This document shows positions 1 to 64,000 of a stretch of 64,000 nt of DNA, piece by piece. The position numbers and the translations under genes are program-made. The first letter of the stretch is position 1. Each line of letters opens with the position of its first letter. A model generated the notes under the pieces. That model did not search any database and had not been told where the DNA came from. It was given only the letters and a program-made list of their open reading frames with translations. This DNA is from a virus. The stretch covers positions 9,271 to 73,270 of IMG/VR virus record IMGVR_UViG_3300037110_000161; one strand, 5' to 3'.

Positions 1-855
1 ACTCTCGGCGTCCGTCTCGCGGCAATCCGTATTGACTTGAATCCCCAGCACCGAAGGAGCCGACACCGGGTCTTGATAATTCCACAACTCTTCCGCGCCA
101 GACTGATCCGTCTCCACGTAGCTTGCGTCGCTGTCCAGGGGATTTTCATCGACGTATCCGTAGTGGGCCCCGCTGCCGCTTCCGGTCCATCCGGCCGCGT
201 CTCCGGCAGCGTTCGGCAAGAGGAGGCCCACCTGCACGTCGCCGAGAAAGTTGTTGTTCACCGGGCCGCTGTTGTCGCAGACGTACCAATCGTCATACGT
301 CGGAATCCAGCCACCGGCTGCCGCGAGCGCGACAACATTATGGTAGTTGTCTGGACCGGCCTTGGTATTGACGCCGGTCAGCGAGAGCTTCGTCACGCCG
401 TTGACCCGGACCTTGACGGTGCCCGCTGTGGCATGGCACTTGACCTTCACCTCGACGTAGGACCAGGTGCCCTGCGCCAAGCCCGCTCCGCTGGTCGTTC
501 CCAGCAGCGTGCCGTAATACCCGCAGACGACCTGAATCTCACCGCTGCCGTTGTAGTTGAATGCTACGCCCTGCGTGGCCCCATCGAAAAGTTGAATGAT
601 TGGGCCACCGTTGTAATACGGATTGATGCCCAGGCCGCAAATCAGGGTGTCCGCGGTCGTGAGCGCGGCGGTGCGGATGACGAAGGAACCGCTGTCACCT
701 CGCATGGCATAGCCGCCCAGGCGGCCCGCACAGAGGACAGCATACTGCGGCACTAAGCTGTAAGGATACTTGCCGGCCAAGTAGGTGGCGGGCGTCGGCC
801 CGCTGTTGATGCTGGTGCCCAGGGCCTCAAAGCCTTCGATCCAGAGTAGCGCCAT
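1..855 (-). CDS. virion structural/tail-tip protein with LamG/ConA-like beta-sandwich; runs off the window edge
   Basis: ATG at 855 (MALLWIEGFE...), open to position 1; W-x-Y-V-E-V-K-V and G-T-V-K-V-R-V-N-G motifs, DDWYVCD; lies downstream of the tape measure gene. Not in the supplied ORF track because it has no stop in the window. Confidence 0.65.
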   Translation of the reverse strand, partial: MALLWIEGFEALGTSINSGPTPATYLAGKYPYSLVPQYAVLCAGRLGGYAMRGDSGSFVIRTAALTTADTLICGLGINPYYNGGPIIQLFDGATQGVAFNYNGSGEIQVVCGYYGTLLGTTSGAGLAQGTWSYVEVKVKCHATAGTVKVRVNGVTKLSLTGVNTKAGPDNYHNVVALAAAGGWIPTYDDWYVCDNSGPVNNNFLGDVQVGLLLPNAAGDAAGWTGSGSGAHYGYVDENPLDSDASYVETDQSGAEELWNYQDPVSAPSVLGIQVNTDCRETDAES

Positions 856-875
856 GGCACGCCTCACACAAGAAC

Positions 876-913
876 GGGGCCGGGCCAGCCGCACGAGCCA
901 CCGGCCCGGCCCC
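876..913 (-). terminator. GC-rich hairpin, possible intrinsic terminator or processing site
   Basis: GGGGCCGGGCC / GGCCCGGCCCC inverted repeat followed by GTTCTTGTGT on the minus strand. Confidence 0.45.
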
Positions 914-932
914 ACGAGGGAGAACACCAAAA

Positions 933-1511
933 TTACGCGCTGACCGTGTAGGTGACCTTCAACTGGTCGCCATTGGCCACGGTCACCGTGCCGCTGGCGA
1001 ACTGGGCCTCGGCCCACAGCGTCCCGCCGCCGCTGTGGTCGTTCTTCGTGCTGGGGGCGGAACCGCCGCCGACCAGGAACAGGCCATAGACGCTCCCGGA
1101 ACCGTTGATGTCGAAGACCGCGGGGCTGGCGTTGGTAACCGACTGGGCGGTGGACGTGGCATTGCCCCACCCCAGCCGCGTGGTCTCGGTAAAGGCCACG
1201 AACTCGTTCCAACCGTTGGTGCCCCCGATCTGGGCATAGGTGTCGCCGGCCGCCAGGGTCGGGGTCCCCGAGCCGTCGATCAGCCCGATGAACCACGCGG
1301 TAATCGGCGTGGCGGAGTTGAACATCACGTTGAAGAGCTTGTTCTTCCCCTCGTTGACGACAGAGTTGGGAAACTCGTACTGGCCGATTTTCTGCCCTTT
1401 GCGGAAGTGCTCGACCACGAACCGGCCGCGAGGTTGAAGGTGCTCTTCGATAGCGCGGGCACGGACCATCGAGCAACTGGCCGACTGCTGAACATTCGGG
1501 TTGTCGTTCAT
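933..1511 (-). CDS. phage tail-associated structural protein
   Basis: 192 aa, G/S/T-rich beta protein (NSVVNEGKN, WFIGLI, GDQLKVTY); directly after the tape measure gene. Confidence 0.65.
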   Translation of the reverse strand: MNDNPNVQQSASCSMVRARAIEEHLQPRGRFVVEHFRKGQKIGQYEFPNSVVNEGKNKLFNVMFNSATPITAWFIGLIDGSGTPTLAAGDTYAQIGGTNGWNEFVAFTETTRLGWGNATSTAQSVTNASPAVFDINGSGSVYGLFLVGGGSAPSTKNDHSGGGTLWAEAQFASGTVTVANGDQLKVTYTVSA

Positions 1512-1537
1512 TGAATTTCCTCGTCAAGAAATGAAGC

Positions 1538-1557
1538 GGGCCGCCTCGAAGCGGCCC
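1538..1557 (-). terminator. hairpin after tape measure gene
   Basis: GGGCCGC-6nt-GCGGCCC followed by GCTTCATTTCTT on the minus strand. Confidence 0.45.
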
Positions 1558-1585
1558 ACGAATTGCCCAGCCGGCTTGCCCGGCG

Positions 1586-4500
1586 TTACAGGATCGACGT
1601 GCCGCGGCGCAACTCGCGCCGCAGCTCGTTGGCGATGGACCGGGCCGTCTGCCGGCCCGTCCCGCCCCCCTCAACACGCACGTTGATGTCGCCGACGTTG
1701 GTGACGTGCCCTCCTTGGCTGTGGTAGGAGGGCTTTACCCCGGCATTCATCGCCGTGAGCTGGCTGGCAAACCGGCGGGTCGTGGCCGCGCTCATTACCA
1801 TTTCCCCCGGCGAGAGCATGGCAGGGATCACGTCCGTGCCCCGCGGGCGTCCGCCGCCCGCCAGAAAGGCCACACCGCCATGTGCAGCCGTCAGTTTTCC
1901 TTCCATACCGGGCGGCTGCACGTTGGCTGCCGCCTGGGCCAAGCGGCTCATGGCGTCACCGGCCGCCTGAATGGTGGCCAGGAACGTCTGCATTGCGCTG
2001 TTGCCCTCGCCGATGGCGGTCGTGATCTGCGAGACCTTATTGGTCACATCCCCGGCCTGCTTGCCGGCGTCGGGAAACTTTTGCTTCAAGGCGTCCATTC
2101 CCTGATTAGACTGCTGCATTTGCTGGCCAAGATTGGGGAACTTCTGCTGGATGCCGCGCAACCGCTCCGCGTAATCGAGCATTTCCTTCAAGCTCTTGAG
2201 ATTCGCTTCCGTCGAACCCATGTGAAGGTCCAGCGACCAGGGCATGTTTTTCTTCAGGTCTTGGACCTTCTTCAGCAGGTCGTCCATGCCTTTGGCGTTG
2301 ATCTGCATGGGATGCGACCGCATCTGCAAGATCGTCTCGTTGATCTCGCGGAATTTCTTGGTCGCCACGTCCAGGTCGGCCTTCCCCGTGGTTCCGAACA
2401 CGCCGGTGAGCATGTTCGCGCCAACCTTGAGCGCCTGGAACACGCCCACCGCGTCGTCCTTTTGGACCGCCATGTTGCCGGCGATCTGCCGCTGGCGACT
2501 GTCGATCTGCGCCAAGGCGTCGCGCTGATCGTCGTAGGCTTGCTTGACTTCCTTGCTCAGGGTCCGCTGCTGCGTGAGCGATTGCTCGGCCGCGTGGAAC
2601 TGCTCCTCCATCGACTTCCCGGCCAGTTTGGACGGGTCACCGACGTAGACATCTAGCTTGATCTTGCCCAGGCCGGTAGTGATCCGCTGGTTCAACTCGG
2701 CGAGTTTCCCAGGGGCCACGAACAGGTCGCGGATCTCGGCCTTGGTGACCGCCCCCTCCATCGTCTCCCGCATCTTGCGTTTCATCGCGTCGAAGTTGAG
2801 CCAGTCGGAGACCTCCCACTTCTTGCCCGCGAACATCAGGTTTTGGAATTCCTGCAAGTCCTGCTTGGTCTTGGCGAGGGCCTTCTCGCGGTCTTCGCCC
2901 GCGAGGGGTTGGCCCTTCTTGTCGAACAGGTCCATCTGCTTGGCCACGTCCTTGGCCAACTCCCGCATCCGAGTGACGCGCTGTTCCTCGTCGGCCGCGG
3001 CCTTGGCTGCCGCCTGGGCCTGTGACTGCCGATTGGCCTGCAAAATCTTCTGTGCATCCAGTTGGCTTCGCAGTACCCACTCGATCGCCCGCTCGGCGTC
3101 CTCCTCGCCCATAGCGTCCTTCCGCCGCTGGGCGATCGACATCGCCTCTTGGGCGAACGCCTCCGCCCTCTTGTAGATGCTCTGCGCCACGTCCGTGTCC
3201 TGCGGCGTCTTGGCCTTCGCCATCTGCTCTTGGGCCTGGTGCGCCAACTGAAGGGCACGATTGGCATAGTCGGCCTGCTGGTCCCAGCCGCCCTTTCCAT
3301 GCGTCTCGTTGAAGCGAAACTGCGTATCTGCCAAGGTGCCGGAGATTTCCTTGCTCCGCTTCACGGAATCCGTGACGGCCCGCTCGGCTTCCTGGGCCAG
3401 GTTCCGTAAGACGTGAACTTCCTTCTCCGCCTCTTCCACGATCTTGTTCATCGTGGCGTGCGAATCGTCCGTCAGCCGCTTGTTGTCTCCTTTGGTGTCG
3501 TCCACCATCTGGAAGTAGGCTTTGCGCTGCGCGGCCAGGGCTTGGTTCGCCCGTTGGACGATGGCCTGGTTGGCGCGGTCCTCTTCCTCAATCCGCCGCT
3601 GGGCGGCAGCCCGGACCATTTCCAGCCGCTCGTTCTCCGCGTTGCGGAAATCCTCTTCCACCTGCCGGATACTCTGGATGATCCGGGTGTTGGCGAAGTC
3701 GAAGGCGGCATAGGCTGTCAGACCCAGTAGCAGGCCGTTAACAGCGATACCCAGAGGACCGAGCCCCAGGGCCGCCAGGCGAGCATTCATCGCCATCGCG
3801 CCCATTGCCACGGCGAGACCGCCAAAGGCGGTCACGGCCGCGCCCAGCACGGGCACCAACGCCTTGATTGCCGCGCCCAGCGCGTCCGCCCCGCCCACGA
3901 AGCCCAGGAATTGATTGACCGCCTGGACGATCGCGGCCCCCAGGTCCGTCGTCAGGAAGGTCTTCAGCTTGTTCATCTCGGTGAGCGTCTTCTGCGCGTC
4001 GCTGTCGATGAACAGCTTGTACTTCTCGTTGAACGCCGCCACGGTCATTTCGTGGAGGTGCTCCAGGGAGTCGGCCGTCCGCTTGCCGTCCTCGTCCGTC
4101 TCGCGCAGGGCACCGCTGATGGCCCGCACGTTGGGGATCAACTTGGCGAAGGCCGCCATGTTCTCGTCCGTGCTTTCTCGCAGCTTGAGCAGCGCGCCCT
4201 CCAGGCCCAGGGCGGCGATCATCTGCGGCCCGGACTCGAAGCCCAGGCTGCGCAGTTCCTTCGACAAGTCCTGGGAGGGCTTGATAAGGGCCATCATTGC
4301 CGAACGCAGCGCCGTGGCGGCCTCGGCCGGCTTCACGCCGGAAATGGTCAGCGTGACCATCATGGCGTTCAGCTCGTCCAGGCCCACGCCCAACTCGCTC
4401 GACACGGCCGTCACGCGGCCCAGCACCGAGGCCAGTTCCTCGCCCCGCACCCGGCCGACCTGGATCGTCCCAAAAAACTTCGCCGCCACTTCCTCCGCCT

Positions 4501-5269
4501 GGCTGGAACTCATGCGGTAGGAGTTCAATGTGCCGGCAACCAGGTTCACTGCCGCGCCGGCGTCCATCACGGCAACCTTGGACAGCTTAAAGGCCGCCGT
4601 GAGCACCTCGGCTTGCTGCGCGGTGCTCGTGAATTGGTTCGAGATCGCCTGGTACTGCGCCTCGGCGACTTGGGCCAGCGGGATGTTGAACTGCCGGGAC
4701 AACTCGGCCAAGTGCTGCGAGATCGAATCAAGGCTGGTGCCCACGCCCGGCGCAACGGACTGAATCTCCGCCACGCGGGTCATAAATTGCAGGTTGGAGT
4801 CGAACGCCTCGTGCATCGCGTCACGCATGGCGCTGAGCGCGCGGACGATGGCCTGCGTCATTACGACGCGGCTCAAGGTCTCCCACGAGACGACGAAATG
4901 GGCCGCCGCCTTGTCGGCATCCTCGATCGGCGTCTTGTCGATCTGCGGCGTGACCTTCGGCACTTCTGTCGGCGTGACCGGCGCGGTTGCTTGGCCAGGA
5001 GTTTGCCCGGGGGCGGCGGCGCCGCTGGTCGACTGGGCGCTAAAAGCGGATTGCAGTTTCGCCATCGCGGTGGCGGCCGTATTGGCGCTACTGGCAATGT
5101 CCTTGAGGATTTGCACCGTCTCGGCGGCCTTGGTGTTCCAGGTCGCCATCGCGTCGCCCACGGAGCCCAGCCGGGCCTCGAAGCTGCCCAAGGCGCTGTC
5201 CATCTTCGCCAGCGCATCCAGTGCGGCACTGGCGTCGAAGCCCAGACTTTGGACAATTTCATCCGCCAT
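1586..5269 (-). CDS. tail tape measure protein (TP901-like core)
   Basis: 1227 aa, Ala-rich helical, TP901-like core (ELASVLGRV, AATALRSAMMAL), hydrophobic central segment, C-terminal GTDVIPAMLSPGEMV motif. Confidence 0.93.
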   Translation of the reverse strand: MADEIVQSLGFDASAALDALAKMDSALGSFEARLGSVGDAMATWNTKAAETVQILKDIASSANTAATAMAKLQSAFSAQSTSGAAAPGQTPGQATAPVTPTEVPKVTPQIDKTPIEDADKAAAHFVVSWETLSRVVMTQAIVRALSAMRDAMHEAFDSNLQFMTRVAEIQSVAPGVGTSLDSISQHLAELSRQFNIPLAQVAEAQYQAISNQFTSTAQQAEVLTAAFKLSKVAVMDAGAAVNLVAGTLNSYRMSSSQAEEVAAKFFGTIQVGRVRGEELASVLGRVTAVSSELGVGLDELNAMMVTLTISGVKPAEAATALRSAMMALIKPSQDLSKELRSLGFESGPQMIAALGLEGALLKLRESTDENMAAFAKLIPNVRAISGALRETDEDGKRTADSLEHLHEMTVAAFNEKYKLFIDSDAQKTLTEMNKLKTFLTTDLGAAIVQAVNQFLGFVGGADALGAAIKALVPVLGAAVTAFGGLAVAMGAMAMNARLAALGLGPLGIAVNGLLLGLTAYAAFDFANTRIIQSIRQVEEDFRNAENERLEMVRAAAQRRIEEEDRANQAIVQRANQALAAQRKAYFQMVDDTKGDNKRLTDDSHATMNKIVEEAEKEVHVLRNLAQEAERAVTDSVKRSKEISGTLADTQFRFNETHGKGGWDQQADYANRALQLAHQAQEQMAKAKTPQDTDVAQSIYKRAEAFAQEAMSIAQRRKDAMGEEDAERAIEWVLRSQLDAQKILQANRQSQAQAAAKAAADEEQRVTRMRELAKDVAKQMDLFDKKGQPLAGEDREKALAKTKQDLQEFQNLMFAGKKWEVSDWLNFDAMKRKMRETMEGAVTKAEIRDLFVAPGKLAELNQRITTGLGKIKLDVYVGDPSKLAGKSMEEQFHAAEQSLTQQRTLSKEVKQAYDDQRDALAQIDSRQRQIAGNMAVQKDDAVGVFQALKVGANMLTGVFGTTGKADLDVATKKFREINETILQMRSHPMQINAKGMDDLLKKVQDLKKNMPWSLDLHMGSTEANLKSLKEMLDYAERLRGIQQKFPNLGQQMQQSNQGMDALKQKFPDAGKQAGDVTNKVSQITTAIGEGNSAMQTFLATIQAAGDAMSRLAQAAANVQPPGMEGKLTAAHGGVAFLAGGGRPRGTDVIPAMLSPGEMVMSAATTRRFASQLTAMNAGVKPSYHSQGGHVTNVGDINVRVEGGGTGRQTARSIANELRRELRRGTSIL

Positions 5270-5272
5270 TGG

Positions 5273-5761
5273 CTACACCTTGATCTTCGTGACCTTCAGA
5301 CAGGCAAAGGGATCGGGCAAACGCACGTTCTCCGCGAACTTGCGGAACGCCGTCTCTCCCTTCTTCTGAAAGTCGTAGGGACCGGGCTTCTTGAGGTGGA
5401 AGCCCCATTGCGTGGCGTCCGCGACCTCATTGATGCACAACCAAGGCAGCGTGGTTGAGTAATTGAAAACGTAGCGGCCCTTCATCGCGTCGGTTTCCAG
5501 AGAACCGCTGCTCTCCGCCATCCCGCGACCGACGCGGCTAGGGGCCACCGGCGAAATCGGGATGTTGTACTCGATGTTGCGGGCAAGCGCCAGGAACGTG
5601 GCCCGCGATGCGCCGCTCCACACCGGCACCTCCGCCAGCACGGTGGCTTCCAACCACTGCATGATCGCCTGGGCGATGTCCTCCCGCAGTTGCCTGTCCA
5701 GCACCCGGCGGTACTTGTCTAAGTCGATGCGGGGGGCGCGAAGGGTGCCGGTGAATTTCAT
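5273..5761 (-). CDS. putative HK97 gp10-like neck/tail-completion protein
   Basis: ATG 5761 (MKFTGTL); VPVWSGASRAT resembles the gp10-family PVxTGxLRxS motif. Confidence 0.5.
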   Translation of the reverse strand: MKFTGTLRAPRIDLDKYRRVLDRQLREDIAQAIMQWLEATVLAEVPVWSGASRATFLALARNIEYNIPISPVAPSRVGRGMAESSGSLETDAMKGRYVFNYSTTLPWLCINEVADATQWGFHLKKPGPYDFQKKGETAFRKFAENVRLPDPFACLKVTKIKV

Positions 5762-5777
5762 GGTCAGGGACCTCCGC

Positions 5778-6023
5778 TCATTCGGCGGCAAAGGGCATCC
5801 TTGCCCCCAGCAGGCGAGCCTCCCGCTCGGACTCGTCGTAAGCCCGCGTCTGGTCGAAGGCCACGATCAGGGCTTGCGTCTGGACGCCGCAATCGTCCCA
5901 CGCGGGTTTTACGCCCGGCGGCAGGACGCCTAGGCGCTCGCAGGCGCACCAGACGGAGTATTCGGCGGTGCGGTGGGGAGGCCAGAGGATGCGACTTTCG
6001 CTGCCTCCCCAGCAAGAAAAACC
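5778..6023 (-). CDS. tail assembly chaperone -1 frameshift extension (gpT-like)
   Basis: -1 frame relative to the 6454 ORF, open through GGTTTTTC (6016-6023), protein-like product WPPHRTAEYSVWCACERLG...; no separate start or RBS seen. Confidence 0.65.
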   Translation of the reverse strand, partial: GFSCWGGSESRILWPPHRTAEYSVWCACERLGVLPPGVKPAWDDCGVQTQALIVAFDQTRAYDESEREARLLGARMPFAAE

Positions 6024-6454
6024 TCGCGGGCTCGCTTGAGCTTGGCCTCGTCCAGGCAGTTGGCCTCCAAGACCAGGTTCATCACTCGCTGGCACTCGAT
6101 GTCGCTCAGGCCGCCGCTGCGGAGGTCGGTGGACCAGTTCTTCCACGTGCTGGGATCGGCCAAGTTGACCGTATCCCACTCAACGTTGCTGGGCTCCAGC
6201 GATTTGGCAATCATGTAGCCGAGCCGCTTCTGGCCCCATTCGGACATGACCTGCTGGTACGTCGGGTCGTCGGCCAGCGGCACCCAGCCGTCGCGGGTCA
6301 TCTTGCCCGGCGGCACGGGACGCGGGCAAAGGGCCTCGAAATCCTCCATGCTCGGCACAGGCCGGGCGCGGATCACAATCTCCTGCTCGCCGCGAGGCAG
6401 GACCAGGAACACTTCGGTGGGCAGGCTGTTGGGGTCGATACCGCCAATCTTCAT
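5930..6454 (-). CDS. tail assembly chaperone (gpG-like)
   Basis: ATG 6454 (MKIGGIDP) after GAGGGAG RBS; between tail tube and tape measure; slippery site near its 3' end. Confidence 0.75.
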   Translation of the reverse strand: MKIGGIDPNSLPTEVFLVLPRGEQEIVIRARPVPSMEDFEALCPRPVPPGKMTRDGWVPLADDPTYQQVMSEWGQKRLGYMIAKSLEPSNVEWDTVNLADPSTWKNWSTDLRSGGLSDIECQRVMNLVLEANCLDEAKLKRAREVFLAGEAAKVASSGLPTAPPNTPSGAPASA

Positions 6455-6489
6455 AGGTGTTCTCCCTCGATAGGTGCGAAAGACAAGAT

Positions 6490-6523
6490 CGGCAGCGCCG
6501 GCGCTCGGATGCCGGCGCTGCCG
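6490..6523 (-). terminator. hairpin after tail tube gene
   Basis: 13-bp stem CGGCAGCGCCGGC / GCCGGCGCTGCCG followed by ATCTTGTCTTT. Confidence 0.55.
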
Positions 6524-6577
6524 GCTAGTCGGGTGGCTAGCAAAACCGGTCATTTGAGAAAGAGGACCGGGGAGTCG

Positions 6578-7654
6578 TTACACGTTGTCGCAGTCGGATC
6601 CGCGGTAGACGGTCGGCTCCTTGGCCATGCACTTGCCGCTGAGCACGATGGTCGCCGCGTTATAGTTCATCTCGCGGGTCTCGGCCCGGAACATGGGGAA
6701 CACGCTCGTCTCCCGATTGACCGGGGCGCAGGGCGGGTCGTATTCCACAATCACGTCGATGCAGTACGGCTCGCACTGGTCGGGCGAGGAACTGACCCAC
6801 TCGACGGCGCTGTTGTGGCCTTTCAAGGCGTCCATCGGGCAGACGGCCTCACTGGTGCCGCTGGTGATGTGCTCGTACACGGCGTCGAGCTTCACGTCCA
6901 TCGGCACGTCCTTCGGCTCGCGCACCGTGTCCAATAGTCCGCGGTCCAAGAGGTAGGTGTAGTCCCGATGCTCGGTGTAGGTCAGGTTCCCTTCGCCGAT
7001 CTTGACGTTGATCTGCTGCGGCTTGAACGTGATGGCTGCACTGGCGGCATAGGTGCCCGCGCCCAAGGCAGGCGAGATGGTGATGCTGGTGGTGCCCCCG
7101 CCACCGCTCGGCGCGGTGCCGGCCACGGTCTCCGCGATGGCGACATAGGCGTCGGTGCCGATCAAGTTCGAGGTGTCCGCCGTCAGAGTGGCCTGCGGCG
7201 CATTGGCCAGCGTGCCTTGGAAGACCACTGTCCAGGAGCCGAGCGTCCCCGTCACGGCGACGTTCGACATCGCGCCCACCAGCGGTGCCAAGGCCGCCGC
7301 GACCGTCGTCGGATCAGCGTCGTAGGCAATCTCCGTGGTCTGCGAGCCGCCCCACAAAAGCTTGAGCGTGCCGCCGGTGGCGTTGGTCACGGCCACCGTC
7401 TGCGTCTCATTCGCGCCGCCGGTGCCCGTGCCTTGCACGCGGGCGGTGACCGTATGGTCCACCGGATTCGTCTCGCCCACGATGCGGAGCCGAGCGCCCA
7501 CGGGAACTGTTCCCGGGTTGAGGCTGTTGAGCGCCACCGACGTAAGGGTGAGGCTAGTCGCCCCGGCAACCGGCGCGGTCACGGGACCAACGGCGGTCCC
7601 CTTCAGGCCATCCTGGAAACGGATGGTGCAGTATTTCAGTTCAATGCGAGCCAT
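6578..7654 (-). CDS. major tail tube protein with inserted beta-rich domain
   Basis: 358 aa; synteny; KIGEGNLTYTE...LDRG core; T/G/A-rich insertion starting NETQTV; followed by a strong hairpin. Confidence 0.75.
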   Translation of the reverse strand: MARIELKYCTIRFQDGLKGTAVGPVTAPVAGATSLTLTSVALNSLNPGTVPVGARLRIVGETNPVDHTVTARVQGTGTGGANETQTVAVTNATGGTLKLLWGGSQTTEIAYDADPTTVAAALAPLVGAMSNVAVTGTLGSWTVVFQGTLANAPQATLTADTSNLIGTDAYVAIAETVAGTAPSGGGGTTSITISPALGAGTYAASAAITFKPQQINVKIGEGNLTYTEHRDYTYLLDRGLLDTVREPKDVPMDVKLDAVYEHITSGTSEAVCPMDALKGHNSAVEWVSSSPDQCEPYCIDVIVEYDPPCAPVNRETSVFPMFRAETREMNYNAATIVLSGKCMAKEPTVYRGSDCDNV

Positions 7655-7674
7655 TGCTATGGGTCTCCTGTTGG

Positions 7675-8163
7675 CTAACTGTCGAAGTAACCGACGTAGC
7701 GGGCGTCGATCATCACCTGCTTCTGCCGGTCGGTCTGATCGGTCTGCCCGAAGTGGAAGATGCGCACGGCGTCGTTGCGTCCGGTGCGCGGTAGCAGGCA
7801 GCCGACGAAGCTGCCGTCGTCCCCCGGCTGAGCGCCGAGCCGCGTCACGGAGAGCGGGCCGTCCAACGCCGCGTGAAACTGCCCAACGATCTGGATGATG
7901 TCGTACTGGTTGGCGTTGATCTCATAGCGGCTGGTAAACAGCAGGTTGATGTCTACGCTGACCTCGTGGTAGTCGATGCTCAATTCCCGCGTGAAAGGGC
8001 CGGACATGCGAATCTCGACCCGGGCGGGGGCTTCCATGTAGGCGGTCGTCCGTTCGTCCAGACCCTCCACCAAAGCCGGGATATTGGCCTGCTGGGCAAG
8101 TTGCTTCATCAACGTCGCCACGGACGCAAAGGCCCACCGTGCCCAATTGGGATCGACCGCCAT
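7675..8163 (-). CDS. putative tail terminator/completion protein
   Basis: 162 aa; immediately upstream of the tail tube gene. Confidence 0.55.
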   Translation of the reverse strand: MAVDPNWARWAFASVATLMKQLAQQANIPALVEGLDERTTAYMEAPARVEIRMSGPFTRELSIDYHEVSVDINLLFTSRYEINANQYDIIQIVGQFHAALDGPLSVTRLGAQPGDDGSFVGCLLPRTGRNDAVRIFHFGQTDQTDRQKQVMIDARYVGYFDS

Positions 8164-8171
8164 CGGAGCAC

Positions 8172-8684
8172 CTATGGACTGGTGAACGAGTTGTCTTGGA
8201 GCGTAAGCTGATCGGCTGTCGAGAGCCGCGTTATCCGCATGTCGCAGACTTCGACCCGCCCTTGGAGTTCCTTGGCGATCACCAGCCAGGCCCGGTGATA
8301 TTCGTAGTCCGTCACGCTCTCGATGTCGTAGTGGCGATCGTTGAAGACGATCCAGTCGTCCTTCTTGAGCACGAGGTCCGGCGGGACTTCGCTGCGGTCG
8401 AATAGGAAGTGTCGGCCGCCGGTATCGAAGGAAGAGCCTTGTACAATCGCCCGGTTAGCGGTCATCGCCCCGGCGTTCTGCCGCACCTCCCGCTGACGCT
8501 TCTCAGGAAGCACCACCACGCGCTGCACCTTCCACTGCACGATCTGCCACTGCGTCTGGCCGCTGGTCGGGTCCGCCTGGACCTGCAACTTGCGGCGGAC
8601 CACCACTGTCACGCCATGCTGGCGCTTGTGGACGTACATCGCCAGCCGCATGAAACGATCGTGGATCGGATTGGCCTGGTACAT
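8172..8684 (-). CDS. putative head-closure/head-tail joining protein
   Basis: 170 aa beta-rich, DWIVFNDRHYDI motif typical of head-closure proteins; synteny. Confidence 0.55.
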   Translation of the reverse strand: MYQANPIHDRFMRLAMYVHKRQHGVTVVVRRKLQVQADPTSGQTQWQIVQWKVQRVVVLPEKRQREVRQNAGAMTANRAIVQGSSFDTGGRHFLFDRSEVPPDLVLKKDDWIVFNDRHYDIESVTDYEYHRAWLVIAKELQGRVEVCDMRITRLSTADQLTLQDNSFTSP

Positions 8685-8688
8685 GGCG

Positions 8689-8958
8689 CTATCCTTCGGG
8701 GCACTTGTGTCGCAGGGGGCACTCGAAGCGGTCGCCCAGGGCCTTTTCCAGGCGTTCCATCATGGCCGTGTTCTGCGCGATTACGTCGGTGCAGCGCTCG
8801 ACCATCGGCAGCAGCACGTCGCGCTGCTCGTCTTCCAGCTTCGTGATGCGGTCGCTCATTCGCAGTTCGCGGAGCCAGTTCTGCCAGAAGAAAAACGCCA
8901 CCACGATCGCCAGTGGCCCGTACTGTTTCAGTAGCGGCCACAAGTAAGTCATGTCCAT
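8689..8958 (-). CDS. small membrane protein, holin-like (one N-terminal TM plus coiled coil)
   Basis: ATG 8958 with GGGAGG RBS; YGPLAIVVAFFFW TM followed by a charged helix. Confidence 0.5.
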   Translation of the reverse strand: MDMTYLWPLLKQYGPLAIVVAFFFWQNWLRELRMSDRITKLEDEQRDVLLPMVERCTDVIAQNTAMMERLEKALGDRFECPLRHKCPEG

Positions 8959-8979
8959 GCCGACGCCTCCCTTCAAAGG

Positions 8980-9010
8980 CCGCCGGGCCGGGATGCCCCC
9001 GGCCCGGCGG
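8980..9010 (-). terminator. hairpin after major capsid gene
   Basis: 13-bp stem CCGCCGGGCCGGG / CCCGGCCCGGCGG, then CCTTT. Confidence 0.55.
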
Positions 9011-9024
9011 ATTGCACTGCCGAC

Positions 9025-10461
9025 TTAGCCCTGGAGCACGACGCAGAGGCGGTCGTCCAGGACGGCCACACCGGCGAGAATGTCCAGGTTGACCACCGTG
9101 CCGCCGTTGGCGATGCTGTACTGCATCGAAACCCGCATGGCGATGTCGTTGTAGACACCGACGTGCGACAGCACGCCCATCGCGTTGTTGGGGATGGCCA
9201 GCGGACGGGTGACCAGGGCGATGGCGTTCCGATGGAAGGCCAAGTTCAGTGCGCCGGCCGGGCCGGGATAGCACTTGTCGCCGCTGGCGACAGCCTGCTC
9301 CAGCGGCCGATCCACGTAGATCGTCTGCTGGCCGGCGGCCGACAGGTAGGACTCGATCACGGTGTAGGTCACGCGGCCCGCACCGGTGCCGAAGGCGACC
9401 AACTGCCCGATTTGCGGGGCAGCGTTCCAGCCGGTCAAGACGATCCCTTCCACGTAGCCCGCGGCGTAGGCGGCACCTGCGACGCACGCCTTGTAGACCG
9501 TCAGCGGAGCGCTGGCAGCCGTGGCGTACTTGTTCACCTCGTTCAAGGTGATGGCCGTGGTGGCACCGGTCGCGGTGGTCGCGGCGGTGATGTACGTCGG
9601 CTGGTCATTTCCGGCCACGACGGCGAACTCGCCGATGTTCACGGCATAGTCGGCCAAGGTGACGGCCTGCGACCCGCCCGCGCCGGTGGCCAGGGCATTG
9701 GTGACGGTGCCCGTGGTGTCGGCATCAGCGTTGGCCAGCGAGGGGCTGTTGACGTTCTGGTCCATGTAGGTGTCGAAGCCCAGAATCCGTCCCAGGGTGG
9801 CGCTTTCCAACGCCGTACCGAAGTCGCCGCGCATCTGGGCGGCGATGAACAACTCGTTCTTCAACAGCGCGGTCTCGCTCACGGGAGCAAGCACCAGGTT
9901 GCGACCTTCCAGCGGGGCCTTGTTGATGTTCAACTGCTCGCGGGCTTCCAGCACGTAGTCCTTGCTGTTCTGGCAGGACAAGTTGAGCAACCGGCCGACG
10001 CGCCCGCTCGGGCCACCGTTGGCCAGGGCCGGGGTCAAAAAGGCATGGACGCGGCCCAGCACGGCGCGGTCCACCGAGCGGGCGATGGTCATCATGCCCG
10101 GCCGGAGGTAGATGTCCACCAGGTCTTGGAAGGACTTGCTGGCCTCGCCGTCCTTGATGGTGAAGCTGGTGTAGAACCACTGGTCCAGCGGCACCTTGAC
10201 GTTCGTGGCCGAGGCATCTTGGTTCTGCAAGGGATCGCCGTCCGCCTTGCGGCGAATCTGGAACGTGCCGGGCCGGCGGGTGTTCACCACGTCGCCGAAC
10301 TGCCGGATTTCGTTCTCGAAGTCGCGGTGGACCAGGTTGGCGATCACCATGTTCTCTTGGAGGATCGCCAAGCCTTCCGAGGCCCACAGCTCCGGGATGA
10401 AGGCGGTGTTGTCGTTGTCGTAAGAGACGACCACCGCGGGGGAGAGGTACAACGGATTCAT
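9025..10461 (-). CDS. major capsid protein (P22 coat-like HK97 fold) with large beta-rich insertion
   Basis: AFIPELWA, LVHRDFENEI..GDVVN, LGRILGFDTYMDQN, LAFHRNAIALVTRPL and DILAGVAVLD motifs of P22-coat-like proteins. Confidence 0.92.
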   Translation of the reverse strand: MNPLYLSPAVVVSYDNDNTAFIPELWASEGLAILQENMVIANLVHRDFENEIRQFGDVVNTRRPGTFQIRRKADGDPLQNQDASATNVKVPLDQWFYTSFTIKDGEASKSFQDLVDIYLRPGMMTIARSVDRAVLGRVHAFLTPALANGGPSGRVGRLLNLSCQNSKDYVLEAREQLNINKAPLEGRNLVLAPVSETALLKNELFIAAQMRGDFGTALESATLGRILGFDTYMDQNVNSPSLANADADTTGTVTNALATGAGGSQAVTLADYAVNIGEFAVVAGNDQPTYITAATTATGATTAITLNEVNKYATAASAPLTVYKACVAGAAYAAGYVEGIVLTGWNAAPQIGQLVAFGTGAGRVTYTVIESYLSAAGQQTIYVDRPLEQAVASGDKCYPGPAGALNLAFHRNAIALVTRPLAIPNNAMGVLSHVGVYNDIAMRVSMQYSIANGGTVVNLDILAGVAVLDDRLCVVLQG

Positions 10462-10494
10462 CGTTTTACTCCGTAGTTGTCAGTTCAAGAAACA

Positions 10495-10521
10495 CAAGAA
10501 GCCGCGACGTGCGGCTTCTTG
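10495..10521 (-). promoter_or_regulatory. hairpin between scaffold and capsid genes
   Basis: perfect 11-bp stem CAAGAAGCCGC / GCGGCTTCTTG, 5-nt loop, followed by TGTTTCTT. Confidence 0.5.
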
Positions 10522-10546
10522 ACGACGAACCCCTGATGAATGCGAA

Positions 10547-11434
10547 CTAGCGGCCGAGCTTGCCCTTGGGGGCACGCAATCCGAGCGCAGCAGGGTTCTT
10601 CGCTCGGAGTTCCATGTACTGCTCTTGAGTGAGCTTCCGCGGATCGAACTTGCCGCCAGTTCCCGACGCAAGGCCGCCGGTTGCCGCACTCGACCCGATG
10701 CCGCTGACGACGCCGGACTTAAAAAGGTTGCCGTAGATTTGCGGCAGGTCCTTCATCCGCTTCACAGCGCTGTCGGGCGTGTGGAGCGTGGCGGTCGGCT
10801 CTCCAGTATTGGGATCGGTGTCCGGGAAATCGACCACGACCTTGAACTTCCCCGTGCCTTTGCCCGTCTTCTCGTCCGTGATCTCAATCAGACGGGTCAT
10901 GGGACGCAACACGGACATGACCGTGTTGACGTTGAACGCCTCGCCGCCGACGGCCGCGTCCTGCAAAGCCCGCTCCACCGTTCCTTCGCGGTAACGCTGC
11001 TCCCATTCCTTGGCGGCCTTCTCCGCATTGGTGATCTTGCCAGTGAGCTGCTCTTCGAGTTGCTTCTTCTCGTGAGCCAACTGCTGTTCCTTCGTCCGCG
11101 TTTCCTTCCGCAGGTCTTCCAACTGTTGGGCGAACTGCTCGCGCTCTTGGATGGTCAGGTTCTTCGACGCCGACACCTCCTCCAACATCTTCTCGACCCG
11201 CTGCACTTGTGCCTGATGCTTGCGCCGGTCATCGGCCAGCATCCGGTTGACATCTTCCTGGGAGAAACGAGCATCGCCCGATCCGGTCCCGGCACCTGCT
11301 CCCGCGCCTGACGCAGCCGCGGCAACCGCGCCGGCATCGCCAGCACCCGCGCCGCTTCCGGCACCCGCGCTAGCACCCTCACCCTCGCCGTCGTAAGAAG
11401 CCAACACCGCACGCGACAGATAGAGAGGATTCAT
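10547..11434 (-). CDS. capsid scaffolding protein
   Basis: ATG 11434 (MNPLYLS); G/A linker, FSQEDVN motif, long coiled coil, NLFKS and C-terminal QYMELR; directly upstream of the capsid gene. Confidence 0.85.
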   Translation of the reverse strand: MNPLYLSRAVLASYDGEGEGASAGAGSGAGAGDAGAVAAAASGAGAGAGTGSGDARFSQEDVNRMLADDRRKHQAQVQRVEKMLEEVSASKNLTIQEREQFAQQLEDLRKETRTKEQQLAHEKKQLEEQLTGKITNAEKAAKEWEQRYREGTVERALQDAAVGGEAFNVNTVMSVLRPMTRLIEITDEKTGKGTGKFKVVVDFPDTDPNTGEPTATLHTPDSAVKRMKDLPQIYGNLFKSGVVSGIGSSAATGGLASGTGGKFDPRKLTQEQYMELRAKNPAALGLRAPKGKLGR

Positions 11435-11556
11435 CACTGTTCTCGCACCCACGCTTAAAGGTACAGACGCCGAGCGTCGTGGTCCGCAGGCATCTCAAAG
11501 CCACGGCCTTAGAATGGGCCGCCGTGTTGGCCCAGCAATGGAGCCCATCAGCCGGG

Positions 11557-12126
11557 CTACGAAACTCGCGACAACCTCACCGCCTGGTCGTCGCGCAGGA
11601 AAGGCCTCAAGAGCGACCATGCCAGCGGATTCGGCACGAGGTTGATAAGGTGTTCGATCGGCACCATGTTCCGCTCGTAGTGCGTGCGAACCTCGGCGTA
11701 GCCTTGGGCCGTGACGGAAAGGTTCTCCAACTCCATCTGCGGGTCTACGCCGTCCAGCAGACTGTAGGCCAATTCGTACTCGGCCCGGCGGATGGCCTCG
11801 GGCACAATCGTGTCCGCGCCGCGGGGGAACTCCAGCTCTTGGCTGGCATCCGCCGCACGCTCATCTTGCCGATATTGCTCCGCCTTCTCCCGATCGAATG
11901 TGCCATTGGTAGGATCACGCCAAGGTGGCAGCGTTTGTTGGCGAAAAAGCCAGACCGAATGCTTTTCCCCTTTGAAGGCCAAGTTGTCGATCAACCGCCG
12001 GGCCGCCAACAAAGCCTTTGGCCAATCCGCGTCGTCGGCGTCATTCCAGGCTTGCGAGTGCAGCCGGCCGGCAAAGTAGTCTTCCGCTTCACCAAGGTCG
12101 CCGTAATACGTTGCGTCAATCGCCAT
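11557..12126 (-). CDS. head-tail adaptor (DnaT-like family)
   Basis: Y..L.EA..YF..RL, ALL.A.R.ID, Q.LEFPR and P.AIRRA.YELA motifs. Confidence 0.75.
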   Translation of the reverse strand: MAIDATYYGDLGEAEDYFAGRLHSQAWNDADDADWPKALLAARRLIDNLAFKGEKHSVWLFRQQTLPPWRDPTNGTFDREKAEQYRQDERAADASQELEFPRGADTIVPEAIRRAEYELAYSLLDGVDPQMELENLSVTAQGYAEVRTHYERNMVPIEHLINLVPNPLAWSLLRPFLRDDQAVRLSRVS

Positions 12127-13285
12127 GTGATACCTGCTTCAGCCAGTCAAGCTGCGTTCGCTCTCGCTCCACGTACCAGCCGCCTTTCCAGAGGTCGGAA
12201 AGCATCTGGAAATACTCTTGGTAGCGCCAACGCACGCGATCCAGGCTGTAGTTGGCCACAGACCGCCGATGAACATCGCTCCGGTCCAAGCGTGGCGCGT
12301 GACGCGCCGCAAAAAGGAAGTGGTCCAGCGTTCGACAGCGAAACCCGGTCCTGCCGTGCTCCACGGTCTCGGGAAACGCGCCCCAATCAGTCGTGATGGC
12401 CGGCGTGCCCGTCATTTGGGACTCAATCGCTACCGCGCCGAAGGGCTCGATATACGTGGTGGGGACAAAAGTGGCGATCGCGCCGCCGTAAAGCTCCGCC
12501 CGCTTCGCACCGGTGGCGAAGCCGACGTACTCCAAGTTGTCGCCTTCGTAGACCTCGCCGTCCGCACAATGGATACGGTTGCCCTCGACCTTGACGCATC
12601 CCTGCCCGGCGATCTTCAGCTTGGCTCCCAGCCGCGTGCAGGTCTCGACGGCAATGTGGATGCCCTTCCGCTTGATGAGGCGGCCGAGGTAGAGATAGTA
12701 GCCGCCCCGGCCGCCGTCCGGCTGGAAGGGGTAGTCGGCCGGGTTCAAATAGTTGGGGATCACCACGTCGTAGAATTTGCCCTCCGGGTCGTAGCCGCCC
12801 TCCGCCCCCCAAATCTTGTGCATGTGGCTGTAAGACTCGAACACGCGGTACTTGGCGAAGGTGCCGTTGTAGCCGATGCCGTACTCTACCACCATCACGT
12901 CCGTACCCACGGCGTTGGCCAGAGGGATGTTAATGGTGCCCATGATAAGGCACACGAAGTCGCCCGGCCGCTTGCGCTTGTTGATCTCGGCCGCAGCCCG
13001 CTCATTGGTCAACTGCCAGTAGGGTGCCCGGCCGCTCCAATCAACCTCGTAGAGGGCATCGGGATTATACCTGCCAAAGAACCCCTCCTGCTCGGCCTTG
13101 GAGAGGATAGTCACGTCTTCGACGCAGCAATCGGCGACTTCGCTCCCCTCCACGCCGTAGTGGAAGACCTCGTGGCCGAGGGATGCCATCATCTGGCAGA
13201 AGTGCAAGACCTTCATCGTGAAGGCGCAGGCCGAATGACTCATGTTCGTCTGCGTATGCGGCAAGGCAACCACGTGGAATCGCAT
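12116..13285 (-). CDS. GT-B glycosyltransferase (GT4-like)
   Basis: YLGRLIKRKG, EPFGAVAIESQMTGTP (Ex7E) and ETVEHGRTGF motifs. Confidence 0.9.
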   Translation of the reverse strand: MRFHVVALPHTQTNMSHSACAFTMKVLHFCQMMASLGHEVFHYGVEGSEVADCCVEDVTILSKAEQEGFFGRYNPDALYEVDWSGRAPYWQLTNERAAAEINKRKRPGDFVCLIMGTINIPLANAVGTDVMVVEYGIGYNGTFAKYRVFESYSHMHKIWGAEGGYDPEGKFYDVVIPNYLNPADYPFQPDGGRGGYYLYLGRLIKRKGIHIAVETCTRLGAKLKIAGQGCVKVEGNRIHCADGEVYEGDNLEYVGFATGAKRAELYGGAIATFVPTTYIEPFGAVAIESQMTGTPAITTDWGAFPETVEHGRTGFRCRTLDHFLFAARHAPRLDRSDVHRRSVANYSLDRVRWRYQEYFQMLSDLWKGGWYVERERTQLDWLKQVSHGD

Positions 13286-13394
13286 GGCTTTCCCTCTAGG
13301 TTCCGAATTTCAGGTACAGGGTCTTCAGCGCCCAAATCGCGTCCTGCCACACCGTCGTGCCATTCACCCGGCGGTGCGGTCAGCTTGCTCTGGA

Positions 13395-15578
13395 CTAGCC
13401 CTTGACCTTCACGTAGGAAAAGTGCGCCACCCAATTGACCGTGTACGTGGAAACCCCGCCGACCGAAAGTTGCAGGACCGAACTGTTGTTGACCAATCCC
13501 AAAACGTTGTAGTTGACGCCGTTGTAAGAGGTGTAAACCCAAACGGGTACCGCGAGCGTAACCACGCCGTTCAGGATATGAGCGTTTGCGCAACCGTAGC
13601 CGTGATAGTAGCCGATGTTCGACGTGCCGATGATTCGGCCAACCAGATGGATGAAGATAGAAATCGTACTCGTAGTCTCGGCCGTAATGGGCAGTCCTGG
13701 TGCCAAATAGACGGTCGCCGCATTCACGGATTGACCCTGGCAGACAATCTCTCCATGCACAGCGTCACCGGCAGTTGCAATCTGTCCGGTACATGCGACA
13801 GTCTGGCCATTCATGGTCGTTGTTGCGCCAGGACCAACTGCCACCCGCTGGGGATACAAGGTGGTGCCGTCAAACGTCAGGTTCGCGCTGTCGGTCACCG
13901 TGCTCGCCGATGCGGCATAGATGACTTGGCCTGCCGTCAGACCCGACAAGCCGGGTCCAGCCGGTCCCGTGGCTCCCGTCGCACCAACGCCGCCCGTGCC
14001 CCCAGTCGGCCCTGTGGCCCCCGTCGCGCCGACACCACCTGTTCCACCAGTAGGCCCCGTGGCTCCCGTCGCGCCGACGCCACCCGTACCACCGGTCGGT
14101 CCCGATGGTCCAGTCGCGCCGACACCGCCGGTGTTGCCTTGCGGGCCACTCGGTCCAGTCGGTCCCGTGGCCCCCGGCTGTCCGGCTAGTCCGATGTTCC
14201 AATTTGCGTAGGTTCCTGAGCCACCTGTGAGATCGGCAGTGAGGGTGAGTGTCCCGGCAGAATAGGTAGTCACCACTCCTTCCAACCAATTGGACGGAGT
14301 GGTCACATAAGAAACCCGCACTCGGTCCCCTGGCAGGTATGCCAGGCCAGATTGCGTTGCAAAACCAATGCTTCCAGTTCCAATCGTGTGGGAAGTTGTG
14401 GAGGTGGCGGTATAGCCAGCTCCCGTCGCTCCCGTTGGTCCGGTAGCACCTGTCGCACCAACGGCCCCGCTGCTGCCAGCAGTACCCTGCGGCCCACTTG
14501 GGCCGCTCGGTCCAGTCGCGCCCGTGGTTCCAACGCCGCTCGGCCCGGTCGGTCCCGTAGCACCTGTCGCGCCTACGGCACCGTTGCTGCCGGCCGTTCC
14601 TTGCGGCCCGCTGGGGCCGCTCGGTCCAGTCGCGCCCGTAGTTCCAATGCCGGTCGGCCCGGTCGGTCCCGTAGCGCCTGTCGCGCCTGTCGCGCCTACG
14701 GCCCCGTCATTTCCAGCAGCGCCTTGCGGCCCGCTGGGGCCACTCGGCCCAGTCGCGCCCGTGGTTCCAATGCCAGTCGCTCCGGTCGGGCCTGTAGCGC
14801 CTGTCGCGCCCACGGCCCCGTTGCCCCCAGCAGTACCTTGCGGCCCGCTGGGGCCACTCGGCCCCGTCGCGCCCGTGGTTCCAATGCCAGTTGGCCCGGT
14901 CGGTCCCGTAGCGCCTGTCGCGCCAACAGCCCCGTCATTTCCAGCAGCGCCCTGCGGCCCGCTGGGGCCACTCGGCCCAGTCGCGCCCGTGGTTCCAACG
15001 CCAGTCGGCCCGGTCGGTCCCGTAGCGCCTGTCGCGCCAACAGCACCATCACTTCCAGCAGCGCCTTGCGGCCCGCCCGGGCCACTCGCCCCAGTCGCGC
15101 CCGTGGTTCCAATGCCAGTCGGCCCGGTCGGTCCCGTAGCGCCCGTCGCGCCAGCGGCCCCATCGTTACCGGCAGTTCCTTGCGGCCCGCTGGGGCCACT
15201 CGGCCCCGTTGCGCCCGTGGTTCCAATGCCAGTCGGCCCGGTCGGTCCCGTAGCACCCGTCGCGCCAACAGCACCGTCATTTCCCGCAGCGCCCTGCGGC
15301 CCGCTGGGGCCACTCGGCCCCGTTGCGCCCGTGGTTCCAATGCCAGTCGGCCCGGTCGGTCCCGTAGCACCCGTCGCGCCAACAGCACCAGCGCTTCCCG
15401 CTGGCCCTGTCGCCCCCGTTGGGCCTGTTGCGCCGACCGGTCCCGTCGCGCCTGTCGCGCCCGTTGGTCCTGTCGCGCCATTGCCCCCGCTTCCGCCAGC
15501 ACCCGGCCCGCTGGGGCCTGTCGGACCTGTAGGCCCAGTAGGGCCTTGCAATCCTGGATTCTCGTAATCGAATTGCAT
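13395..15578 (-). CDS. collagen-like fibre protein
   Basis: long G-X-Y tracts (GAT/GPT/GPS), an internal beta domain, a second collagen segment and a C-terminal globular domain; ATG 15578 after GAGGT. Confidence 0.88.
14450..15400. repeat. eight ~114-bp coding tandem repeats (38 aa)
   Basis: GIGTT/GVGTT recurs 8 times; anchor words at 15331, 15217, 15103, 14989, 14875 and 14761 are spaced 114 bp; one unit has an extra GAT triplet. Confidence 0.9.
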
Positions 15579-15588
15579 CACAGCGACC

Positions 15589-16383
15589 TCACGGTGCAAA
15601 AGCGTACCAACTCAAGCTCCCGCTCGCATCGGACTTCAAGCACCAAAACTGATTGACACCAACGGGTGCGGGAGGCAAGCCCACGCTCGGACCTGTTGCA
15701 CCCGTAGCGCCCTTCTCGCCGACAGGCCCACGGGGGCCTGTTGCCCCGGTCGCACCTGTGGGCCCGGGATCGCCCTGGTCGCCCGCTGCTCCTTGTAGCC
15801 CTTGTGGACCGGACGGACCGCAGGGACCGGTCGAGCCAGCCGGGCCGGTGGCACCGGTCGGGCCACCGACCGGACCGGTCGCACCTGTTGCGCCTGTAGG
15901 ACCAGACGGGCCAGTCGCACCCGTTGGGCCGCCGGATGGCCCACTAGGGCCCGTTGCACCCGTGGGGCCTGTGGCACCGACCGCCCCATCACTTCCCACT
16001 GGACCTGTCGCGCCCGTTGGTCCTGTTGCGCCGACCGCCCCATCGCTTCCAGCGGGTCCTGTCGCACCAACGGCCCCAGCGTCTCCTGTGGGGCCTGTTG
16101 CTCCGGCAGGACCAGTCGCACCGACAGGACCGGTGGCACCTGTTGCCCCAACTCCGTCATTGCCCGGTGCGCCACTTGGCCCAGCGGGTCCGGTGGCACC
16201 CACAGGTCCCGTGGCACCCACAGGGCCAGTGGCCCCCTGCGCGCCGGTGGGACCCGTCGCGCCGAGGCGACCCTGCGGCCCTGTTGCGCCGACTGGGCCG
16301 GTTGGACCCGTGGGGCCGCCCGATGGACCACTCGGCCCTTGGGGGCCCGTTGCACCGGTCGGATCAGCATAGATGAATGCCAC
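15589..16383 (-). CDS. short collagen-like fibre protein
   Basis: almost entirely G-X-Y, with short terminal [11 protein letters not shown] motif. Confidence 0.85.
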
Positions 16384-16385
16384 GG

Positions 16386-16709
16386 CTAGACTCCCATCCA
16401 GGCCAAGTCTTGATTGGAGCTTTGTGAAATCACATAAATCTGCGAGGGGTCCTCAATGGGCAGGTCGATGCTGCTGCCTGGCAGAAGCGGCACACCACCT
16501 GTTCCCACCGCCGCATCTGCCGTGACCGCCTTGCGGCCGACAAAAATCACGTCCGTGTTCGGATTCAGGTCATTAGGACCCGGAGCCCGCAGCAAAATGC
16601 CCCGGACCAATTTCATCGACAACGGTGTCAAGGGCACTGCCACCGGACCAACCACCGTATGCCCATGTTGCAACGCGGACGATGGCGAGGTTTCTTTGAC
16701 TTCCCACAT
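16386..16709 (-). CDS. small virion protein (head decoration/fibre base?)
   Basis: ATG 16709 (MWEVKET) just after the portal stop; beta-rich, N..VIFVG and G.PL.PG motifs. Confidence 0.55.
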
Positions 16710-16711
16710 GG

Positions 16712-18604
16712 CTATTCCTCTTGATTGTGCTTGCCCTGGCCGCGCACGGGCGTCTTGGTCGTGTCGTTGAGAGTGGTGTCGCGGCTGGCGGCCTTCTCCA
16801 CCTTGCCCGCGCCGGGGTTTGCCGAGAGATCGTGGACGCCACGCGCGCCGGCGTCGCTGTTCATCTGCCCGACCTCGTTCAAGGCCGTGGATTCGGAGCC
16901 AGCCAGTTTCTCGGTAGCCGGATCGCGGCTGGTGGCCCCGGTGGTCTCGGTGCCCAATTGGCCGCCTCTTTGCTGGGCCTGCAAAATCCGAATCGCCCTG
17001 GCCGCATGGTCCGCGCGGGCCTGGATGTGCTCGTCGTCGTTGAAGCCCAGGGCCATTGAGCCGGTCTTCTCGCCGCACAGACCGGCCTCGACCGCCGCAA
17101 TGATGGTCGTGGGGTCGCTGGTGGCGTAGGGGGCCTTGTCGATCTCATCGAAGATGGCTTGCATGTCGCTGACGCTGATCTTGCCTCCCAAAAGCGCCAA
17201 GACGATGTTCTTTGCCAGCTCGCGTTTAACCTTCTGCCCGGGCACGGCGTACATCAACTTGACCAGGCTTTGGGCTTCCGCAATCCGATCGGAATCCGTC
17301 TTCAGGCTGTAGCGGTCGGGATATTTGATTGTGGCGACGTTCCGCTGCGAAACGTTTCGCTCTTCGTAGGCCGCCCAGAACTCGGCAATCTGCCGCTCGG
17401 CCGCCTCCAGGACCAAACCGATGTAGGACAGACCGGCTTCAAGCCCTTGGTTGTCCATCGACTTCGATTCCGCCGTGGCCCGGTTCGCCGTGTCTGCGAC
17501 GGCCAGATGGATCAGCTTGCGGATGCCGTCCTCCAGCTTGGCTTGCAGGTCCATCGACGCCTTTAACGGTTCGCTCGACGGGTTGATGAACGAGGGAGCG
17601 TTCATCCCCTTGTCGTAGGTCCGGCCCTGAGTCACTCCGACCCGGATGTCATTGTCGGCACCAGGCTGTCCGCCCGTCGTCGCCGTCCCGTCTTCGCCCA
17701 CGGAACTCTTTAAGTGGCCGCCCGTGGCCCGCTGGTCCTTTTGCTCGATATAGAAGGGGAAGTTGGCCTTGAGGGCGTAATTCACGTCGCCCGAGCCCAG
17801 GTTCAAAAGCGCGATCTGGTGCTCCACCACGTCCTTAATCATCGAGTCGCCGATGTCCAGCAACACGAAAGGGATGCGCGTCAACTCCAACTCCACGGCC
17901 CCGGCCGGGTTCCCCTCACGGTCGATGGGATTTCCGGCGGTGTCCAGAAATTGCAGGTTGACCAGACCCGTGTCGCGGTCGATCCACAACATGCGGAACC
18001 GCTCGACGGTCGTAGTTGGCAGGTAGGTCCGCTGGTCGAAGTTGAGAACTACGTCGCGGAGCAGAATCGCCTGGAACGTGGACGGCTCGTCCGGCTTGGA
18101 GCAAGTCCAGCTCAGGATGTCTTCAATGGGGTAGAAGTACAGGTACGGCCGATAATTCTTCACGTCCGCCAAGGTGGCGTTGCCCGGGACCAGTGGGGAA
18201 TCGACGTACACGCCCACGCGGCCCATAATGAGCAACTCGGTCAGTACCTTGATGCCCAAGAAGCCGTTCATGGTGTTGCCGCGGAGATCGACGCCCAGGT
18301 CCAAGCCGTTGACCGCCCGCTGATACGCACTGCTGCCGTCGCGCCGGCTCGTGTCCTTGAGCCGCTGGAAGATGGCATTGCGGACATCGTTGATAGCCAC
18401 CCGAGCAAACGATGGGATCGGCGTCATATCCAGCCGCGCCTGGAACTCCGGTTCATCCTCCCGCGACGAGAACTTTTTGAGGTACAGCTTGCGGAAGTAT
18501 TCGCCGCCGTTGTAGCAAATCCGCCATTTGCGCCAGTCCAGCAGGCTGCTGAGGTAACTCGGGTGCCTGACTTCGACGATGTTGGTGATGAACTCAACAA
18601 CCAA
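16712..18604 (-). CDS. portal protein
   Basis: 630 aa right after terL; RHP.Y, GRVGVYVD and LTRIPFV motifs; AAGGAG RBS before TTG. Confidence 0.85.
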   Translation of the reverse strand: MVVEFITNIVEVRHPSYLSSLLDWRKWRICYNGGEYFRKLYLKKFSSREDEPEFQARLDMTPIPSFARVAINDVRNAIFQRLKDTSRRDGSSAYQRAVNGLDLGVDLRGNTMNGFLGIKVLTELLIMGRVGVYVDSPLVPGNATLADVKNYRPYLYFYPIEDILSWTCSKPDEPSTFQAILLRDVVLNFDQRTYLPTTTVERFRMLWIDRDTGLVNLQFLDTAGNPIDREGNPAGAVELELTRIPFVLLDIGDSMIKDVVEHQIALLNLGSGDVNYALKANFPFYIEQKDQRATGGHLKSSVGEDGTATTGGQPGADNDIRVGVTQGRTYDKGMNAPSFINPSSEPLKASMDLQAKLEDGIRKLIHLAVADTANRATAESKSMDNQGLEAGLSYIGLVLEAAERQIAEFWAAYEERNVSQRNVATIKYPDRYSLKTDSDRIAEAQSLVKLMYAVPGQKVKRELAKNIVLALLGGKISVSDMQAIFDEIDKAPYATSDPTTIIAAVEAGLCGEKTGSMALGFNDDEHIQARADHAARAIRILQAQQRGGQLGTETTGATSRDPATEKLAGSESTALNEVGQMNSDAGARGVHDLSANPGAGKVEKAASRDTTLNDTTKTPVRGQGKHNQEE

Positions 18605-18616
18605 GATGGCACTCCT

Positions 18617-20311
18617 TTAGAGAACCTTGCTGATGCTGGTGCCGCCGGACGATGGCACGAACGTCAAAGCGATGTCGGCGTAGACCAAGGCATGGGCGTA
18701 GTGGTCAGGTCCGGTGTTCACGTAGGTGGCCTCCGGGTTGCCATGTTCATCTTTCTCATAGGTCCGCACGAGGTTCTTGACGTGCTCGCGGAACTCCAGC
18801 GAAATATCGGCCGGCAGCAATATCCGTGAAGGATTCATCTTGAAGCGGCCCAGCGTGCAACTCAGCCAGTTGGTGCGGTCTACCGTCGCCATAGGGGCAC
18901 CGGTGTCTTCCTCGGTGATCGCTATTTCCTTGGCCGCGATTCCTCGCCGATAACGGCAGAGGTGGACATAGCCGTAAAACTTGCGGGCAAACCGCCGCGC
19001 GTCGTTGATGTTCGGATCGGCGTCCACCACGCAGGCGAGGACTTGCCATTCCCGCATCAACTGGCCGACGTAGTTCCAGTCCTCCTCCCGGAACTTGCCG
19101 TACCAGAGCAGCTTGCCGACCGCTGCCAGATTGATGTCCACACGGCGGTCGCCGTCAAACAGCCACTCCACTACGGTGATGTAGCCGGTCTTGCCCTGGT
19201 CCACACCCATCGTGATGCAGCGCCGACCGCCGATCCCCGGCCGCACGTCGCCGGTAATATGCTTCCGCACGGCGGCGTCCAGCATCGCGTCGGAGACCTG
19301 GGCACCTTCGCCGATGAATGGCAGGCCCAGCTTCGAGTTATGGAACTCTTTGTTGGCCGCCTCGTCGCCAAGGCCACGGAAGTGGGCAATGACGATCTCA
19401 CCGGGAGAGACCGTAGACGAATAAAGCTGATTGGCGTAAAAGCCACGGGACTCCTGCGGGCTGACTTGCAGGTTCGTCGGCTGCCACAAGCCCCCGGCCA
19501 GGAACTCCGGCTTGGCTCGATGGTCCAGCCTGTGTTTGCAGTCCTTGCACTTGATGAACGACTCGTGGCAGCGGGGATCGCTGACCGTCTCGCCGATGAT
19601 CTCGACGCAATCGGGCCAGACGAACTCCGTCCATCGGCCGCAACAGGGGCATTTGAACTGGAAGTGTTCCTGCGTGCTGGTGAGGAACAGCTTGTGGATG
19701 CCGTACTTCGGCACGGTGGGCGTCGAGATGGCCAGGACATGCTTCTCGATCTGCCCGGACAAACGCTCCAAGGCCAACCAGATGGCCTTCGTGTCCATTT
19801 CGTCCAGCTCGTCCAGGACCAGTTCCGAAACCGGAATGGACTTCAGGTTCGAGTCACCACGGCTTCCGCGGATGTACAGGACGTTGGTTCCCGTGGACTT
19901 CAGGCCCACGGTGTTGGTGTCAACGAACAGTTGCTTGAGATACGAGCTGAGCTTCAGTGCGGTGGCGAAGCGGGCCTTGGAAAAGTCGCTCGCATTCAAC
20001 GTCGTGGGAAGCACGTACAGCACGTCACGCTTCAACTGGTCAAGCACAAAGAATGCCCGATTGATCCCAGCTTCAGTGATGCCCAACTGAGCCGCCTTCA
20101 TCGCCACGGTGAAGGCCGCCTTGCTGTTGTGAATCTCGCGGCACCAGGGGTGATGTGCGAAGCCGTAGGGACCGGGGAAGGGTGCTCCCATCACCCTGCG
20201 ATGCTCAGCCCATCGGCTACACGACTGTAAGGACGAGTTCTCCAAGCCGCGTGTGACGCCCTCTTGGAAGGCGTCCCACAGCTCGCCGCGGCTAGCGCGC
20301 TCTTCGACCAT
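18617..20311 (-). CDS. terL: terminase large subunit, lambda GpA-like
   Basis: KAAQLGITE (Walker A-like), LVLDELD (Walker B), STPT, CxxC..CxxC, nuclease motifs MGVDQG and DHYAHA. Confidence 0.92.
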   Translation of the reverse strand: MVEERASRGELWDAFQEGVTRGLENSSLQSCSRWAEHRRVMGAPFPGPYGFAHHPWCREIHNSKAAFTVAMKAAQLGITEAGINRAFFVLDQLKRDVLYVLPTTLNASDFSKARFATALKLSSYLKQLFVDTNTVGLKSTGTNVLYIRGSRGDSNLKSIPVSELVLDELDEMDTKAIWLALERLSGQIEKHVLAISTPTVPKYGIHKLFLTSTQEHFQFKCPCCGRWTEFVWPDCVEIIGETVSDPRCHESFIKCKDCKHRLDHRAKPEFLAGGLWQPTNLQVSPQESRGFYANQLYSSTVSPGEIVIAHFRGLGDEAANKEFHNSKLGLPFIGEGAQVSDAMLDAAVRKHITGDVRPGIGGRRCITMGVDQGKTGYITVVEWLFDGDRRVDINLAAVGKLLWYGKFREEDWNYVGQLMREWQVLACVVDADPNINDARRFARKFYGYVHLCRYRRGIAAKEIAITEEDTGAPMATVDRTNWLSCTLGRFKMNPSRILLPADISLEFREHVKNLVRTYEKDEHGNPEATYVNTGPDHYAHALVYADIALTFVPSSGGTSISKVL

Positions 20312-20405
20312 TGTGTAGCCACCGTTGTAGCAGAGGTTGCATGGCAGGTTCGCTTGGCGTCTTGCTCGGTCAGTCTGCGTTCATCCTGTGCAACCTCGTG
20401 TTTTC

Positions 20406-20825
20406 TCAGCCGGCCGCTACGGGCTCGTCGTCTGCGTCCATTTCTGACTCAACGGCCGGGGCCGGTTCACTGGTCGGAGCAGGCTCGGGTTCCACAACCG
20501 GCTCCGGTTCGTGGGCCGGTGCAACCGGGGCCGGCTCAACAACCGGAGGAGGTTCGATGGCCGGAGCTGGAGCAGACTCAAGCTTGTCGGCCGGCTTCCG
20601 CTTGGCGGACCTGAGCAAGGCCGGGCCGCAGCCGAAGGGCGGCCGGTGGTCTGGCCCCAGGAAGCACGAGTACACGTCCACCTCGTCTTCCTGAACGCCG
20701 TCCGGCAGGGGGATGTCCACCCAGTAGTGGCTGTCGTCTACCGTCGTTGTGACTTCGCCCTTCGGCGTGTAGAGGATGATGCTCACCAGCGGCAAACTGC
20801 TATTGTGCGGGACGGGCACTCGCAT
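20406..20825 (-). CDS. hypothetical protein with Pro/Glu-rich tail
   Basis: 139 aa, GAGG RBS, in operon. Confidence 0.55.
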   Translation of the reverse strand: MRVPVPHNSSLPLVSIILYTPKGEVTTTVDDSHYWVDIPLPDGVQEDEVDVYSCFLGPDHRPPFGCGPALLRSAKRKPADKLESAPAPAIEPPPVVEPAPVAPAHEPEPVVEPEPAPTSEPAPAVESEMDADDEPVAAG

Positions 20826-21066
20826 TGTTTTCCTCGCAGGCTTGGGCGACTTCCAACAGGCGTGACGCCAGTCGTCGAAGATGACTGGGATCGCCGCCCG
20901 GTGCGCCGAGAAGCGTGTAAACGTGCATCATTTCCACGGCCGCGTTGCAGGTGACCAGCGCGTGGTGCCAGAGGCGTTTGCCGTCTTCGAGCATCAGCCC
21001 GGAGACCGGCGGCAGCTTTGGTTTCACCGGCGTCGGCGGGCAGTTCGCACACCGTCGCTCGGCCAT
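20800..21066 (-). CDS. hypothetical protein
   Basis: ATG 21066 (MAERRCANC) coupled to the upstream stop. Confidence 0.5.
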   Translation of the reverse strand: MAERRCANCPPTPVKPKLPPVSGLMLEDGKRLWHHALVTCNAAVEMMHVYTLLGAPGGDPSHLRRLASRLLEVAQACEENNASARPAQ

Positions 21067-21491
21067 CACGACCTCCCGAAGACTTCGTTCATCAGCCGAA
21101 CGGCCTCGTCGATGTCCTGCGTCTGCACAGTATCGTGACCACAGCGGATCACGAAGTAGACCGGGATGCTCGTGATGCCATAGTACCGCTTGGTCATTTC
21201 CGAGCACTTGTCGATGTTGATCCGTTCGACATCCACGCCCATCTGCTCCAAGGCGTCTAGCTGCGGTTGGCCGGCTTGGCAAGCAGGGCACCAATCGGCA
21301 CCAAAGGCAATGATCTTCGGCCGGCAACACTGGCCGTGTTGCTTGTCCGGTTGCGCCTCGTGGCGTTGGTCGGGCGTCGGCCAAGGGGCCACCGGCGTCG
21401 GAGGCTCACAGCCGGCGATCAAAATGGTCGTCAAGATCACAGCCAGCGGCACCAGCACGGATTTGCAAAAAGATCGCGTCTTCATGTTCAC
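21066..21491 (-). CDS. thioredoxin-family lipoprotein
   Basis: lipobox LIAGC; active site FGADWCPAC; cis-Pro motif ITSIP. Confidence 0.85.
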   Translation of the reverse strand: MNMKTRSFCKSVLVPLAVILTTILIAGCEPPTPVAPWPTPDQRHEAQPDKQHGQCCRPKIIAFGADWCPACQAGQPQLDALEQMGVDVERINIDKCSEMTKRYYGITSIPVYFVIRCGHDTVQTQDIDEAVRLMNEVFGRS

Positions 21492-21660
21492 GGCGAATCT
21501 CCTGGCACGGCAAGACTGCGGTTCTCGAAAGGCTCGCGGCGCATCCGGGAGCCCTTGGAGAACCGGCCCCGGCCGGTTACGACGCCGGCCGGGGCACGGG
21601 AGTGGGAAGACCTGCCAAAGTGCGCTTGCGTCAGTGGCGTGGCAGGTTGCTCGGACGCGA

Positions 21661-22095
21661 TTAGGACTTGGCCGAAGCAGAGGCGGGGGCCGGAGCCGCG
21701 GAAGCGGGAGCGTCGGCCGGGGCAGCCGCTCCCTCGATCACGGCGATCTTCGCCTTCACCAGGGCCATGCCCTCGGGCGTGGCGAGCTTCTTGTCCAGCA
21801 CGTTCTCATAGGTGGATTCCAGTTCCTTCTCGATGGCGTCGTTGCCGGACTCCACCAACTTGGAGAGATCGTGAATCTTTTCGAGCAGATCGTTCACGTC
21901 GCCCACGGCAAAGTCTTCGAGCAGGGCCGGCAACAGCTTGAGGCCGACCGCCCGCAGCTTGATGGCCAGGACTTGAGCATCCCGCTTCTTGGTCGTCAGC
22001 GCTTCGTTCTTGCCGAAGAGCCACTTGCCGATCTCACGACCAACGAGCACGCACGCCACGGCGGCCAGAATCCAAATCACAACAATGGGGTTCAT
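21661..22095 (-). CDS. membrane-anchored helical protein
   Basis: ATG 22095; N-terminal TM IVVIWILAAVACVLVG. Confidence 0.65.
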   Translation of the reverse strand: MNPIVVIWILAAVACVLVGREIGKWLFGKNEALTTKKRDAQVLAIKLRAVGLKLLPALLEDFAVGDVNDLLEKIHDLSKLVESGNDAIEKELESTYENVLDKKLATPEGMALVKAKIAVIEGAAAPADAPASAAPAPASASAKS

Positions 22096-22169
22096 CTTTC
22101 TTCTCCGCGTTTGGGAATGCCGCAGGCGCGGCGTAGCAGTCACCGGACAAAGGCAGTCGCACTAAGGAA

Positions 22170-22871
22170 TCAACAGTGCGTGGCCGGCAGCAACTTCTCT
22201 TTGAGTTTCTTACCGTAGCCGAGGCAAAAGCCGACCAGGAAACCAGCGCCACCGATCGGGACCACAAGCCAACCAGGCAGTGCGGACTCGGGCTCCGCCA
22301 GATCGGGGTTCACCACCTCGGGCTTGCCGCCGTCGTTAATCGGCTGCGGCTCGGGATCGTGATTGGGCTGTGGCTGAGGTTTCGGACGTTCCAGATTGTT
22401 GAGGCGGTTGTCGGTATCCCGCCGCCACGGCAAGATAGGTCGCAGCCCTTGGGCCTTGCCGACCGCCCCCGCCAGGGCCCCGTTCAGCCCGGCCGCCGTC
22501 ATGGGAAGGTCCTTCCCCGCCGCCTCGTAGACCACTACCGCGTCGGGTTGCTGCATTCGCACGGTGGGTAGCCCCGCGACGTTCGGAGCATACCGCTCCT
22601 TGTAGATCGCCGTGTCACTCGTCACAGGGCAGAATTGCACCTGGTCCTTCAGTTTGGTCAGATTTGGATTGTTGTCGAACCAGTTCAGGATTTCGTTGTA
22701 GCGGGCGTCGTTGGAGTCTCCGACGACACTGATGTACCACTTGCCCTGGTCGTTGGGCAGGTTGACCACGCGCTCTTCGGCCAGGACGCCGTTCACTGTG
22801 TCGGCGAAACAGGGGACTACGACCGCGAAGAGGGCGACCGCACACATCGCGCATAGCAACAGCTTGTTCAT
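22170..22871 (-). CDS. exported protein with C-terminal TM, possibly thioredoxin-like fold without CxxC
   Basis: signal peptide, RY....LPTVRMQ motif, Pro-rich linker, C-terminal TM. Confidence 0.65.
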   Translation of the reverse strand: MNKLLLCAMCAVALFAVVVPCFADTVNGVLAEERVVNLPNDQGKWYISVVGDSNDARYNEILNWFDNNPNLTKLKDQVQFCPVTSDTAIYKERYAPNVAGLPTVRMQQPDAVVVYEAAGKDLPMTAAGLNGALAGAVGKAQGLRPILPWRRDTDNRLNNLERPKPQPQPNHDPEPQPINDGGKPEVVNPDLAEPESALPGWLVVPIGGAGFLVGFCLGYGKKLKEKLLPATHC

Positions 22872-22901
22872 TGCTTTCCTCTCGTGAAACAGACTTGGGC
22901 G

Positions 22902-23471
22902 TTATTGTGGAAGCGGAGCCGCCGGAGTGTAGATCGGCGTTATGGCCCACCCGTCGCTGGCCTGCCATTCAGCAATCAGCGTCTCGCGCGGGACCCAGAT
23001 GTACTGCTCGACGGCGTTGTCGTCCAAGAGGGCGGCCCACTTTTCATCCAGGTGGACCAAGGCAACCATGTGCTGGCCGCCCCGAATCGTAATGCCGCAG
23101 CCGCGTCGCGTGCGGCACGCCCACTCCAAGAACTTCACGTCGCCGTTGGTGACGGAGGCGTAGCGCACGCCGGCCTCGTCGAGCCGCTGGGCCATGTCGT
23201 CCGGCCACTCGCCGTCGCCGCAGTTCTGTCGGACCCAATTGGCAGTGCGGTAGCGGCCCTGCCAACGCAACAGGGAAACCATTGTGGCCCAGGTGCAAGA
23301 ACCTTGACCACCCTCTCCCCACCAATTGCTCTGCCGCAGGGCGAGCGGCAAGTTGACCGTGGGACGCTCCACCACAGGGCGTCCCTTCCGCACCGGCGGG
23401 GCCACGATGCCGGGCGACTCGCAACCGGCAACCACCACCAGCAACAACACTGCCAGGACAATCCGCTTCAT
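22902..23471 (-). CDS. papain-like (C39-like) cysteine peptidase lipoprotein
   Basis: lipobox VVAGC; GSCTWA (Cys), HMVALV (His), LLDDN (Asp). Confidence 0.7.
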   Translation of the reverse strand: MKRIVLAVLLLVVVAGCESPGIVAPPVRKGRPVVERPTVNLPLALRQSNWWGEGGQGSCTWATMVSLLRWQGRYRTANWVRQNCGDGEWPDDMAQRLDEAGVRYASVTNGDVKFLEWACRTRRGCGITIRGGQHMVALVHLDEKWAALLDDNAVEQYIWVPRETLIAEWQASDGWAITPIYTPAAPLPQ

Positions 23472-24130
23472 CGCAGCCTCCGTGGTTTGAAGACCAGTTC
23501 CTTGTACTGAAGCATCCGGCACAGGTGGTTGGGGTTCCAGCGGGCGGCGCTCACCGTTGGCATGAGGCCGAGGTCCGCATAGGCGGCGGCCACCCACTCC
23601 GAACAAAAGATCATGTGCAGGTCTTGTTCGCGGAACAACGATTCCACAAAAGACAACCCGACGCCGGCCGCGCGAAACGCCCCCATCGCGTCATAAGGCG
23701 TGTGGATCGTTGCCATCACAAAGTCGCTCAGCCGGCTGTCTTCATGCGCATAGAGCGGCCGATAGAGTGGATAGTGCCAGACTTTGCCTGGGTAAGCCTG
23801 GAGAATCTTGGTGAGGTCGTGGGCCTGGGTGCCATTGAAGCATTCGCCCGAGAGTTCGCAGGGCATGTTCTCCAGCGTCGTGCTCTCGAACAACAGCAAC
23901 CGGCCGTCTGCGGCGTGGGCCATGACCCCGACGTGGCTGATGCCCCAAAACGGAATCCCGTAGGTGCCAAGATTGATAAGCGCACTGATCCAACTGTTGC
24001 CCGAGAAGCCGATCACGTCCCCAGCCTTGAGGTCATTCGGGTTGACGATCAGGCCCAGGTCGTACCGCGACAACGCTTTCAGCGTTGGTGAGGTGGGCGG
24101 TTGGCGGCACATTGACAGGAAGGGGAACAT
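23468..24130 (-). CDS. permuted papain-like NlpC/P60 (YiiX/YaeF-like) protein
   Basis: GDVIGF, SHVG (His first), PYD, FCSEWV (Cys last); ATG 24130 after GAGGTG. Confidence 0.8.
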   Translation of the reverse strand: MFPFLSMCRQPPTSPTLKALSRYDLGLIVNPNDLKAGDVIGFSGNSWISALINLGTYGIPFWGISHVGVMAHAADGRLLLFESTTLENMPCELSGECFNGTQAHDLTKILQAYPGKVWHYPLYRPLYAHEDSRLSDFVMATIHTPYDAMGAFRAAGVGLSFVESLFREQDLHMIFCSEWVAAAYADLGLMPTVSAARWNPNHLCRMLQYKELVFKPRRLR

Positions 24131-24302
24131 GTTGCACCTCAGGTCCGGGGATCCGCGCCATGCAGATGTTGTCGATGTACTTGGACGTGCCGTTGCGGCG
24201 AATGCCGAGGCGTTTTTGCTCGTCGGCCCAGCAGTCCTCGCAGCGGTCCTCGCCGCCATAGGTGACAATGCGACCGCACTCACACCAGACGGGCAATTGC
24301 AT
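24033..24302 (-). CDS. small Zn-finger protein
   Basis: TAATG coupling; CECG...CEDC; overlaps the next gene. Confidence 0.35.
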   Translation of the reverse strand: MQLPVWCECGRIVTYGGEDRCEDCWADEQKRLGIRRNGTSKYIDNICMARIPGPEVQHVPLPVNVPPTAHLTNAESVVAVRPGPDRQPE

Positions 24303-24871
24303 TAGGACTCCGCCAGGGCCGAAAGGGTGGGCACGGTGGCCGCGTCGTTGCGGGCTTCTTGGATTGTGGTTATCACGTCGCGGATCAACGTGTCCACAAG
24401 CTGATCGTAATTGGGCAAGCCTTCGAGGCGAGCCACGAGCTTCTGGCATATCTGCTGCCCGACACGCAAGAGCGTCGGCTTTGCCAGCAGACTGCCCAGC
24501 CGCTCTTCGATCTGGTTGCACGTCTTGACCAGCTTTTCGAGCGTGAGGATATGGCTGTTTACACGCCCGTAGATCGCCAACCGTTCTACGTCCGAGTGGG
24601 CCGAATTCCACAGTCCCTCGACCATCATGCGAGTCAGGGCGATCTCGTCACGGAGCGATTTGATGTCGTCGTGTTCGGCAAAGGCCGCCAATCGGGCACG
24701 ATCCTGGGCTCGTGCCAAGAGGTATTGCCGCAACCCCTTTTCTGGCGGCTGGTACGAGCCAGCGTGGACCCGGCAATAATCCGACCCTTCCTCGGCAACC
24801 GTCATGCACTGCCCGGTGCCGACCGACGCCTTGCAGCGGCGGGGATCCGCTAGGTCCGTCACTCGCTCCAT
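24302..24871 (-). CDS. putative terminase small subunit
   Basis: first gene of the late operon; C-x8-C-x10-C-x2-H-AG (HGG-like) motif and SLRDEIALTR helix. Confidence 0.6.
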   Translation of the reverse strand: MERVTDLADPRRCKASVGTGQCMTVAEEGSDYCRVHAGSYQPPEKGLRQYLLARAQDRARLAAFAEHDDIKSLRDEIALTRMMVEGLWNSAHSDVERLAIYGRVNSHILTLEKLVKTCNQIEERLGSLLAKPTLLRVGQQICQKLVARLEGLPNYDQLVDTLIRDVITTIQEARNDAATVPTLSALAES

Positions 24872-25018
24872 GATTCGCCTCAACCGCGGCCACGAGAGTT
24901 CCTACGCTATTACCAGATACCGAAAACGGTGTTTTTTTCGGACAGAACTCGAAATCTCTCTGCCACGCGCTCTAATACCCGTCCCTGGTTGCTGATTCAA
25001 CCGGTGAAGGAGATCAAC

Positions 25019-25537
25019 ATGCGACACCACGAGCGCAGGCCATCAGGCCCGCCGCGTCAGAACGCCCCCAAGCCCGTCTTGCCGATGGTTCAGCTTCCGA
25101 TCTACCGCGTCAAACAGCGGCACCTGGAAGCTTTCCTGGCGAGGGTGTACCGGATGGACGGCTTCGACTTCCTGTTGGCGGCTGGGGTCACGCCCGGAAT
25201 GTGTCCGGAATACCTGGTCAGTCCGGCGCTGCCACCGGCAATGAGCGCCCGGCAGGAGGCCGACCGCATCCGCCAAGGCCGCCGAACCCGCAACGTGGGC
25301 CTGATCCTAAACGTACTCTGCCTGGACGGCTTTATCCCGGCCGGGCGGTACACCATCGACACGCACCCCGCGCCACCGCCCGGCCAGGTCTACCGGACCT
25401 TGTTGATCGAGACGGGCGATCCCAACCATCCACGGTGCGCAGAGTTCAAGCGGCAGCACCGCAGCAACCGCGCGTTTACACAACTGGCAGCGCAGATGGA
25501 CAAGGCGGTCTTGGATGCTCAACGCGAGCAGAAATGA
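25019..25537 (+). CDS. hypothetical protein divergent from the late operon
   Basis: AAGGAG RBS, ATG 25019. Confidence 0.6.
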   Translation: MRHHERRPSGPPRQNAPKPVLPMVQLPIYRVKQRHLEAFLARVYRMDGFDFLLAAGVTPGMCPEYLVSPALPPAMSARQEADRIRQGRRTRNVGLILNVLCLDGFIPAGRYTIDTHPAPPPGQVYRTLLIETGDPNHPRCAEFKRQHRSNRAFTQLAAQMDKAVLDAQREQK

Positions 25538-25830
25538 GCCGGCCGCTCACACGCCGCGGCCGGTAGTGGACCTGCGATGTTTCGGTAATCGGTTCCATTC
25601 TGAAGCAAGCCAGGAACCATCTGAGCATATGGGCTCATCGCTCGGCGCAACTTCGTAGCGTTCGGACGCAAGCGCCCCACGTTCGTCTGCTGCAACGGCA
25701 TGTTAGGCGACCATTTCCAAGCGGATCCTGCCATCAGACTCTCCGTCCCAGCGTTCTTGTTGCCGCCGGAAAGCGTGCTTGCCTTTGAAGCATCAATCAG
25801 TCTGGTAGGCTGCGAAGATTGTGAGGAGCC

Positions 25831-27159
25831 CTAATCGCCGCCACCTTCAAGCATGGCAGCGTCGAACTCCTCGTCAAATTCGGCTCGTGCAGCATCAACC
25901 ATCGGCTTGATCTGCGCCCTGATCTCTTCGGAGGATTCGCTCTGATACACTTCGTCGAGAAGATCTGATCGCCCCTCGAGTTCTGCACACGCGCCAGCAT
26001 AGTGCGTATCATCGTAAGCTCCTAGGATCGCCTCAACCCACACCTTGCGCCCTTCGGCTGGCGTCGACAAGTAGTCTTTCACGGCTTCTCCCGTGCTCAT
26101 CAAATAGAACATCCGCCGCAGCCGTGGGTCGGACACAACCTGGTCCGTGTGGTTTTCTCGCATGAGGCGACGGAGAGTCTCTTCACCGTAAAGTTCTAGG
26201 ACTGCCTGAACGAATCGTCGCTGCCGAGGGCTATCCGAACCGAGGTCGCTTCCCAACTTCCGAAAGATGCCATTGCGTTCAAGCCACGACCACGCGTCGC
26301 GGCGGCGGTAATTGCTCAAGCACTCGATTACCACATCGAGACTCGGTCGGCTTTCGGGCTCCTTTGCGAGCATTCGCCGCACAACGTTGCCGAGGTATCT
26401 CCGCTCAGGCGACCAGCCGGAATCCTCGATCTCTATGGGTTGGTTTCGGACGGCCATCACCAGCCGAGAATAGAGACCAATATCGGAAAAAATCGGCTGC
26501 CCGGTAAGAAGCTGATAGCCTATTGTGCCCAACGAATAGACATCCGAAGAAGTGCTGCATTCCTCCCGGAACAGCCATTCGGGCGCTGCGAACCGAAGAG
26601 TTCCCAAGAAACTCTGTGAATTGGTAACGGTCGCTTCGCTCTGAAGTCGCACGACGCCCAGGTCGAGCAACACCGCTTGGCCGCCACTGTCGCGCATTAC
26701 GTTCGCGGATTTCACATCTCTATGGAGAATACCGTGATCGTGCAGCGCTTTCAGTCCATTGGCGGTTCCGAGGAGCAGATTCCGAGCCAAATCCGTGGGC
26801 ACAGGTCCACGGCTGGTCAGGCTTTCCAGAGTCTCGCCTGTAATAAGGCTCATCACCACGTACCGCGGCAAGCCATCCTTCCAGAAGGCGGCTGTATCGT
26901 GGACCTTCACGAGGTTCGGGTGTGCCAGGTAACTGCCGACCATCGACTCTCTAATTCGCCGCGCGATTATTATCCGCGCCTCTTCGCGTTCGAAAATCGC
27001 GGGGGCGTACCATTTCAAGCAGAATCGTTCACCTGCTCGGAACGATGTCCACGGAACACTGAGCTGAACCTCGAAGACCGTCCCGGTGGCTCCGCTGCCG
27101 AGCTTCCGTTCTATCTTGAAAAGGCCGTCGATTATCTCGCCAATTGCAGGGAGTCCCAT
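25831..27159 (-). CDS. Hanks-type Ser/Thr protein kinase, cytoplasmic, with helical C-terminal domain
   Basis: GSGATGTV, CLK, HRDVKSAN, DLG, GTLRFAAPE and SDVYSLG; no TM seen. Confidence 0.93.
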   Translation of the reverse strand: MGLPAIGEIIDGLFKIERKLGSGATGTVFEVQLSVPWTSFRAGERFCLKWYAPAIFEREEARIIIARRIRESMVGSYLAHPNLVKVHDTAAFWKDGLPRYVVMSLITGETLESLTSRGPVPTDLARNLLLGTANGLKALHDHGILHRDVKSANVMRDSGGQAVLLDLGVVRLQSEATVTNSQSFLGTLRFAAPEWLFREECSTSSDVYSLGTIGYQLLTGQPIFSDIGLYSRLVMAVRNQPIEIEDSGWSPERRYLGNVVRRMLAKEPESRPSLDVVIECLSNYRRRDAWSWLERNGIFRKLGSDLGSDSPRQRRFVQAVLELYGEETLRRLMRENHTDQVVSDPRLRRMFYLMSTGEAVKDYLSTPAEGRKVWVEAILGAYDDTHYAGACAELEGRSDLLDEVYQSESSEEIRAQIKPMVDAARAEFDEEFDAAMLEGGGD

Positions 27160-27196
27160 GGTTGTTTCTAACTTCGGCTGTGGGGCGAAGGTGCCG

Positions 27197-28129
27197 TCAG
27201 CGCGTTTCGCGCCACGGCACCTCTAAGCCTATTACGCTCAGCTTCTCCTCCAACTCATCGCGCTCCCTGCTCCGCCGAAAGCCTTGCTCCTCCCGCACGA
27301 GCAATCCTTCCTCTTCGGCCCGCCGCACGGCCATCGCGATATCGCCACTATGCAGTGCGCGGATGATTTCCAATTCCAGGCGGGAGAATGAAACTGCTTG
27401 CAACTGAAAATCCAGGAATGCTTGCCAGGTGAGGGGGCACCATTTGCTGACGATCGTTTGCCCAATGATATTCGTGTAGCTGCGAATTTCCTGCTGCGCG
27501 TGTGCGTCCATGCGGAGCAGGAGAAAATGCAACAGGTTGTGCAGATCGATCTTCCAGTACGCCTCCGTGTACGTCGCTAGAGGTAAATCCTTTCTCGCCT
27601 GCTCCCTTGCAATGCCCAGTCGAAGGCGCTCTTCGTAGACGTCACGTGCCAGTACCTGTACAGCCTTCTCGCGATCGGAGAGATGTGCCCCGACTTCCGC
27701 ATCGACGGTACCGCTACTCCCTTGCTGGTTCGTCTGGGACTGCTTCCGCCATTCTCCTGGGGTCGTCCGTTGCGCCGCGTCGATTGCCACCGAGTACCGT
27801 GTCGAGTACTCGTTCACATTCGCCGTCCTGTGCCGAATCCACTGTCGCCACGTATCCATCGGGACGCGCACATGCAGCTTGATTTCGCACATCTCGAAGG
27901 GCGTCGTATGGCGATGCCGCAGTAAGTAGCGTATCAGCCCCTGGTCTTCCCGTACTTTCTTGGTTCCCGTGCCGTACGAGACGCGCGCCGCCTGCACGAT
28001 GGATTCGTCCGATCCCATGTAGTCGATGACGCGCACGAAGCCATCATCGAGGACTTTGAACGGCACACCGAGGATCTCATCCAACGCCTCCACCCGCGGC
28101 CGGCTCAACTTCTCCCATTCTTTTTCCAT
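27197..28129 (-). CDS. thyX: FAD-dependent thymidylate synthase
   Basis: AARVSY, HTTPFE, signature RHRTANVNEYSTRY, EQARKDLP, LRMDAHAQQEIR. Confidence 0.95.
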   Translation of the reverse strand: MEKEWEKLSRPRVEALDEILGVPFKVLDDGFVRVIDYMGSDESIVQAARVSYGTGTKKVREDQGLIRYLLRHRHTTPFEMCEIKLHVRVPMDTWRQWIRHRTANVNEYSTRYSVAIDAAQRTTPGEWRKQSQTNQQGSSGTVDAEVGAHLSDREKAVQVLARDVYEERLRLGIAREQARKDLPLATYTEAYWKIDLHNLLHFLLLRMDAHAQQEIRSYTNIIGQTIVSKWCPLTWQAFLDFQLQAVSFSRLELEIIRALHSGDIAMAVRRAEEEGLLVREEQGFRRSRERDELEEKLSVIGLEVPWRETR

Positions 28130-28149
28130 GGTTCTTCGACTCCTCCCAA

Positions 28150-29943
28150 CTATTGCTGCCTATCGGCACGGAGGATCGCCCGCGCCACCGCAGCCGCAAG
28201 GAGCGGCGGCACCGCGTCCGCCACCTGCTGCTGCTGGAAACCGATCGATCCCAAGAACTCGTACGAGTCCGGGAATGACTGCAATCTCGCCGCTTCCCGG
28301 ACTGACAGACCGCGGCTCTGCGTCGGGTGAATCAGCATGTTCTTCCGGAAGTTCCCGATCACCTTCGATGGCTCATTTCGCTTCAGGCGGAAGTAAATGC
28401 CCGTGTGGCAACGGGTGTAGTCCTTGTAGTTCCTCAGCAGCTTGTGCGGTATCGCCTCCCAGTTCTGTCCTGGCTTGATGCATTTGTACCGTTGGAGAAC
28501 GTAGTCCGCGTTGCACGTCACGAGGTTCCCCTGCACGACGCCGTTCGTTTTCGATCGCATCATCACCTGGTACGCGGACAGCGTAGCGTCCGCTCTATAC
28601 GGCAGGACATCGGTCTCATCTCCATTCCGCAGGAGCGGCAGATCCCCGATCGCCGCCCAGACGGACACGAGCGGTTGTTTCTCCGGCCCGTGCGTCGCTT
28701 CGAGAAACGGGATGGAGATTCCCAGGCGATTCCCGATGACGAACACTCGTCGGCGCACCTGCGGGACGCCGAACTCTGCCGAATTCAATTCGCGACACTC
28801 CGCCTTGTAGCCGAAATCCTTGGCACCCCCGATGATCGCTTGCAGTACTTCGCCGCCGCCGAGCGTGCGAAGGCCGGCCACATTCTCCAAGACGAACCAA
28901 GCCGGTCGCATTACGTCCACGACATCCAAGAACTGTTGGTACAGATGATTGCGGGGATTATCGAGCGTCCGCGTCCGCCGGTTCGATTCAGAAAAGCCTT
29001 GACAAGGCGGCCCGCCGATGATCGCCGTCAGGTCGCCCGGTCGCAGCGCGAGCTTCCGCATGATCGCCTTTGGATCGACAGTCCGAATATCTTCTTGGAC
29101 CACATCCGTGTTTCGGTGATTGTGCCGGTAGGTCGTCGCGACGCGCAGATCCTCCTCGACGGCCTGCACGATTGAGAACCCCGCTTCTTGGAACCCGACA
29201 CTCATGCCACCCGCCCCCGCGAACAGATCGACCGCAAGTGGCTTCGGCCGAACGGCGACCGGCAACGGTTTTTCCGCACGGCCGTGTGAACAGGAGCGCC
29301 GGAGACAGCACCCATCACACTGGGGCTCGATCGCATGGCAGCGCGCGCGTCCATGTGCGACCGCGGCCACGTGGAATCCATGGCGAGACTCCGCAGGCAC
29401 GGCATCCTGCAATGCCGCGTGCGCCGCGTCGTACGACAGGCGACGCGACACGAATCCCAACCGGACGCCCAAGCGAAAGGTGTGGATGTCTACCGGAAGC
29501 ACCGGCATGTCGAAGCAGTATAGGAGCACGCAGCGTGCCGCCTTCTTGCCTACGCCCGGTAGCGCCACGAGCGCACGCTCGGCCTCGTCAGGCTCCATCC
29601 CTTTTAGCCAGGAGAGCGTCAGCTTGCCGTGGCGTGCCACGATGCTTCGCAGCATGTCGCGGATCAGTTTCGCCCGGCGTTGTCCCATACCGGCACAGGC
29701 GATAGTCTTACGGATCTCGGCCAATGTCGCCGTCCGTACCGCATTCCATGTTCCGAAACTCGCCTTCAGGTTCGCGTACGCCTTACGGTATTTCTTCTCA
29801 TCAGTCTTCTCCGAGAGGAGGATGAAGACCAGCTCGTCGAGGGCATTCCGTTTGTTCCCCAGCTTCGGCAAGCCGTACTCTTGCAGCAGAAGCGCCGTCA
29901 GGCGCTTCACGCGATTCACATTCCGAGTCTTGGCCGTCTTCAT
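28150..29943 (-). CDS. endonuclease III (HhH-GPD, 4Fe-4S) / C5-cytosine DNA methyltransferase fusion
   Basis: ATG 29943 (ATGA overlap). N-half: LPGVGKKAA, PVD, C-x6-C-x2-C-x5-C. C-half: DLFAGAGG, GGPPCQGFS, ENV, QxRRR, REAARLQSFPD. Confidence 0.92.
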   Translation of the reverse strand: MKTAKTRNVNRVKRLTALLLQEYGLPKLGNKRNALDELVFILLSEKTDEKKYRKAYANLKASFGTWNAVRTATLAEIRKTIACAGMGQRRAKLIRDMLRSIVARHGKLTLSWLKGMEPDEAERALVALPGVGKKAARCVLLYCFDMPVLPVDIHTFRLGVRLGFVSRRLSYDAAHAALQDAVPAESRHGFHVAAVAHGRARCHAIEPQCDGCCLRRSCSHGRAEKPLPVAVRPKPLAVDLFAGAGGMSVGFQEAGFSIVQAVEEDLRVATTYRHNHRNTDVVQEDIRTVDPKAIMRKLALRPGDLTAIIGGPPCQGFSESNRRTRTLDNPRNHLYQQFLDVVDVMRPAWFVLENVAGLRTLGGGEVLQAIIGGAKDFGYKAECRELNSAEFGVPQVRRRVFVIGNRLGISIPFLEATHGPEKQPLVSVWAAIGDLPLLRNGDETDVLPYRADATLSAYQVMMRSKTNGVVQGNLVTCNADYVLQRYKCIKPGQNWEAIPHKLLRNYKDYTRCHTGIYFRLKRNEPSKVIGNFRKNMLIHPTQSRGLSVREAARLQSFPDSYEFLGSIGFQQQQVADAVPPLLAAAVARAILRADRQQ

Positions 29944-30923
29944 GGAGGCAGCCCGTCGATGAACAGTGTATCGGCTCCCGACGAGTAGTCCCGCACGTTG
30001 TATTCGCCGGGCACACAGTACGTGACCTGTATCTGCGGAAACTCCTCCACGAGCAGCAGCACCGCAAGCGTGGACAGCTTGGTGCTCATGGGAGCCAGTA
30101 CGACGTTGCTCTCTCGCAGGCACGGCTCCACCAGGCACCGCAACTGCGTATAACATTCGTGGATGTCGGCAGTTGCGAAACGGAACTCCTCCACGTCCTG
30201 ACGGGACAACACCAACTCCTGCTCCGCGATATTGCGAGCCAGGAACCGTTCGGTCGTCGGCGGATCGCCGATGCCCATGAGCACCTTCTTCGGCTCATGC
30301 TCATCAATGACCTTCAAGACACGATCAGGCTCGAACCCAGCGAGGACAGCCAAGACCGTCGGCTGACTCGGGTCTTGGACACCCGAGAACCCAACGACGT
30401 TCCGGACGCTACGGAATCCTCGACTCAGCCACGATCCATGGTCGGCCGGAGACACGTAGACTGCGCGCACCGTGGGCTTGGGCTCGAACGATCGGAGGAG
30501 GGCGGAGGCGATGAGAAGCGATTCCCTATTAAACGTCGTCGTGTCGATCGTCACCGTGGGTTGCTGATCCTGCGGCTGCCAGTCCGTCAGTAACGCCTTC
30601 CGTAGCGTCTCCAGTTGCTTCGGTGCGTCGAACAGCGAACCCTCCACGACATCCACCCGATCCGCGTGTCGCGCGAGAATTGTAATCAACTGGTACAAGT
30701 GCGGCCGTGTACCCACACCCTGGCAGCCTTCGAGGCACTCGCTGTTGGCGTAAATGATCGCCTGGCGAGCCCGGTATGTCGGCGGCAGGCACTCCGCGGC
30801 TTTCACGCTCCGCGGCTCGAAACTCGCGCACGCGAGGAACAGATCGTCAGGCTTGCCAACAATTGCCGGCTGAAGCACCTGATCCCGAATCGCTTGGGCA
30901 ATCGTACATCGGAAGGGACTCAT
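29940..30923 (-). CDS. putative tandem Rossmann/CARF-like protein
   Basis: ATG 30923 (ATGA overlap); internal duplication ACASFEPRS / VLAGFEPDR; IDTTTF and APMSTK motifs. Confidence 0.5.
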   Translation of the reverse strand: MSPFRCTIAQAIRDQVLQPAIVGKPDDLFLACASFEPRSVKAAECLPPTYRARQAIIYANSECLEGCQGVGTRPHLYQLITILARHADRVDVVEGSLFDAPKQLETLRKALLTDWQPQDQQPTVTIDTTTFNRESLLIASALLRSFEPKPTVRAVYVSPADHGSWLSRGFRSVRNVVGFSGVQDPSQPTVLAVLAGFEPDRVLKVIDEHEPKKVLMGIGDPPTTERFLARNIAEQELVLSRQDVEEFRFATADIHECYTQLRCLVEPCLRESNVVLAPMSTKLSTLAVLLLVEEFPQIQVTYCVPGEYNVRDYSSGADTLFIDGLPP

Positions 30924-32749
30924 TCCTTCTCCTCCCCAGGGTCGCTCGGGAATAGTGGTCTGTTCTCGTCGTCCTCCACCACGCCGAGACGCATCCGGAC
31001 GAACCGAGGAGGATCGCTGCAAGCAAGCTCCAAATGGTCGGAGCTCAATTGGATACGTCCTTCAAAGCCCGTTGGATCGAGCTTGAAGACCGGGCACAGG
31101 CGACGATTCAAGATGTACCAGGGCTGGCGTCCACCGCCTTCTTTCGTGCTGTAGGTGCGACGTTGGAAGTACCGATGTTGCACGCCGAGTCGCAGGATTT
31201 CCTCCAGGTTCGACGAGAGCGACTCGCGCACAGTGAAGGAGAACACGCGAGCCTCGCGCGCCGATGGATCATGCAGCCGTTCGTAGAAGAGACGCCCCAG
31301 GGACTCGATCAACGTGCGCAACGCGTCCAATTGGCTCCAATTCTCCGGCGGAAGATCCTTCCGGATATCCTGGAGCTTCACGTCCAGGAACTCTTCCGAG
31401 TACCGGTAGCAGACTTCATCCTGCACGCTCGGCGGTACTGCGCGCAGTTCACCCAGCTTCGCCCCTTTCTTCACGCATGCGTCCACCATGAGATAGCATG
31501 GTTCCAGGAAGTCCCGCACGATGCCCGACGAAAGATGCACCAGGTTCTGGAATCCAGCATAGCTCTTGCGCTGCTTCTTTCGTTTCAGTTCCTGAAACAG
31601 CCGCGCCGTCGCGTAGCGCGTGACGTAGTCGCCCTGCCTCCCCGGCTCTCCCGCCTTGTGCCACTCCTCTGCCGTCTCTTTCTTGATGTCGTCGAAGCGC
31701 TGCCGTTCCGTGTCATTCACCGGGAGGAACTGGTCGATGTTCTTCTCCGGGAGCGGGGACAACGTCAGGCGGCGCTCGGCGATGAGTCGTACTTTGTTGG
31801 CGTAGTCGGACTTCGATTGGGTGTACAACTCCTCCACGTTGACTTCCGAGTAGTCATGCGGTTGCTCAATCAGGCCGCCCCGTAGCGTCAGGAGCGTGTC
31901 GTACTTCTCCCGTTGTGCCGAGACTTTCACGCAAAGCCATTGGTTATCTCGGTTCGCGACCCAACTGTTGACGATCCTCTGTTGCACTCGGTTTAGGCGG
32001 TCCGCATCATCGAGGAGCACATACACGGACGCACCACGGATCACCGGAAGGTCGCCTACCAACTGCATGAACGGCAACAGGAAATCATGGTAGCCGCTGG
32101 TCGCCCCCTCGTACTGCGTCTCGCCGCGGCCGAGGCACCGCCAGCGCAAGAATCCTCCGATCTTCAGATTCTCCAGGCTGAACAATCGGTGCAGCCAGCC
32201 CAGCGGATCAACGGCAATGTCGTTCGATTCCGTCGCTCCTCGCCCCGATGCGGCAATCGATGCCGGCTCGAAGAGCATGATCACCTTCTTCGCGAACGCC
32301 GTCAGCTCACATACGCCGATCACGCCGGCCGCGAACTGATCGCGCAAACACACAATCAGCCGATCCGCAATGGTGATGTTCAGGAGGTGCTCGCTCAAGA
32401 TCGCCGTCGCCGACTCATCGAGCGTCTCGAATTCCGTCTTGTTCAACTGCCCTTCCTTGCAGGGGCAGTACACGCCGAGGAATGGTTCGGACGTGCTGAA
32501 GACCTTCTCGATCCCGCCATGCACGATGCCCTGGCACTGTGGCTCCAAGTACCGCAGCATCATGCTCTTGCCGGAGCCTCTCGACCCCCAAATGAACGTG
32601 TGCCGACGCTGGCGGACCGTTTCGATCTGCGTGTACTGCTCGATGAAAAGGCCGACGAGTTGCTCCGGGGGCAACTTCTCCGGGCTCTCGACCACGAAAG
32701 GGTTACCGGGTAACAGGCCGGGAGTCGCAAGTGTATTCATATCGGTCAT
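30920..32749 (-). CDS. ORC/CDC6-like (STAND-type) P-loop ATPase
   Basis: ATG 32749 (ATGA overlap); NPF, Walker A GSRGSGKS, Walker B VLLDDAD, SSGIVRDFL sensor, wHTH-like C-terminus. Confidence 0.8.
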   Translation of the reverse strand: MTDMNTLATPGLLPGNPFVVESPEKLPPEQLVGLFIEQYTQIETVRQRRHTFIWGSRGSGKSMMLRYLEPQCQGIVHGGIEKVFSTSEPFLGVYCPCKEGQLNKTEFETLDESATAILSEHLLNITIADRLIVCLRDQFAAGVIGVCELTAFAKKVIMLFEPASIAASGRGATESNDIAVDPLGWLHRLFSLENLKIGGFLRWRCLGRGETQYEGATSGYHDFLLPFMQLVGDLPVIRGASVYVLLDDADRLNRVQQRIVNSWVANRDNQWLCVKVSAQREKYDTLLTLRGGLIEQPHDYSEVNVEELYTQSKSDYANKVRLIAERRLTLSPLPEKNIDQFLPVNDTERQRFDDIKKETAEEWHKAGEPGRQGDYVTRYATARLFQELKRKKQRKSYAGFQNLVHLSSGIVRDFLEPCYLMVDACVKKGAKLGELRAVPPSVQDEVCYRYSEEFLDVKLQDIRKDLPPENWSQLDALRTLIESLGRLFYERLHDPSAREARVFSFTVRESLSSNLEEILRLGVQHRYFQRRTYSTKEGGGRQPWYILNRRLCPVFKLDPTGFEGRIQLSSDHLELACSDPPRFVRMRLGVVEDDENRPLFPSDPGEEKE

Positions 32750-33774
32750 GGCTTCAGCGCCTCGGCAAGGGTCTCCGGACGCCACTGCGGGTGGCGCTCG
32801 AAGAACGGTTGGAACAGTCCGACGCCCGGATATGACGTGTGGTCCAGGCCGCAATCGCCGATGGGCAGCGTCAGGGTGTCATAGCCGCCGTGGCGTTCGG
32901 CTCCTCGGACGAGCGTCAGCCGGGCCTCGATCTCCCGGATAGATGCGTATCTCGCCAGGCTCGTGCCACAGTAAATCCGTTCGTTATTCATTTTCTCCAG
33001 TCGGCACAGGACGTACTCCAGCACGGAGATTTTTCCCTCACCATCGCAGCGCCCGTGGAAGTCTCTGCAGGGGCACCGACGCAGAATCGCATCCGTGTCG
33101 AGTTCGATCGTCACGACGATTCTCTCACGCTCCGGTTCCGGCCGGGCGCTCACGACCGCCCTGGCGTACTGCCAGTAGATCTGTTGGCCTTCCGGTACGT
33201 CGGGAAGCAGTGCAAGACTAATGCGTGAACGGTTCTCGGACACCTCATCGGCGAACTTCAAGACGGCGGCGAGTGTTCGGGGATACACCTGGTACGTGAC
33301 GGAGCCCATCGCGCAATCTTCGTCGGGTTTCGGGACGCTCAACCCCCTGTCGCCCGCATGCGCACGGACGATCTCGTTGACGAGGCGCTGTGTCGTAGGG
33401 CATGGGAAGCCAAGCGTGCGGATGCTCTCCATCAACTTGAGCACCCGATCGGCATGATTCGAACGACCATAGACCATGCCCACGTCGTGCCAGATGATGG
33501 CGGCGAGCATGAGGAACAAATCCATCGTCGTGAGATCCGATTTGCTCTTCAACCGCGGTGCGAGCAGGTAGCCGGCAGTCTGGATGACCGACTGGATGTG
33601 CGGCTTGCCATGATCCGTGTAGTACGGGCATGCGGTTTGCACCCACTCGTAGTACTCGGTTTCCAAGTACTGTCGCATCGTCTCGTACCGATGCCACAGA
33701 TTCTCAGCGTTCGCGTCTTTCGCAGCGCGTCGCTCAAGTTCCCGCTCAAGGCTCGGCGTGTCTTTCATGCTCAC
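32746..33774 (-). CDS. HD-superfamily phosphohydrolase (HD-CE-like)
   Basis: YTDHGKPH, WHDVGM, H, RAH and FADE motifs. Confidence 0.85.
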   Translation of the reverse strand: MSMKDTPSLERELERRAAKDANAENLWHRYETMRQYLETEYYEWVQTACPYYTDHGKPHIQSVIQTAGYLLAPRLKSKSDLTTMDLFLMLAAIIWHDVGMVYGRSNHADRVLKLMESIRTLGFPCPTTQRLVNEIVRAHAGDRGLSVPKPDEDCAMGSVTYQVYPRTLAAVLKFADEVSENRSRISLALLPDVPEGQQIYWQYARAVVSARPEPERERIVVTIELDTDAILRRCPCRDFHGRCDGEGKISVLEYVLCRLEKMNNERIYCGTSLARYASIREIEARLTLVRGAERHGGYDTLTLPIGDCGLDHTSYPGVGLFQPFFERHPQWRPETLAEALKP

Positions 33775-33869
33775 TCGCCCACGTTTGCAACGTTGAGAGC
33801 ATCACCGGCGCTCGGAAATAACCCGACAGAGGCAAACGGATACACTGTTTAGACGGGGTGAAACCCCGA

Positions 33870-33897
33870 ATTATAACCGATTTGGGCAAAATGTGAA
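33870..33897 (-). promoter_or_regulatory. sigma70-type promoter of the six-gene island
   Basis: TTCACA-N16-TATAAT about 100 bp upstream of the HD gene. Confidence 0.65.
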
Positions 33898-34193
33898 CAC
33901 CTGGCGACTGGCGACGAGTCAAAACCGAGCAGCGGCTTCCACCCCCCCATATTACCACTGTTGCCAATCAGCGGCACCGCCGGCCACGCAAGTCGGGCAG
34001 GCTATCGTCGACGACCATTCCACAGTTGGACGGCCGAATGGCCAGCGAAACGAACCGCAGCGCACGTCGGTAGCGACACCGCCTCGGCCCGAAGGTCGGA
34101 AGCGCCCAAGAAAAGGGGCAGATGAGCGTGGTTTCGCACCGCGTAAGAGGGCATGGGGTCTTCGTCAGACCCTGTAAGTGCGGGCGGTGTTGA

Positions 34194-34910
34194 TTATTGC
34201 CTCAAAAGGTGGTTCGGTATTGGGCAGGGAATTGGGTCGGTCGAAGTTACATTGACCTTCTCGCCTGGGATAATGACCTCGAACTCTTTCGAGAAGTTGA
34301 AATATGCAATGACATCGGTGACCGCGCATTCCCCAGTCAGGTAGACTTTGTGGGCTTTGTAGTATTCATACGCAAAGTCGATCGCGACCGGCAGCTCAAA
34401 GGTCCAGCTCAAGCCGCGCTTGTTAAGGTTCTCTTGGCAGCCGCGATAAACCCTCAGAGGGTCGCTACGAGTCAATAGAAAAGATCGCTCTGCCGGGGTC
34501 ATCAACTTCACCAACCCTAGGCGGGGACTTGCAAACAGCCGCCGGTATCTCTGGGAGTGCTCGTGCTTGAATTCGGTGTTCTTCTTAGGAGCATGAACCC
34601 AGATGTGACCTAGGATAGTCCAATACTCGTCATCGCTTAGGGCATTACAGGTAGCCTCGAAGTTCGCGGCCGTGTTCGTGTCAACAGATTCGTACTGCGA
34701 GTGGTGTCGCAGAGCGACTGGGACTAGTCGATCGGCAGCTTCATCGGCCGGATCTGGCTCATAAAGAGCTGCATGGCCGGCAGCCTCGAAGAAGTCGCCA
34801 CGCGCCATCGCTGGCTCGTAGGGCGGAATCTTCCCGTTCCCTCGCTTCAACGAGAGAGAATACGCGAGATTACGAGCCTCTTCATGCTGAAAGGCGGTCA
34901 ACGGCGGCAT
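34194..34910 (-). CDS. protein with ADP-ribosyltransferase-like (R-S-E) C-terminal domain
   Basis: VYRG...LSWT...VAIDFA...EFEVII. Confidence 0.55.
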   Translation of the reverse strand: MPPLTAFQHEEARNLAYSLSLKRGNGKIPPYEPAMARGDFFEAAGHAALYEPDPADEAADRLVPVALRHHSQYESVDTNTAANFEATCNALSDDEYWTILGHIWVHAPKKNTEFKHEHSQRYRRLFASPRLGLVKLMTPAERSFLLTRSDPLRVYRGCQENLNKRGLSWTFELPVAIDFAYEYYKAHKVYLTGECAVTDVIAYFNFSKEFEVIIPGEKVNVTSTDPIPCPIPNHLLRQ

Positions 34911-35494
34911 ATCAATCTTCTCAACTACCCGTGTGATCAGTGAATCGCAGCAGGACCAACCGCCACTGACGGCGGCACACTCCCGGAAATAGCCACGGGG
35001 TAACACGACCCAGAACGGAAGAGAGAATCATCTCCGCCCCGAGGCCGGGGGTTCATGCAGGCGTAGTAAACTGCGGGCGCGTGCCGGCCTAGGAGAGCCT
35101 CCAGTCGCCACCAAAAATCCTCCATCCGCGCCCCTCCTCGCTAAACTCTCTGACGGTATTTGAGCGTAACCGCCACCCCCCCTTCGTCAAGGAAACGGGC
35201 GGATGCAATGCCGCGTCGTGCCACGGATGGGGAGAAAGTCATCGCGCGCCAGTTGCGACACACCGACGCGCACTGGGAAACGCGTTGCCGTCGAGCGGAG
35301 ATTGACCGTCCCAACTACCCGTGACGCGTGAAACAGACCATCGACCAATAAATGAGACGCTCGGCGTTGCGGTGTCGTCGCCTGGTAGGGTCTTTCTTTT
35401 GACCGGCAATCGTAACGATGGCCCTGGGGGCAGCATTCCCCAAAGCCATGGCGCTCCGAAATTCCCGCCCGACAACACGCTGGCCGGCTGACAG

Positions 35495-35782
35495 CTAGCG
35501 CTTCTTCTTCGATTCGCCCTTGGTCGCCTCGGCCTTCATGTCGGCGACGATGCGGCGGGTCTCGTTGATGATGGCAGTCATGCCCTCGTTCCACGCTTGG
35601 GCGTCAAGCAAGCGAAGCGGGCTTGCCAAAGAGGTGCCGGGAAAGGTGATCCGCACTTCAGAGCCCTTCCCCGACTTGTAGGCGGCAATCTCTGACTTGA
35701 TTATCAGTGAGGCATTTGCACCCGTGTAGGGGCGGACCGTCAATCGCACGCCCCAGTCCAGAATCTCGCGTTCGACAGCCAT
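35495..35782 (-). CDS. hypothetical protein
   Basis: 95 aa, GAGG RBS, in operon. Confidence 0.55.
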   Translation of the reverse strand: MAVEREILDWGVRLTVRPYTGANASLIIKSEIAAYKSGKGSEVRITFPGTSLASPLRLLDAQAWNEGMTAIINETRRIVADMKAEATKGESKKKR

Positions 35783-35783
35783 G

Positions 35784-36065
35784 TCAGTATTCCTCGGGAA
35801 GCAGGATGCACGTTGAAGACCGGTCAGCCTCGGTTATGATCCAGATTTTCACGCCCGTGTCAAGATGGTAGGCGCTGAGAATCCGGGCACATTGGGCAAT
35901 GGCGTCGTCATTGGCCCGCCGGTCTTCCACGCCCAGGTCGCCCCAGTCGCCGGACACTTGGCGAGCCAGGAATTCCGTCGGCCGCTGCCCGGCTTCCTCG
36001 AACTGCGCCAACGCCCCAGGGGTCACCACCAACTGGCCTAACGCGAACATCGGTCGGTCGCTCAT
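35784..36065 (-). CDS. conserved plasmid/phage-associated small protein
   Basis: LGQLVVTPGA, GDWGDL, IWIITEADRS.T.ILLPEEY family motif. Confidence 0.75.
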   Translation of the reverse strand: MSDRPMFALGQLVVTPGALAQFEEAGQRPTEFLARQVSGDWGDLGVEDRRANDDAIAQCARILSAYHLDTGVKIWIITEADRSSTCILLPEEY

Positions 36066-36087
36066 AGTTAGAGTCCAGCGTTCAAGT

Positions 36088-36606
36088 TCATCGCCGACCT
36101 CGCTTCAAGTAGGCCGGATCGAACAGGCGTTTCAGCAGCGTGCAAGCATAGATCGAGGCATCACGATCCGGCCGGTAGACCACCCAATCCGGCGCGCCGG
36201 CCGCTGGGCACCACAGGTAGCGTGGCGGATCGGCGGCAGTCCAGGCCATTCCGCGGGCTTCGGCCGCTGACCGCAAGTGGCGCGTCGTGAAGTCCACGAT
36301 TTCTTGGCTGTTCAGAATTCCGACCCAGACGTGGATCTCCGGCAGGTTGCCCAAGGCGACCGATAAGGCGCTTTCTGACGAAGTCGGCGTCCACATGTAG
36401 GCAAAATGAGTGTCGATTTGGCCATCGTCTTCCACACGACGGACGCGCGGCCATTGAAGCGAGCCAGCTTGAATCACCGCCGGCAGCCCGTGCTGACACA
36501 AGACCGCAGCCGTGTGGTGGGCGTAATAGAGGCACTGACCCGGCTGGTCTTCCAGCCGGCCGATCTGCCGCTCGATTTCGGCGATGATTTTGCCTCGTTT
36601 TCCCAT
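36088..36606 (-). CDS. hypothetical protein, possible papain/transglutaminase-like triad
   Basis: GQCLY (C), IHVWV (H), IVDFT (D). Confidence 0.5.
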   Translation of the reverse strand: MGKRGKIIAEIERQIGRLEDQPGQCLYYAHHTAAVLCQHGLPAVIQAGSLQWPRVRRVEDDGQIDTHFAYMWTPTSSESALSVALGNLPEIHVWVGILNSQEIVDFTTRHLRSAAEARGMAWTAADPPRYLWCPAAGAPDWVVYRPDRDASIYACTLLKRLFDPAYLKRGRR

Positions 36607-36923
36607 CAGTACACGGCCTCCAAGACGGGATGCAGGGGTCGGATGTCGCCGGCCTTGAGCCTGACGTAATTGAAGATCAAGGGCCGGTGCTGACCAGTCG
36701 GCAGCCGCTCGACGTAGGGATCATGGCCCCGCGCCATCCCTTGCCGGCGTTCACGTTCCAGCGTCGGCGTGAGCAGCTTCGGGTCGAAGCCGAACGATTC
36801 GACTTCTTCCGGCTCGGTTCCCTGGGCCTGAACTGCGGCCCAAAGGTCGAGAATGCGGTAGAGCCGGGCCTGCTCTTCGCGCCGGGCCTTGATCCTTGCA
36901 AGTGTGTCTTCAGCAGGAGTCAT
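36606..36923 (-). CDS. hypothetical protein
   Basis: 105 aa, TGATG-coupled to the next gene. Confidence 0.55.
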   Translation of the reverse strand: MTPAEDTLARIKARREEQARLYRILDLWAAVQAQGTEPEEVESFGFDPKLLTPTLERERRQGMARGHDPYVERLPTGQHRPLIFNYVRLKAGDIRPLHPVLEAVY

Positions 36924-37003
36924 GGTTCAATGATGCCGTAGATAAAATGAAGGGCAAACGTGTCGGGCGGGGCTTACACCCGACCGAATCTGCGTGCCTC
37001 TCG

Positions 37004-38458
37004 CTATTGGGCTGCCGACACCACGGCACTTTCGCTTGCCATCTCTACCACCACCCGAAGCAGAAAGTCCTGAAAGTCGCGGCTGGTGTCGGTCGCACCC
37101 GTGACCCAATGAGTGACTTCCTCCAAGGCAGTCTTGAGCACCATCTTCGTGACGCCGCTGGCATGATCCTCGGCGATGTAGACGCCCGTTTCGTCGCAGA
37201 AGCCCAACAACCGGCTTCCGCCATTCATCACGTCGCGAAAGCACCCGACCGCTGGCTTCGCCTTGTCGTTGGTCATGCTCAGGTTGACGAGCCAGCCCCA
37301 TACTGTATCGACAGCTTCAACAGCAGCCGGCGTGGCGGGCAGCTTCTCGCGGCCCTGCTTCTCGTTCTCCGTAAGCACCTGGGCATCGGTCTTGACACCG
37401 AAGCGGGCGGCGGCCGTCACGATGTTGTCGGCCCTGATGGATTTGGCGGCGTAGCCCTTCCTCTCCACAAACTCGACGATCGTGGCGGATGGGCCGCACA
37501 GAATCGCATCGCCAGCCACGGCTTGCCACGCCTGCTGCCAGTTCTTTTGCTGCTCGGGCTGGGGCGTCTCCCACGACGGGCAGATGTAGTGTGGGTCCAA
37601 CGTGTCCTCGAAGGCCGGCTTCTGGTCCACCAGGGCCTTGAACACCGGGACCAACTCCGGGGCGGACGCCTTGCGGTACAACTTGGCGATCGCCGCCTTG
37701 ATGGTGTAATCGCTGCTGTTGCGGCATTCGTCGATTTGCAATTCGGCCTGTTTGAAGTTGTAGTCATAGACCGAATCGTCGGTCGCTTCTTCGATCTCGC
37801 GGACCCAGACGCCGGCCCGGTAGATCACGGCGGTCTTCTTGCCGTTGAGGTTCCGGGTCGCCTTGGGCAGGAACGACTGCTTGACTTGCTCGGGGCGACC
37901 GGAAAAATGCAGGAACCGTTTGGGCAACTCGTCCAAATACCGCCGAACTTCCTCGTTCAGCTCCACGTACACGCGGGTGTAGCCGTCCTTCGCCTTGACC
38001 TTCTCGTCTTCGACTGGCATAACGCACAGCCGTGCATCCGAAAGCGCCGGAATGAACTCGCCGTTCTCTTCGCGGAGCGTGCGGTCGATGGCGTTGCTAA
38101 TGAACTCGCGCATCGCCATGCCCAGGTCGGTCCAGTCGATCGCGCCGAAGTCGAGCACCCAACCCAGATCGATGGTCCGAGTGGACGTGCCGCCCAATTT
38201 GCACATGACCCGCTTGACCAGCTTGCGAGTCAGGCCGTCGTCGATCTCGTCGTCACGGGTCTGGAAGTCCAGGCGGGTTTTGCCACAGTAAACGATAACC
38301 TTGAGCCCGGCCCGCAAGAGCACGTTAATCGCGTGCTTGTTGCCGCTGCCAAACTGGCCGATCGCGCCTTCCACGCCGCAATCGCGGGTCGTGCTGACGC
38401 CAAGCAAAGTGAAGCCTTCCACGGGAGCCACGCCGGGATTCTGGACGAGAAGAAACAT
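37004..38458 (-). CDS. GHKL-like ATPase with permuted motif order
   Basis: QNPG and IGQFGSGNK precede REFISNAID; C-terminal EEVTH. Confidence 0.7.
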   Translation of the reverse strand: MFLLVQNPGVAPVEGFTLLGVSTTRDCGVEGAIGQFGSGNKHAINVLLRAGLKVIVYCGKTRLDFQTRDDEIDDGLTRKLVKRVMCKLGGTSTRTIDLGWVLDFGAIDWTDLGMAMREFISNAIDRTLREENGEFIPALSDARLCVMPVEDEKVKAKDGYTRVYVELNEEVRRYLDELPKRFLHFSGRPEQVKQSFLPKATRNLNGKKTAVIYRAGVWVREIEEATDDSVYDYNFKQAELQIDECRNSSDYTIKAAIAKLYRKASAPELVPVFKALVDQKPAFEDTLDPHYICPSWETPQPEQQKNWQQAWQAVAGDAILCGPSATIVEFVERKGYAAKSIRADNIVTAAARFGVKTDAQVLTENEKQGREKLPATPAAVEAVDTVWGWLVNLSMTNDKAKPAVGCFRDVMNGGSRLLGFCDETGVYIAEDHASGVTKMVLKTALEEVTHWVTGATDTSRDFQDFLLRVVVEMASESAVVSAAQ

Positions 38459-38539
38459 GGGTTGTACCTCAAAGATGTAACGTCATGGATTGAATTTGCC
38501 CGGATGGCGGCAGCCGCCAGTTCCGATTTTCGGCCGCGG

Positions 38540-38719
38540 TCAGTCGGTCTTGTCGCGAGTCCTTTCCAATTGCTGACCCTGCTCGGTCAGTTGGCCTTCG
38601 AGTTGCTCAACTGTTCCTTCCAATTCCTTGATGCGTTTGATGGCGATGCCCAGGACTTCGGATTCCCGGCCACCGACGATGCCCAACACGCCACGCAGTT
38701 TGTCGAGATTGCTGCTCAT
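38540..38719 (-). CDS. small coiled-coil protein
   Basis: ATG 38719 after GGAG. Confidence 0.45.
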   Translation of the reverse strand: MSSNLDKLRGVLGIVGGRESEVLGIAIKRIKELEGTVEQLEGQLTEQGQQLERTRDKTD

Positions 38720-38846
38720 TGGCTTTCTCCATTGCCGTTGCCCAGGTACTCGACCACAGATTGCCACCACCGGGATACCGTGCTCAACTGCTCGCGTCCC
38801 GTATCGCGCCGGCCGAAGGTCTTGGCGCTGGTCAACTCGGTGCCGT

Positions 38847-39443
38847 TCATTCGTCGCCCCCTTCTTCACTGCCCTCTTCCTCCACCATTTCGCCACCGCA
38901 GCCGCAGGTCGGCAGGCCGGCTTCGTCCAACCACTTGCGGGTCATGCGCACCACGCAACCGCACTGTTGGCACGTGACTTTGAGCATCCGCGTGGTCTGC
39001 GTCTTCGGCCGGTTGCTGGCCACCAGGCGGGCGTGTGGGTAGTCGCCAAGCTGTTCGATTAGTTCTTTGAGCCGGGTCTGCAACGCCTCGCCCGCGACCG
39101 TGGCCGTCATTTTGCCCTCCAGCCCAATGGCCTTGGCGACTCGCCGGAACGGCCCACGGTGTTTGCAGTCGATCCCCACGGCCGTATGAACCAACTCGTG
39201 AACCAGGGTGGCGGTGACTTCGATGCTCTCCTTGAGCAGCGGGGAAATAAAGACCTGGAACGACTTGTCTTCGCTGCTCTCGACGCCCCAGCACTCGCCG
39301 ATGCGGCGGGCCTTGTTCGCCAAGGCGGACTTCGAAGGAAAACCGCACGAAACGCGAATCTTCTCGGGCAGGGGCGCCCCGATCTGCTCGAAATCGGGTC
39401 GGAGCAAGTCGATCATCTGTTGCAGCCAGTCTTCGCGGATCAC
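38847..39443 (-). CDS. SprT-like zinc metalloprotease with C-terminal Zn ribbon
   Basis: LVHELVH, HRGPF, CQQCG...CGCG; GTG 39443 after GGAG. Confidence 0.8.
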   Translation of the reverse strand: MIREDWLQQMIDLLRPDFEQIGAPLPEKIRVSCGFPSKSALANKARRIGECWGVESSEDKSFQVFISPLLKESIEVTATLVHELVHTAVGIDCKHRGPFRRVAKAIGLEGKMTATVAGEALQTRLKELIEQLGDYPHARLVASNRPKTQTTRMLKVTCQQCGCVVRMTRKWLDEAGLPTCGCGGEMVEEEGSEEGGDE

Positions 39444-39509
39444 GGGTGCGTCTCCAAGAGTTGTGTAAACGTTGGCTATAGTGTAGCCATGCATCGAAAT
39501 GGGTGCATG

Positions 39510-40259
39510 TCAATGTGCCGGCAAAGCACCTTCCAGGGTGCGAAAGCGATTGATCCTACCCAAACACTCGGATGCGTGACGCTGGAACAGTCGCCATACA
39601 GCCGGTTTGGTGTAAGCCTTGCCATCGCGGGTGAAGTGGCCGTTTTCGTTGAGCCACTGGGCGATCTCGTCCAGCGTGCGTCCGTCGGCCCGCAGTTCCT
39701 TTATCGTCGGGACCAGGTGGGCGTACTTCCTGTCGGTTTCGGCGCGACGTTTCGCGGCCGACCGCTGCGTCGCCTTCCTGAACCCTCGCAGGTGCTCGCG
39801 GCCCTGCCACGCACCCTCGCGGGCCGAGCCCAGCTTGACGCCACGGGCCCTGGCGGCGGCCAGGGCCTTTCTCGTCCGCTCGCCGATAAGTCGCGCCTCC
39901 TCTTGGGCCACGGCAGCCAAGATGTGTAGCGTCAGGGTGTTGGCCCCCTTGCAATCGCAGCATACGAAGTCCACCTTCGACTCCATCAAGGCTGCCGTGA
40001 AGGCGACGTTGCGGGCAAGCCGATCCAGTTTGGCGACCACCAGCGTGGCGTTGGAGAGCTTCGCATGGGCGAGGGCCTTCGCCAGCTCCGGTCGATCGGG
40101 GGTCGTTCCTGTCTCGATTTCGGTGTAGTGGGCGATCTCGCTGCCACCCGACTCAGCAATCAGCTTCAAGACATCCATTTGTTGGGCCTCAAGACCCAAG
40201 CCCGACCTGCCCTGACGCTTGGTGCTGACGCGGTAGTACGGAATGAAGCGTGCGGTCAT
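39510..40259 (-). CDS. serine recombinase (resolvase family)
   Basis: YYRVST catalytic motif, RPEL, KLDRLARN, C-terminal HTH; ATG 40259. Confidence 0.92.
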   Translation of the reverse strand: MTARFIPYYRVSTKRQGRSGLGLEAQQMDVLKLIAESGGSEIAHYTEIETGTTPDRPELAKALAHAKLSNATLVVAKLDRLARNVAFTAALMESKVDFVCCDCKGANTLTLHILAAVAQEEARLIGERTRKALAAARARGVKLGSAREGAWQGREHLRGFRKATQRSAAKRRAETDRKYAHLVPTIKELRADGRTLDEIAQWLNENGHFTRDGKAYTKPAVWRLFQRHASECLGRINRFRTLEGALPAH

Positions 40260-40281
40260 CGTGGTGTGTCCTTCTAGTATT

Positions 40282-40309
40282 ATCATACCACGAAATGGCT
40301 GAATGTCAA
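40282..40309 (-). promoter_or_regulatory. sigma70-type promoter
   Basis: TTGACA-N16-TATGAT with extended -10 TG. Confidence 0.7.
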
Positions 40310-40977
40310 ATCGCCAAACGAGATTTTCGGAGTGGCGGGGACGGCTTTTCAGCAAGGCGCGACATCCACGAACGTCGAGATGGCATTCCGGGGCGCCATC
40401 CCACGCCTCACGATCCAAGCGGGGGCACCCAGCGAGGAACACCAGCGCGGTGGCCCAACCTATCGTCATGCGGAGCTGGGTGCGCGAGGCTTGTGCGGCC
40501 CGGTGAACGTTTTCCTACCGGAGGGCCAATCCAGTCGCTGCTCGGCTCTCCGTTTCCGGACCGATGCTCGCCGCAACCCTTGTGGCCCTTGTGCCGGGGT
40601 TTGCACCGGGGGGTGGGATGAGGTAGGATTGAATCGACAATTTGAAATTGACGCGCAAGCGTCGAGTCACTGCTTCCCAACGAACGACCAACCTGGGCTT
40701 CCGAGCCCTTGAACGTGAAGGCAGTGCTTGACCGCGCTTCCCCGAAAGGGGGAGCGTCGGCCGGCACTGTTTCACGTTGCCCCTTGGTCGGGGCGTTGGG
40801 AGCAGTCTGGTTTGACGCTCCCCTGTCTTTTTTCGGGGCCTGCATGACCGCACGCGATCGTCTTGCTCAACAGTTCGACGAATTACGCGATAGGGTTCGC
40901 GCTCTGTCCACAGTCATGAGCTGGCCCGGTCTGCCACAGGTGGGCCTTGTTGCCGACATCGATCTCACAGGTGCATC

Positions 40978-41190
40978 ATGTTGATCGCGGAAATGCGGTG
41001 TCGGCTGCGATGCCTCGGCTGGAAGCCCCTGGACGACGCGCAGCAAGCCTACGATGGTAGCTGGTGGTTGAGTGCCCAGAGTTGTGGGCACACCATCGTC
41101 GCCCTTGCTGACAGCCGCTCAGAAACCTGGTCACTTGCCTGCTCGATGGCGATGAAGCTTACACGCAACGGCCTGGTGAACCCTCTATGA
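40978..41190 (+). CDS. hypothetical protein
   Basis: 70 aa, ATGA-coupled to the next ORF. Confidence 0.4.
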   Translation: MLIAEMRCRLRCLGWKPLDDAQQAYDGSWWLSAQSCGHTIVALADSRSETWSLACSMAMKLTRNGLVNPL

Positions 41191-41438
41191 CCCACCCAAT
41201 CGCAACAGGCATAAAAATAGACGACCTGCGCCAGCTTGTCGCGCGGAAGACCGAGGCCGTCAAGCGGCTCGAATCGCAATTGGAGACCGAGGATGCGGAA
41301 TTAGTCGAACTAGAGCGGCAACTTGAAACGCTTGAAGATGAACACGAGGTGAGCCCGGATGAAACCAAGAGGCCGGAACCCGCAATCAGACCTGCGGATA
41401 GCCGTACTTCCAGCGAAAGGCGGGATCGGCTCGTTTGA
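41187..41438 (+). CDS. small coiled-coil protein
   Basis: 83 aa, heptad pattern. Confidence 0.45.
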   Translation: MTHPIATGIKIDDLRQLVARKTEAVKRLESQLETEDAELVELERQLETLEDEHEVSPDETKRPEPAIRPADSRTSSERRDRLV

Positions 41439-41850
41439 TCGCCAAGGCCGTGAACACGGCGTTGGACTCTTCGCAGCCAGCCAGGGCGCGCTTCCACTCG
41501 TTGACCATGTATCGGGTCACGCCCCAGAAGTGTGCTACGGCCACCTCGTCTTCTTCTGCCACGGCGCGGACCAGGCCGGCGAACAGAATCGGCATGAGGC
41601 CCTTGTGCCGGCCACGCTTGCAGTGGAAGCCCGGCCAGGGAATCGGCGCCTCAGTCATGCCTTCCACCGTGACATCCCCGTAATACTCGTCGTGGACCGT
41701 CGAACCGACCTTGACGCTCGGCGGCATGTACGGGCCGGCACGGAACGGATACCCGTTGGCCAGCGGATATTCGACGGCCGTCGGCTGCTCGCCGCTGTCG
41801 CGGGGCTTCGCCCTTTGTTTTGCAGCCGTCACGCCGTCTTCTCCATGCAC
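41386..41850 (-). CDS. hypothetical protein with HTH-like motif
   Basis: AVAHFWGVTRYMVNEWKRAL. Confidence 0.55.
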   Translation of the reverse strand: MHGEDGVTAAKQRAKPRDSGEQPTAVEYPLANGYPFRAGPYMPPSVKVGSTVHDEYYGDVTVEGMTEAPIPWPGFHCKRGRHKGLMPILFAGLVRAVAEEDEVAVAHFWGVTRYMVNEWKRALAGCEESNAVFTALAIKRADPAFRWKYGYPQV

Positions 41851-42563
41851 GGGATGATTTGCGGCTTGCCGCCGCGATCCTTGACTTTGCCCAGAAAACC
41901 GTCACCGAGGTAGCGTTTCAGCAACCGCCACACCGACACCTGATTGAATGGATGGCCAGCCGTAGTCGTATGCCCATTGTTGTTCAACCATTCGGCGATC
42001 TCGTCCATCGTCTTGCCGGCTTCCCGCATTTCCTTCAAGGTCGGCATGATGAAGCGGTAAGTCTCTTCGGTGCGCTGCCGCCGCAACTTTGCCGACTGGG
42101 CGATCGCTTTCTTCGTCCCCCGCAAGTGCTCCCGACCTTCCCAATGGCCAGGCCGTGCCGACCCCAGCTTGATTCCCTTCCTCTTGACGGCCTCGGCCAG
42201 GGTCCGCTTCGTCCGCTCGCTGATCCGCCGCGACTCCTCCTCGGCCGAGGCGACCAGGATGTGGACCGTGAACTTGTTGCACTGCTCGTTATCGAGACAC
42301 GCGAAGTCCACGCGACTCTCAAGCAAGATCGCGAGAAACCTGGCGTTTCGCCCAAGGCGGCCGAGTTTCGCGATGACCAGGACCGCCTCGTCGCGGCGGC
42401 ACTGCTCAAGGGCTTCCACCAATCGGGGCCACTGCCGCTTTCCTTCCACGAATTCGGCGATCAACGCGCCGTTGTTGAACTTGACGAACTCCGCCACAGC
42501 CGAGCGGTCGGTCTGCCGATAGTGGTAAGAGACATACTTGACTTTTGTCGTATGGATATTCAT
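41829..42563 (-). CDS. serine recombinase paralog lacking the catalytic motif
   Basis: clearly homologous to 39510-40259, but no YxRVS motif and DRLxR reads GRLGR. Confidence 0.8.
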   Translation of the reverse strand: MNIHTTKVKYVSYHYRQTDRSAVAEFVKFNNGALIAEFVEGKRQWPRLVEALEQCRRDEAVLVIAKLGRLGRNARFLAILLESRVDFACLDNEQCNKFTVHILVASAEEESRRISERTKRTLAEAVKRKGIKLGSARPGHWEGREHLRGTKKAIAQSAKLRRQRTEETYRFIMPTLKEMREAGKTMDEIAEWLNNNGHTTTAGHPFNQVSVWRLLKRYLGDGFLGKVKDRGGKPQIIPCMEKTA

Positions 42564-42596
42564 AATCAACCCCGCTTTATTTCTGGCCTGTAGCGC

Positions 42597-42626
42597 AAGC
42601 TTACACCACCTCCAAGGGAAAGTCAA
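42597..42626 (-). promoter_or_regulatory. sigma70-type promoter
   Basis: TTGACT-N17-TAAGCT upstream of ATG 42563. Confidence 0.5.
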
Positions 42627-43046
42627 ATGGACGCAAATGTGGTCACGCCGATGCTGACGCTTTTCCGTTCCGACGAACCTTCCTATCAACCGCTTCATCC
42701 CTCAAAATCGCTTCAACCCGAAGACGGCGATCCGCAGGCGTCGCTGGAAAACTTGAAGCAGCTCGGACTGGTGATTCAGGAGATCTGGGCGCGGAAGGGA
42801 CTCTCCCGAATCTTGATCCAGTTCGCCACGGGCGAACAATACGTTGCGCTCGGCTTGCGGAACCCGGCGGCTTTGGCTTTTCTCGCCTCGAACGCCGGCT
42901 TCGGCGACTACCACGAACTGGAATCGTTCTACGCCCGCCTGCCGGCCGACTATGACGGCAAGCTGCCCGCCGTGACGGATCGCCACGGCATGCTGCCGCC
43001 GAAAGAGTACGACGACGCAATCCCCGCACCCGCAGGCGACCGGTAA
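42627..43046 (+). CDS. hypothetical protein
   Basis: 139 aa, AAGGG RBS. Confidence 0.55.
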   Translation: MDANVVTPMLTLFRSDEPSYQPLHPSKSLQPEDGDPQASLENLKQLGLVIQEIWARKGLSRILIQFATGEQYVALGLRNPAALAFLASNAGFGDYHELESFYARLPADYDGKLPAVTDRHGMLPPKEYDDAIPAPAGDR

Positions 43047-43054
43047 CGGCCGGC

Positions 43055-43382
43055 CTCACCACCCCTCCTTTGTTCTTGGAGGACGGGTGAGTGATGCGTC
43101 ACCATCAGTCACCCGCCCGTGGACGCCGCAATACTGCAATAAGCCTCTCGCGGGCAAGCGGTTGTGACGCCAGTGGCCTGCGGGTCATGGTGACTGGTGA
43201 CTCATGGTGAGCCTTTTTTCCCATTACCACTCTATGTATATGTGTTACTACTTCTGATCTATGTTTCTTAACAACGATTGGGGAAAAAGGGACACCAAAC
43301 GAGGAGAAAACGCAGGTTTCTGGCAGCAACTCGTTGTCGAGCAATGGGTTAGTTTGGTGACTCATTTGCCTGGGCGGGTGAC
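43055..43382. repeat. cluster of GGTGA(C/G) hexamers around an AT-rich core
   Basis: about 9 copies in both orientations; TGGTGACTCAT twice. Confidence 0.55.
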
Positions 43383-44201
43383 GCTTTCAGCCACGATGTT
43401 TCGATCGCTCTTACCGCCTCCCTCGCCCTCGTCCCGCGTGTAAACACACGTTGTCCGTCCGCGCTCGTCCCCTCCAGTAGCCGGCATGAGTTTTCGGCCG
43501 GCTTTCGACAGGCCCTAATCGGGCCGTCTGTTTACAGTGCCGCGTCAGACCTCCCTTTGTGCGTGCGAGCACAGTCAGAGGAGCAAGCCCGCGCGCTCGC
43601 CGTTCCGATTGTGTCGGTTTTCCCAAATAGACTGACCCTCCACCACCCTTACTGGGGGAAGTGTCCGCGGGCAAGGCCGGCCACATCGCTACGACCCCTA
43701 CAATCGCAACGGTTGCGTTTGCTTGAACGGTGGTTCAAGCAAACCGAACTAGGGCAAGGCAACGGCCCGCGGGTCCGCTCACCCGGCCGCGGGCCGCGGG
43801 GTCGACCTGGTGGGGAGGCTGAAGCGCATTTTCTAACCGCGCGCTTCTAACCGCGCGTGAGATTTACGTGGCCTCGTGACGTAACATATTACCCGCAAGC
43901 AACTTACGATCTTAGTTCCCACCCGCAAGCTACTTCGGCACGTTGCCCCGCGAGCATAGGGCAGAGAATCGGCCGCGCAGACAATATATATACGGCGCAA
44001 CTCCGGCGCGAATTCGGCGCTTGCTCACCTTGCCCCGATAACTCTTGCAACCCGCAAGATTCTCTCTTCTCCGGCGCTTTCTGCGCGGATTCCGCTCAAG
44101 TTTGGTTGACGACATTTGAACATGCGACGAAAGAAGTGCATGATTAAATAGATCAGACATCGCACAAAAGACGCGAATACTTGCAACAGTGAGGGTCAAC
44201 C

Positions 44202-44390
44202 ATGTTAAGCATCATTCGCAAGGCAACCGGGAAGCGAGTGGCAGAAGTGGAAGAGGGGCATTGGTTGGAAACCGTTTTAGCGTGTCTGCCATTCGGGGTT
44301 TATGGGGTGGAAGACTCGGAAGGCAACGAAGTGAATCAAGCAACCGTCAAGGCGGGTCGGGTTTCCTTCAGCAACGCAACAGGGAGCTAG
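44202..44390 (+). CDS. small phage hypothetical protein
   Basis: GAGGG RBS, first gene of the + strand cluster. Confidence 0.55.
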   Translation: MLSIIRKATGKRVAEVEEGHWLETVLACLPFGVYGVEDSEGNEVNQATVKAGRVSFSNATGS

Positions 44391-44394
44391 CACC

Positions 44395-44556
44395 ATGAGT
44401 AAGAAACATTTTCGGGCGCTTGCCGATGCAATTTCCAGCATTGCCGACAAGGCGGAACGGGAGCGCGTTTGCGAGTTAGTGGGCGCGGTCTGCGCCGGGT
44501 GCAATGGCCGTTTCTGCTGGTATACGTGGCGCGCGGCTTGTGGAGTAAGGGGGTAG
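44395..44556 (+). CDS. small phage protein (M-x-K-K-H-F...N-x-R-F...A-C type)
   Basis: 53 aa MSKKHFRALADAI...NGRFCWYTWRAACG; below the ORF-track cutoff; GGGAG RBS. Confidence 0.65.
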   Translation: MSKKHFRALADAISSIADKAERERVCELVGAVCAGCNGRFCWYTWRAACGVRG

Positions 44557-44560
44557 CACC

Positions 44561-44920
44561 ATGCTGGCAACACAGAAAACCATTCTGGCCGATTTTGAAA
44601 TTCAATTCCTGGGGATTGATTCCCCCTCCTACTTCCCCGGATACGGAACCGCGTTTACCCCGTTTCGTTTCTGCGCGTACGGCATTGGGGACACTGAAGA
44701 GGAGGCGTTAGAAGACTGCTTGGAAATGATGGCGCAATCTGCTGGGTTCGATTTCGACGAACTGGCGGAGCAACGCATCCGGGCAGAATACGGCGCTTGC
44801 GACACAACCACGGTTGCCGAAGCGCTGGGGTGGTCGGAAGAGGAAACCGAAGAGGTTTCGGATAGCGGGGAAGAGTGTTATTTCCACGTTGGCATTAGGT
44901 GGAATGAGAAGGCGAACTAG
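44561..44920 (+). CDS. small acidic phage protein
   Basis: 119 aa, D/E-rich, YFPGYG motif. Confidence 0.65.
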   Translation: MLATQKTILADFEIQFLGIDSPSYFPGYGTAFTPFRFCAYGIGDTEEEALEDCLEMMAQSAGFDFDELAEQRIRAEYGACDTTTVAEALGWSEEETEEVSDSGEECYFHVGIRWNEKAN

Positions 44921-44938
44921 CAACCGGGAGCAACTACC

Positions 44939-45448
44939 ATGATTCGGTTTCGATGGTTGACGGGGGATAGGGATTTTCTGACCTACGGGGGCAAGTGGAT
45001 TTCGACCCGCCAGAATAACGGGGAATTCGATTACTACCTTGTAATTGAGTTGCTCAACTGGCGGGAAACGGTTGGGGAACGGGAAGCGCCGCCGGAAACC
45101 TACAACGTTTCTCTGTCTGTCGTTTCGCCTCAGGAGGCGCAAGGAAAGATCAGCGCGGCGCTAGACTGTTGCGGAATCACGGAAGCAATGCTTCAGACCG
45201 CAACTGGAAACGGATACCGCGATACGGTTCTAGTGGAAGCGCTCTATACCTACGGGATACATACCCCGGTCTGGAGTAAAGACGGGAACAATTGGCGCGC
45301 GCTAATGCGGGAAGCGCGCCAAGAGGCAAGGCAATGCGAATTCCTTTTCGGATTCTACCTTGACCGGCCCGTCAATCGCATCGGTACAACGGGGTGGGAA
45401 TCCTTACGGGGTGACTTGACCAGCGCGCTTGACCGGGTTTGCAACTAG
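44939..45448 (+). CDS. phage hypothetical protein
   Basis: GD.D.LTYGGKW and PVNRIGTTGWE motifs; GGAG RBS. Confidence 0.65.
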   Translation: MIRFRWLTGDRDFLTYGGKWISTRQNNGEFDYYLVIELLNWRETVGEREAPPETYNVSLSVVSPQEAQGKISAALDCCGITEAMLQTATGNGYRDTVLVEALYTYGIHTPVWSKDGNNWRALMREARQEARQCEFLFGFYLDRPVNRIGTTGWESLRGDLTSALDRVCN

Positions 45449-45459
45449 GAGCAACTACC

Positions 45460-46212
45460 ATGCAACTAGGGGAAATGGACCTGGAAACGGCAGCAAGGGA
45501 GGCGCGGGGCAATTGGCAGAAGTTTGACTGCTTTGCTTGGCACGATAGGCCGGAAGATTCGGAGGAGTGGGCGATTGTCTACACTCACAACCGGGATTCC
45601 GACTTATTGGACCAAAGCAACGCCGATGCGATCGACAAGGCGCTAGCGCCGTTTACCGAAGGGGACAACCCCGATGTCCGGGCGGAACATCACGGGCATT
45701 GGGCTTGTGGGTGGATTGACGGTTACGCCATTCGCGTCTACCGCAACGGCCAGATTACCGAAGCATTTCGCGCCTACCATGAGCTAGCGGCGCGGCTTGC
45801 GGATTACCCCATCTTGGACGAAGAAGACCACTCCCGGCGGGAATATGAGGCAACGCTAGAGAATCTCCGCAATGAGGGTTTCGCTGATTGCTACGCGCCA
45901 CCGGAGGAGTGGGCCGGGGAAGTCTTTTCGTGGTTGTGGGACCACAACCAAAGCGCCGTTGAAAACCGCGATGGAAACGGGGGCTATGCCACTAAAGAAG
46001 AGATAGGCGAAGCGCTGGACGCGCTGGGGTATCGGATTCTGTGGGTGGTTTCCTACGTCGATACAGGAGAGGTTAGGGAAGAGTACCGCGAAGAATCGGA
46101 AGCGCAAGAGCGCTGCGAAGCGCTGCGCGCCGACGGAGTTCTAGGCGCGACCTACTGCGAACAATTGCCGACTTATGAGGAAAACAACAATGACGCTAAC
46201 ACTGCAACGTGA
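45460..46212 (+). CDS. acidic phage hypothetical protein
   Basis: RDS.LLD.SN, HWACGW and DYPILDEED motifs. Confidence 0.7.
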   Translation: MQLGEMDLETAAREARGNWQKFDCFAWHDRPEDSEEWAIVYTHNRDSDLLDQSNADAIDKALAPFTEGDNPDVRAEHHGHWACGWIDGYAIRVYRNGQITEAFRAYHELAARLADYPILDEEDHSRREYEATLENLRNEGFADCYAPPEEWAGEVFSWLWDHNQSAVENRDGNGGYATKEEIGEALDALGYRILWVVSYVDTGEVREEYREESEAQERCEALRADGVLGATYCEQLPTYEENNNDANTAT

Positions 46213-46603
46213 GTATGCGCAAGCGCGCAAGGCGGGTTACTCCGCCCGGGAATCCCTGCGCACTGCGCGGATTGTCCGGGAGTGGGACAACTTGGAATCC
46301 GCGGGGCTTGTCCGATTGCGGGCGGAGGGGGAGCAAGAGGGCTATTTCGACGTTTACGGGGAACCGGACAGCGCGAAGGAACGGGCAGAAATCGAGCGCT
46401 ACCTTGACCTATGGGGTTGCTATTGCTGCCTTGCCGAATACCTTGACACCCGCGGCACGTGGCAAGTAGCCGATTCCATCAGCATGTGTGTCTACGCGAA
46501 CCCCTTGGACCCCTTGGAGAATTGGTACATTCCCGACTTGATGGAATCGGCTATTGAAACGGCAACAGCGGTTCATTTTCAACGGGCAGGGAGTGGCATA
46601 TAG
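46190..46603 (+). CDS. phage hypothetical protein
   Basis: GAGG RBS, ATG 46190. Confidence 0.6.
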   Translation: MTLTLQREYAQARKAGYSARESLRTARIVREWDNLESAGLVRLRAEGEQEGYFDVYGEPDSAKERAEIERYLDLWGCYCCLAEYLDTRGTWQVADSISMCVYANPLDPLENWYIPDLMESAIETATAVHFQRAGSGI

Positions 46604-46611
46604 CGGCCGGG

Positions 46612-46926
46612 GCTTGCCCCCGGGGCAAACAGCGGGCCGCGGGTCCGCTCACCCGGCCGCGCTTGTACGCGCCGCGGGAAGGGGCCGGCGCTTGCTCCCG
46701 GGCAGACAACGGGCCGCGGGTCCGCCCACCCGGCTGCGCTTGTACGCGCCGCGGGAAGGGGCCGGCGCTTGCTCCCGGGCAGACAACGGGCCGCGGGTCC
46801 GCCCACCCGGCTGCGCTTGTACGCGCCGCGGGAAGGGGCCGGCGCTTGCTCCCGGGCAGACAACGGGCCGCGGGTCCGCCCACCCGGCTGCGCTTGTACG
46901 CGCCGCGGGAAGGGGCCGGCGCTTGC
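46612..46926. repeat. non-coding tandem repeat, 4 x 77 bp
   Basis: units start at 46612 (diverged, 78 bp), 46690, 46767 and 46844 (identical). Confidence 0.95.
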
Positions 46927-47004
46927 GCTCGGGCGATTGCACGGGGCGCAAAAAATGGGCAAGGGTCTTTTCCCTTGCCCGTAATCGTTCGGCCGGGTTG
47001 CTTG

Positions 47005-47247
47005 CTAGCTTGCCTTGCGGGAAGAGGGTTTCCAATTCTTCGGAGGGAACTTGTGTTTGACTTGCTTGCTTAGCTCATGGAGAATCGAATCGAAACACTC
47101 CGCATAGCGGGGGAGATTCCGCAAACGGTAAAGCAAACCGCTATGGGGGCGTACCCCGTTGCGGACCAATTCCCGCATTGCCGGCTTGTCACATGGAGCA
47201 ATCGGGTCAAGGAGGAATTCCAACGTTGCATCGTTCATTGTTGCCAC
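47005..47247 (-). CDS. hypothetical protein
   Basis: 80 aa, protein-like composition. Confidence 0.35.
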   Translation of the reverse strand: MATMNDATLEFLLDPIAPCDKPAMRELVRNGVRPHSGLLYRLRNLPRYAECFDSILHELSKQVKHKFPPKNWKPSSRKAS

Positions 47248-47923
47248 TCCAAGGGTTGAAAAGTGATGTTTGCGACATCAACTCTTCTGCCATGTCGGGC
47301 GAAGAAGTCACGCGATTTTCCCCGGAAAACACGGGGGTTTTCGACAAAGCGCGCCGACAAACAACCCTCCTTTGCGATGCACGAACTGACGCAGAAACGG
47401 CCGCACCAGGTTGCCCCTAACCGTAGGCTGAAGTGGCTACAGAAAATCAAAATCCGGTTTCATGGCGCGCCGGAAAGTGCTAGCGCGCCGGCGCGGCTTC
47501 ACTTTCTCGCGGTCGGCGCAATCTTGTTGCCGACCCTTCTCGAAGGCCGGCGCGATCCTCGGCGACCCGCAAGTTTCTTTTGAACTTCCCGCCTTGCTGA
47601 AAGCCGCGGTAGTCAAGCCGGCTTGACCGGGCCAGCTTGATGGGGCCGGCTGGCAGCTCGACCTTCAAGCCGCCTGTGGACCGAGCCGAGGCGGCCATTG
47701 ACGGCGGGGTGACCGTCAAAGCGGCTGGCGGCCGGCTCCCGATCGGCCTACGCGGCGGCACGCAGCCTATTGTGGCTTGACGGGCGGCGGGCGCGCTGGC
47801 GGCCGGGAAGCTATCGGGCGGCCGGGCGGCGGCCTTGTAGCGTGTAAACGCGCGAAAGTGATTGGGCCGGCCCGATCGGTCCCGCGCGATCGGCGAAAAG
47901 ACAGCGGCGGCGTCCCCTTTGCC

Positions 47924-47959
47924 GATCATGCGCCCCATCATGCGCCCGATCATGCGCCC
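47924..47959. repeat. 3 x 12-bp tandem repeat
   Basis: (G/C)ATCATGCGCCC three times. Confidence 0.85.
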
Positions 47960-48071
47960 CGGCCGGCGGAAGGCACTGCAGCCGGGCCACAGGCAGGCGT
48001 GAAACGGTTAGGCAGCGCCGGTGGGAATCGGAAGCGGCCGGATGGCGGGCCACCGGCTGGCGGAAGAGTGA

Positions 48072-48135
48072 GGCGTCGAAAATCCTTATGGCCCTGTTTC
48101 GGACCCTCCCAGAATCCTTATGGCGGGCGGCCGGG
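48072..48135 (+). repeat. 64-bp imperfect direct repeat, copy 1
   Basis: 52/64 identical, ungapped, to 57130-57193. Confidence 0.8.
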
Positions 48136-48360
48136 GTGGTTCAATCCGTGTAGCTTACTCCGGTCTTGTCCGGCGGCTCTTTCCCCTTGGCAAGGGCGGC
48201 CTTTGCGCCATGGCGCAAGCGGCGGCTGGCGCGCTTGATTGTGGTCTTGGCACCGGGCCGGTGACGTCCGGCTTTGCAGGTCTTGCAGCTACAGAATTTC
48301 AGGTGATTGGGCATAGCGTTGCACCGGCCTGTTGCTCCGGTTGCCTCACGATTCGGGAAG

Positions 48361-48391
48361 CCGGGCGGCCCGGTGAGGGCGGGCCGCCCGG
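48361..48391 (-). terminator. hairpin CCGGGCGGCCC / GGGCCGCCCGG
   Basis: just downstream of the 48410 stop; the same stem recurs at about 52269-52302. Confidence 0.55.
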
Positions 48392-48409
48392 CGGGGAGCT
48401 ACGCAACGC

Positions 48410-48709
48410 TTAGGCTCTTGCCAGTTCGCGGCAAGCGCGGTGCATGGTAGGGGCGACTCGCTTGATCGGTCGGGGGTTGTAGCCGATGCTTCGCAACTCG
48501 GCTAGCAGATCGGCGGCTTCCGCTTCGCTGGCGGGCCGGCTGTTGCGGATGCACAGCCCGAAGTCCGCCGCGGCGTGCTGCCCGACGTGTTGATAGCTGG
48601 TACAAAGGTAGCCGTAGTTGTCGGCCGGCAAGACGGGGAAGAGCGCGAACACGTCGCTATCGTCGCCCTTCCAAACACGAATCACAACAGGGTCAAAGGT
48701 GCTGCTCAT
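48410..48709 (-). CDS. conserved small phage/ICE protein
   Basis: VFALFP, SYQHVGQH, PA..E...L..EL..IGY motifs; AGGAG RBS. Confidence 0.75.
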   Translation of the reverse strand: MSSTFDPVVIRVWKGDDSDVFALFPVLPADNYGYLCTSYQHVGQHAAADFGLCIRNSRPASEAEAADLLAELRSIGYNPRPIKRVAPTMHRACRELARA

Positions 48710-48737
48710 GGTGTGCTCCTGTTTGGCTGGTCGTGCG

Positions 48738-49259
48738 TCATGGAATCGTGCGGTTGGCGATGGCGTCGACGGCGGTTTCAATACCCTCAACATAGGCCGG
48801 CGATTCCACGTCCACTCCCGCGCAGGCATGGGCGAGAATCAGCGATTCAAGGCCGTCGATAGCCGCGTTGTACTGTCGATTCGCGGCCGTCTTGTGTTCG
48901 CGGAGGTCACTGACGATGGAGCCGCTACCCGGCTCTTCCACCCCGTTCTCTCTCGCCAACGTCACGGTGATCCCGTAGCAGGGGAGTTGAATCTTGCGAC
49001 CAACCGTTCGGTCAGAATCGGCTGGTAGCGTCAACGCCAGTCCGGCCACCTTCAGCGCCGCTTCGGTTTCCGTTTCCTTGGCGACGAAGAATTCCCTGAT
49101 GGCCGGGTTCCCGTATTCGTCCATGATGCCGGGCGTGGAAAGGACGGTCTCCAGGAGCCGGTCCATCGCGCATGCCAAGCCTTCCGGGTCGGTTTTCCGC
49201 GGATTGTATTCGACCTCGACGGTCAACGTGGTCTTCTTAGTCTTTTTGATCTTTGCCAT
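48738..49259 (-). CDS. hypothetical protein
   Basis: 173 aa, GAGG RBS, AAIDGLESLILAHACAG motif. Confidence 0.65.
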   Translation of the reverse strand: MAKIKKTKKTTLTVEVEYNPRKTDPEGLACAMDRLLETVLSTPGIMDEYGNPAIREFFVAKETETEAALKVAGLALTLPADSDRTVGRKIQLPCYGITVTLARENGVEEPGSGSIVSDLREHKTAANRQYNAAIDGLESLILAHACAGVDVESPAYVEGIETAVDAIANRTIP

Positions 49260-49297
49260 TTGATCCTCTTGCGGTTGGGCGCTGTTGAGAGGCCGCG

Positions 49298-49567
49298 TCA
49301 GACCTCTTCTATGCTACGGATGGACGGAATCACTGTGTCGCCCACCGACACGCCCAATTTTCGCAGAGCCTCAGCAAGTTCTGGGTACTCATCGGTGGGC
49401 AAGCCGAAGTCTTCGGCGACTTCGATGTAATCCATGCTCTGGCACACTGGCTCTGCTTCACCTTGAAACAGCTTGGCAATAGCCTCGGCCTCACTGGTCG
49501 CTTCGACTCGGTACTTCATTGCATGAAGTTCGTATTGTTCAATCTCGTAAGTCAATGTCGTTTTCAC
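49298..49567 (-). CDS. small acidic protein
   Basis: VEATSEAEA motif; GTGA-coupled. Confidence 0.6.
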   Translation of the reverse strand: MKTTLTYEIEQYELHAMKYRVEATSEAEAIAKLFQGEAEPVCQSMDYIEVAEDFGLPTDEYPELAEALRKLGVSVGDTVIPSIRSIEEV

Positions 49568-49932
49568 GTTTGAGCGTCCCCTGTGCTTGAATTGCGATCG
49601 TCCTGGATCAGGCGGGCGTAATTTGCTTCGTCCAGCTCGTGCGTTTCGTAGGGGAGATTTTCCAGGTAAGTGGCGTCAACAGAAACGTGGCAATACCCGC
49701 CGTTGGCGCGCCAAATTGCCAGGGACAGCCGCTCGGTGAACTCTTCTTCGCTTTCGCCTCCGCACAGTGAGTTCTGCGCAGATGCGTGCATCGTTGCCGC
49801 GCTGTCGTTCTCGTCGCCAGTACGCCACCAGTCATCAAACGGCCACTCCTGTTCTGCCGCCGCTTGGATTTCGGCCACCTTTGCCGGGTCGTACCCCGAC
49901 ACCTCTACGCTCATCTCGTAAAAGCTGCTCAT
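49564..49932 (-). CDS. small acidic protein
   Basis: 122 aa, ATGA-coupled. Confidence 0.6.
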   Translation of the reverse strand: MSSFYEMSVEVSGYDPAKVAEIQAAAEQEWPFDDWWRTGDENDSAATMHASAQNSLCGGESEEEFTERLSLAIWRANGGYCHVSVDATYLENLPYETHELDEANYARLIQDDRNSSTGDAQT

Positions 49933-50450
49933 GTTCGCTCCTCCTTCCGGCCGAACGCTGCCCGCTGGTCTTCGATGAAGTCATGGGCGTTCTGCCATTG
50001 AGTCGTGTCGGCAGTGACGAATACCGCCCCACCACCGAACTCGCCCACGCGGGGTTTTGAGCACGTGGCGGAGTAGGTGAGCGACCAACACTGGTCGGGC
50101 CGGAACTGCTTGAGAAACTTCTGCACCAGCCAAGCGACGTTGCTGGCGTCTCCCCAGTCTTCCGCGTACAACCACAAGTGGCGGCCCCAACCTCCCGTAT
50201 CGTGATCTTCATGGAAGCCATACTCAAAACCCAGCGCATCCCATTGGGCATCGTGGTCCGGCTTGTCACGTAAGAAACGAACGCCGGACCAATCCGCATC
50301 TGCGTCGACCAGGTCGGCCGGCACGGCGTCTTCGGGGTATTCCTTCTCACCAATGGCGCGGACAGGTTGAAGCTGGTCCTTCAGCCACGCCTCCTCTTGC
50401 GCGGTAAGGTTCGCAACGACTTCCGAGAATTGCAGGTAGTTGTCTGCCAC
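49929..50450 (-). CDS. acidic phage hypothetical protein
   Basis: ADNYLQFS and CSKPRVGEFGGGA motifs. Confidence 0.65.
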   Translation of the reverse strand: MADNYLQFSEVVANLTAQEEAWLKDQLQPVRAIGEKEYPEDAVPADLVDADADWSGVRFLRDKPDHDAQWDALGFEYGFHEDHDTGGWGRHLWLYAEDWGDASNVAWLVQKFLKQFRPDQCWSLTYSATCSKPRVGEFGGGAVFVTADTTQWQNAHDFIEDQRAAFGRKEERT

Positions 50451-50452
50451 CG

Positions 50453-50815
50453 TTACTCTCCTTCTCTTGGTTGGCTTTCGATCAGGTCTTCGATTTGCCT
50501 CTCGGTGTCTTGGGCACCCAACCCATCGACCAGGTATCGGATCTGGTCATCCAATCCGCCGTTGTTTATGTCGGCGGCGATGCTGGCCGCGAATTCGTGG
50601 ACCATTTCGTCCAAGTCTTCCGGCTCCAGGCCCGCGGCGTCCGCCCTGTCCACCAACTTGGCCACCAGTTTCTCGTTGTCGGCCTCGGCGGGCTGAAGAT
50701 CCATGTCGCAATCGCAGTGTTCGCAGACCTGCCCGCCGTGCTCGGCCAGCCAGTCGTAGCGGATTTCCAGAGAGAGCCCGCATTGCGGGCATTTCCAGGT
50801 CCGGGCTGTGTTCAT
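50453..50815 (-). CDS. Zn-ribbon plus acidic domain protein
   Basis: CPQC...CEHC; INNGGLDDQIRYL. Confidence 0.6.
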   Translation of the reverse strand: MNTARTWKCPQCGLSLEIRYDWLAEHGGQVCEHCDCDMDLQPAEADNEKLVAKLVDRADAAGLEPEDLDEMVHEFAASIAADINNGGLDDQIRYLVDGLGAQDTERQIEDLIESQPREGE

Positions 50816-51087
50816 CGGCGGTGTCCTATCTTTTCGGTCTTCTTCTTGAGGAAGTCGGCTTGATGGCAGACGGGGTGTAGCGCCCGGATTGCCATTTTTG
50901 CTTTCTCGATGCACGTGAAGGCGTTGGCAAAATGACAATCGTATTCTTCCAACGGCATGAATGGCGGCGGCCTCTTCAGCCGCGCCTGTAGCACCGCGCG
51001 GCTGGCTTTCAAGTCGGCGGCCAGCGATGCAAGCTGGGCACCGGCGGAGTCCAGTTCGGTCAAGATTCGATCTTTGGCGTAGATCAC
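50812..51087 (-). CDS. hypothetical protein
   Basis: 91 aa, AAGG RBS. Confidence 0.5.
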   Translation of the reverse strand: MIYAKDRILTELDSAGAQLASLAADLKASRAVLQARLKRPPPFMPLEEYDCHFANAFTCIEKAKMAIRALHPVCHQADFLKKKTEKIGHRR

Positions 51088-51111
51088 GGCATCATTCCTT
51101 TCGGCAAGGAG

Positions 51112-51642
51112 TCAACCATCCACAATTTCAAAGGCCGGCAAAGGCGGCAGTTTCGGGGGCATGGATCGGCTCAGTCTGCGGTAAATCCTCTCCCACGCCT
51201 GCAGGCGTTTTTCCGCTGTGCGTCTCTTGTCGTTCACCAGCTTCGCCATGCCGTGCATAGCCTTCTCGATCTCTTCGCAGCAAATGACCGGAGCGCCATT
51301 CTGCGTAGTCAGCATACACCGGTCCGCCTTGCCCGGTAGGTCGGGGCGAAACTCCACAAAGCACGGATCATATTCGTACTTCCCCGACGTTTGCCGCTGG
51401 AAAGGGATTTTGTGCTCGCGCAACCAGCCCTCCAGTTCCTCGAATTCTCCCCAGGCAGCTTCGCAGTCGGCGAAGTGCAGCAGGCCGCTTTCGTCGCGCG
51501 CGCTTAGAATGCCATCTTCCGATGTGGAAGCGATGGGAGTTTCGTCCCAATCCAACCTCAAGTCGGAAATGGGGAACTCGTCTAAGAGACTGCGGGACAG
51601 CTTGCCCCCAATCCAGATTTCTGCGGCCATGCGGTCGGCCAT
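51112..51642 (-). CDS. hypothetical protein
   Basis: 176 aa, GGGAG RBS. Confidence 0.6.
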   Translation of the reverse strand: MADRMAAEIWIGGKLSRSLLDEFPISDLRLDWDETPIASTSEDGILSARDESGLLHFADCEAAWGEFEELEGWLREHKIPFQRQTSGKYEYDPCFVEFRPDLPGKADRCMLTTQNGAPVICCEEIEKAMHGMAKLVNDKRRTAEKRLQAWERIYRRLSRSMPPKLPPLPAFEIVDG

Positions 51643-51692
51643 AAGATGCTCTCCCGCGGGGTTTGCCCGTTGTAGAAGTTGATATGTTGTAG

Positions 51693-51971
51693 TTAGATGA
51701 AAGCCTCTTCTAGCCCGGCCTCCACGGCGGCCCGCTCGGTATGGTTCAACGGGCGCACCAGATTGGCTTGGGCATCGCCCCAGAACAGGCTGATAAAGTC
51801 GTACCCGTGATAGTTTGGCGTAACGAAGCCCACGCCCGGCCCGGCGTCGATCCAGTCGGTCGCGGTGCCCACGTTCAAGTCGTTCAAGTAGTCCAAGACG
51901 GCAGCAAAATCATCGCCGAAGTTCTCATAGTCCCCCGCGTCCCCCACCCTCAGCCAAAGTTGCCCGCTCAT
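51693..51971 (-). CDS. small acidic protein
   Basis: 92 aa, AAGG RBS. Confidence 0.6.
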   Translation of the reverse strand: MSGQLWLRVGDAGDYENFGDDFAAVLDYLNDLNVGTATDWIDAGPGVGFVTPNYHGYDFISLFWGDAQANLVRPLNHTERAAVEAGLEEAFI

Positions 51972-52020
51972 GGTTGCTTGTTTCCTTTATGATTCACGCA
52001 CACGTTGGGCTGCTCGCATG

Positions 52021-52248
52021 TCACGGCGCGACGGCCCGATTCTCCGCTTCTCCTTTCCACCCGCACGAATCACGATTGCCACACTCCGCAAGCAGCTCGC
52101 CGCATTCTGGGCACCGGGCGTCAAGGTAGGCGTCAAAGGCTTCCGTACAACCGGCACAAGCATAGACCTTGCGTGTTCCGATTAGCGCGTGGCTGTGGTT
52201 GTCGCGGCGGGTATTGATCGGCTGGCGGCAGATTATGCACTTGGGCAT
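52021..52248 (-). CDS. small double Zn-finger protein
   Basis: CIIC, CAGC, CPEC, C-x5-C. Confidence 0.45.
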   Translation of the reverse strand: MPKCIICRQPINTRRDNHSHALIGTRKVYACAGCTEAFDAYLDARCPECGELLAECGNRDSCGWKGEAENRAVAP

Positions 52249-52327
52249 CGGTCGGTTCCAAAAGGGGGCCGGGCGGCCCGGAGGGGACAGACGGGCCGCC
52301 CGGCGGGAGCAATGCAACGGGATGGGG

Positions 52328-52804
52328 TCAGGCGTTGTCGGCAACCTCGCCAATCATCTTGCGAAGGGCCTCCCGCTTGTCGGTTTCTAAGGCGTCGGTA
52401 TCGTCGCACTCCTCGGCCGTTTCATCGAAATCGCTGATAATGCCGCCGGCTTCGCTGTTGATCTTCTCGATCAGTTCGCGCCATTCGTTGTAGACAGCGT
52501 TGCCGTAGGTGAACGCGGCCATTGTGCTAATGGCCTCTTTCGGGGCCTGCCCTTGCCAAAGGCCGCTGTCGGTTTCCTCAAAGTCCACTAACTGGTCGAT
52601 CAGGGTGGCGGCGTCGATCAGGCTGTACGCCTTATCGACGTGGCACTCATGGTGCCAAGCATCGCCATTAGGGTAGTCGTTCAGCAGATCGTCGCTGGCC
52701 TCTCCATCGTCCAGCAGTTGCTCCAGGATTTCGTCGGCGAAGTTGCGAACCGTATCGGCGGCATCGTCGGCCGCTTCGCGGAGATAGTTGGTTGTTTCGG
52801 TCAT
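52328..52804 (-). CDS. highly acidic protein, Ocr-like DNA-mimic candidate
   Basis: 41 D/E vs 10 K/R in 158 aa (hand count); FEETDSGLW resembles T7 Ocr LEFEDSGLM. Confidence 0.55.
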   Translation of the reverse strand: MTETTNYLREAADDAADTVRNFADEILEQLLDDGEASDDLLNDYPNGDAWHHECHVDKAYSLIDAATLIDQLVDFEETDSGLWQGQAPKEAISTMAAFTYGNAVYNEWRELIEKINSEAGGIISDFDETAEECDDTDALETDKREALRKMIGEVADNA

Positions 52805-52822
52805 GTTGCGTGCTCCGGTTGC

Positions 52823-53404
52823 CTAGGCCACGATGCGAACCGATTGGAAGGGCGCGCCGGTCACGGCCGGGCCGCCCGTGCTGTTGCAGCGGGCGATTTC
52901 CAGGTGGCAGGGCATCCACCCGGTAGACTTGCCGACCCGGAAGCGGCGGCGCTCGCCGTGGCGGTCCACCACTTCTACCCGCTTCCCTTCCAAGCCAATC
53001 AGTTGCGCGGTCAATTCGGCCGGGCAACGCTTCCCGGTGCGCTGGCAGTATGCGCCGGCCCGGTCAAGGAGGGTCCGGTAGGCTTTGTACGCGCGGGTGG
53101 TGCCCCGTGCTTGCGGTGGAAGATCGTCGGCGTCGAGCGCTTCGCTGCGCAGCCATGCCGCCACGGCCTTGTGCCGCTCAAGGCATACGTCAAAGCCCAG
53201 GCAGGTATACCCGGACTTGTCGGGAATGACGTACAGCTCTTGTTCGGCGTTGACTGTCACGGGCATGGGCTTCTCGAAAGCCTCCAAGGCGGCCCTCACG
53301 CGGTCTAGGCTGGGTGCCAGAAACGTCGTCCGCTCGCAATTCAGCAGCAATTGCTTCGCGGCCTGTTTCAAGTCGGCAATCTGTTTCGCGGTCGGCCGCC
53401 TCAT
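52823..53404 (-). CDS. conserved phage protein
   Basis: QLIGLEGKRVEV and RFRVGKSTGWMPCHLE motifs; ATG 53404. Confidence 0.75.
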   Translation of the reverse strand: MRRPTAKQIADLKQAAKQLLLNCERTTFLAPSLDRVRAALEAFEKPMPVTVNAEQELYVIPDKSGYTCLGFDVCLERHKAVAAWLRSEALDADDLPPQARGTTRAYKAYRTLLDRAGAYCQRTGKRCPAELTAQLIGLEGKRVEVVDRHGERRRFRVGKSTGWMPCHLEIARCNSTGGPAVTGAPFQSVRIVA

Positions 53405-53440
53405 GGTGCTTGCTCCCTGTCGCGTTTGCCTCACTACACA

Positions 53441-53468
53441 AGCATAGCACAACATAGCTGAATGTCAC
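53441..53468 (-). promoter_or_regulatory. sigma70-type promoter
   Basis: GTGACA-N16-TATGCT with extended -10 TG. Confidence 0.6.
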
Positions 53469-53485
53469 ATAGCCGCGAAAGGTTT

Positions 53486-53689
53486 TTAGGCGGGCGCACC
53501 GCTGGCAAGGTGTTGCACTCGCACTACCTCGCTACCGGCCAGTTTGTTGTAAAGGGCCGGGTATTGCCGCATGAATTCGCAGCGGGTTGCCTTTGTCGGC
53601 TCCGGCCCCGCGGTCCCCATTGGCAGATAATGGAGAAACCAGCGGAGTAGCACGTCACGGTCAAAACTATCAAGGTTCTCGACCATCAT
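53486..53689 (-). CDS. hypothetical protein
   Basis: 67 aa, ATGA-coupled. Confidence 0.55.
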   Translation of the reverse strand: MMVENLDSFDRDVLLRWFLHYLPMGTAGPEPTKATRCEFMRQYPALYNKLAGSEVVRVQHLASGAPA

Positions 53690-54153
53690 GTTGGCTTGCT
53701 CCCCCAGTAGGCGCGTGAGAAGTGCTCGCGCGTCGGCTGGTATTCAGGATAGTAGCGGCGGATAAGATACACCCCCGCGTGGAAGTCGGCATTCTCCAAG
53801 GGGTCAACGCCGGAGTCGATCGTCAAGTTGCCGGCGTGCCAGCCCGCTTCGTTTTCGGGGTGGAAGTTGAAGCAACCTCGGAAATAGCCCATCACTTGGA
53901 GAATCCAATCTTGCACCGTAGGCGAATCGAGGGCCGGCTTCTGCCGCTCCCAGGTGTTCAAGACCGTGCGAACCGCGGCCCGCGTGGCAGGGTCAAGCAT
54001 CGGCGAATCCACGGCGTACTCTAACGACATGCAAGTGCGGTTTTCCGGCTTGCGGCGTAGGTCGGTTTGTACGCTCTTGGTAAGCATCGGATGCGTGGGC
54101 GGGCAAAGGAACCCGCCCATGCCCTCCAGGATGATACGGCCTTTCTGTTGCAT
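53686..54153 (-). CDS. hypothetical protein
   Basis: ATG 54153 after GGAG. Confidence 0.6.
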   Translation of the reverse strand: MQQKGRIILEGMGGFLCPPTHPMLTKSVQTDLRRKPENRTCMSLEYAVDSPMLDPATRAAVRTVLNTWERQKPALDSPTVQDWILQVMGYFRGCFNFHPENEAGWHAGNLTIDSGVDPLENADFHAGVYLIRRYYPEYQPTREHFSRAYWGSKPT

Positions 54154-54169
54154 GGCGGTTGCTCCGGCC

Positions 54170-54919
54170 TCAGGCGGCGTGGCTGGCAGCCGGCGCGGGA
54201 ACGTGGAATACCCCTCCCACGTCAATCTGCCGGCGCAGCCAGCGGTAGAAGTCGATGTCGTTTACGTTGTCGTCAACGATGCGGTCATAATCGACGGCCA
54301 TGTCCGGGTTCAAGGCAATCCGGCGGGTCCGCTCGCAACGCACAGTCGCCAGGTGGTAGTGGGCTTGTTCGATAAACTTGTCCACGTCGGCAACGCTCAC
54401 GGGCTCACGTTGGAAACAGGCCGGCTGAAGGGCTTGCGTTACCCGTTCCACGGCGGAAAAGCGGCCGTTGGCAAAGCGTTCCGGGATTTCGACAAACCGG
54501 CCGGGGTACTGCCGTCGCACTTCCGGCGGGACTTCCATGCCGGCGGCAACGGCGGCGGCAACGATCATTTCGTGCGTAATGCCGGTCAAGGCGAGCAGAT
54601 CGGCGTCAAGCTCGATGAAGCTGCCGTAGTAATCGCCCTTGTAAATGCGCCGCGGTGCCCCTTGGTTGACGCTGGCGACGGCTTGCCGCCGTTTCGCGGT
54701 CGTTTGCCCGACTACCACAAGGGCCGGCGTGCCGTAGGACGGCTTGTAGCAGTAGCTCTTGCCCGCTTCCAAGCCCTCGAATTCGCAAGTGGGGCAGGCG
54801 TCAAGCATGGCGCGGCACTCGCGGGCCATGTCATTGGCGACCATGCGATGGAAGCCTTTGCGAAAGGCGACTTCCGGTATCTCACTGTTGCGTTCCAATT
54901 CTGTCATGGTGTTGCTCAC
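54170..54919 (-). CDS. hypothetical protein
   Basis: 249 aa in operon. Confidence 0.6.
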   Translation of the reverse strand: MSNTMTELERNSEIPEVAFRKGFHRMVANDMARECRAMLDACPTCEFEGLEAGKSYCYKPSYGTPALVVVGQTTAKRRQAVASVNQGAPRRIYKGDYYGSFIELDADLLALTGITHEMIVAAAVAAGMEVPPEVRRQYPGRFVEIPERFANGRFSAVERVTQALQPACFQREPVSVADVDKFIEQAHYHLATVRCERTRRIALNPDMAVDYDRIVDDNVNDIDFYRWLRRQIDVGGVFHVPAPAASHAA

Positions 54920-54928
54920 TGTTGCCGT

Positions 54929-55336
54929 TTAGCAGTGTTCCCCGTAAATGATCCCATCGTCGCCAACGTACAGGTAATACTCCCCGTACTTCTCGCTGGC
55001 GGCGGTCAGCCGTGTCCCGGTGTCGGCCGGCAGGCAATCGTCGCGGTCCCAGAAGCCGCAACCGTGCCCGTTGCGGGTCAGCCAGAAGTCATGCCCGCCC
55101 AGTTCCGCCGCGGTCCATTGCGGATGATCGTAAAGGGCCAGGTCAGCCGCGTTTTCCTCTTGGAAGCGGCGGCAATCGTCGGCCATCTTCGCCAACGTCT
55201 CCGGGTCAAGATCGTCGATGCCATAGTTGGAATCGAGTGGCTCCCCGCCCGATTCGTCGCTTTCGTCGTTGGTTGACCACAGGGCGGCTTCGATGTAGGC
55301 CAGAGTGAACTCGTCAACCTGCTCGCGGGTAATCAC
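54929..55336 (-). CDS. conserved acidic phage protein
   Basis: YIEAALW and GHDFWLTRNGHGCGFWDR motifs. Confidence 0.8.
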   Translation of the reverse strand: MITREQVDEFTLAYIEAALWSTNDESDESGGEPLDSNYGIDDLDPETLAKMADDCRRFQEENAADLALYDHPQWTAAELGGHDFWLTRNGHGCGFWDRDDCLPADTGTRLTAASEKYGEYYLYVGDDGIIYGEHC

Positions 55337-55379
55337 AGTTGCTTGCTCCGGTGTTCGGGTTTGCTCGGCTCACATTACT

Positions 55380-55407
55380 ACTATAGAACAAAATGACTGA
55401 ATGTCAA
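55380..55407 (-). promoter_or_regulatory. sigma70-type promoter of the minus-strand early cluster
   Basis: TTGACA-N16-TATAGT. Confidence 0.7.
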
Positions 55408-55422
55408 ATAAATCGCCGTTAC

Positions 55423-55450
55423 TTGACATGCGGCTACTTTGTGCTATGGT
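55423..55450 (+). promoter_or_regulatory. divergent sigma70-type promoter
   Basis: TTGACA-N16-TATGGT with extended -10 TG. Confidence 0.65.
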
Positions 55451-55477
55451 TGTTAAAAGAGGCAGAGGGTTCGCAAG

Positions 55478-55999
55478 TTGCTGACCTTCAGGCCATCACA
55501 CTTCGAGGGGTTCCAGCGATGCACACCAGGTTTCGCAACCATGACTGCTGCGCCCCACGCGCGGCCCCTGCCCACGGGCCGCCCCGCGGTCGATTCGGCC
55601 ACGGTCGAAAAGGGCAATCGTCTGGCCTGTTGGCTTTGGAGCAACGGGCATAGCGACGTGGAACACATCCCCTTTGGCTACAGGGGAACCGATGAAGTCG
55701 AGCGGCGTTTTGCCGCTATCTTGGATCATGTGGAACGGGTCTGTGCCCGTGAGGGCCGCCTGTGCGATGCCGAATTGATACCCCGGCTGCGCGGCTTGGA
55801 AGGCCGGCAGGTGGTATTGGCGTTTGGCGACGGCCGGCGGGTGCGCTGCCTGATCGGCCAACGGCGTTTCGGCGCGCTGGTCGTGCATGTCGCCAAGCAA
55901 AACGAAAAGGACCACGGCGAACTGCTCACCTTTGGAGCTGTTCGGCTGGTTGAAGTCCTTAACCAGGAGGTTATCCCAGGAGGCGGCAACCTTGCCTGA
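55478..55999 (+). CDS. diverged paralog of 52823-53404
   Basis: CDAELIPRLRGLEGRQV vs CPAELTAQLIGLEGKRV. Confidence 0.65.
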   Translation: MLTFRPSHFEGFQRCTPGFATMTAAPHARPLPTGRPAVDSATVEKGNRLACWLWSNGHSDVEHIPFGYRGTDEVERRFAAILDHVERVCAREGRLCDAELIPRLRGLEGRQVVLAFGDGRRVRCLIGQRRFGALVVHVAKQNEKDHGELLTFGAVRLVEVLNQEVIPGGGNLA

Positions 56000-56244
56000 C
56001 TTCCTGCTCCTGCTGATCCTGTTCTTACTGGCAGCTTGTTCAACCACGCCGGCCTGGTTGCCGTGTCCGGCGGTTGACGCGAGCGGCCTGGCCGTGCCAG
56101 CGGATGTTGGGTCGATCTGGAGGCCAGTCGCGCCAGCCGGCGTGACTGGGCGGGGATGCCGCGTAGACCAAGATCGCAACCTGCGCGGGTCCAACGCTGC
56201 CGGCGGAGCCGACAGACGGTGGATGGGCCCGGCGACTGGTCTAT

Positions 56245-56348
56245 AACCGTGAGCGAAAATCGGTCTTGAATTGGCGAACCCGTTTCCCTCCGTTTCCGGC
56301 GGCCCGCCGGTTGCCGAAATCTTAACCGTGGCGAAAATCGGCCTTGAA
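56245..56348 (+). repeat. 2 x ~26-bp direct repeat
   Basis: AACCGTG(A)GCGAAAATCGG(T/C)CTTGAA at about 56245 and 56324. Confidence 0.7.
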
Positions 56349-57129
56349 CCCGTGGACTTAATTCGTGGCGCGCCCGCGGCCACGCCGCGACTTGAACTTC
56401 GGTCGTGAGGTAGAACAGCTCACGAGTTTGTCAGCACGTTTCGCGGCCGGCCAGCAGCCCTCGCCGATCTTGCAGTCTCGCGGCTGCCGGTGTACCGGCC
56501 AGCTTCACGCGCGGGTTTGACTAGGCCCCGATCGGTGGCACAAAGAAAAGGGCCCGGAGGCCGGGCAGCACGCGCCAGCGTCAAAAGAATTGAACCAAAG
56601 CACCCCGGACCCAGAACCAGGGGAGCCACCACGAGCGGCCACTCGTTTCATCGGTGTCCTGTCGTGTCGCCTTCATGCAACCCGTCAGCCAGGGACAGCG
56701 CAGCGAGCACCCACAGACGACTTGGCAACCTAGATCGACTTTGCCGGCTTCGGCACGCCTTTCGCCCCTGATGGTCAGGTCCCGGAAGTTGAATCCACGC
56801 GGTTGGCCGATCGCCGCGGCCATATTGCCGAGCAGCGTGTAAACGTCTTCGAATATAGCGGCCTCGTCCGACACGGCGTCCGGCTGGCTGGCCGGCGTCG
56901 GCGGGCAACCGAAAACCTTATGGCCCCTCCGCTGCCATACTCCACTCTTTTCGTCGGTTGGCTTCATGTGGTCGTCTTAGAAACGAACGGGACGCCGAAA
57001 ACCTTATGGCCCGACCGGCCGGCGGGAAGGTGAGGCGACCGGGCCGCGGCCGGCCCGGCGAAGAGGTGGGGCGGTGGGGCTGGAAATTGACAATATCCCG
57101 ACGATCGCCAGCGGCCCGCGCAGAAACGC

Positions 57130-57193
57130 GGCGTCGAAAAGTCTCATGGCCCCTTGTCGGACCCTCCCGGGATCCATATGGCGGCTGGCTGGG
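57130..57193 (+). repeat. 64-bp imperfect direct repeat, copy 2
   Basis: matches 48072-48135; core CGAAAACCTTATGGCCC also at 56910 and 56996. Confidence 0.8.
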
Positions 57194-57386
57194 TTACGGT
57201 CAAAGAATCGCCATCGCCTAACTCACCAGCGGAAACGCTCTGCCCCCAGGCAGCCAGATGGCCGCATCATCGAACGGCGCCCGAAAGGATTCGGCGGACG
57301 GAACGAAAGAGTTACGGTTCTCGAAGCTTGTTAGCACCTGCAGGAATTAACAAGCTGGTTTCCGCTAGAGACCGCAACTCGCCCAA

Positions 57387-59174
57387 CTATTGTGCAAAGC
57401 CAAGGATCAATTCGGCTTGATGCCAGTCGGTGAAGGCGTCCCACAGAGGACAACTCCTGCGCTCCCATAATTCGTACGCTAGTCGCCGCGTGGTCAGATC
57501 CCGAATCTCCTGCTCGATGATTTCGATGTCCTCGTCGAATATTCGGCGCTGCGCAAATGCACAGAAGGACTCCCAAATAGACTGGCATAGCGGATTCGCA
57601 ATTCGGCGACTGTTATGGAATCGCTCTTGTAGAAACTCTTCCAGGTGGCTTGGAAACACCGGAAGGCCACCCTCCCATCGTTCGATTCGCCGAGCTGACT
57701 CCCTGTAACTCGCAAACTGCTCTAATTGGGACTCAATCGGAATGCCGAGCGTAACTTCGGCAGCCACCGCGGTCTCAAGTTCGCGCACCCACATGGGCAC
57801 GAAGATTACTCGGTCGCGGATCTGAGCCCATAAGGGCTCCACCTCGGCTGCCAGTCGTTCGATCATTCTCCGAATGTCTGGTACGCAGTGAAACGGAAAT
57901 GGCTCGTACATTACTACCGCGAGAACACAACGCTCCAGCCCCGCGAACTCTTCTAGGCCCGCAGCACCATTGTCGGCACGGTGCAGAAACCGTGCGAACT
58001 GCCGCATAGCCTTAACCAAGCCCTTCCGCAGTTCGTCCTCTTGGTCCGCTACTCGGGCATATCGTTGTACATCAAGCGTTGGCCGCCTGGCTTTACACTC
58101 GAAGAACACCCGGACTTGGTTCGGCCGGGCAAGAATCCAGTCCGGAGTCTGCATGCTCAAATCTGGGCCGTAGGCAAACTCTTCACGAAGATGCTCGTGG
58201 CGCCCGTCAAGTTGACGCAATTGTGCGCCAATGTATTCCTGAAAGACGTCACCCAAGGTCGTGGTCATTGCATTGTCGGCTCGGCCCGTTCGCTGGAAAA
58301 AGACATCCCAAAGATCAAAGTAGAACCCCGCCGCGCCTCGCGTGAACGCAAATATTGGAAATGGCGCACAGTATTCGGACGGGCCAACTCGAACAATTGG
58401 AAAATCACGAAGGATGTTGAACTCGCTGATCCAGTGACCATCTTGGCCGCTCGGATCGCGGTATTTTGAATCTGCTGCCGCGTAACGTAGTCTGAATTCC
58501 TCCGCCGAAAGAGCGATACGCTGCAAGACCCGGGATAGCATCGCGTTTATCTCCTCGCGCCGGGGCCCCTCGGCCACGAAGTTGCTTGGATCAAATGTCC
58601 AGCGATTTGGGTTTGCATTCGTGATCGTCGCATAGAAACTGAACACCGCCAAGCATAGCGTCCACAAATCCTCTGCAGACACGCCAAACTCATTTACGAG
58701 TTCCGCCGACGGATCGGCGACATCGAATCCGCCCTCGGAAATGATATCGTGGAACATCATCCATGTTCGAGCAATAAGTCCGTCAAGCGGATCATCCGCT
58801 GCAACGCGTTGATAGGCTTGGCGGATAAGCATACTCAATACCACACGGTCGGTGTCCGTCTCTGCGGCATGTCGAGAATGCCAAGGTAGAGAATTGGCCG
58901 CCGCGAGCAAGAGAAGCCCTTCTTCCTCCTGTGTCGCGGACCGACGAAGTGGCCGTCCGTTCGGATCCGCCCACAACACCATCGCTTTCGCAAGGATTGC
59001 CAGACTGTGCGAATTGGCAAGACGCAGGGATTCATCCGTTGCGTGAACAAATGTTCGTGCGCTCATCTGTGTCACGAAACGAAGGCCGTCTCGCAGGTCA
59101 ATCTGAGCTACCCAATTGCGCAACTCGACTGGACTGATTTCTCTTCCTAAGCTGACAGTCATCATGGCGGTCAT
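57387..59174 (-). CDS. large protein with PD-(D/E)xK-like nuclease domain and C-terminal DUF2934-like motif
   Basis: GDVFQEYI, TPDWIL, VFFECK; RLAYELWERR...W.QAE. Confidence 0.65.
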   Translation of the reverse strand: MTAMMTVSLGREISPVELRNWVAQIDLRDGLRFVTQMSARTFVHATDESLRLANSHSLAILAKAMVLWADPNGRPLRRSATQEEEGLLLLAAANSLPWHSRHAAETDTDRVVLSMLIRQAYQRVAADDPLDGLIARTWMMFHDIISEGGFDVADPSAELVNEFGVSAEDLWTLCLAVFSFYATITNANPNRWTFDPSNFVAEGPRREEINAMLSRVLQRIALSAEEFRLRYAAADSKYRDPSGQDGHWISEFNILRDFPIVRVGPSEYCAPFPIFAFTRGAAGFYFDLWDVFFQRTGRADNAMTTTLGDVFQEYIGAQLRQLDGRHEHLREEFAYGPDLSMQTPDWILARPNQVRVFFECKARRPTLDVQRYARVADQEDELRKGLVKAMRQFARFLHRADNGAAGLEEFAGLERCVLAVVMYEPFPFHCVPDIRRMIERLAAEVEPLWAQIRDRVIFVPMWVRELETAVAAEVTLGIPIESQLEQFASYRESARRIERWEGGLPVFPSHLEEFLQERFHNSRRIANPLCQSIWESFCAFAQRRIFDEDIEIIEQEIRDLTTRRLAYELWERRSCPLWDAFTDWHQAELILGFAQ

Positions 59175-59213
59175 AAAGTCACCTTTCAGTCTCGGAGAAA
59201 GCCAGGGCGTTAT

Positions 59214-60197
59214 CTATATGGTTGATAGAATGAAAGGCCGAACAGGGTACTTGTACTTTGGGAGAGCGTCTGGAGTAATCTGCTCGGCAGTGAACTTGTT
59301 TGAAATGCAGAGCAGGAAGCCCACCGAGAACAGCCCCTCGTAGTGTTTCAGCTTATCGAGATCCGCTTTGACGAGCGCCCGTGCCTGCGCCGCATTGTAT
59401 TCTTGATTGCGCAGAAACGACTTCAATTCAAGTACCGCAAGGTTTTGAAGCTGCACATCAGGAAAGTGTGTAACGTCCTCTCCGTCAACGCTGATAACGA
59501 TACTTCGCTCGGCCCAAGGTTTGTAGGTGTAGCCGAAGACGTTCACTTTTGTGAGGCAGTCGATGAATGTAATTCGGACCTCGTCCTCGTTAGTAATATC
59601 CGTGTCATCCTCGGCAAGTTGTTGCGCCAAGCGACGCCACGCCAGCAGAACGAAACCATACAGGTTGAAGTAGTCACCGACTAGGCTTCCAGGCGATGCG
59701 ATGATCCAGTTGACATTCTCTTTGCATATCATCGGCGAGTGGCCGTCCTCAATGGCACACGTGTGCGGTGCGGATGCCATATGGTAGGCGCTCTCCACGT
59801 ATCCCGAGCGGAAGTAGACTGCGATCGCCTCCTCTTGGTCGCGGATACGCTCCAGCTTCTCGCCAGCTTCTCCATCAGGCCCTTCTTCGTCCATCGTCTC
59901 AGTAAGAGCCGCAATCTCCTCGCTGGTAGTAAAGAGGGCCTTACCACTGACGATGAATCCATTGGGAAAGCCTGGTTGGACAGTGCAAGAACGCCAAGTC
60001 AAGACATCGTCGAACTTTGTCCGAATGAACTTCTCGACGAATTCCAAGCCGCAAGGGTGTGTCAGGCCGCATTTCCAGCAGCGTACAACCAGTCCGTTCT
60101 CCATGTGTTCAAGATCGTCGCTCTCCAGCAGGAGGTCGCCATCACAGTTGGGGCACGATCCAACCGGCGCAAAAACGTCGGCGAGGGTTAGCGACAT
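59214..60197 (-). CDS. Zn-ribbon plus PD-(D/E)xK-like protein
   Basis: CPNC...CWKC; FPDVQL, VLELK, DLDKL. Confidence 0.55.
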   Translation of the reverse strand: MSLTLADVFAPVGSCPNCDGDLLLESDDLEHMENGLVVRCWKCGLTHPCGLEFVEKFIRTKFDDVLTWRSCTVQPGFPNGFIVSGKALFTTSEEIAALTETMDEEGPDGEAGEKLERIRDQEEAIAVYFRSGYVESAYHMASAPHTCAIEDGHSPMICKENVNWIIASPGSLVGDYFNLYGFVLLAWRRLAQQLAEDDTDITNEDEVRITFIDCLTKVNVFGYTYKPWAERSIVISVDGEDVTHFPDVQLQNLAVLELKSFLRNQEYNAAQARALVKADLDKLKHYEGLFSVGFLLCISNKFTAEQITPDALPKYKYPVRPFILSTI

Positions 60198-60536
60198 GTG
60201 TCAGTTCCTTCCCGTGAAAGATTGCCCGTGTTGGAAGATTCTAATTCCGCCAAAGTCTTCTCACAAGTGGCGTTCGGCCGACGAGTTCGGCCGACATCTC
60301 GCCGAGAGGCCAAGCCAGCCGCCGCGTATTCCGCAGTCGATCACGGATCATAATGCACGCGTTGCCAGCGCGATGGGCAGAACGGCCGTCATCTTCCGTC
60401 GATATGGAACAAGCGGCAAGGGTGGAGTACCCCTATTTTGCCAGTTTTGGGGAATAGCCTGCGTTGACCGCCCGACCTGACGAGCTACGCTTGTTTTAAG
60501 CATCCTCACTGCCACCCCCAACCAGGAGACTGAAAA

Positions 60537-60887
60537 ATGGCAAAGAAGACACGGCGCGGCCAAAAACAATGCCCGAGTTGCAAAGCGTGGATCAAAGGCA
60601 CTCGCGCCAAGAGTTGTCCGAAGTGCGGCTACGATTTCACCAACGGGCGGTCGGCCGCTCACACCCTTGAAGCCACACCCATTGCTGCCGCTGAAACGCC
60701 GACCAAGGTTGCTAATGCTATCACGCTGGAGCAGATCCGGGCCGTTGGTCAGATGGTGAAGACGATTGGCGGATTTCGTCGTCTACATGAAATGCTCGGT
60801 GTCATCAAGGAAGTCGGCGGGCTAAGGAAGTTCAAGGATTTGCTAGACGCGATGGAGGTCACGGAGCCAAGCGAGGCCAAATCCTAG
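60537..60887 (+). CDS. Zn-ribbon protein
   Basis: CPSC...CPKC; AGGAG RBS. Confidence 0.7.
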   Translation: MAKKTRRGQKQCPSCKAWIKGTRAKSCPKCGYDFTNGRSAAHTLEATPIAAAETPTKVANAITLEQIRAVGQMVKTIGGFRRLHEMLGVIKEVGGLRKFKDLLDAMEVTEPSEAKS

Positions 60888-61405
60888 TCCATGTGGATAT
60901 GGTGGCCGCGTTGAAACCGTCCACGCACGAGAAGGGTACAGCCCCACTGCCAAATGCGCTGGCCTCGATCCAGGTCGTGCCAGCGTTGACGAAGTTCTTC
61001 GTCGGCCAGCCAAGTGCGGTGGAACGCGCTTGGGTCTTCAAAGTAGATGCGGTGCCGGTCGTAGCCGATGGCGGCGACCCAGTGCCCGTCGTCCCATAGC
61101 TCCCGGTAAGGCCGATTGGACGTACGATAGGCTTGGAGCGTGATGAGGGTGGGGTGGCCGGCGTCGATACCCCGTCGCAGGTCCGCCAGCCGCATCCGCT
61201 GCCGGGCGCGAAACGGCAGACCATAGTAGTTGAAGGTATTGAGGACGCCAACCGTGCCGGTGCCCGCCTTCGTGGTCCTGGCAAACAAGGCCACGCGATC
61301 CTCACGCTCTTCCACGCCAGCGAAGACCAGGGCCGAAACCAAGAGGTTCGCACCGCAGTCGAAACAGAAAGTCTGCCGGGTCTCGGGATACTCGATGATT
61401 CTCAT
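60884..61405 (-). CDS. C39-family cysteine peptidase, standalone
   Basis: RQTFCFDCGA, GHWV and FEDPS triad motifs; ATG 61405. Confidence 0.8.
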   Translation of the reverse strand: MRIIEYPETRQTFCFDCGANLLVSALVFAGVEEREDRVALFARTTKAGTGTVGVLNTFNYYGLPFRARQRMRLADLRRGIDAGHPTLITLQAYRTSNRPYRELWDDGHWVAAIGYDRHRIYFEDPSAFHRTWLADEELRQRWHDLDRGQRIWQWGCTLLVRGRFQRGHHIHMD

Positions 61406-61677
61406 GGCGAGGCTTTGGCGATGCCGTTCCCTGCACTCATGGGTCACAATAGAGGAATATCTATGGGCAAAAAAATTCATGCAGCAGGCGCACCAATACG
61501 TCCCCGTGGCAAGGGAGCGGATGGCAATGGCAGCCGAGCTGCTTCCCGGCCTGTTCCGGCAGGGCGGCGTTCAGGTAGGAGCGCCGCTTGACTATGGATT
61601 TCGTACTTCGCTAAGGTTGATTCTCTCGGGCACCTGTTCGTATCGCGGAAAGGGCTTTTCACGTGTTCGGCGGGCGA

Positions 61678-62358
61678 TCAGCACGCCGCCGCAGCGCTGG
61701 TTGCGGAGATTGACGATCTCGGTCGTTCACTGTCGCTGGCGCTCTCGCTCCTCGTCTCTCGCATCATGGCCAGGGCCTCTCGCTTGTACCAATCCACGGT
61801 CGTCTTGGGGAGGCCCAGCTTGTCAGCCGCCTCTTGGGCTGTGTAGTTGCCGATGTAGATCAACTGGATCACTTGTTGGTGCATTGGCGGCAAAAGACCC
61901 AGGCAGTGGTCTACCTTGTTCTGGACCAGTTCCGGGACCGCGTACTTCCGTTTGGTCAGGACGTTCTCGTGTTCAAGTTCTTTCTTCGGAGGCATCCAGT
62001 TCTCGGACAGACCTTCGCCTATGTCCCCATACGTGGGCACCAGACGCCGGGTGCGACGGACATCGCGCTGTTGGCGGGTCTCGTGCTCGATATGATTGTG
62101 CAGCAGACGGTCGGCGGTCGTGAAGAGCCACGGCTTGACAGAGCCAAATGCAAAGCGGCCACGATATTGGTCGATCCAGAGATAGATGTCTTGCAAGATG
62201 TCGGCGGCATCGGCCAACAGCGCGGGGGCCATGACCTTGAGGGAGTGGTAAATGAAGCCGTAGAGCGGGCGGTCGTAGCGGGAATACAGTTCAATGAACG
62301 CCGCCTGGTCTCCATGCTGGTACAATTCCATGAGTTCTTCATCGGTCTTGGCTTTCAT
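61678..62358 (-). CDS. ECF-type sigma-70 factor
   Basis: TDEEL, GDQAAF.ELY.RY, DILQD, WLF (region 2); LP...QVI.L....EAA..LG....TV (region 4). Confidence 0.88.
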   Translation of the reverse strand: MKAKTDEELMELYQHGDQAAFIELYSRYDRPLYGFIYHSLKVMAPALLADAADILQDIYLWIDQYRGRFAFGSVKPWLFTTADRLLHNHIEHETRQQRDVRRTRRLVPTYGDIGEGLSENWMPPKKELEHENVLTKRKYAVPELVQNKVDHCLGLLPPMHQQVIQLIYIGNYTAQEAADKLGLPKTTVDWYKREALAMMRETRSESASDSERPRSSISATSAAAAC

Positions 62359-64000
62359 GGGTTCCTCTCCAGTTTCTCCGGTGCTGAAAGGGTGTTACGG
62401 CAGATCGCCACCAGGGCGTTCGTCCAGGATTGGAGGCGTGGCCTGTACTCCAATCCACGCAGGTCGGAAGAAGCCCTTGCGGTGGTTCGCCTTGCCGCAA
62501 TCTCCCCAATGGGCGCCGGGGACTTCGGTAGAGGCAATCGACCTGACAACGGCTCGTGGGGCCGTGCGGATAGCTGCAATCCGCGAGAGGCGCGCAACCT
62601 TGTCGCCGAGGTAGACTCGCGGGTTGTTAAGGCGTGATCCGACATGGGCGCGATGTTCATTACCGGGACGTGGGGCTCTGTCACCGGTTGAATCAGCGTT
62701 GCCTTGGCGGAGTTAGAGCGAAAATGGCAGGTGGGCGGGGGATTTACCGTTGCGGCCGGCGGGCAGAGGCCGCTTGTGATGATCGTGTCGGTCCGTTGGC
62801 CTGCTCGGTCTCGCATCGGAGTTTGGTATGGCAGCGCGCACCGCGACCCCGGATCAATGTTGGGGATTGCCTGCGGTCGGATGTGGAAGAAGAACCGCAG
62901 GGTTTTTGGTGCCGAAAAGCCCTTCTGCCAACTGAAATATAGGTCATCCTCGGGCTAGGTGCCGCGCTGGCAGTAGGTTTGCGGGCCATGTTAGGGGCAT
63001 GTTACAAAACTGTTCGCCGCTAATCGGTAGCACCGTAGCGTCTCGGCGTTTGGCCGATGCTTCCACGCGCTTACCCACAGAAACCTCTATGCCAGGAGGC
63101 ATCAGCACGTCACAAATCCCTGTTCTCTCTGAGCTACAGCGGGGGTCGCGACAATTTTGTACATGACATTCTCCCAGGCTATTGCGCATTTACTCTGCCG
63201 GAGTGGGATTTCTTGCACGCGATCTTTTGTGTCCTGTCGTGAGCTTCCGCCATTCTTTGGTTACATCCACAAAACATCGAGTGCTCGGGGTGGAAATCGC
63301 GGTGGGCGGCTGGATTTTGTGGCCGCAAGTCGGCGTGACGACTGGTTGTGACGACAGTCCCAGTCTTGCGGGCGCGCGGCCAGAGGAACGTGGCCCGGCG
63401 GCAGGATGCGGGACTCACATTGCAAGGGCTGGCTTTGCCACCGGGCTGATCCATTTTGCCGGTGGGGAGATACCGGGCAAGAATGTCGGCCGGGATGTGA
63501 TCGTCCCCGGGCGTGCTGCCACGGTTCTCAAACGCCTTGCATTGGTGGACCCCAAAGGCCGGTCTTCCGCGACGAGGATGGAATTCTCTCGACCAATGCC
63601 GCATATTCAGGATTCAGCAAACGCAGCGTGCTGAGGATCAGCGTCCCAGCCGGCTGAGCCCTGGAAGCGGGTCCACAGATCCAACCGGCGAGGACACTGG
63701 CAGCCGAGGTTCTCTGATCGACACGAGGTCGACGTAACAGTGATAAGAGATGCTGATCGGCCGGTCAACGCAAATTCGCGGTCAGTTTCCGCTATCAGTG
63801 CGGTTTGCGGGAGCGGCATTCAGATGTCGCATCCAACTTTCCTGCCGTCGCATGACGCGCAAATGGATTCTTTGGGGTGGTTCTAAAACATCGCTTGAGG
63901 GAACGAGGGATCAGGGCTAGCATCAAACAATCGCGCTGCGGTTGCGTGGCGTGGATGAGGAAGTCAGCCGTTTAGGGCTGTGCTGGTGAGGTTGGCGAGG

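What the first reader, a model, noticed from the sequence alone, without database searches (positions are those of the whole stretch)
10417..11434. Scaffold and major capsid share a 15-aa N-terminal leader (MNPLYLSxAVxxSYD): candidate new maturation signal
Seen: scaffold starts MNPLYLSRAVLASYD and capsid starts MNPLYLSPAVVVSYD (12/15 identical). Five consecutive identical residues use different synonymous codons (CCT/CCG, CTC/TTG, TAT/TAC, CTG/CTC, TCG/TCC), so the peptide, not the DNA, is conserved. P22-coat-like sequence begins just after the leader (DNDNTAFIPELW), and no prohead protease gene is evident in the head module. Established: in Staphylococcus phage 80alpha, scaffold and capsid share an N-terminal motif cut by the host Prp cysteine protease that matures ribosomal protein L27. 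Inference: an analogous leader with a different motif, cut near Y|D by a host protease or by one of this element's papain-like peptidases (22902, 23468, 36088, 60884).
Basis: partly seen in the sequence, partly recalled or inferred. Interest (0 to 1): 0.8.

Follow-up and report, generated by a model that had tools for sequence, protein, structure and literature searches.

The report
Matched leader tag on scaffold and capsid
The two proteins that build this phage's empty head begin with the same short add-on peptide, which in many related uncultured phages differs between phages but matches within each one, so it looks like a new kind of assembly or cut-off tag that nobody has yet tested.

Summary
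The scaffold (10547-11434, minus strand) and the P22-like major capsid protein (9025-10461, minus strand) share 12 of their first 15 residues but use different codons.

The pairing is general. In 58 representative relatives, each capsid leader fits its own scaffold's N-terminus far better than other phages' scaffolds (mean score 32.7 against 18.0; 0 of 2000 permutations reach this). Leader sequences are lineage-specific. Both leaderless capsids found (2 of 2) sit beside leaderless scaffolds.

The 80alpha/Prp model does not transfer. The Planctomycetota hosts lack Prp, their L27 has no N-terminal extension, and no host protein carries the tag. No known prohead protease family was found.

A small phage-encoded protein with an invariant Cys, His and Asp occurs in 17 of 18 leader-bearing records rated at least 65% complete. 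It is absent from this record, which is only 60% complete. This record does hold a different C39-like peptidase at 60884-61480.

Best reading: a co-evolving leader that a phage-encoded papain-like peptidase probably removes. Neither the cut nor the enzyme has been shown. An uncleaved assembly tag remains a live rival.

This scan has noted the same leader family before on other genomes. My four paper searches found only the 80alpha case in print.

The parts
10417..10461 (-). Capsid leader, residues 1-15 (MNPLYLSPAVVVSYD)
   Evidence: AlphaFold2 gives pLDDT below 50 for residues 1-17. Distant and leaderless homologues begin just after it.
10405..10416 (-). Short Asp/Asn linker (DNDN) between the leader and the N-arm AFIPELW. 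Some relatives have insertions of 7-13 residues here.
9025..10461 (-). Major capsid protein gene, P22-like coat, 478 aa plus stop
   Evidence: Pfam PF11651 E=2.2e-22. phrog_283 E=2e-50. The model matches the Sf6, P22 and CUS-3 coats at Foldseek E from 7e-14 to 1e-11.
11390..11434 (-). Scaffold leader, residues 1-15 (MNPLYLSRAVLASYD)
   Evidence: Mostly pLDDT below 50.
11273..11389 (-). Scaffold low-complexity Gly/Ala/acidic tether, residues 16-54. Its length varies among relatives.
   Evidence: Alignment A4. pLDDT below 50 for residues 9-54.
10547..11434 (-). Scaffolding protein gene, 295 aa plus stop: leader, tether, coiled coil (59-163), small alpha/beta domain (169-238) and two short C-terminal helices (270-284)
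   Evidence: phrog_206 E=8.4e-9. AlphaFold2 model. No PDB fold match at E<=0.001, so no sign of a protease domain.
60884..61480 (-). Free-standing C39-like cysteine peptidase candidate, 198 aa, with the motifs QTFCFDCG, DGHWVA and FEDP. It is the only papain-fold leader-peptidase-like gene in this record.
   Evidence: Sub-threshold Pfam hits: DUF3335 E=2.7e-5 and Peptidase_C39_2 E=0.0027. Sequence. No relative in 5 long related records or in 15 other records by PF13529.

Best explanation
Shown here:
- The first ~15 residues of the scaffold and of the P22-like capsid protein are a discrete hydrophobic tag rich in strand-favouring (beta-branched and aromatic) residues. A flexible acidic, Gly- or Asn-rich linker joins it to each protein.
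- The tag is selected at the peptide level.
- It is specific to each phage lineage and evolves together in the two proteins.

Inferred:
- Both tags are read by one phage-encoded partner. The best candidate is a small papain-like (C39-like) cysteine peptidase.
- That enzyme would cut at the tag/linker boundary, here after SY, before D16 in the capsid and before D/G in the scaffold. The cut would leave N-termini equivalent to those of leaderless relatives (M-AN... capsid, M-AD... scaffold).
- If the enzyme's binding groove and its two substrates evolve together, that would explain why the two tags match within a phage yet differ between phages.

In this record the cutter would be one of two genes: the family member that probably lies in the missing ~40% of the genome, or the different C39-like gene at 60884-61480.
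For: Recurrence and co-variation:
- 42 unique pairs in close relatives: own identity 7.1 of 12 against 5.0 of 12 for cross pairs; 0 of 10000 permutations reach this.
- 157 loci hold both genes complete. They give 122 unique pairs and 58 representatives. Own best local score averages 32.7 against 18.0 for cross pairs. The own scaffold ranks first of 58 for 20 capsid leaders and in the top three for 32. 0 of 2000 permutations reach the own mean. 33 of 58 exceed the 95th percentile of cross scores and 17 of 58 the 99th.
- Lineage-specific matched tags include YQIKWVG, IRQAYF, KRYFVPVYD/KRWFVPIYD, RSWYG and LVLR/LVCR.

Not gene conversion: 129 of 299 identical residues share a codon, against 128 expected.

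Presence and absence go together: 2 of 2 leaderless capsids in the family (L217, L155) have leaderless scaffolds. The cultured phages MAR10 and VanLee are also leaderless in both proteins.

Boundary: about 12 of 150 representatives start M-AN... exactly where the leaders end. The last leader residue is Y or F in 40 of 49 capsids.

Structure predictions: both tags are modelled as disordered.

Only the scaffold and the capsid carry the tag, in this record and in 5 long relatives.

Candidate enzyme: a ~165-aa family with invariant C12, H123 and D134.
- It is present in 17 of 18 leader-bearing records rated at least 65% complete, and in all 7 rated 100%.
- It occurs once in each of two host MAGs, on the prophage contig about 43-46 kb from the capsid gene.
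- It is absent from 4 of 4 leaderless records.
- One Atlas neighbour cluster carries Peptidase_C39 in 19% of its members, at score 0.94.
Against: - No cut has been observed, and no cultured member of the family exists (best cultured capsid hit <=31% identity).
- The candidate family has no Pfam or PDB sequence match. Its peptidase nature rests on an invariant Cys, His and Asp and one Atlas lead.
- It lies about 40 kb from the head genes, beside replication-type genes. It could serve another purpose.
- It is missing from this record (60% complete) and from G415 (80% complete).
- The leaderless controls are weak: two are 30-41% complete and two are very distant phages.
- The window's own C39-like gene is not related to that family by profile comparison (probability below 1%) and occurs in no relative.
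- Tests that allow for shared ancestry are weak. Among 17 sister pairs, own beats cross in 6, loses in 1 and ties in 10 (sign test p=0.125). By my own arithmetic on those differences, 3 of 128 sign assignments reach the observed sum.
- Single-site contrasts are underpowered, with 1-8 independent pairs each.
- The last leader residue is not always aromatic: D, G, R, H or C in 9 of 49.
Confidence: 0.5

Rival explanations
1. The tag is an uncleaved assembly tag. The two tags either pair with each other, for example as strands of one sheet inside the procapsid, or dock in the same site on a phage structural protein. This would tie the scaffold's N-terminus to the capsid's N-arm during assembly. 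No protease is needed; the tag is displaced or simply retained.
For: - Matched sequences, in register with the tag/linker boundary in both proteins, are what self-pairing would select for.
- The last 8 tag residues are 48% V/I/Y/F/W/T/C against 28% in the capsid body, and 1.5% acidic against 13%.
- The scaffold tag sits on a disordered tether 25-90 residues long, like a tethered ligand.
- No known prohead protease family was found in 5 records, four of them rated complete.
- In 80alpha the scaffold leader is needed for assembly but its cleavage is not (PMC5744158, passages read).
Against: - Leaderless relatives assemble without the tag and start exactly at the boundary.
- AlphaFold2 does not pack the tag onto the capsid fold.
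- A candidate peptidase travels with the tag.
Confidence: 0.25
2. The tag is a leader cut by a host protease, as in Staphylococcus phage 80alpha, where host Prp trims the capsid protein, the scaffold and ribosomal protein L27.
For: - The architecture is the same: a short shared N-terminal peptide on scaffold and capsid, and no phage prohead protease.
- Distantly related Firmicute-type loci have scaffolds starting ...FNLQFHA-EE or ...LQLFA-EEE. These resemble the F|A site described for Prp.
Against: - Prp (PF04327) was found in 0 of 2 host MAGs and 0 of 5 phage records.
- Host L27 starts MAHKKGQGSS, with no extension.
- A leader pattern and a leader HMM hit only the prophage's own two genes in the two hosts.
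- In 401 Planctomycetota genomes only 5 weak hits appeared (E 0.017-0.046). Apart from the prophage's own capsid gene (G001), none looks like a tagged host protein.
- The tag sequence is lineage-specific and spans phage loci of 34-64% GC. A single conserved host enzyme would not produce that.
Confidence: 0.1
3. There is no function: chance similarity, a recent duplication or gene conversion, or the true start codons lie downstream of the tag.
For: The tags are short, and an alternative GTG start exists for the scaffold.
Against: - The tag is conserved as peptide across capsid identities from 34% to 99%.
- Codon sharing is at the chance level: 129 observed against 128 expected.
- An in-frame stop lies just upstream of many capsid starts.
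- The permutation tests argue against chance.
Confidence: 0.03

Closest known systems
Staphylococcus phage 80alpha capsid and scaffold leaders removed by host Prp (PMC5744158; passages read)
   Same: A short N-terminal peptide is shared by the scaffold and the capsid protein. The phage has no classical prohead protease. The site of cutting or function is the boundary between the leader and the mature protein.
   Different: In 80alpha the motif copies the host L27 extension and is cut by the essential host enzyme Prp. Here the hosts have neither, the tag differs from phage to phage and co-varies, and a phage-encoded candidate enzyme travels with it.
Double-glycine leader peptides cut by C39 peptidase domains of bacteriocin exporters (recalled from general knowledge, not from a paper read here)
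   Same: An N-terminal hydrophobic leader that a papain-fold Cys-His-Asp enzyme would remove. The window's 60884 ORF has the order Q...DCG, GHW, D. The travelling family has an invariant Cys, His and Asp and one Atlas lead to Peptidase_C39.
   Different: The leaders end in Tyr or Phe, not Gly-Gly; only 2 of 49 end in Gly. The enzyme is free-standing and not fused to an ABC transporter. The substrates are virion proteins. Pfam hits are below cut-off or absent.
P22-type coat and scaffold assembly (abstract of bioRxiv 10.1101/2022.12.13.520362)
   Same: A P22-like coat fold. A separate scaffold with a coiled coil and two short C-terminal helices. No protease gene in the head module.
   Different: The cultured relatives checked, MAR10 and VanLee, have no shared N-terminal tag. 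From recall, P22 itself has none either. Here an extra matched tag sits at the opposite (N-terminal) end of the scaffold and in front of the coat N-arm.
Classical prohead proteases (HK97 S78, ClpP-like S14, lambda-type S49, T4 S77)
   Same: They trim N-terminal parts of capsid and scaffold proteins during maturation.
   Different: None was found in 5 records, four of them rated complete (the S77 control rang in no control genome). No protease gene lies between the portal and capsid genes.

Membership tests
80alpha-type Prp-dependent leader | The scaffold and capsid proteins share an N-terminal peptide | tested here: met
   12 of 15 residues identical. The pairing recurs in relatives.
80alpha-type Prp-dependent leader | The host encodes Prp (Pfam PF04327) | tested here: not met
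   0 of 2 host MAGs and 0 of 5 phage records. The controls rang in Bacillus, Thermotoga and Lactococcus.
80alpha-type Prp-dependent leader | The motif copies an N-terminal extension of host ribosomal protein L27 | tested here: not met
   L27 of both host MAGs starts MAHKKGQGSS.
80alpha-type Prp-dependent leader | The leader is proteolytically removed | not testable with these tools
   This needs N-terminal sequencing or mass spectrometry of particles.
P22-like coat protein (PF11651) | Profile match above the curated cut-off and a P22/Sf6-type fold | tested here: met
   79.9 bits against a cut-off of 24. Foldseek E from 7e-14 to 1e-11 against the Sf6, P22 and CUS-3 coats.
C39 leader peptidase system | A papain-fold enzyme with Gln/Cys, His and Asp in that order, and a profile match | tested here: inconclusive
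   The 60884 ORF has the motifs, but its Pfam scores are below cut-off (24.2 against 25; 18.7 against 24). The travelling family has invariant C12, H123 and D134 but no Pfam or PDB hit. There is one Atlas lead.
C39 leader peptidase system | The leader ends in Gly-Gly | tested here: not met
   The last residue is Y or F in 40 of 49 capsids and G in 2 of 49.
Classical prohead protease (S78, S14, S49, S77) | A family member is encoded by the phage | tested here: not met
   0 of 5 records for each family. The S77 search is uninformative, because its control rang nowhere.
Phage scaffolding protein | Profile match, position just upstream of the capsid gene, and elongated helical architecture | tested here: met
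   phrog_206 E=8.4e-9. The gene order portal, adaptor-like, scaffold, capsid is conserved. The model shows a coiled coil plus two short C-terminal helices.

The most novel reading that the evidence does not exclude
The matched tags are self-recognising zipper peptides. The scaffold tag and the capsid tag pair directly with one another inside the procapsid, and each phage lineage has its own private sequence. That would make assembly partner-specific and would stop scaffold and capsid proteins of co-infecting relatives from mixing. The small Cys-His-Asp enzyme then clips both tags to release the scaffold. This would be a new assembly principle for tailed phages and a new enzyme class for head maturation.
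Probability: 0.2. Interest if true: 0.9.

Novelty: new variant of a known kind. Interest (0 to 1): 0.75.

Why it matters
Head assembly of tailed phages is usually explained in one of two ways: scaffold-to-coat contacts without any cutting (P22), or a dedicated prohead protease (HK97, T4, lambda). The only described case of a leader shared by scaffold and capsid is 80alpha, which borrows a host ribosomal-protein protease.

Here a very large, wholly uncultured phage group shows a third pattern. The capsid search found 1337 proteins at E<=1e-10 among 8000 scored candidates and 2559 cluster representatives at E<=0.001. In this group a private tag, evolving together in both proteins, sits on both head-building proteins, and a candidate phage-encoded papain-like enzyme travels with it.

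If confirmed, this would add a new maturation route. It would also offer a natural set of orthogonal short tag pairs for loading or building protein shells, and a handle for studying assembly in phages of Planctomycetota, which have hardly been studied. The idea is directly testable by co-expression and mass spectrometry.

Tried and rejected
Complex prediction of the capsid protein with scaffold residues 1-50 returned 'no answer' (score 0.00). It is listed here only and counts neither for nor against binding.

Single-site contrasts that allow for shared ancestry had only 1-8 independent pairs and none was significant. The sister-pair sign test gave p=0.125.

Host-side searches for a protein carrying the tag:
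- The IUPAC pattern gave 7 matches in two host MAGs. Three were the prophage's own genes, two were an internal acetate-kinase-like motif, and two were short open frames of 19 and 60 residues.
- The leader HMM gave only the prophage genes below E=0.03.
- In 401 Planctomycetota genomes there were 5 hits at E 0.017-0.046, none convincing.

C92-like permuted papain at 23468-24130 as the cutter: rejected as a general answer. It is absent from 3 of 4 complete distant leader-bearing genomes. It also sits beside a predicted lipoprotein gene (22902-23480), which fits earlier notes of a lysis-like cassette there.

The adaptor-like gene 11557-12126, which sits in the usual protease slot, has no cysteine. 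It matches phrog_477 and DnaT_2, and it is present in leaderless relatives too.

The scaffold as a protease fusion: there was no PDB fold match at E<=0.001.

Homology of Firmicute-type scaffolds to this scaffold was weak (hhalign probability 9% and 2%), so that comparison is only a positional analogy.

The candidate peptidase family gave no Pfam or PDB match. The window's ORFs 60884 and 36088 are not related to it by profile comparison.

Paper searches returned only the 80alpha work for shared scaffold/capsid leaders. Supplementary files were not opened. The library lacks most subscription journals, so 'not in print' holds only for those four searches.
Full report
WHAT IS THERE

The window is bases 9271-73270 of a 73,270-bp virus record that CheckV rates 60% complete. 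The head genes lie on the minus strand:
- large terminase, 18617-20311
- portal, 16712-18604
- two collagen-like genes and a glycosyltransferase
- an adaptor-like gene, 11557-12126
- scaffold, 10547-11434 (phrog_206)
- a P22-like major capsid protein, 9025-10461 (PF11651, E=2.2e-22)

The capsid protein starts MNPLYLSPAVVVSYD and the scaffold MNPLYLSRAVLASYD. That is 12 of 15 identical, and nothing else in the two proteins is alike. Five consecutive identical residues use different codons. A relaxed motif scan of the whole record gave four matches; only these two lie at the start of an ORF.

THE PAIR RECURS AND CHANGES TOGETHER

A scan of viral contigs returned 80 loci whose capsid proteins are 54-99% identical to this one. 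Almost every locus that holds both genes shows a leader on both. The 42 unique pairs agree at 7.1 of 12 positions with their own partner and 5.0 of 12 with other phages' partners. None of 10000 permutations reaches this.

At positions where the two leaders have the same residue, they share a codon 129 times out of 299, against 128 expected from codon usage. So the peptide, not the DNA or RNA, is under selection, and recent gene conversion is excluded.

A search of cluster representatives reached capsid proteins of 34-63% identity. Most carry an N-terminal extension of 8-25 residues that ends in Tyr or Phe just before [A/D/E]-N-[D/S/N]. About 12 of 150 start M-A-N... exactly at that point.

Four more scans gave loci for these distant lineages. 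There the leaders are quite different from the window's, yet they again match within each phage. Examples are YQIKWVG in both proteins, IRQAYF in both, KRYFVPVYD with KRWFVPIYD, RSWYG in both, and LVLR with LVCR.

Of 157 loci with both genes complete, 122 pairs were unique, and 58 representatives were kept (under 80% identity over the first 70 N-arm residues).
- The best ungapped local score between a capsid leader and its own scaffold's N-terminus averages 32.7, against 18.0 for other scaffolds.
- The own scaffold ranks first of 58 for 20 capsid leaders and in the top three for 32.
- 0 of 2000 permutations reach the own mean.
- 33 of 58 own scores exceed the 95th percentile of cross scores, and 17 exceed the 99th.
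- The 58 include two leaderless pairs and two intron-split capsid genes, all of which lower these counts.

Tests that allow for shared ancestry are weaker. Among 17 non-overlapping sister pairs, own beats cross in 6, loses in 1 and ties in 10 (sign test p=0.125). Single-site contrasts have only 1-8 independent pairs. The tree nevertheless shows several separate joint changes. One is Cys-Phe to Ser-Tyr in both proteins, in the window's own small clade.

THE TAG IS A SEPARABLE MODULE

- Distant homologues in Firmicute-type contigs start at the alignment column of N(T)AFIPELW.
- Both leaderless capsid proteins found inside the family (L217 and L155) sit beside scaffolds that start directly with the acidic region, MADEIQ... 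and MADDINNENEE....
- The cultured relatives Vibrio phage MAR10 and Gordonia phage VanLee are leaderless in both proteins.
- AlphaFold2 models the capsid with pLDDT below 50 for residues 1-17 and a confident P22/Sf6-like fold after that.
- The scaffold model has residues 9-54 at pLDDT below 50 (residues 1-8 are also mostly low), then a coiled coil, a small domain and two short C-terminal helices, with no protease-like fold.
- Between tag and body lie linkers of variable length.
- The last eight tag residues are 48% V/I/Y/F/W/T/C against 28% in the capsid body, and almost free of acidic residues.
- Only the scaffold and the capsid carry the tag, in this record and in five long relatives.

THE 80ALPHA MODEL DOES NOT TRANSFER

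In 80alpha, host Prp cuts the capsid protein, the scaffold and ribosomal protein L27 between F and A. The scaffold leader is needed for assembly, although its cleavage is not (PMC5744158, passages read).

Here the hosts are Planctomycetota. Prophage copies lie in a Pirellulales MAG and a Planctomycetaceae MAG.
- Neither MAG has Prp.
- Their L27 starts MAHKKGQGSS, with no extension.
- A leader pattern and a leader HMM find only the prophage's own two genes in these MAGs.
- 401 Planctomycetota genomes gave five weak hits, none convincing.
- The tag is not one motif but many, in phage loci of 34-64% GC. That does not fit a single conserved host enzyme.

WHICH ENZYME, IF ANY

No S78, ClpP, S49 or S77 protease, and no phage-encoded Prp, is found in five records, four of them rated 100% complete. 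The S77 control rang nowhere, so that search says little.

- 22902 is a predicted lipoprotein.
- 23468 is a C92-like permuted papain, conserved near the terminase in close relatives but absent from 3 of 4 complete distant leader-bearing genomes.
- 36088 has a relative in 1 of 5 long records.
- 60884-61480 has the C39 motif order (QTFCFDCG, DGHWVA, FEDP) and sub-threshold C39-like Pfam hits. It occurs in none of the related records searched.

Earlier notes of this scan on other genomes pointed to a small phage cysteine peptidase. I followed that lead by clustering all ORFs of 13 records. This recovered a ~165-aa family with invariant C12, H123 and D134.
- It is present in 17 of 18 leader-bearing records rated at least 65% complete, including all 7 rated 100%.
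- It is present in 5 of 8 records rated 50-60% complete's set. The window's own record, at 60%, lacks it. It is present in 0 of 9 records below 45%.
- It occurs once in each host MAG, on the prophage contig.
- It is absent from 4 of 4 leaderless records. Two of these are fragments and two are very distant phages.
- It lies about 40 kb from the head genes. The whole block that holds it in relatives is missing from this record, which fits the 60% completeness.
- Its family assignment is open. There is no Pfam or PDB sequence hit, and only one Atlas neighbour cluster, in which 19% of members carry Peptidase_C39.

READING

A phage-encoded reader that evolves together with both tags explains why the tags match within a phage and differ between phages. 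A papain-like leader peptidase is the best candidate I found, and the boundary shared with leaderless relatives is the likely cut site.

I put this at 0.5. The rivals are an uncleaved pairing or docking tag at 0.25, a host protease at 0.1, and no function at 0.03. The remainder is left open. Neither a cut nor any binding has been shown.

PRIOR NOTICE

This scan has noted the same leader family on other genomes. Four literature searches returned only the 80alpha case.

Noticed in passing
L037:3106-3989, L045:3312-3972, L048:3330-3966, L049:4065-4713: Group I introns (Rfam RF00028, 50-76 bits, at or above the gathering score) split the capsid gene just after the N-arm motif FIPELW(A) in four related phages. 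Two of them carry an ORF with a weak endonuclease VII match.
   Followed up: partly
window 8689-8976 (-): A 95-aa protein with an apparent hydrophobic N-terminal segment is encoded directly after the capsid gene. It is conserved (51-72% identity) in all 5 long relatives and in nearer lineages, but tblastn did not detect it in most distant or leaderless loci. Its function is unknown.
   Followed up: partly
window 12116-16383 (-): Two collagen-like Gly-X-Thr repeat genes and a GT1/GT4-type glycosyltransferase sit between the portal and the adaptor-like gene. Only 2 of 5 long relatives share them.
   Followed up: no
window 21661-24883 (-): A conserved block upstream of the large terminase holds a C92-like permuted papain and a predicted lipoprotein. 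It looks like a lysis or envelope cassette rather than head maturation.
   Followed up: partly
window 60884-61480 (-): A free-standing C39-like cysteine peptidase is found only in this record among the 16 searched.
   Followed up: partly
L085 (Planctomycetaceae MAG contig), about 2900-5400: The scaffold and capsid genes of this prophage copy are broken into several frames. This could be decay or long-read assembly errors.
   Followed up: no
L087:3268-3966 and L089:808-1401: In distant Firmicute-type and Nitriliruptoria-labelled contigs the scaffold starts ...KFNLQFHA-EE or ...ELQLFA-EEE, resembling the F|A Prp site of 80alpha, while the neighbouring capsid protein has no leader. Homology of these scaffolds to the window's scaffold is weak.
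   Followed up: partly
whole record G000 compared with G403, G406 and G407: A block of about 35-45 kb present in relatives is missing from this record. It holds genes with ParB-domain and DNA-ligase-domain matches, other replication-type genes and the Cys-His-Asp family. This fits CheckV's 60% completeness.
   Followed up: partly
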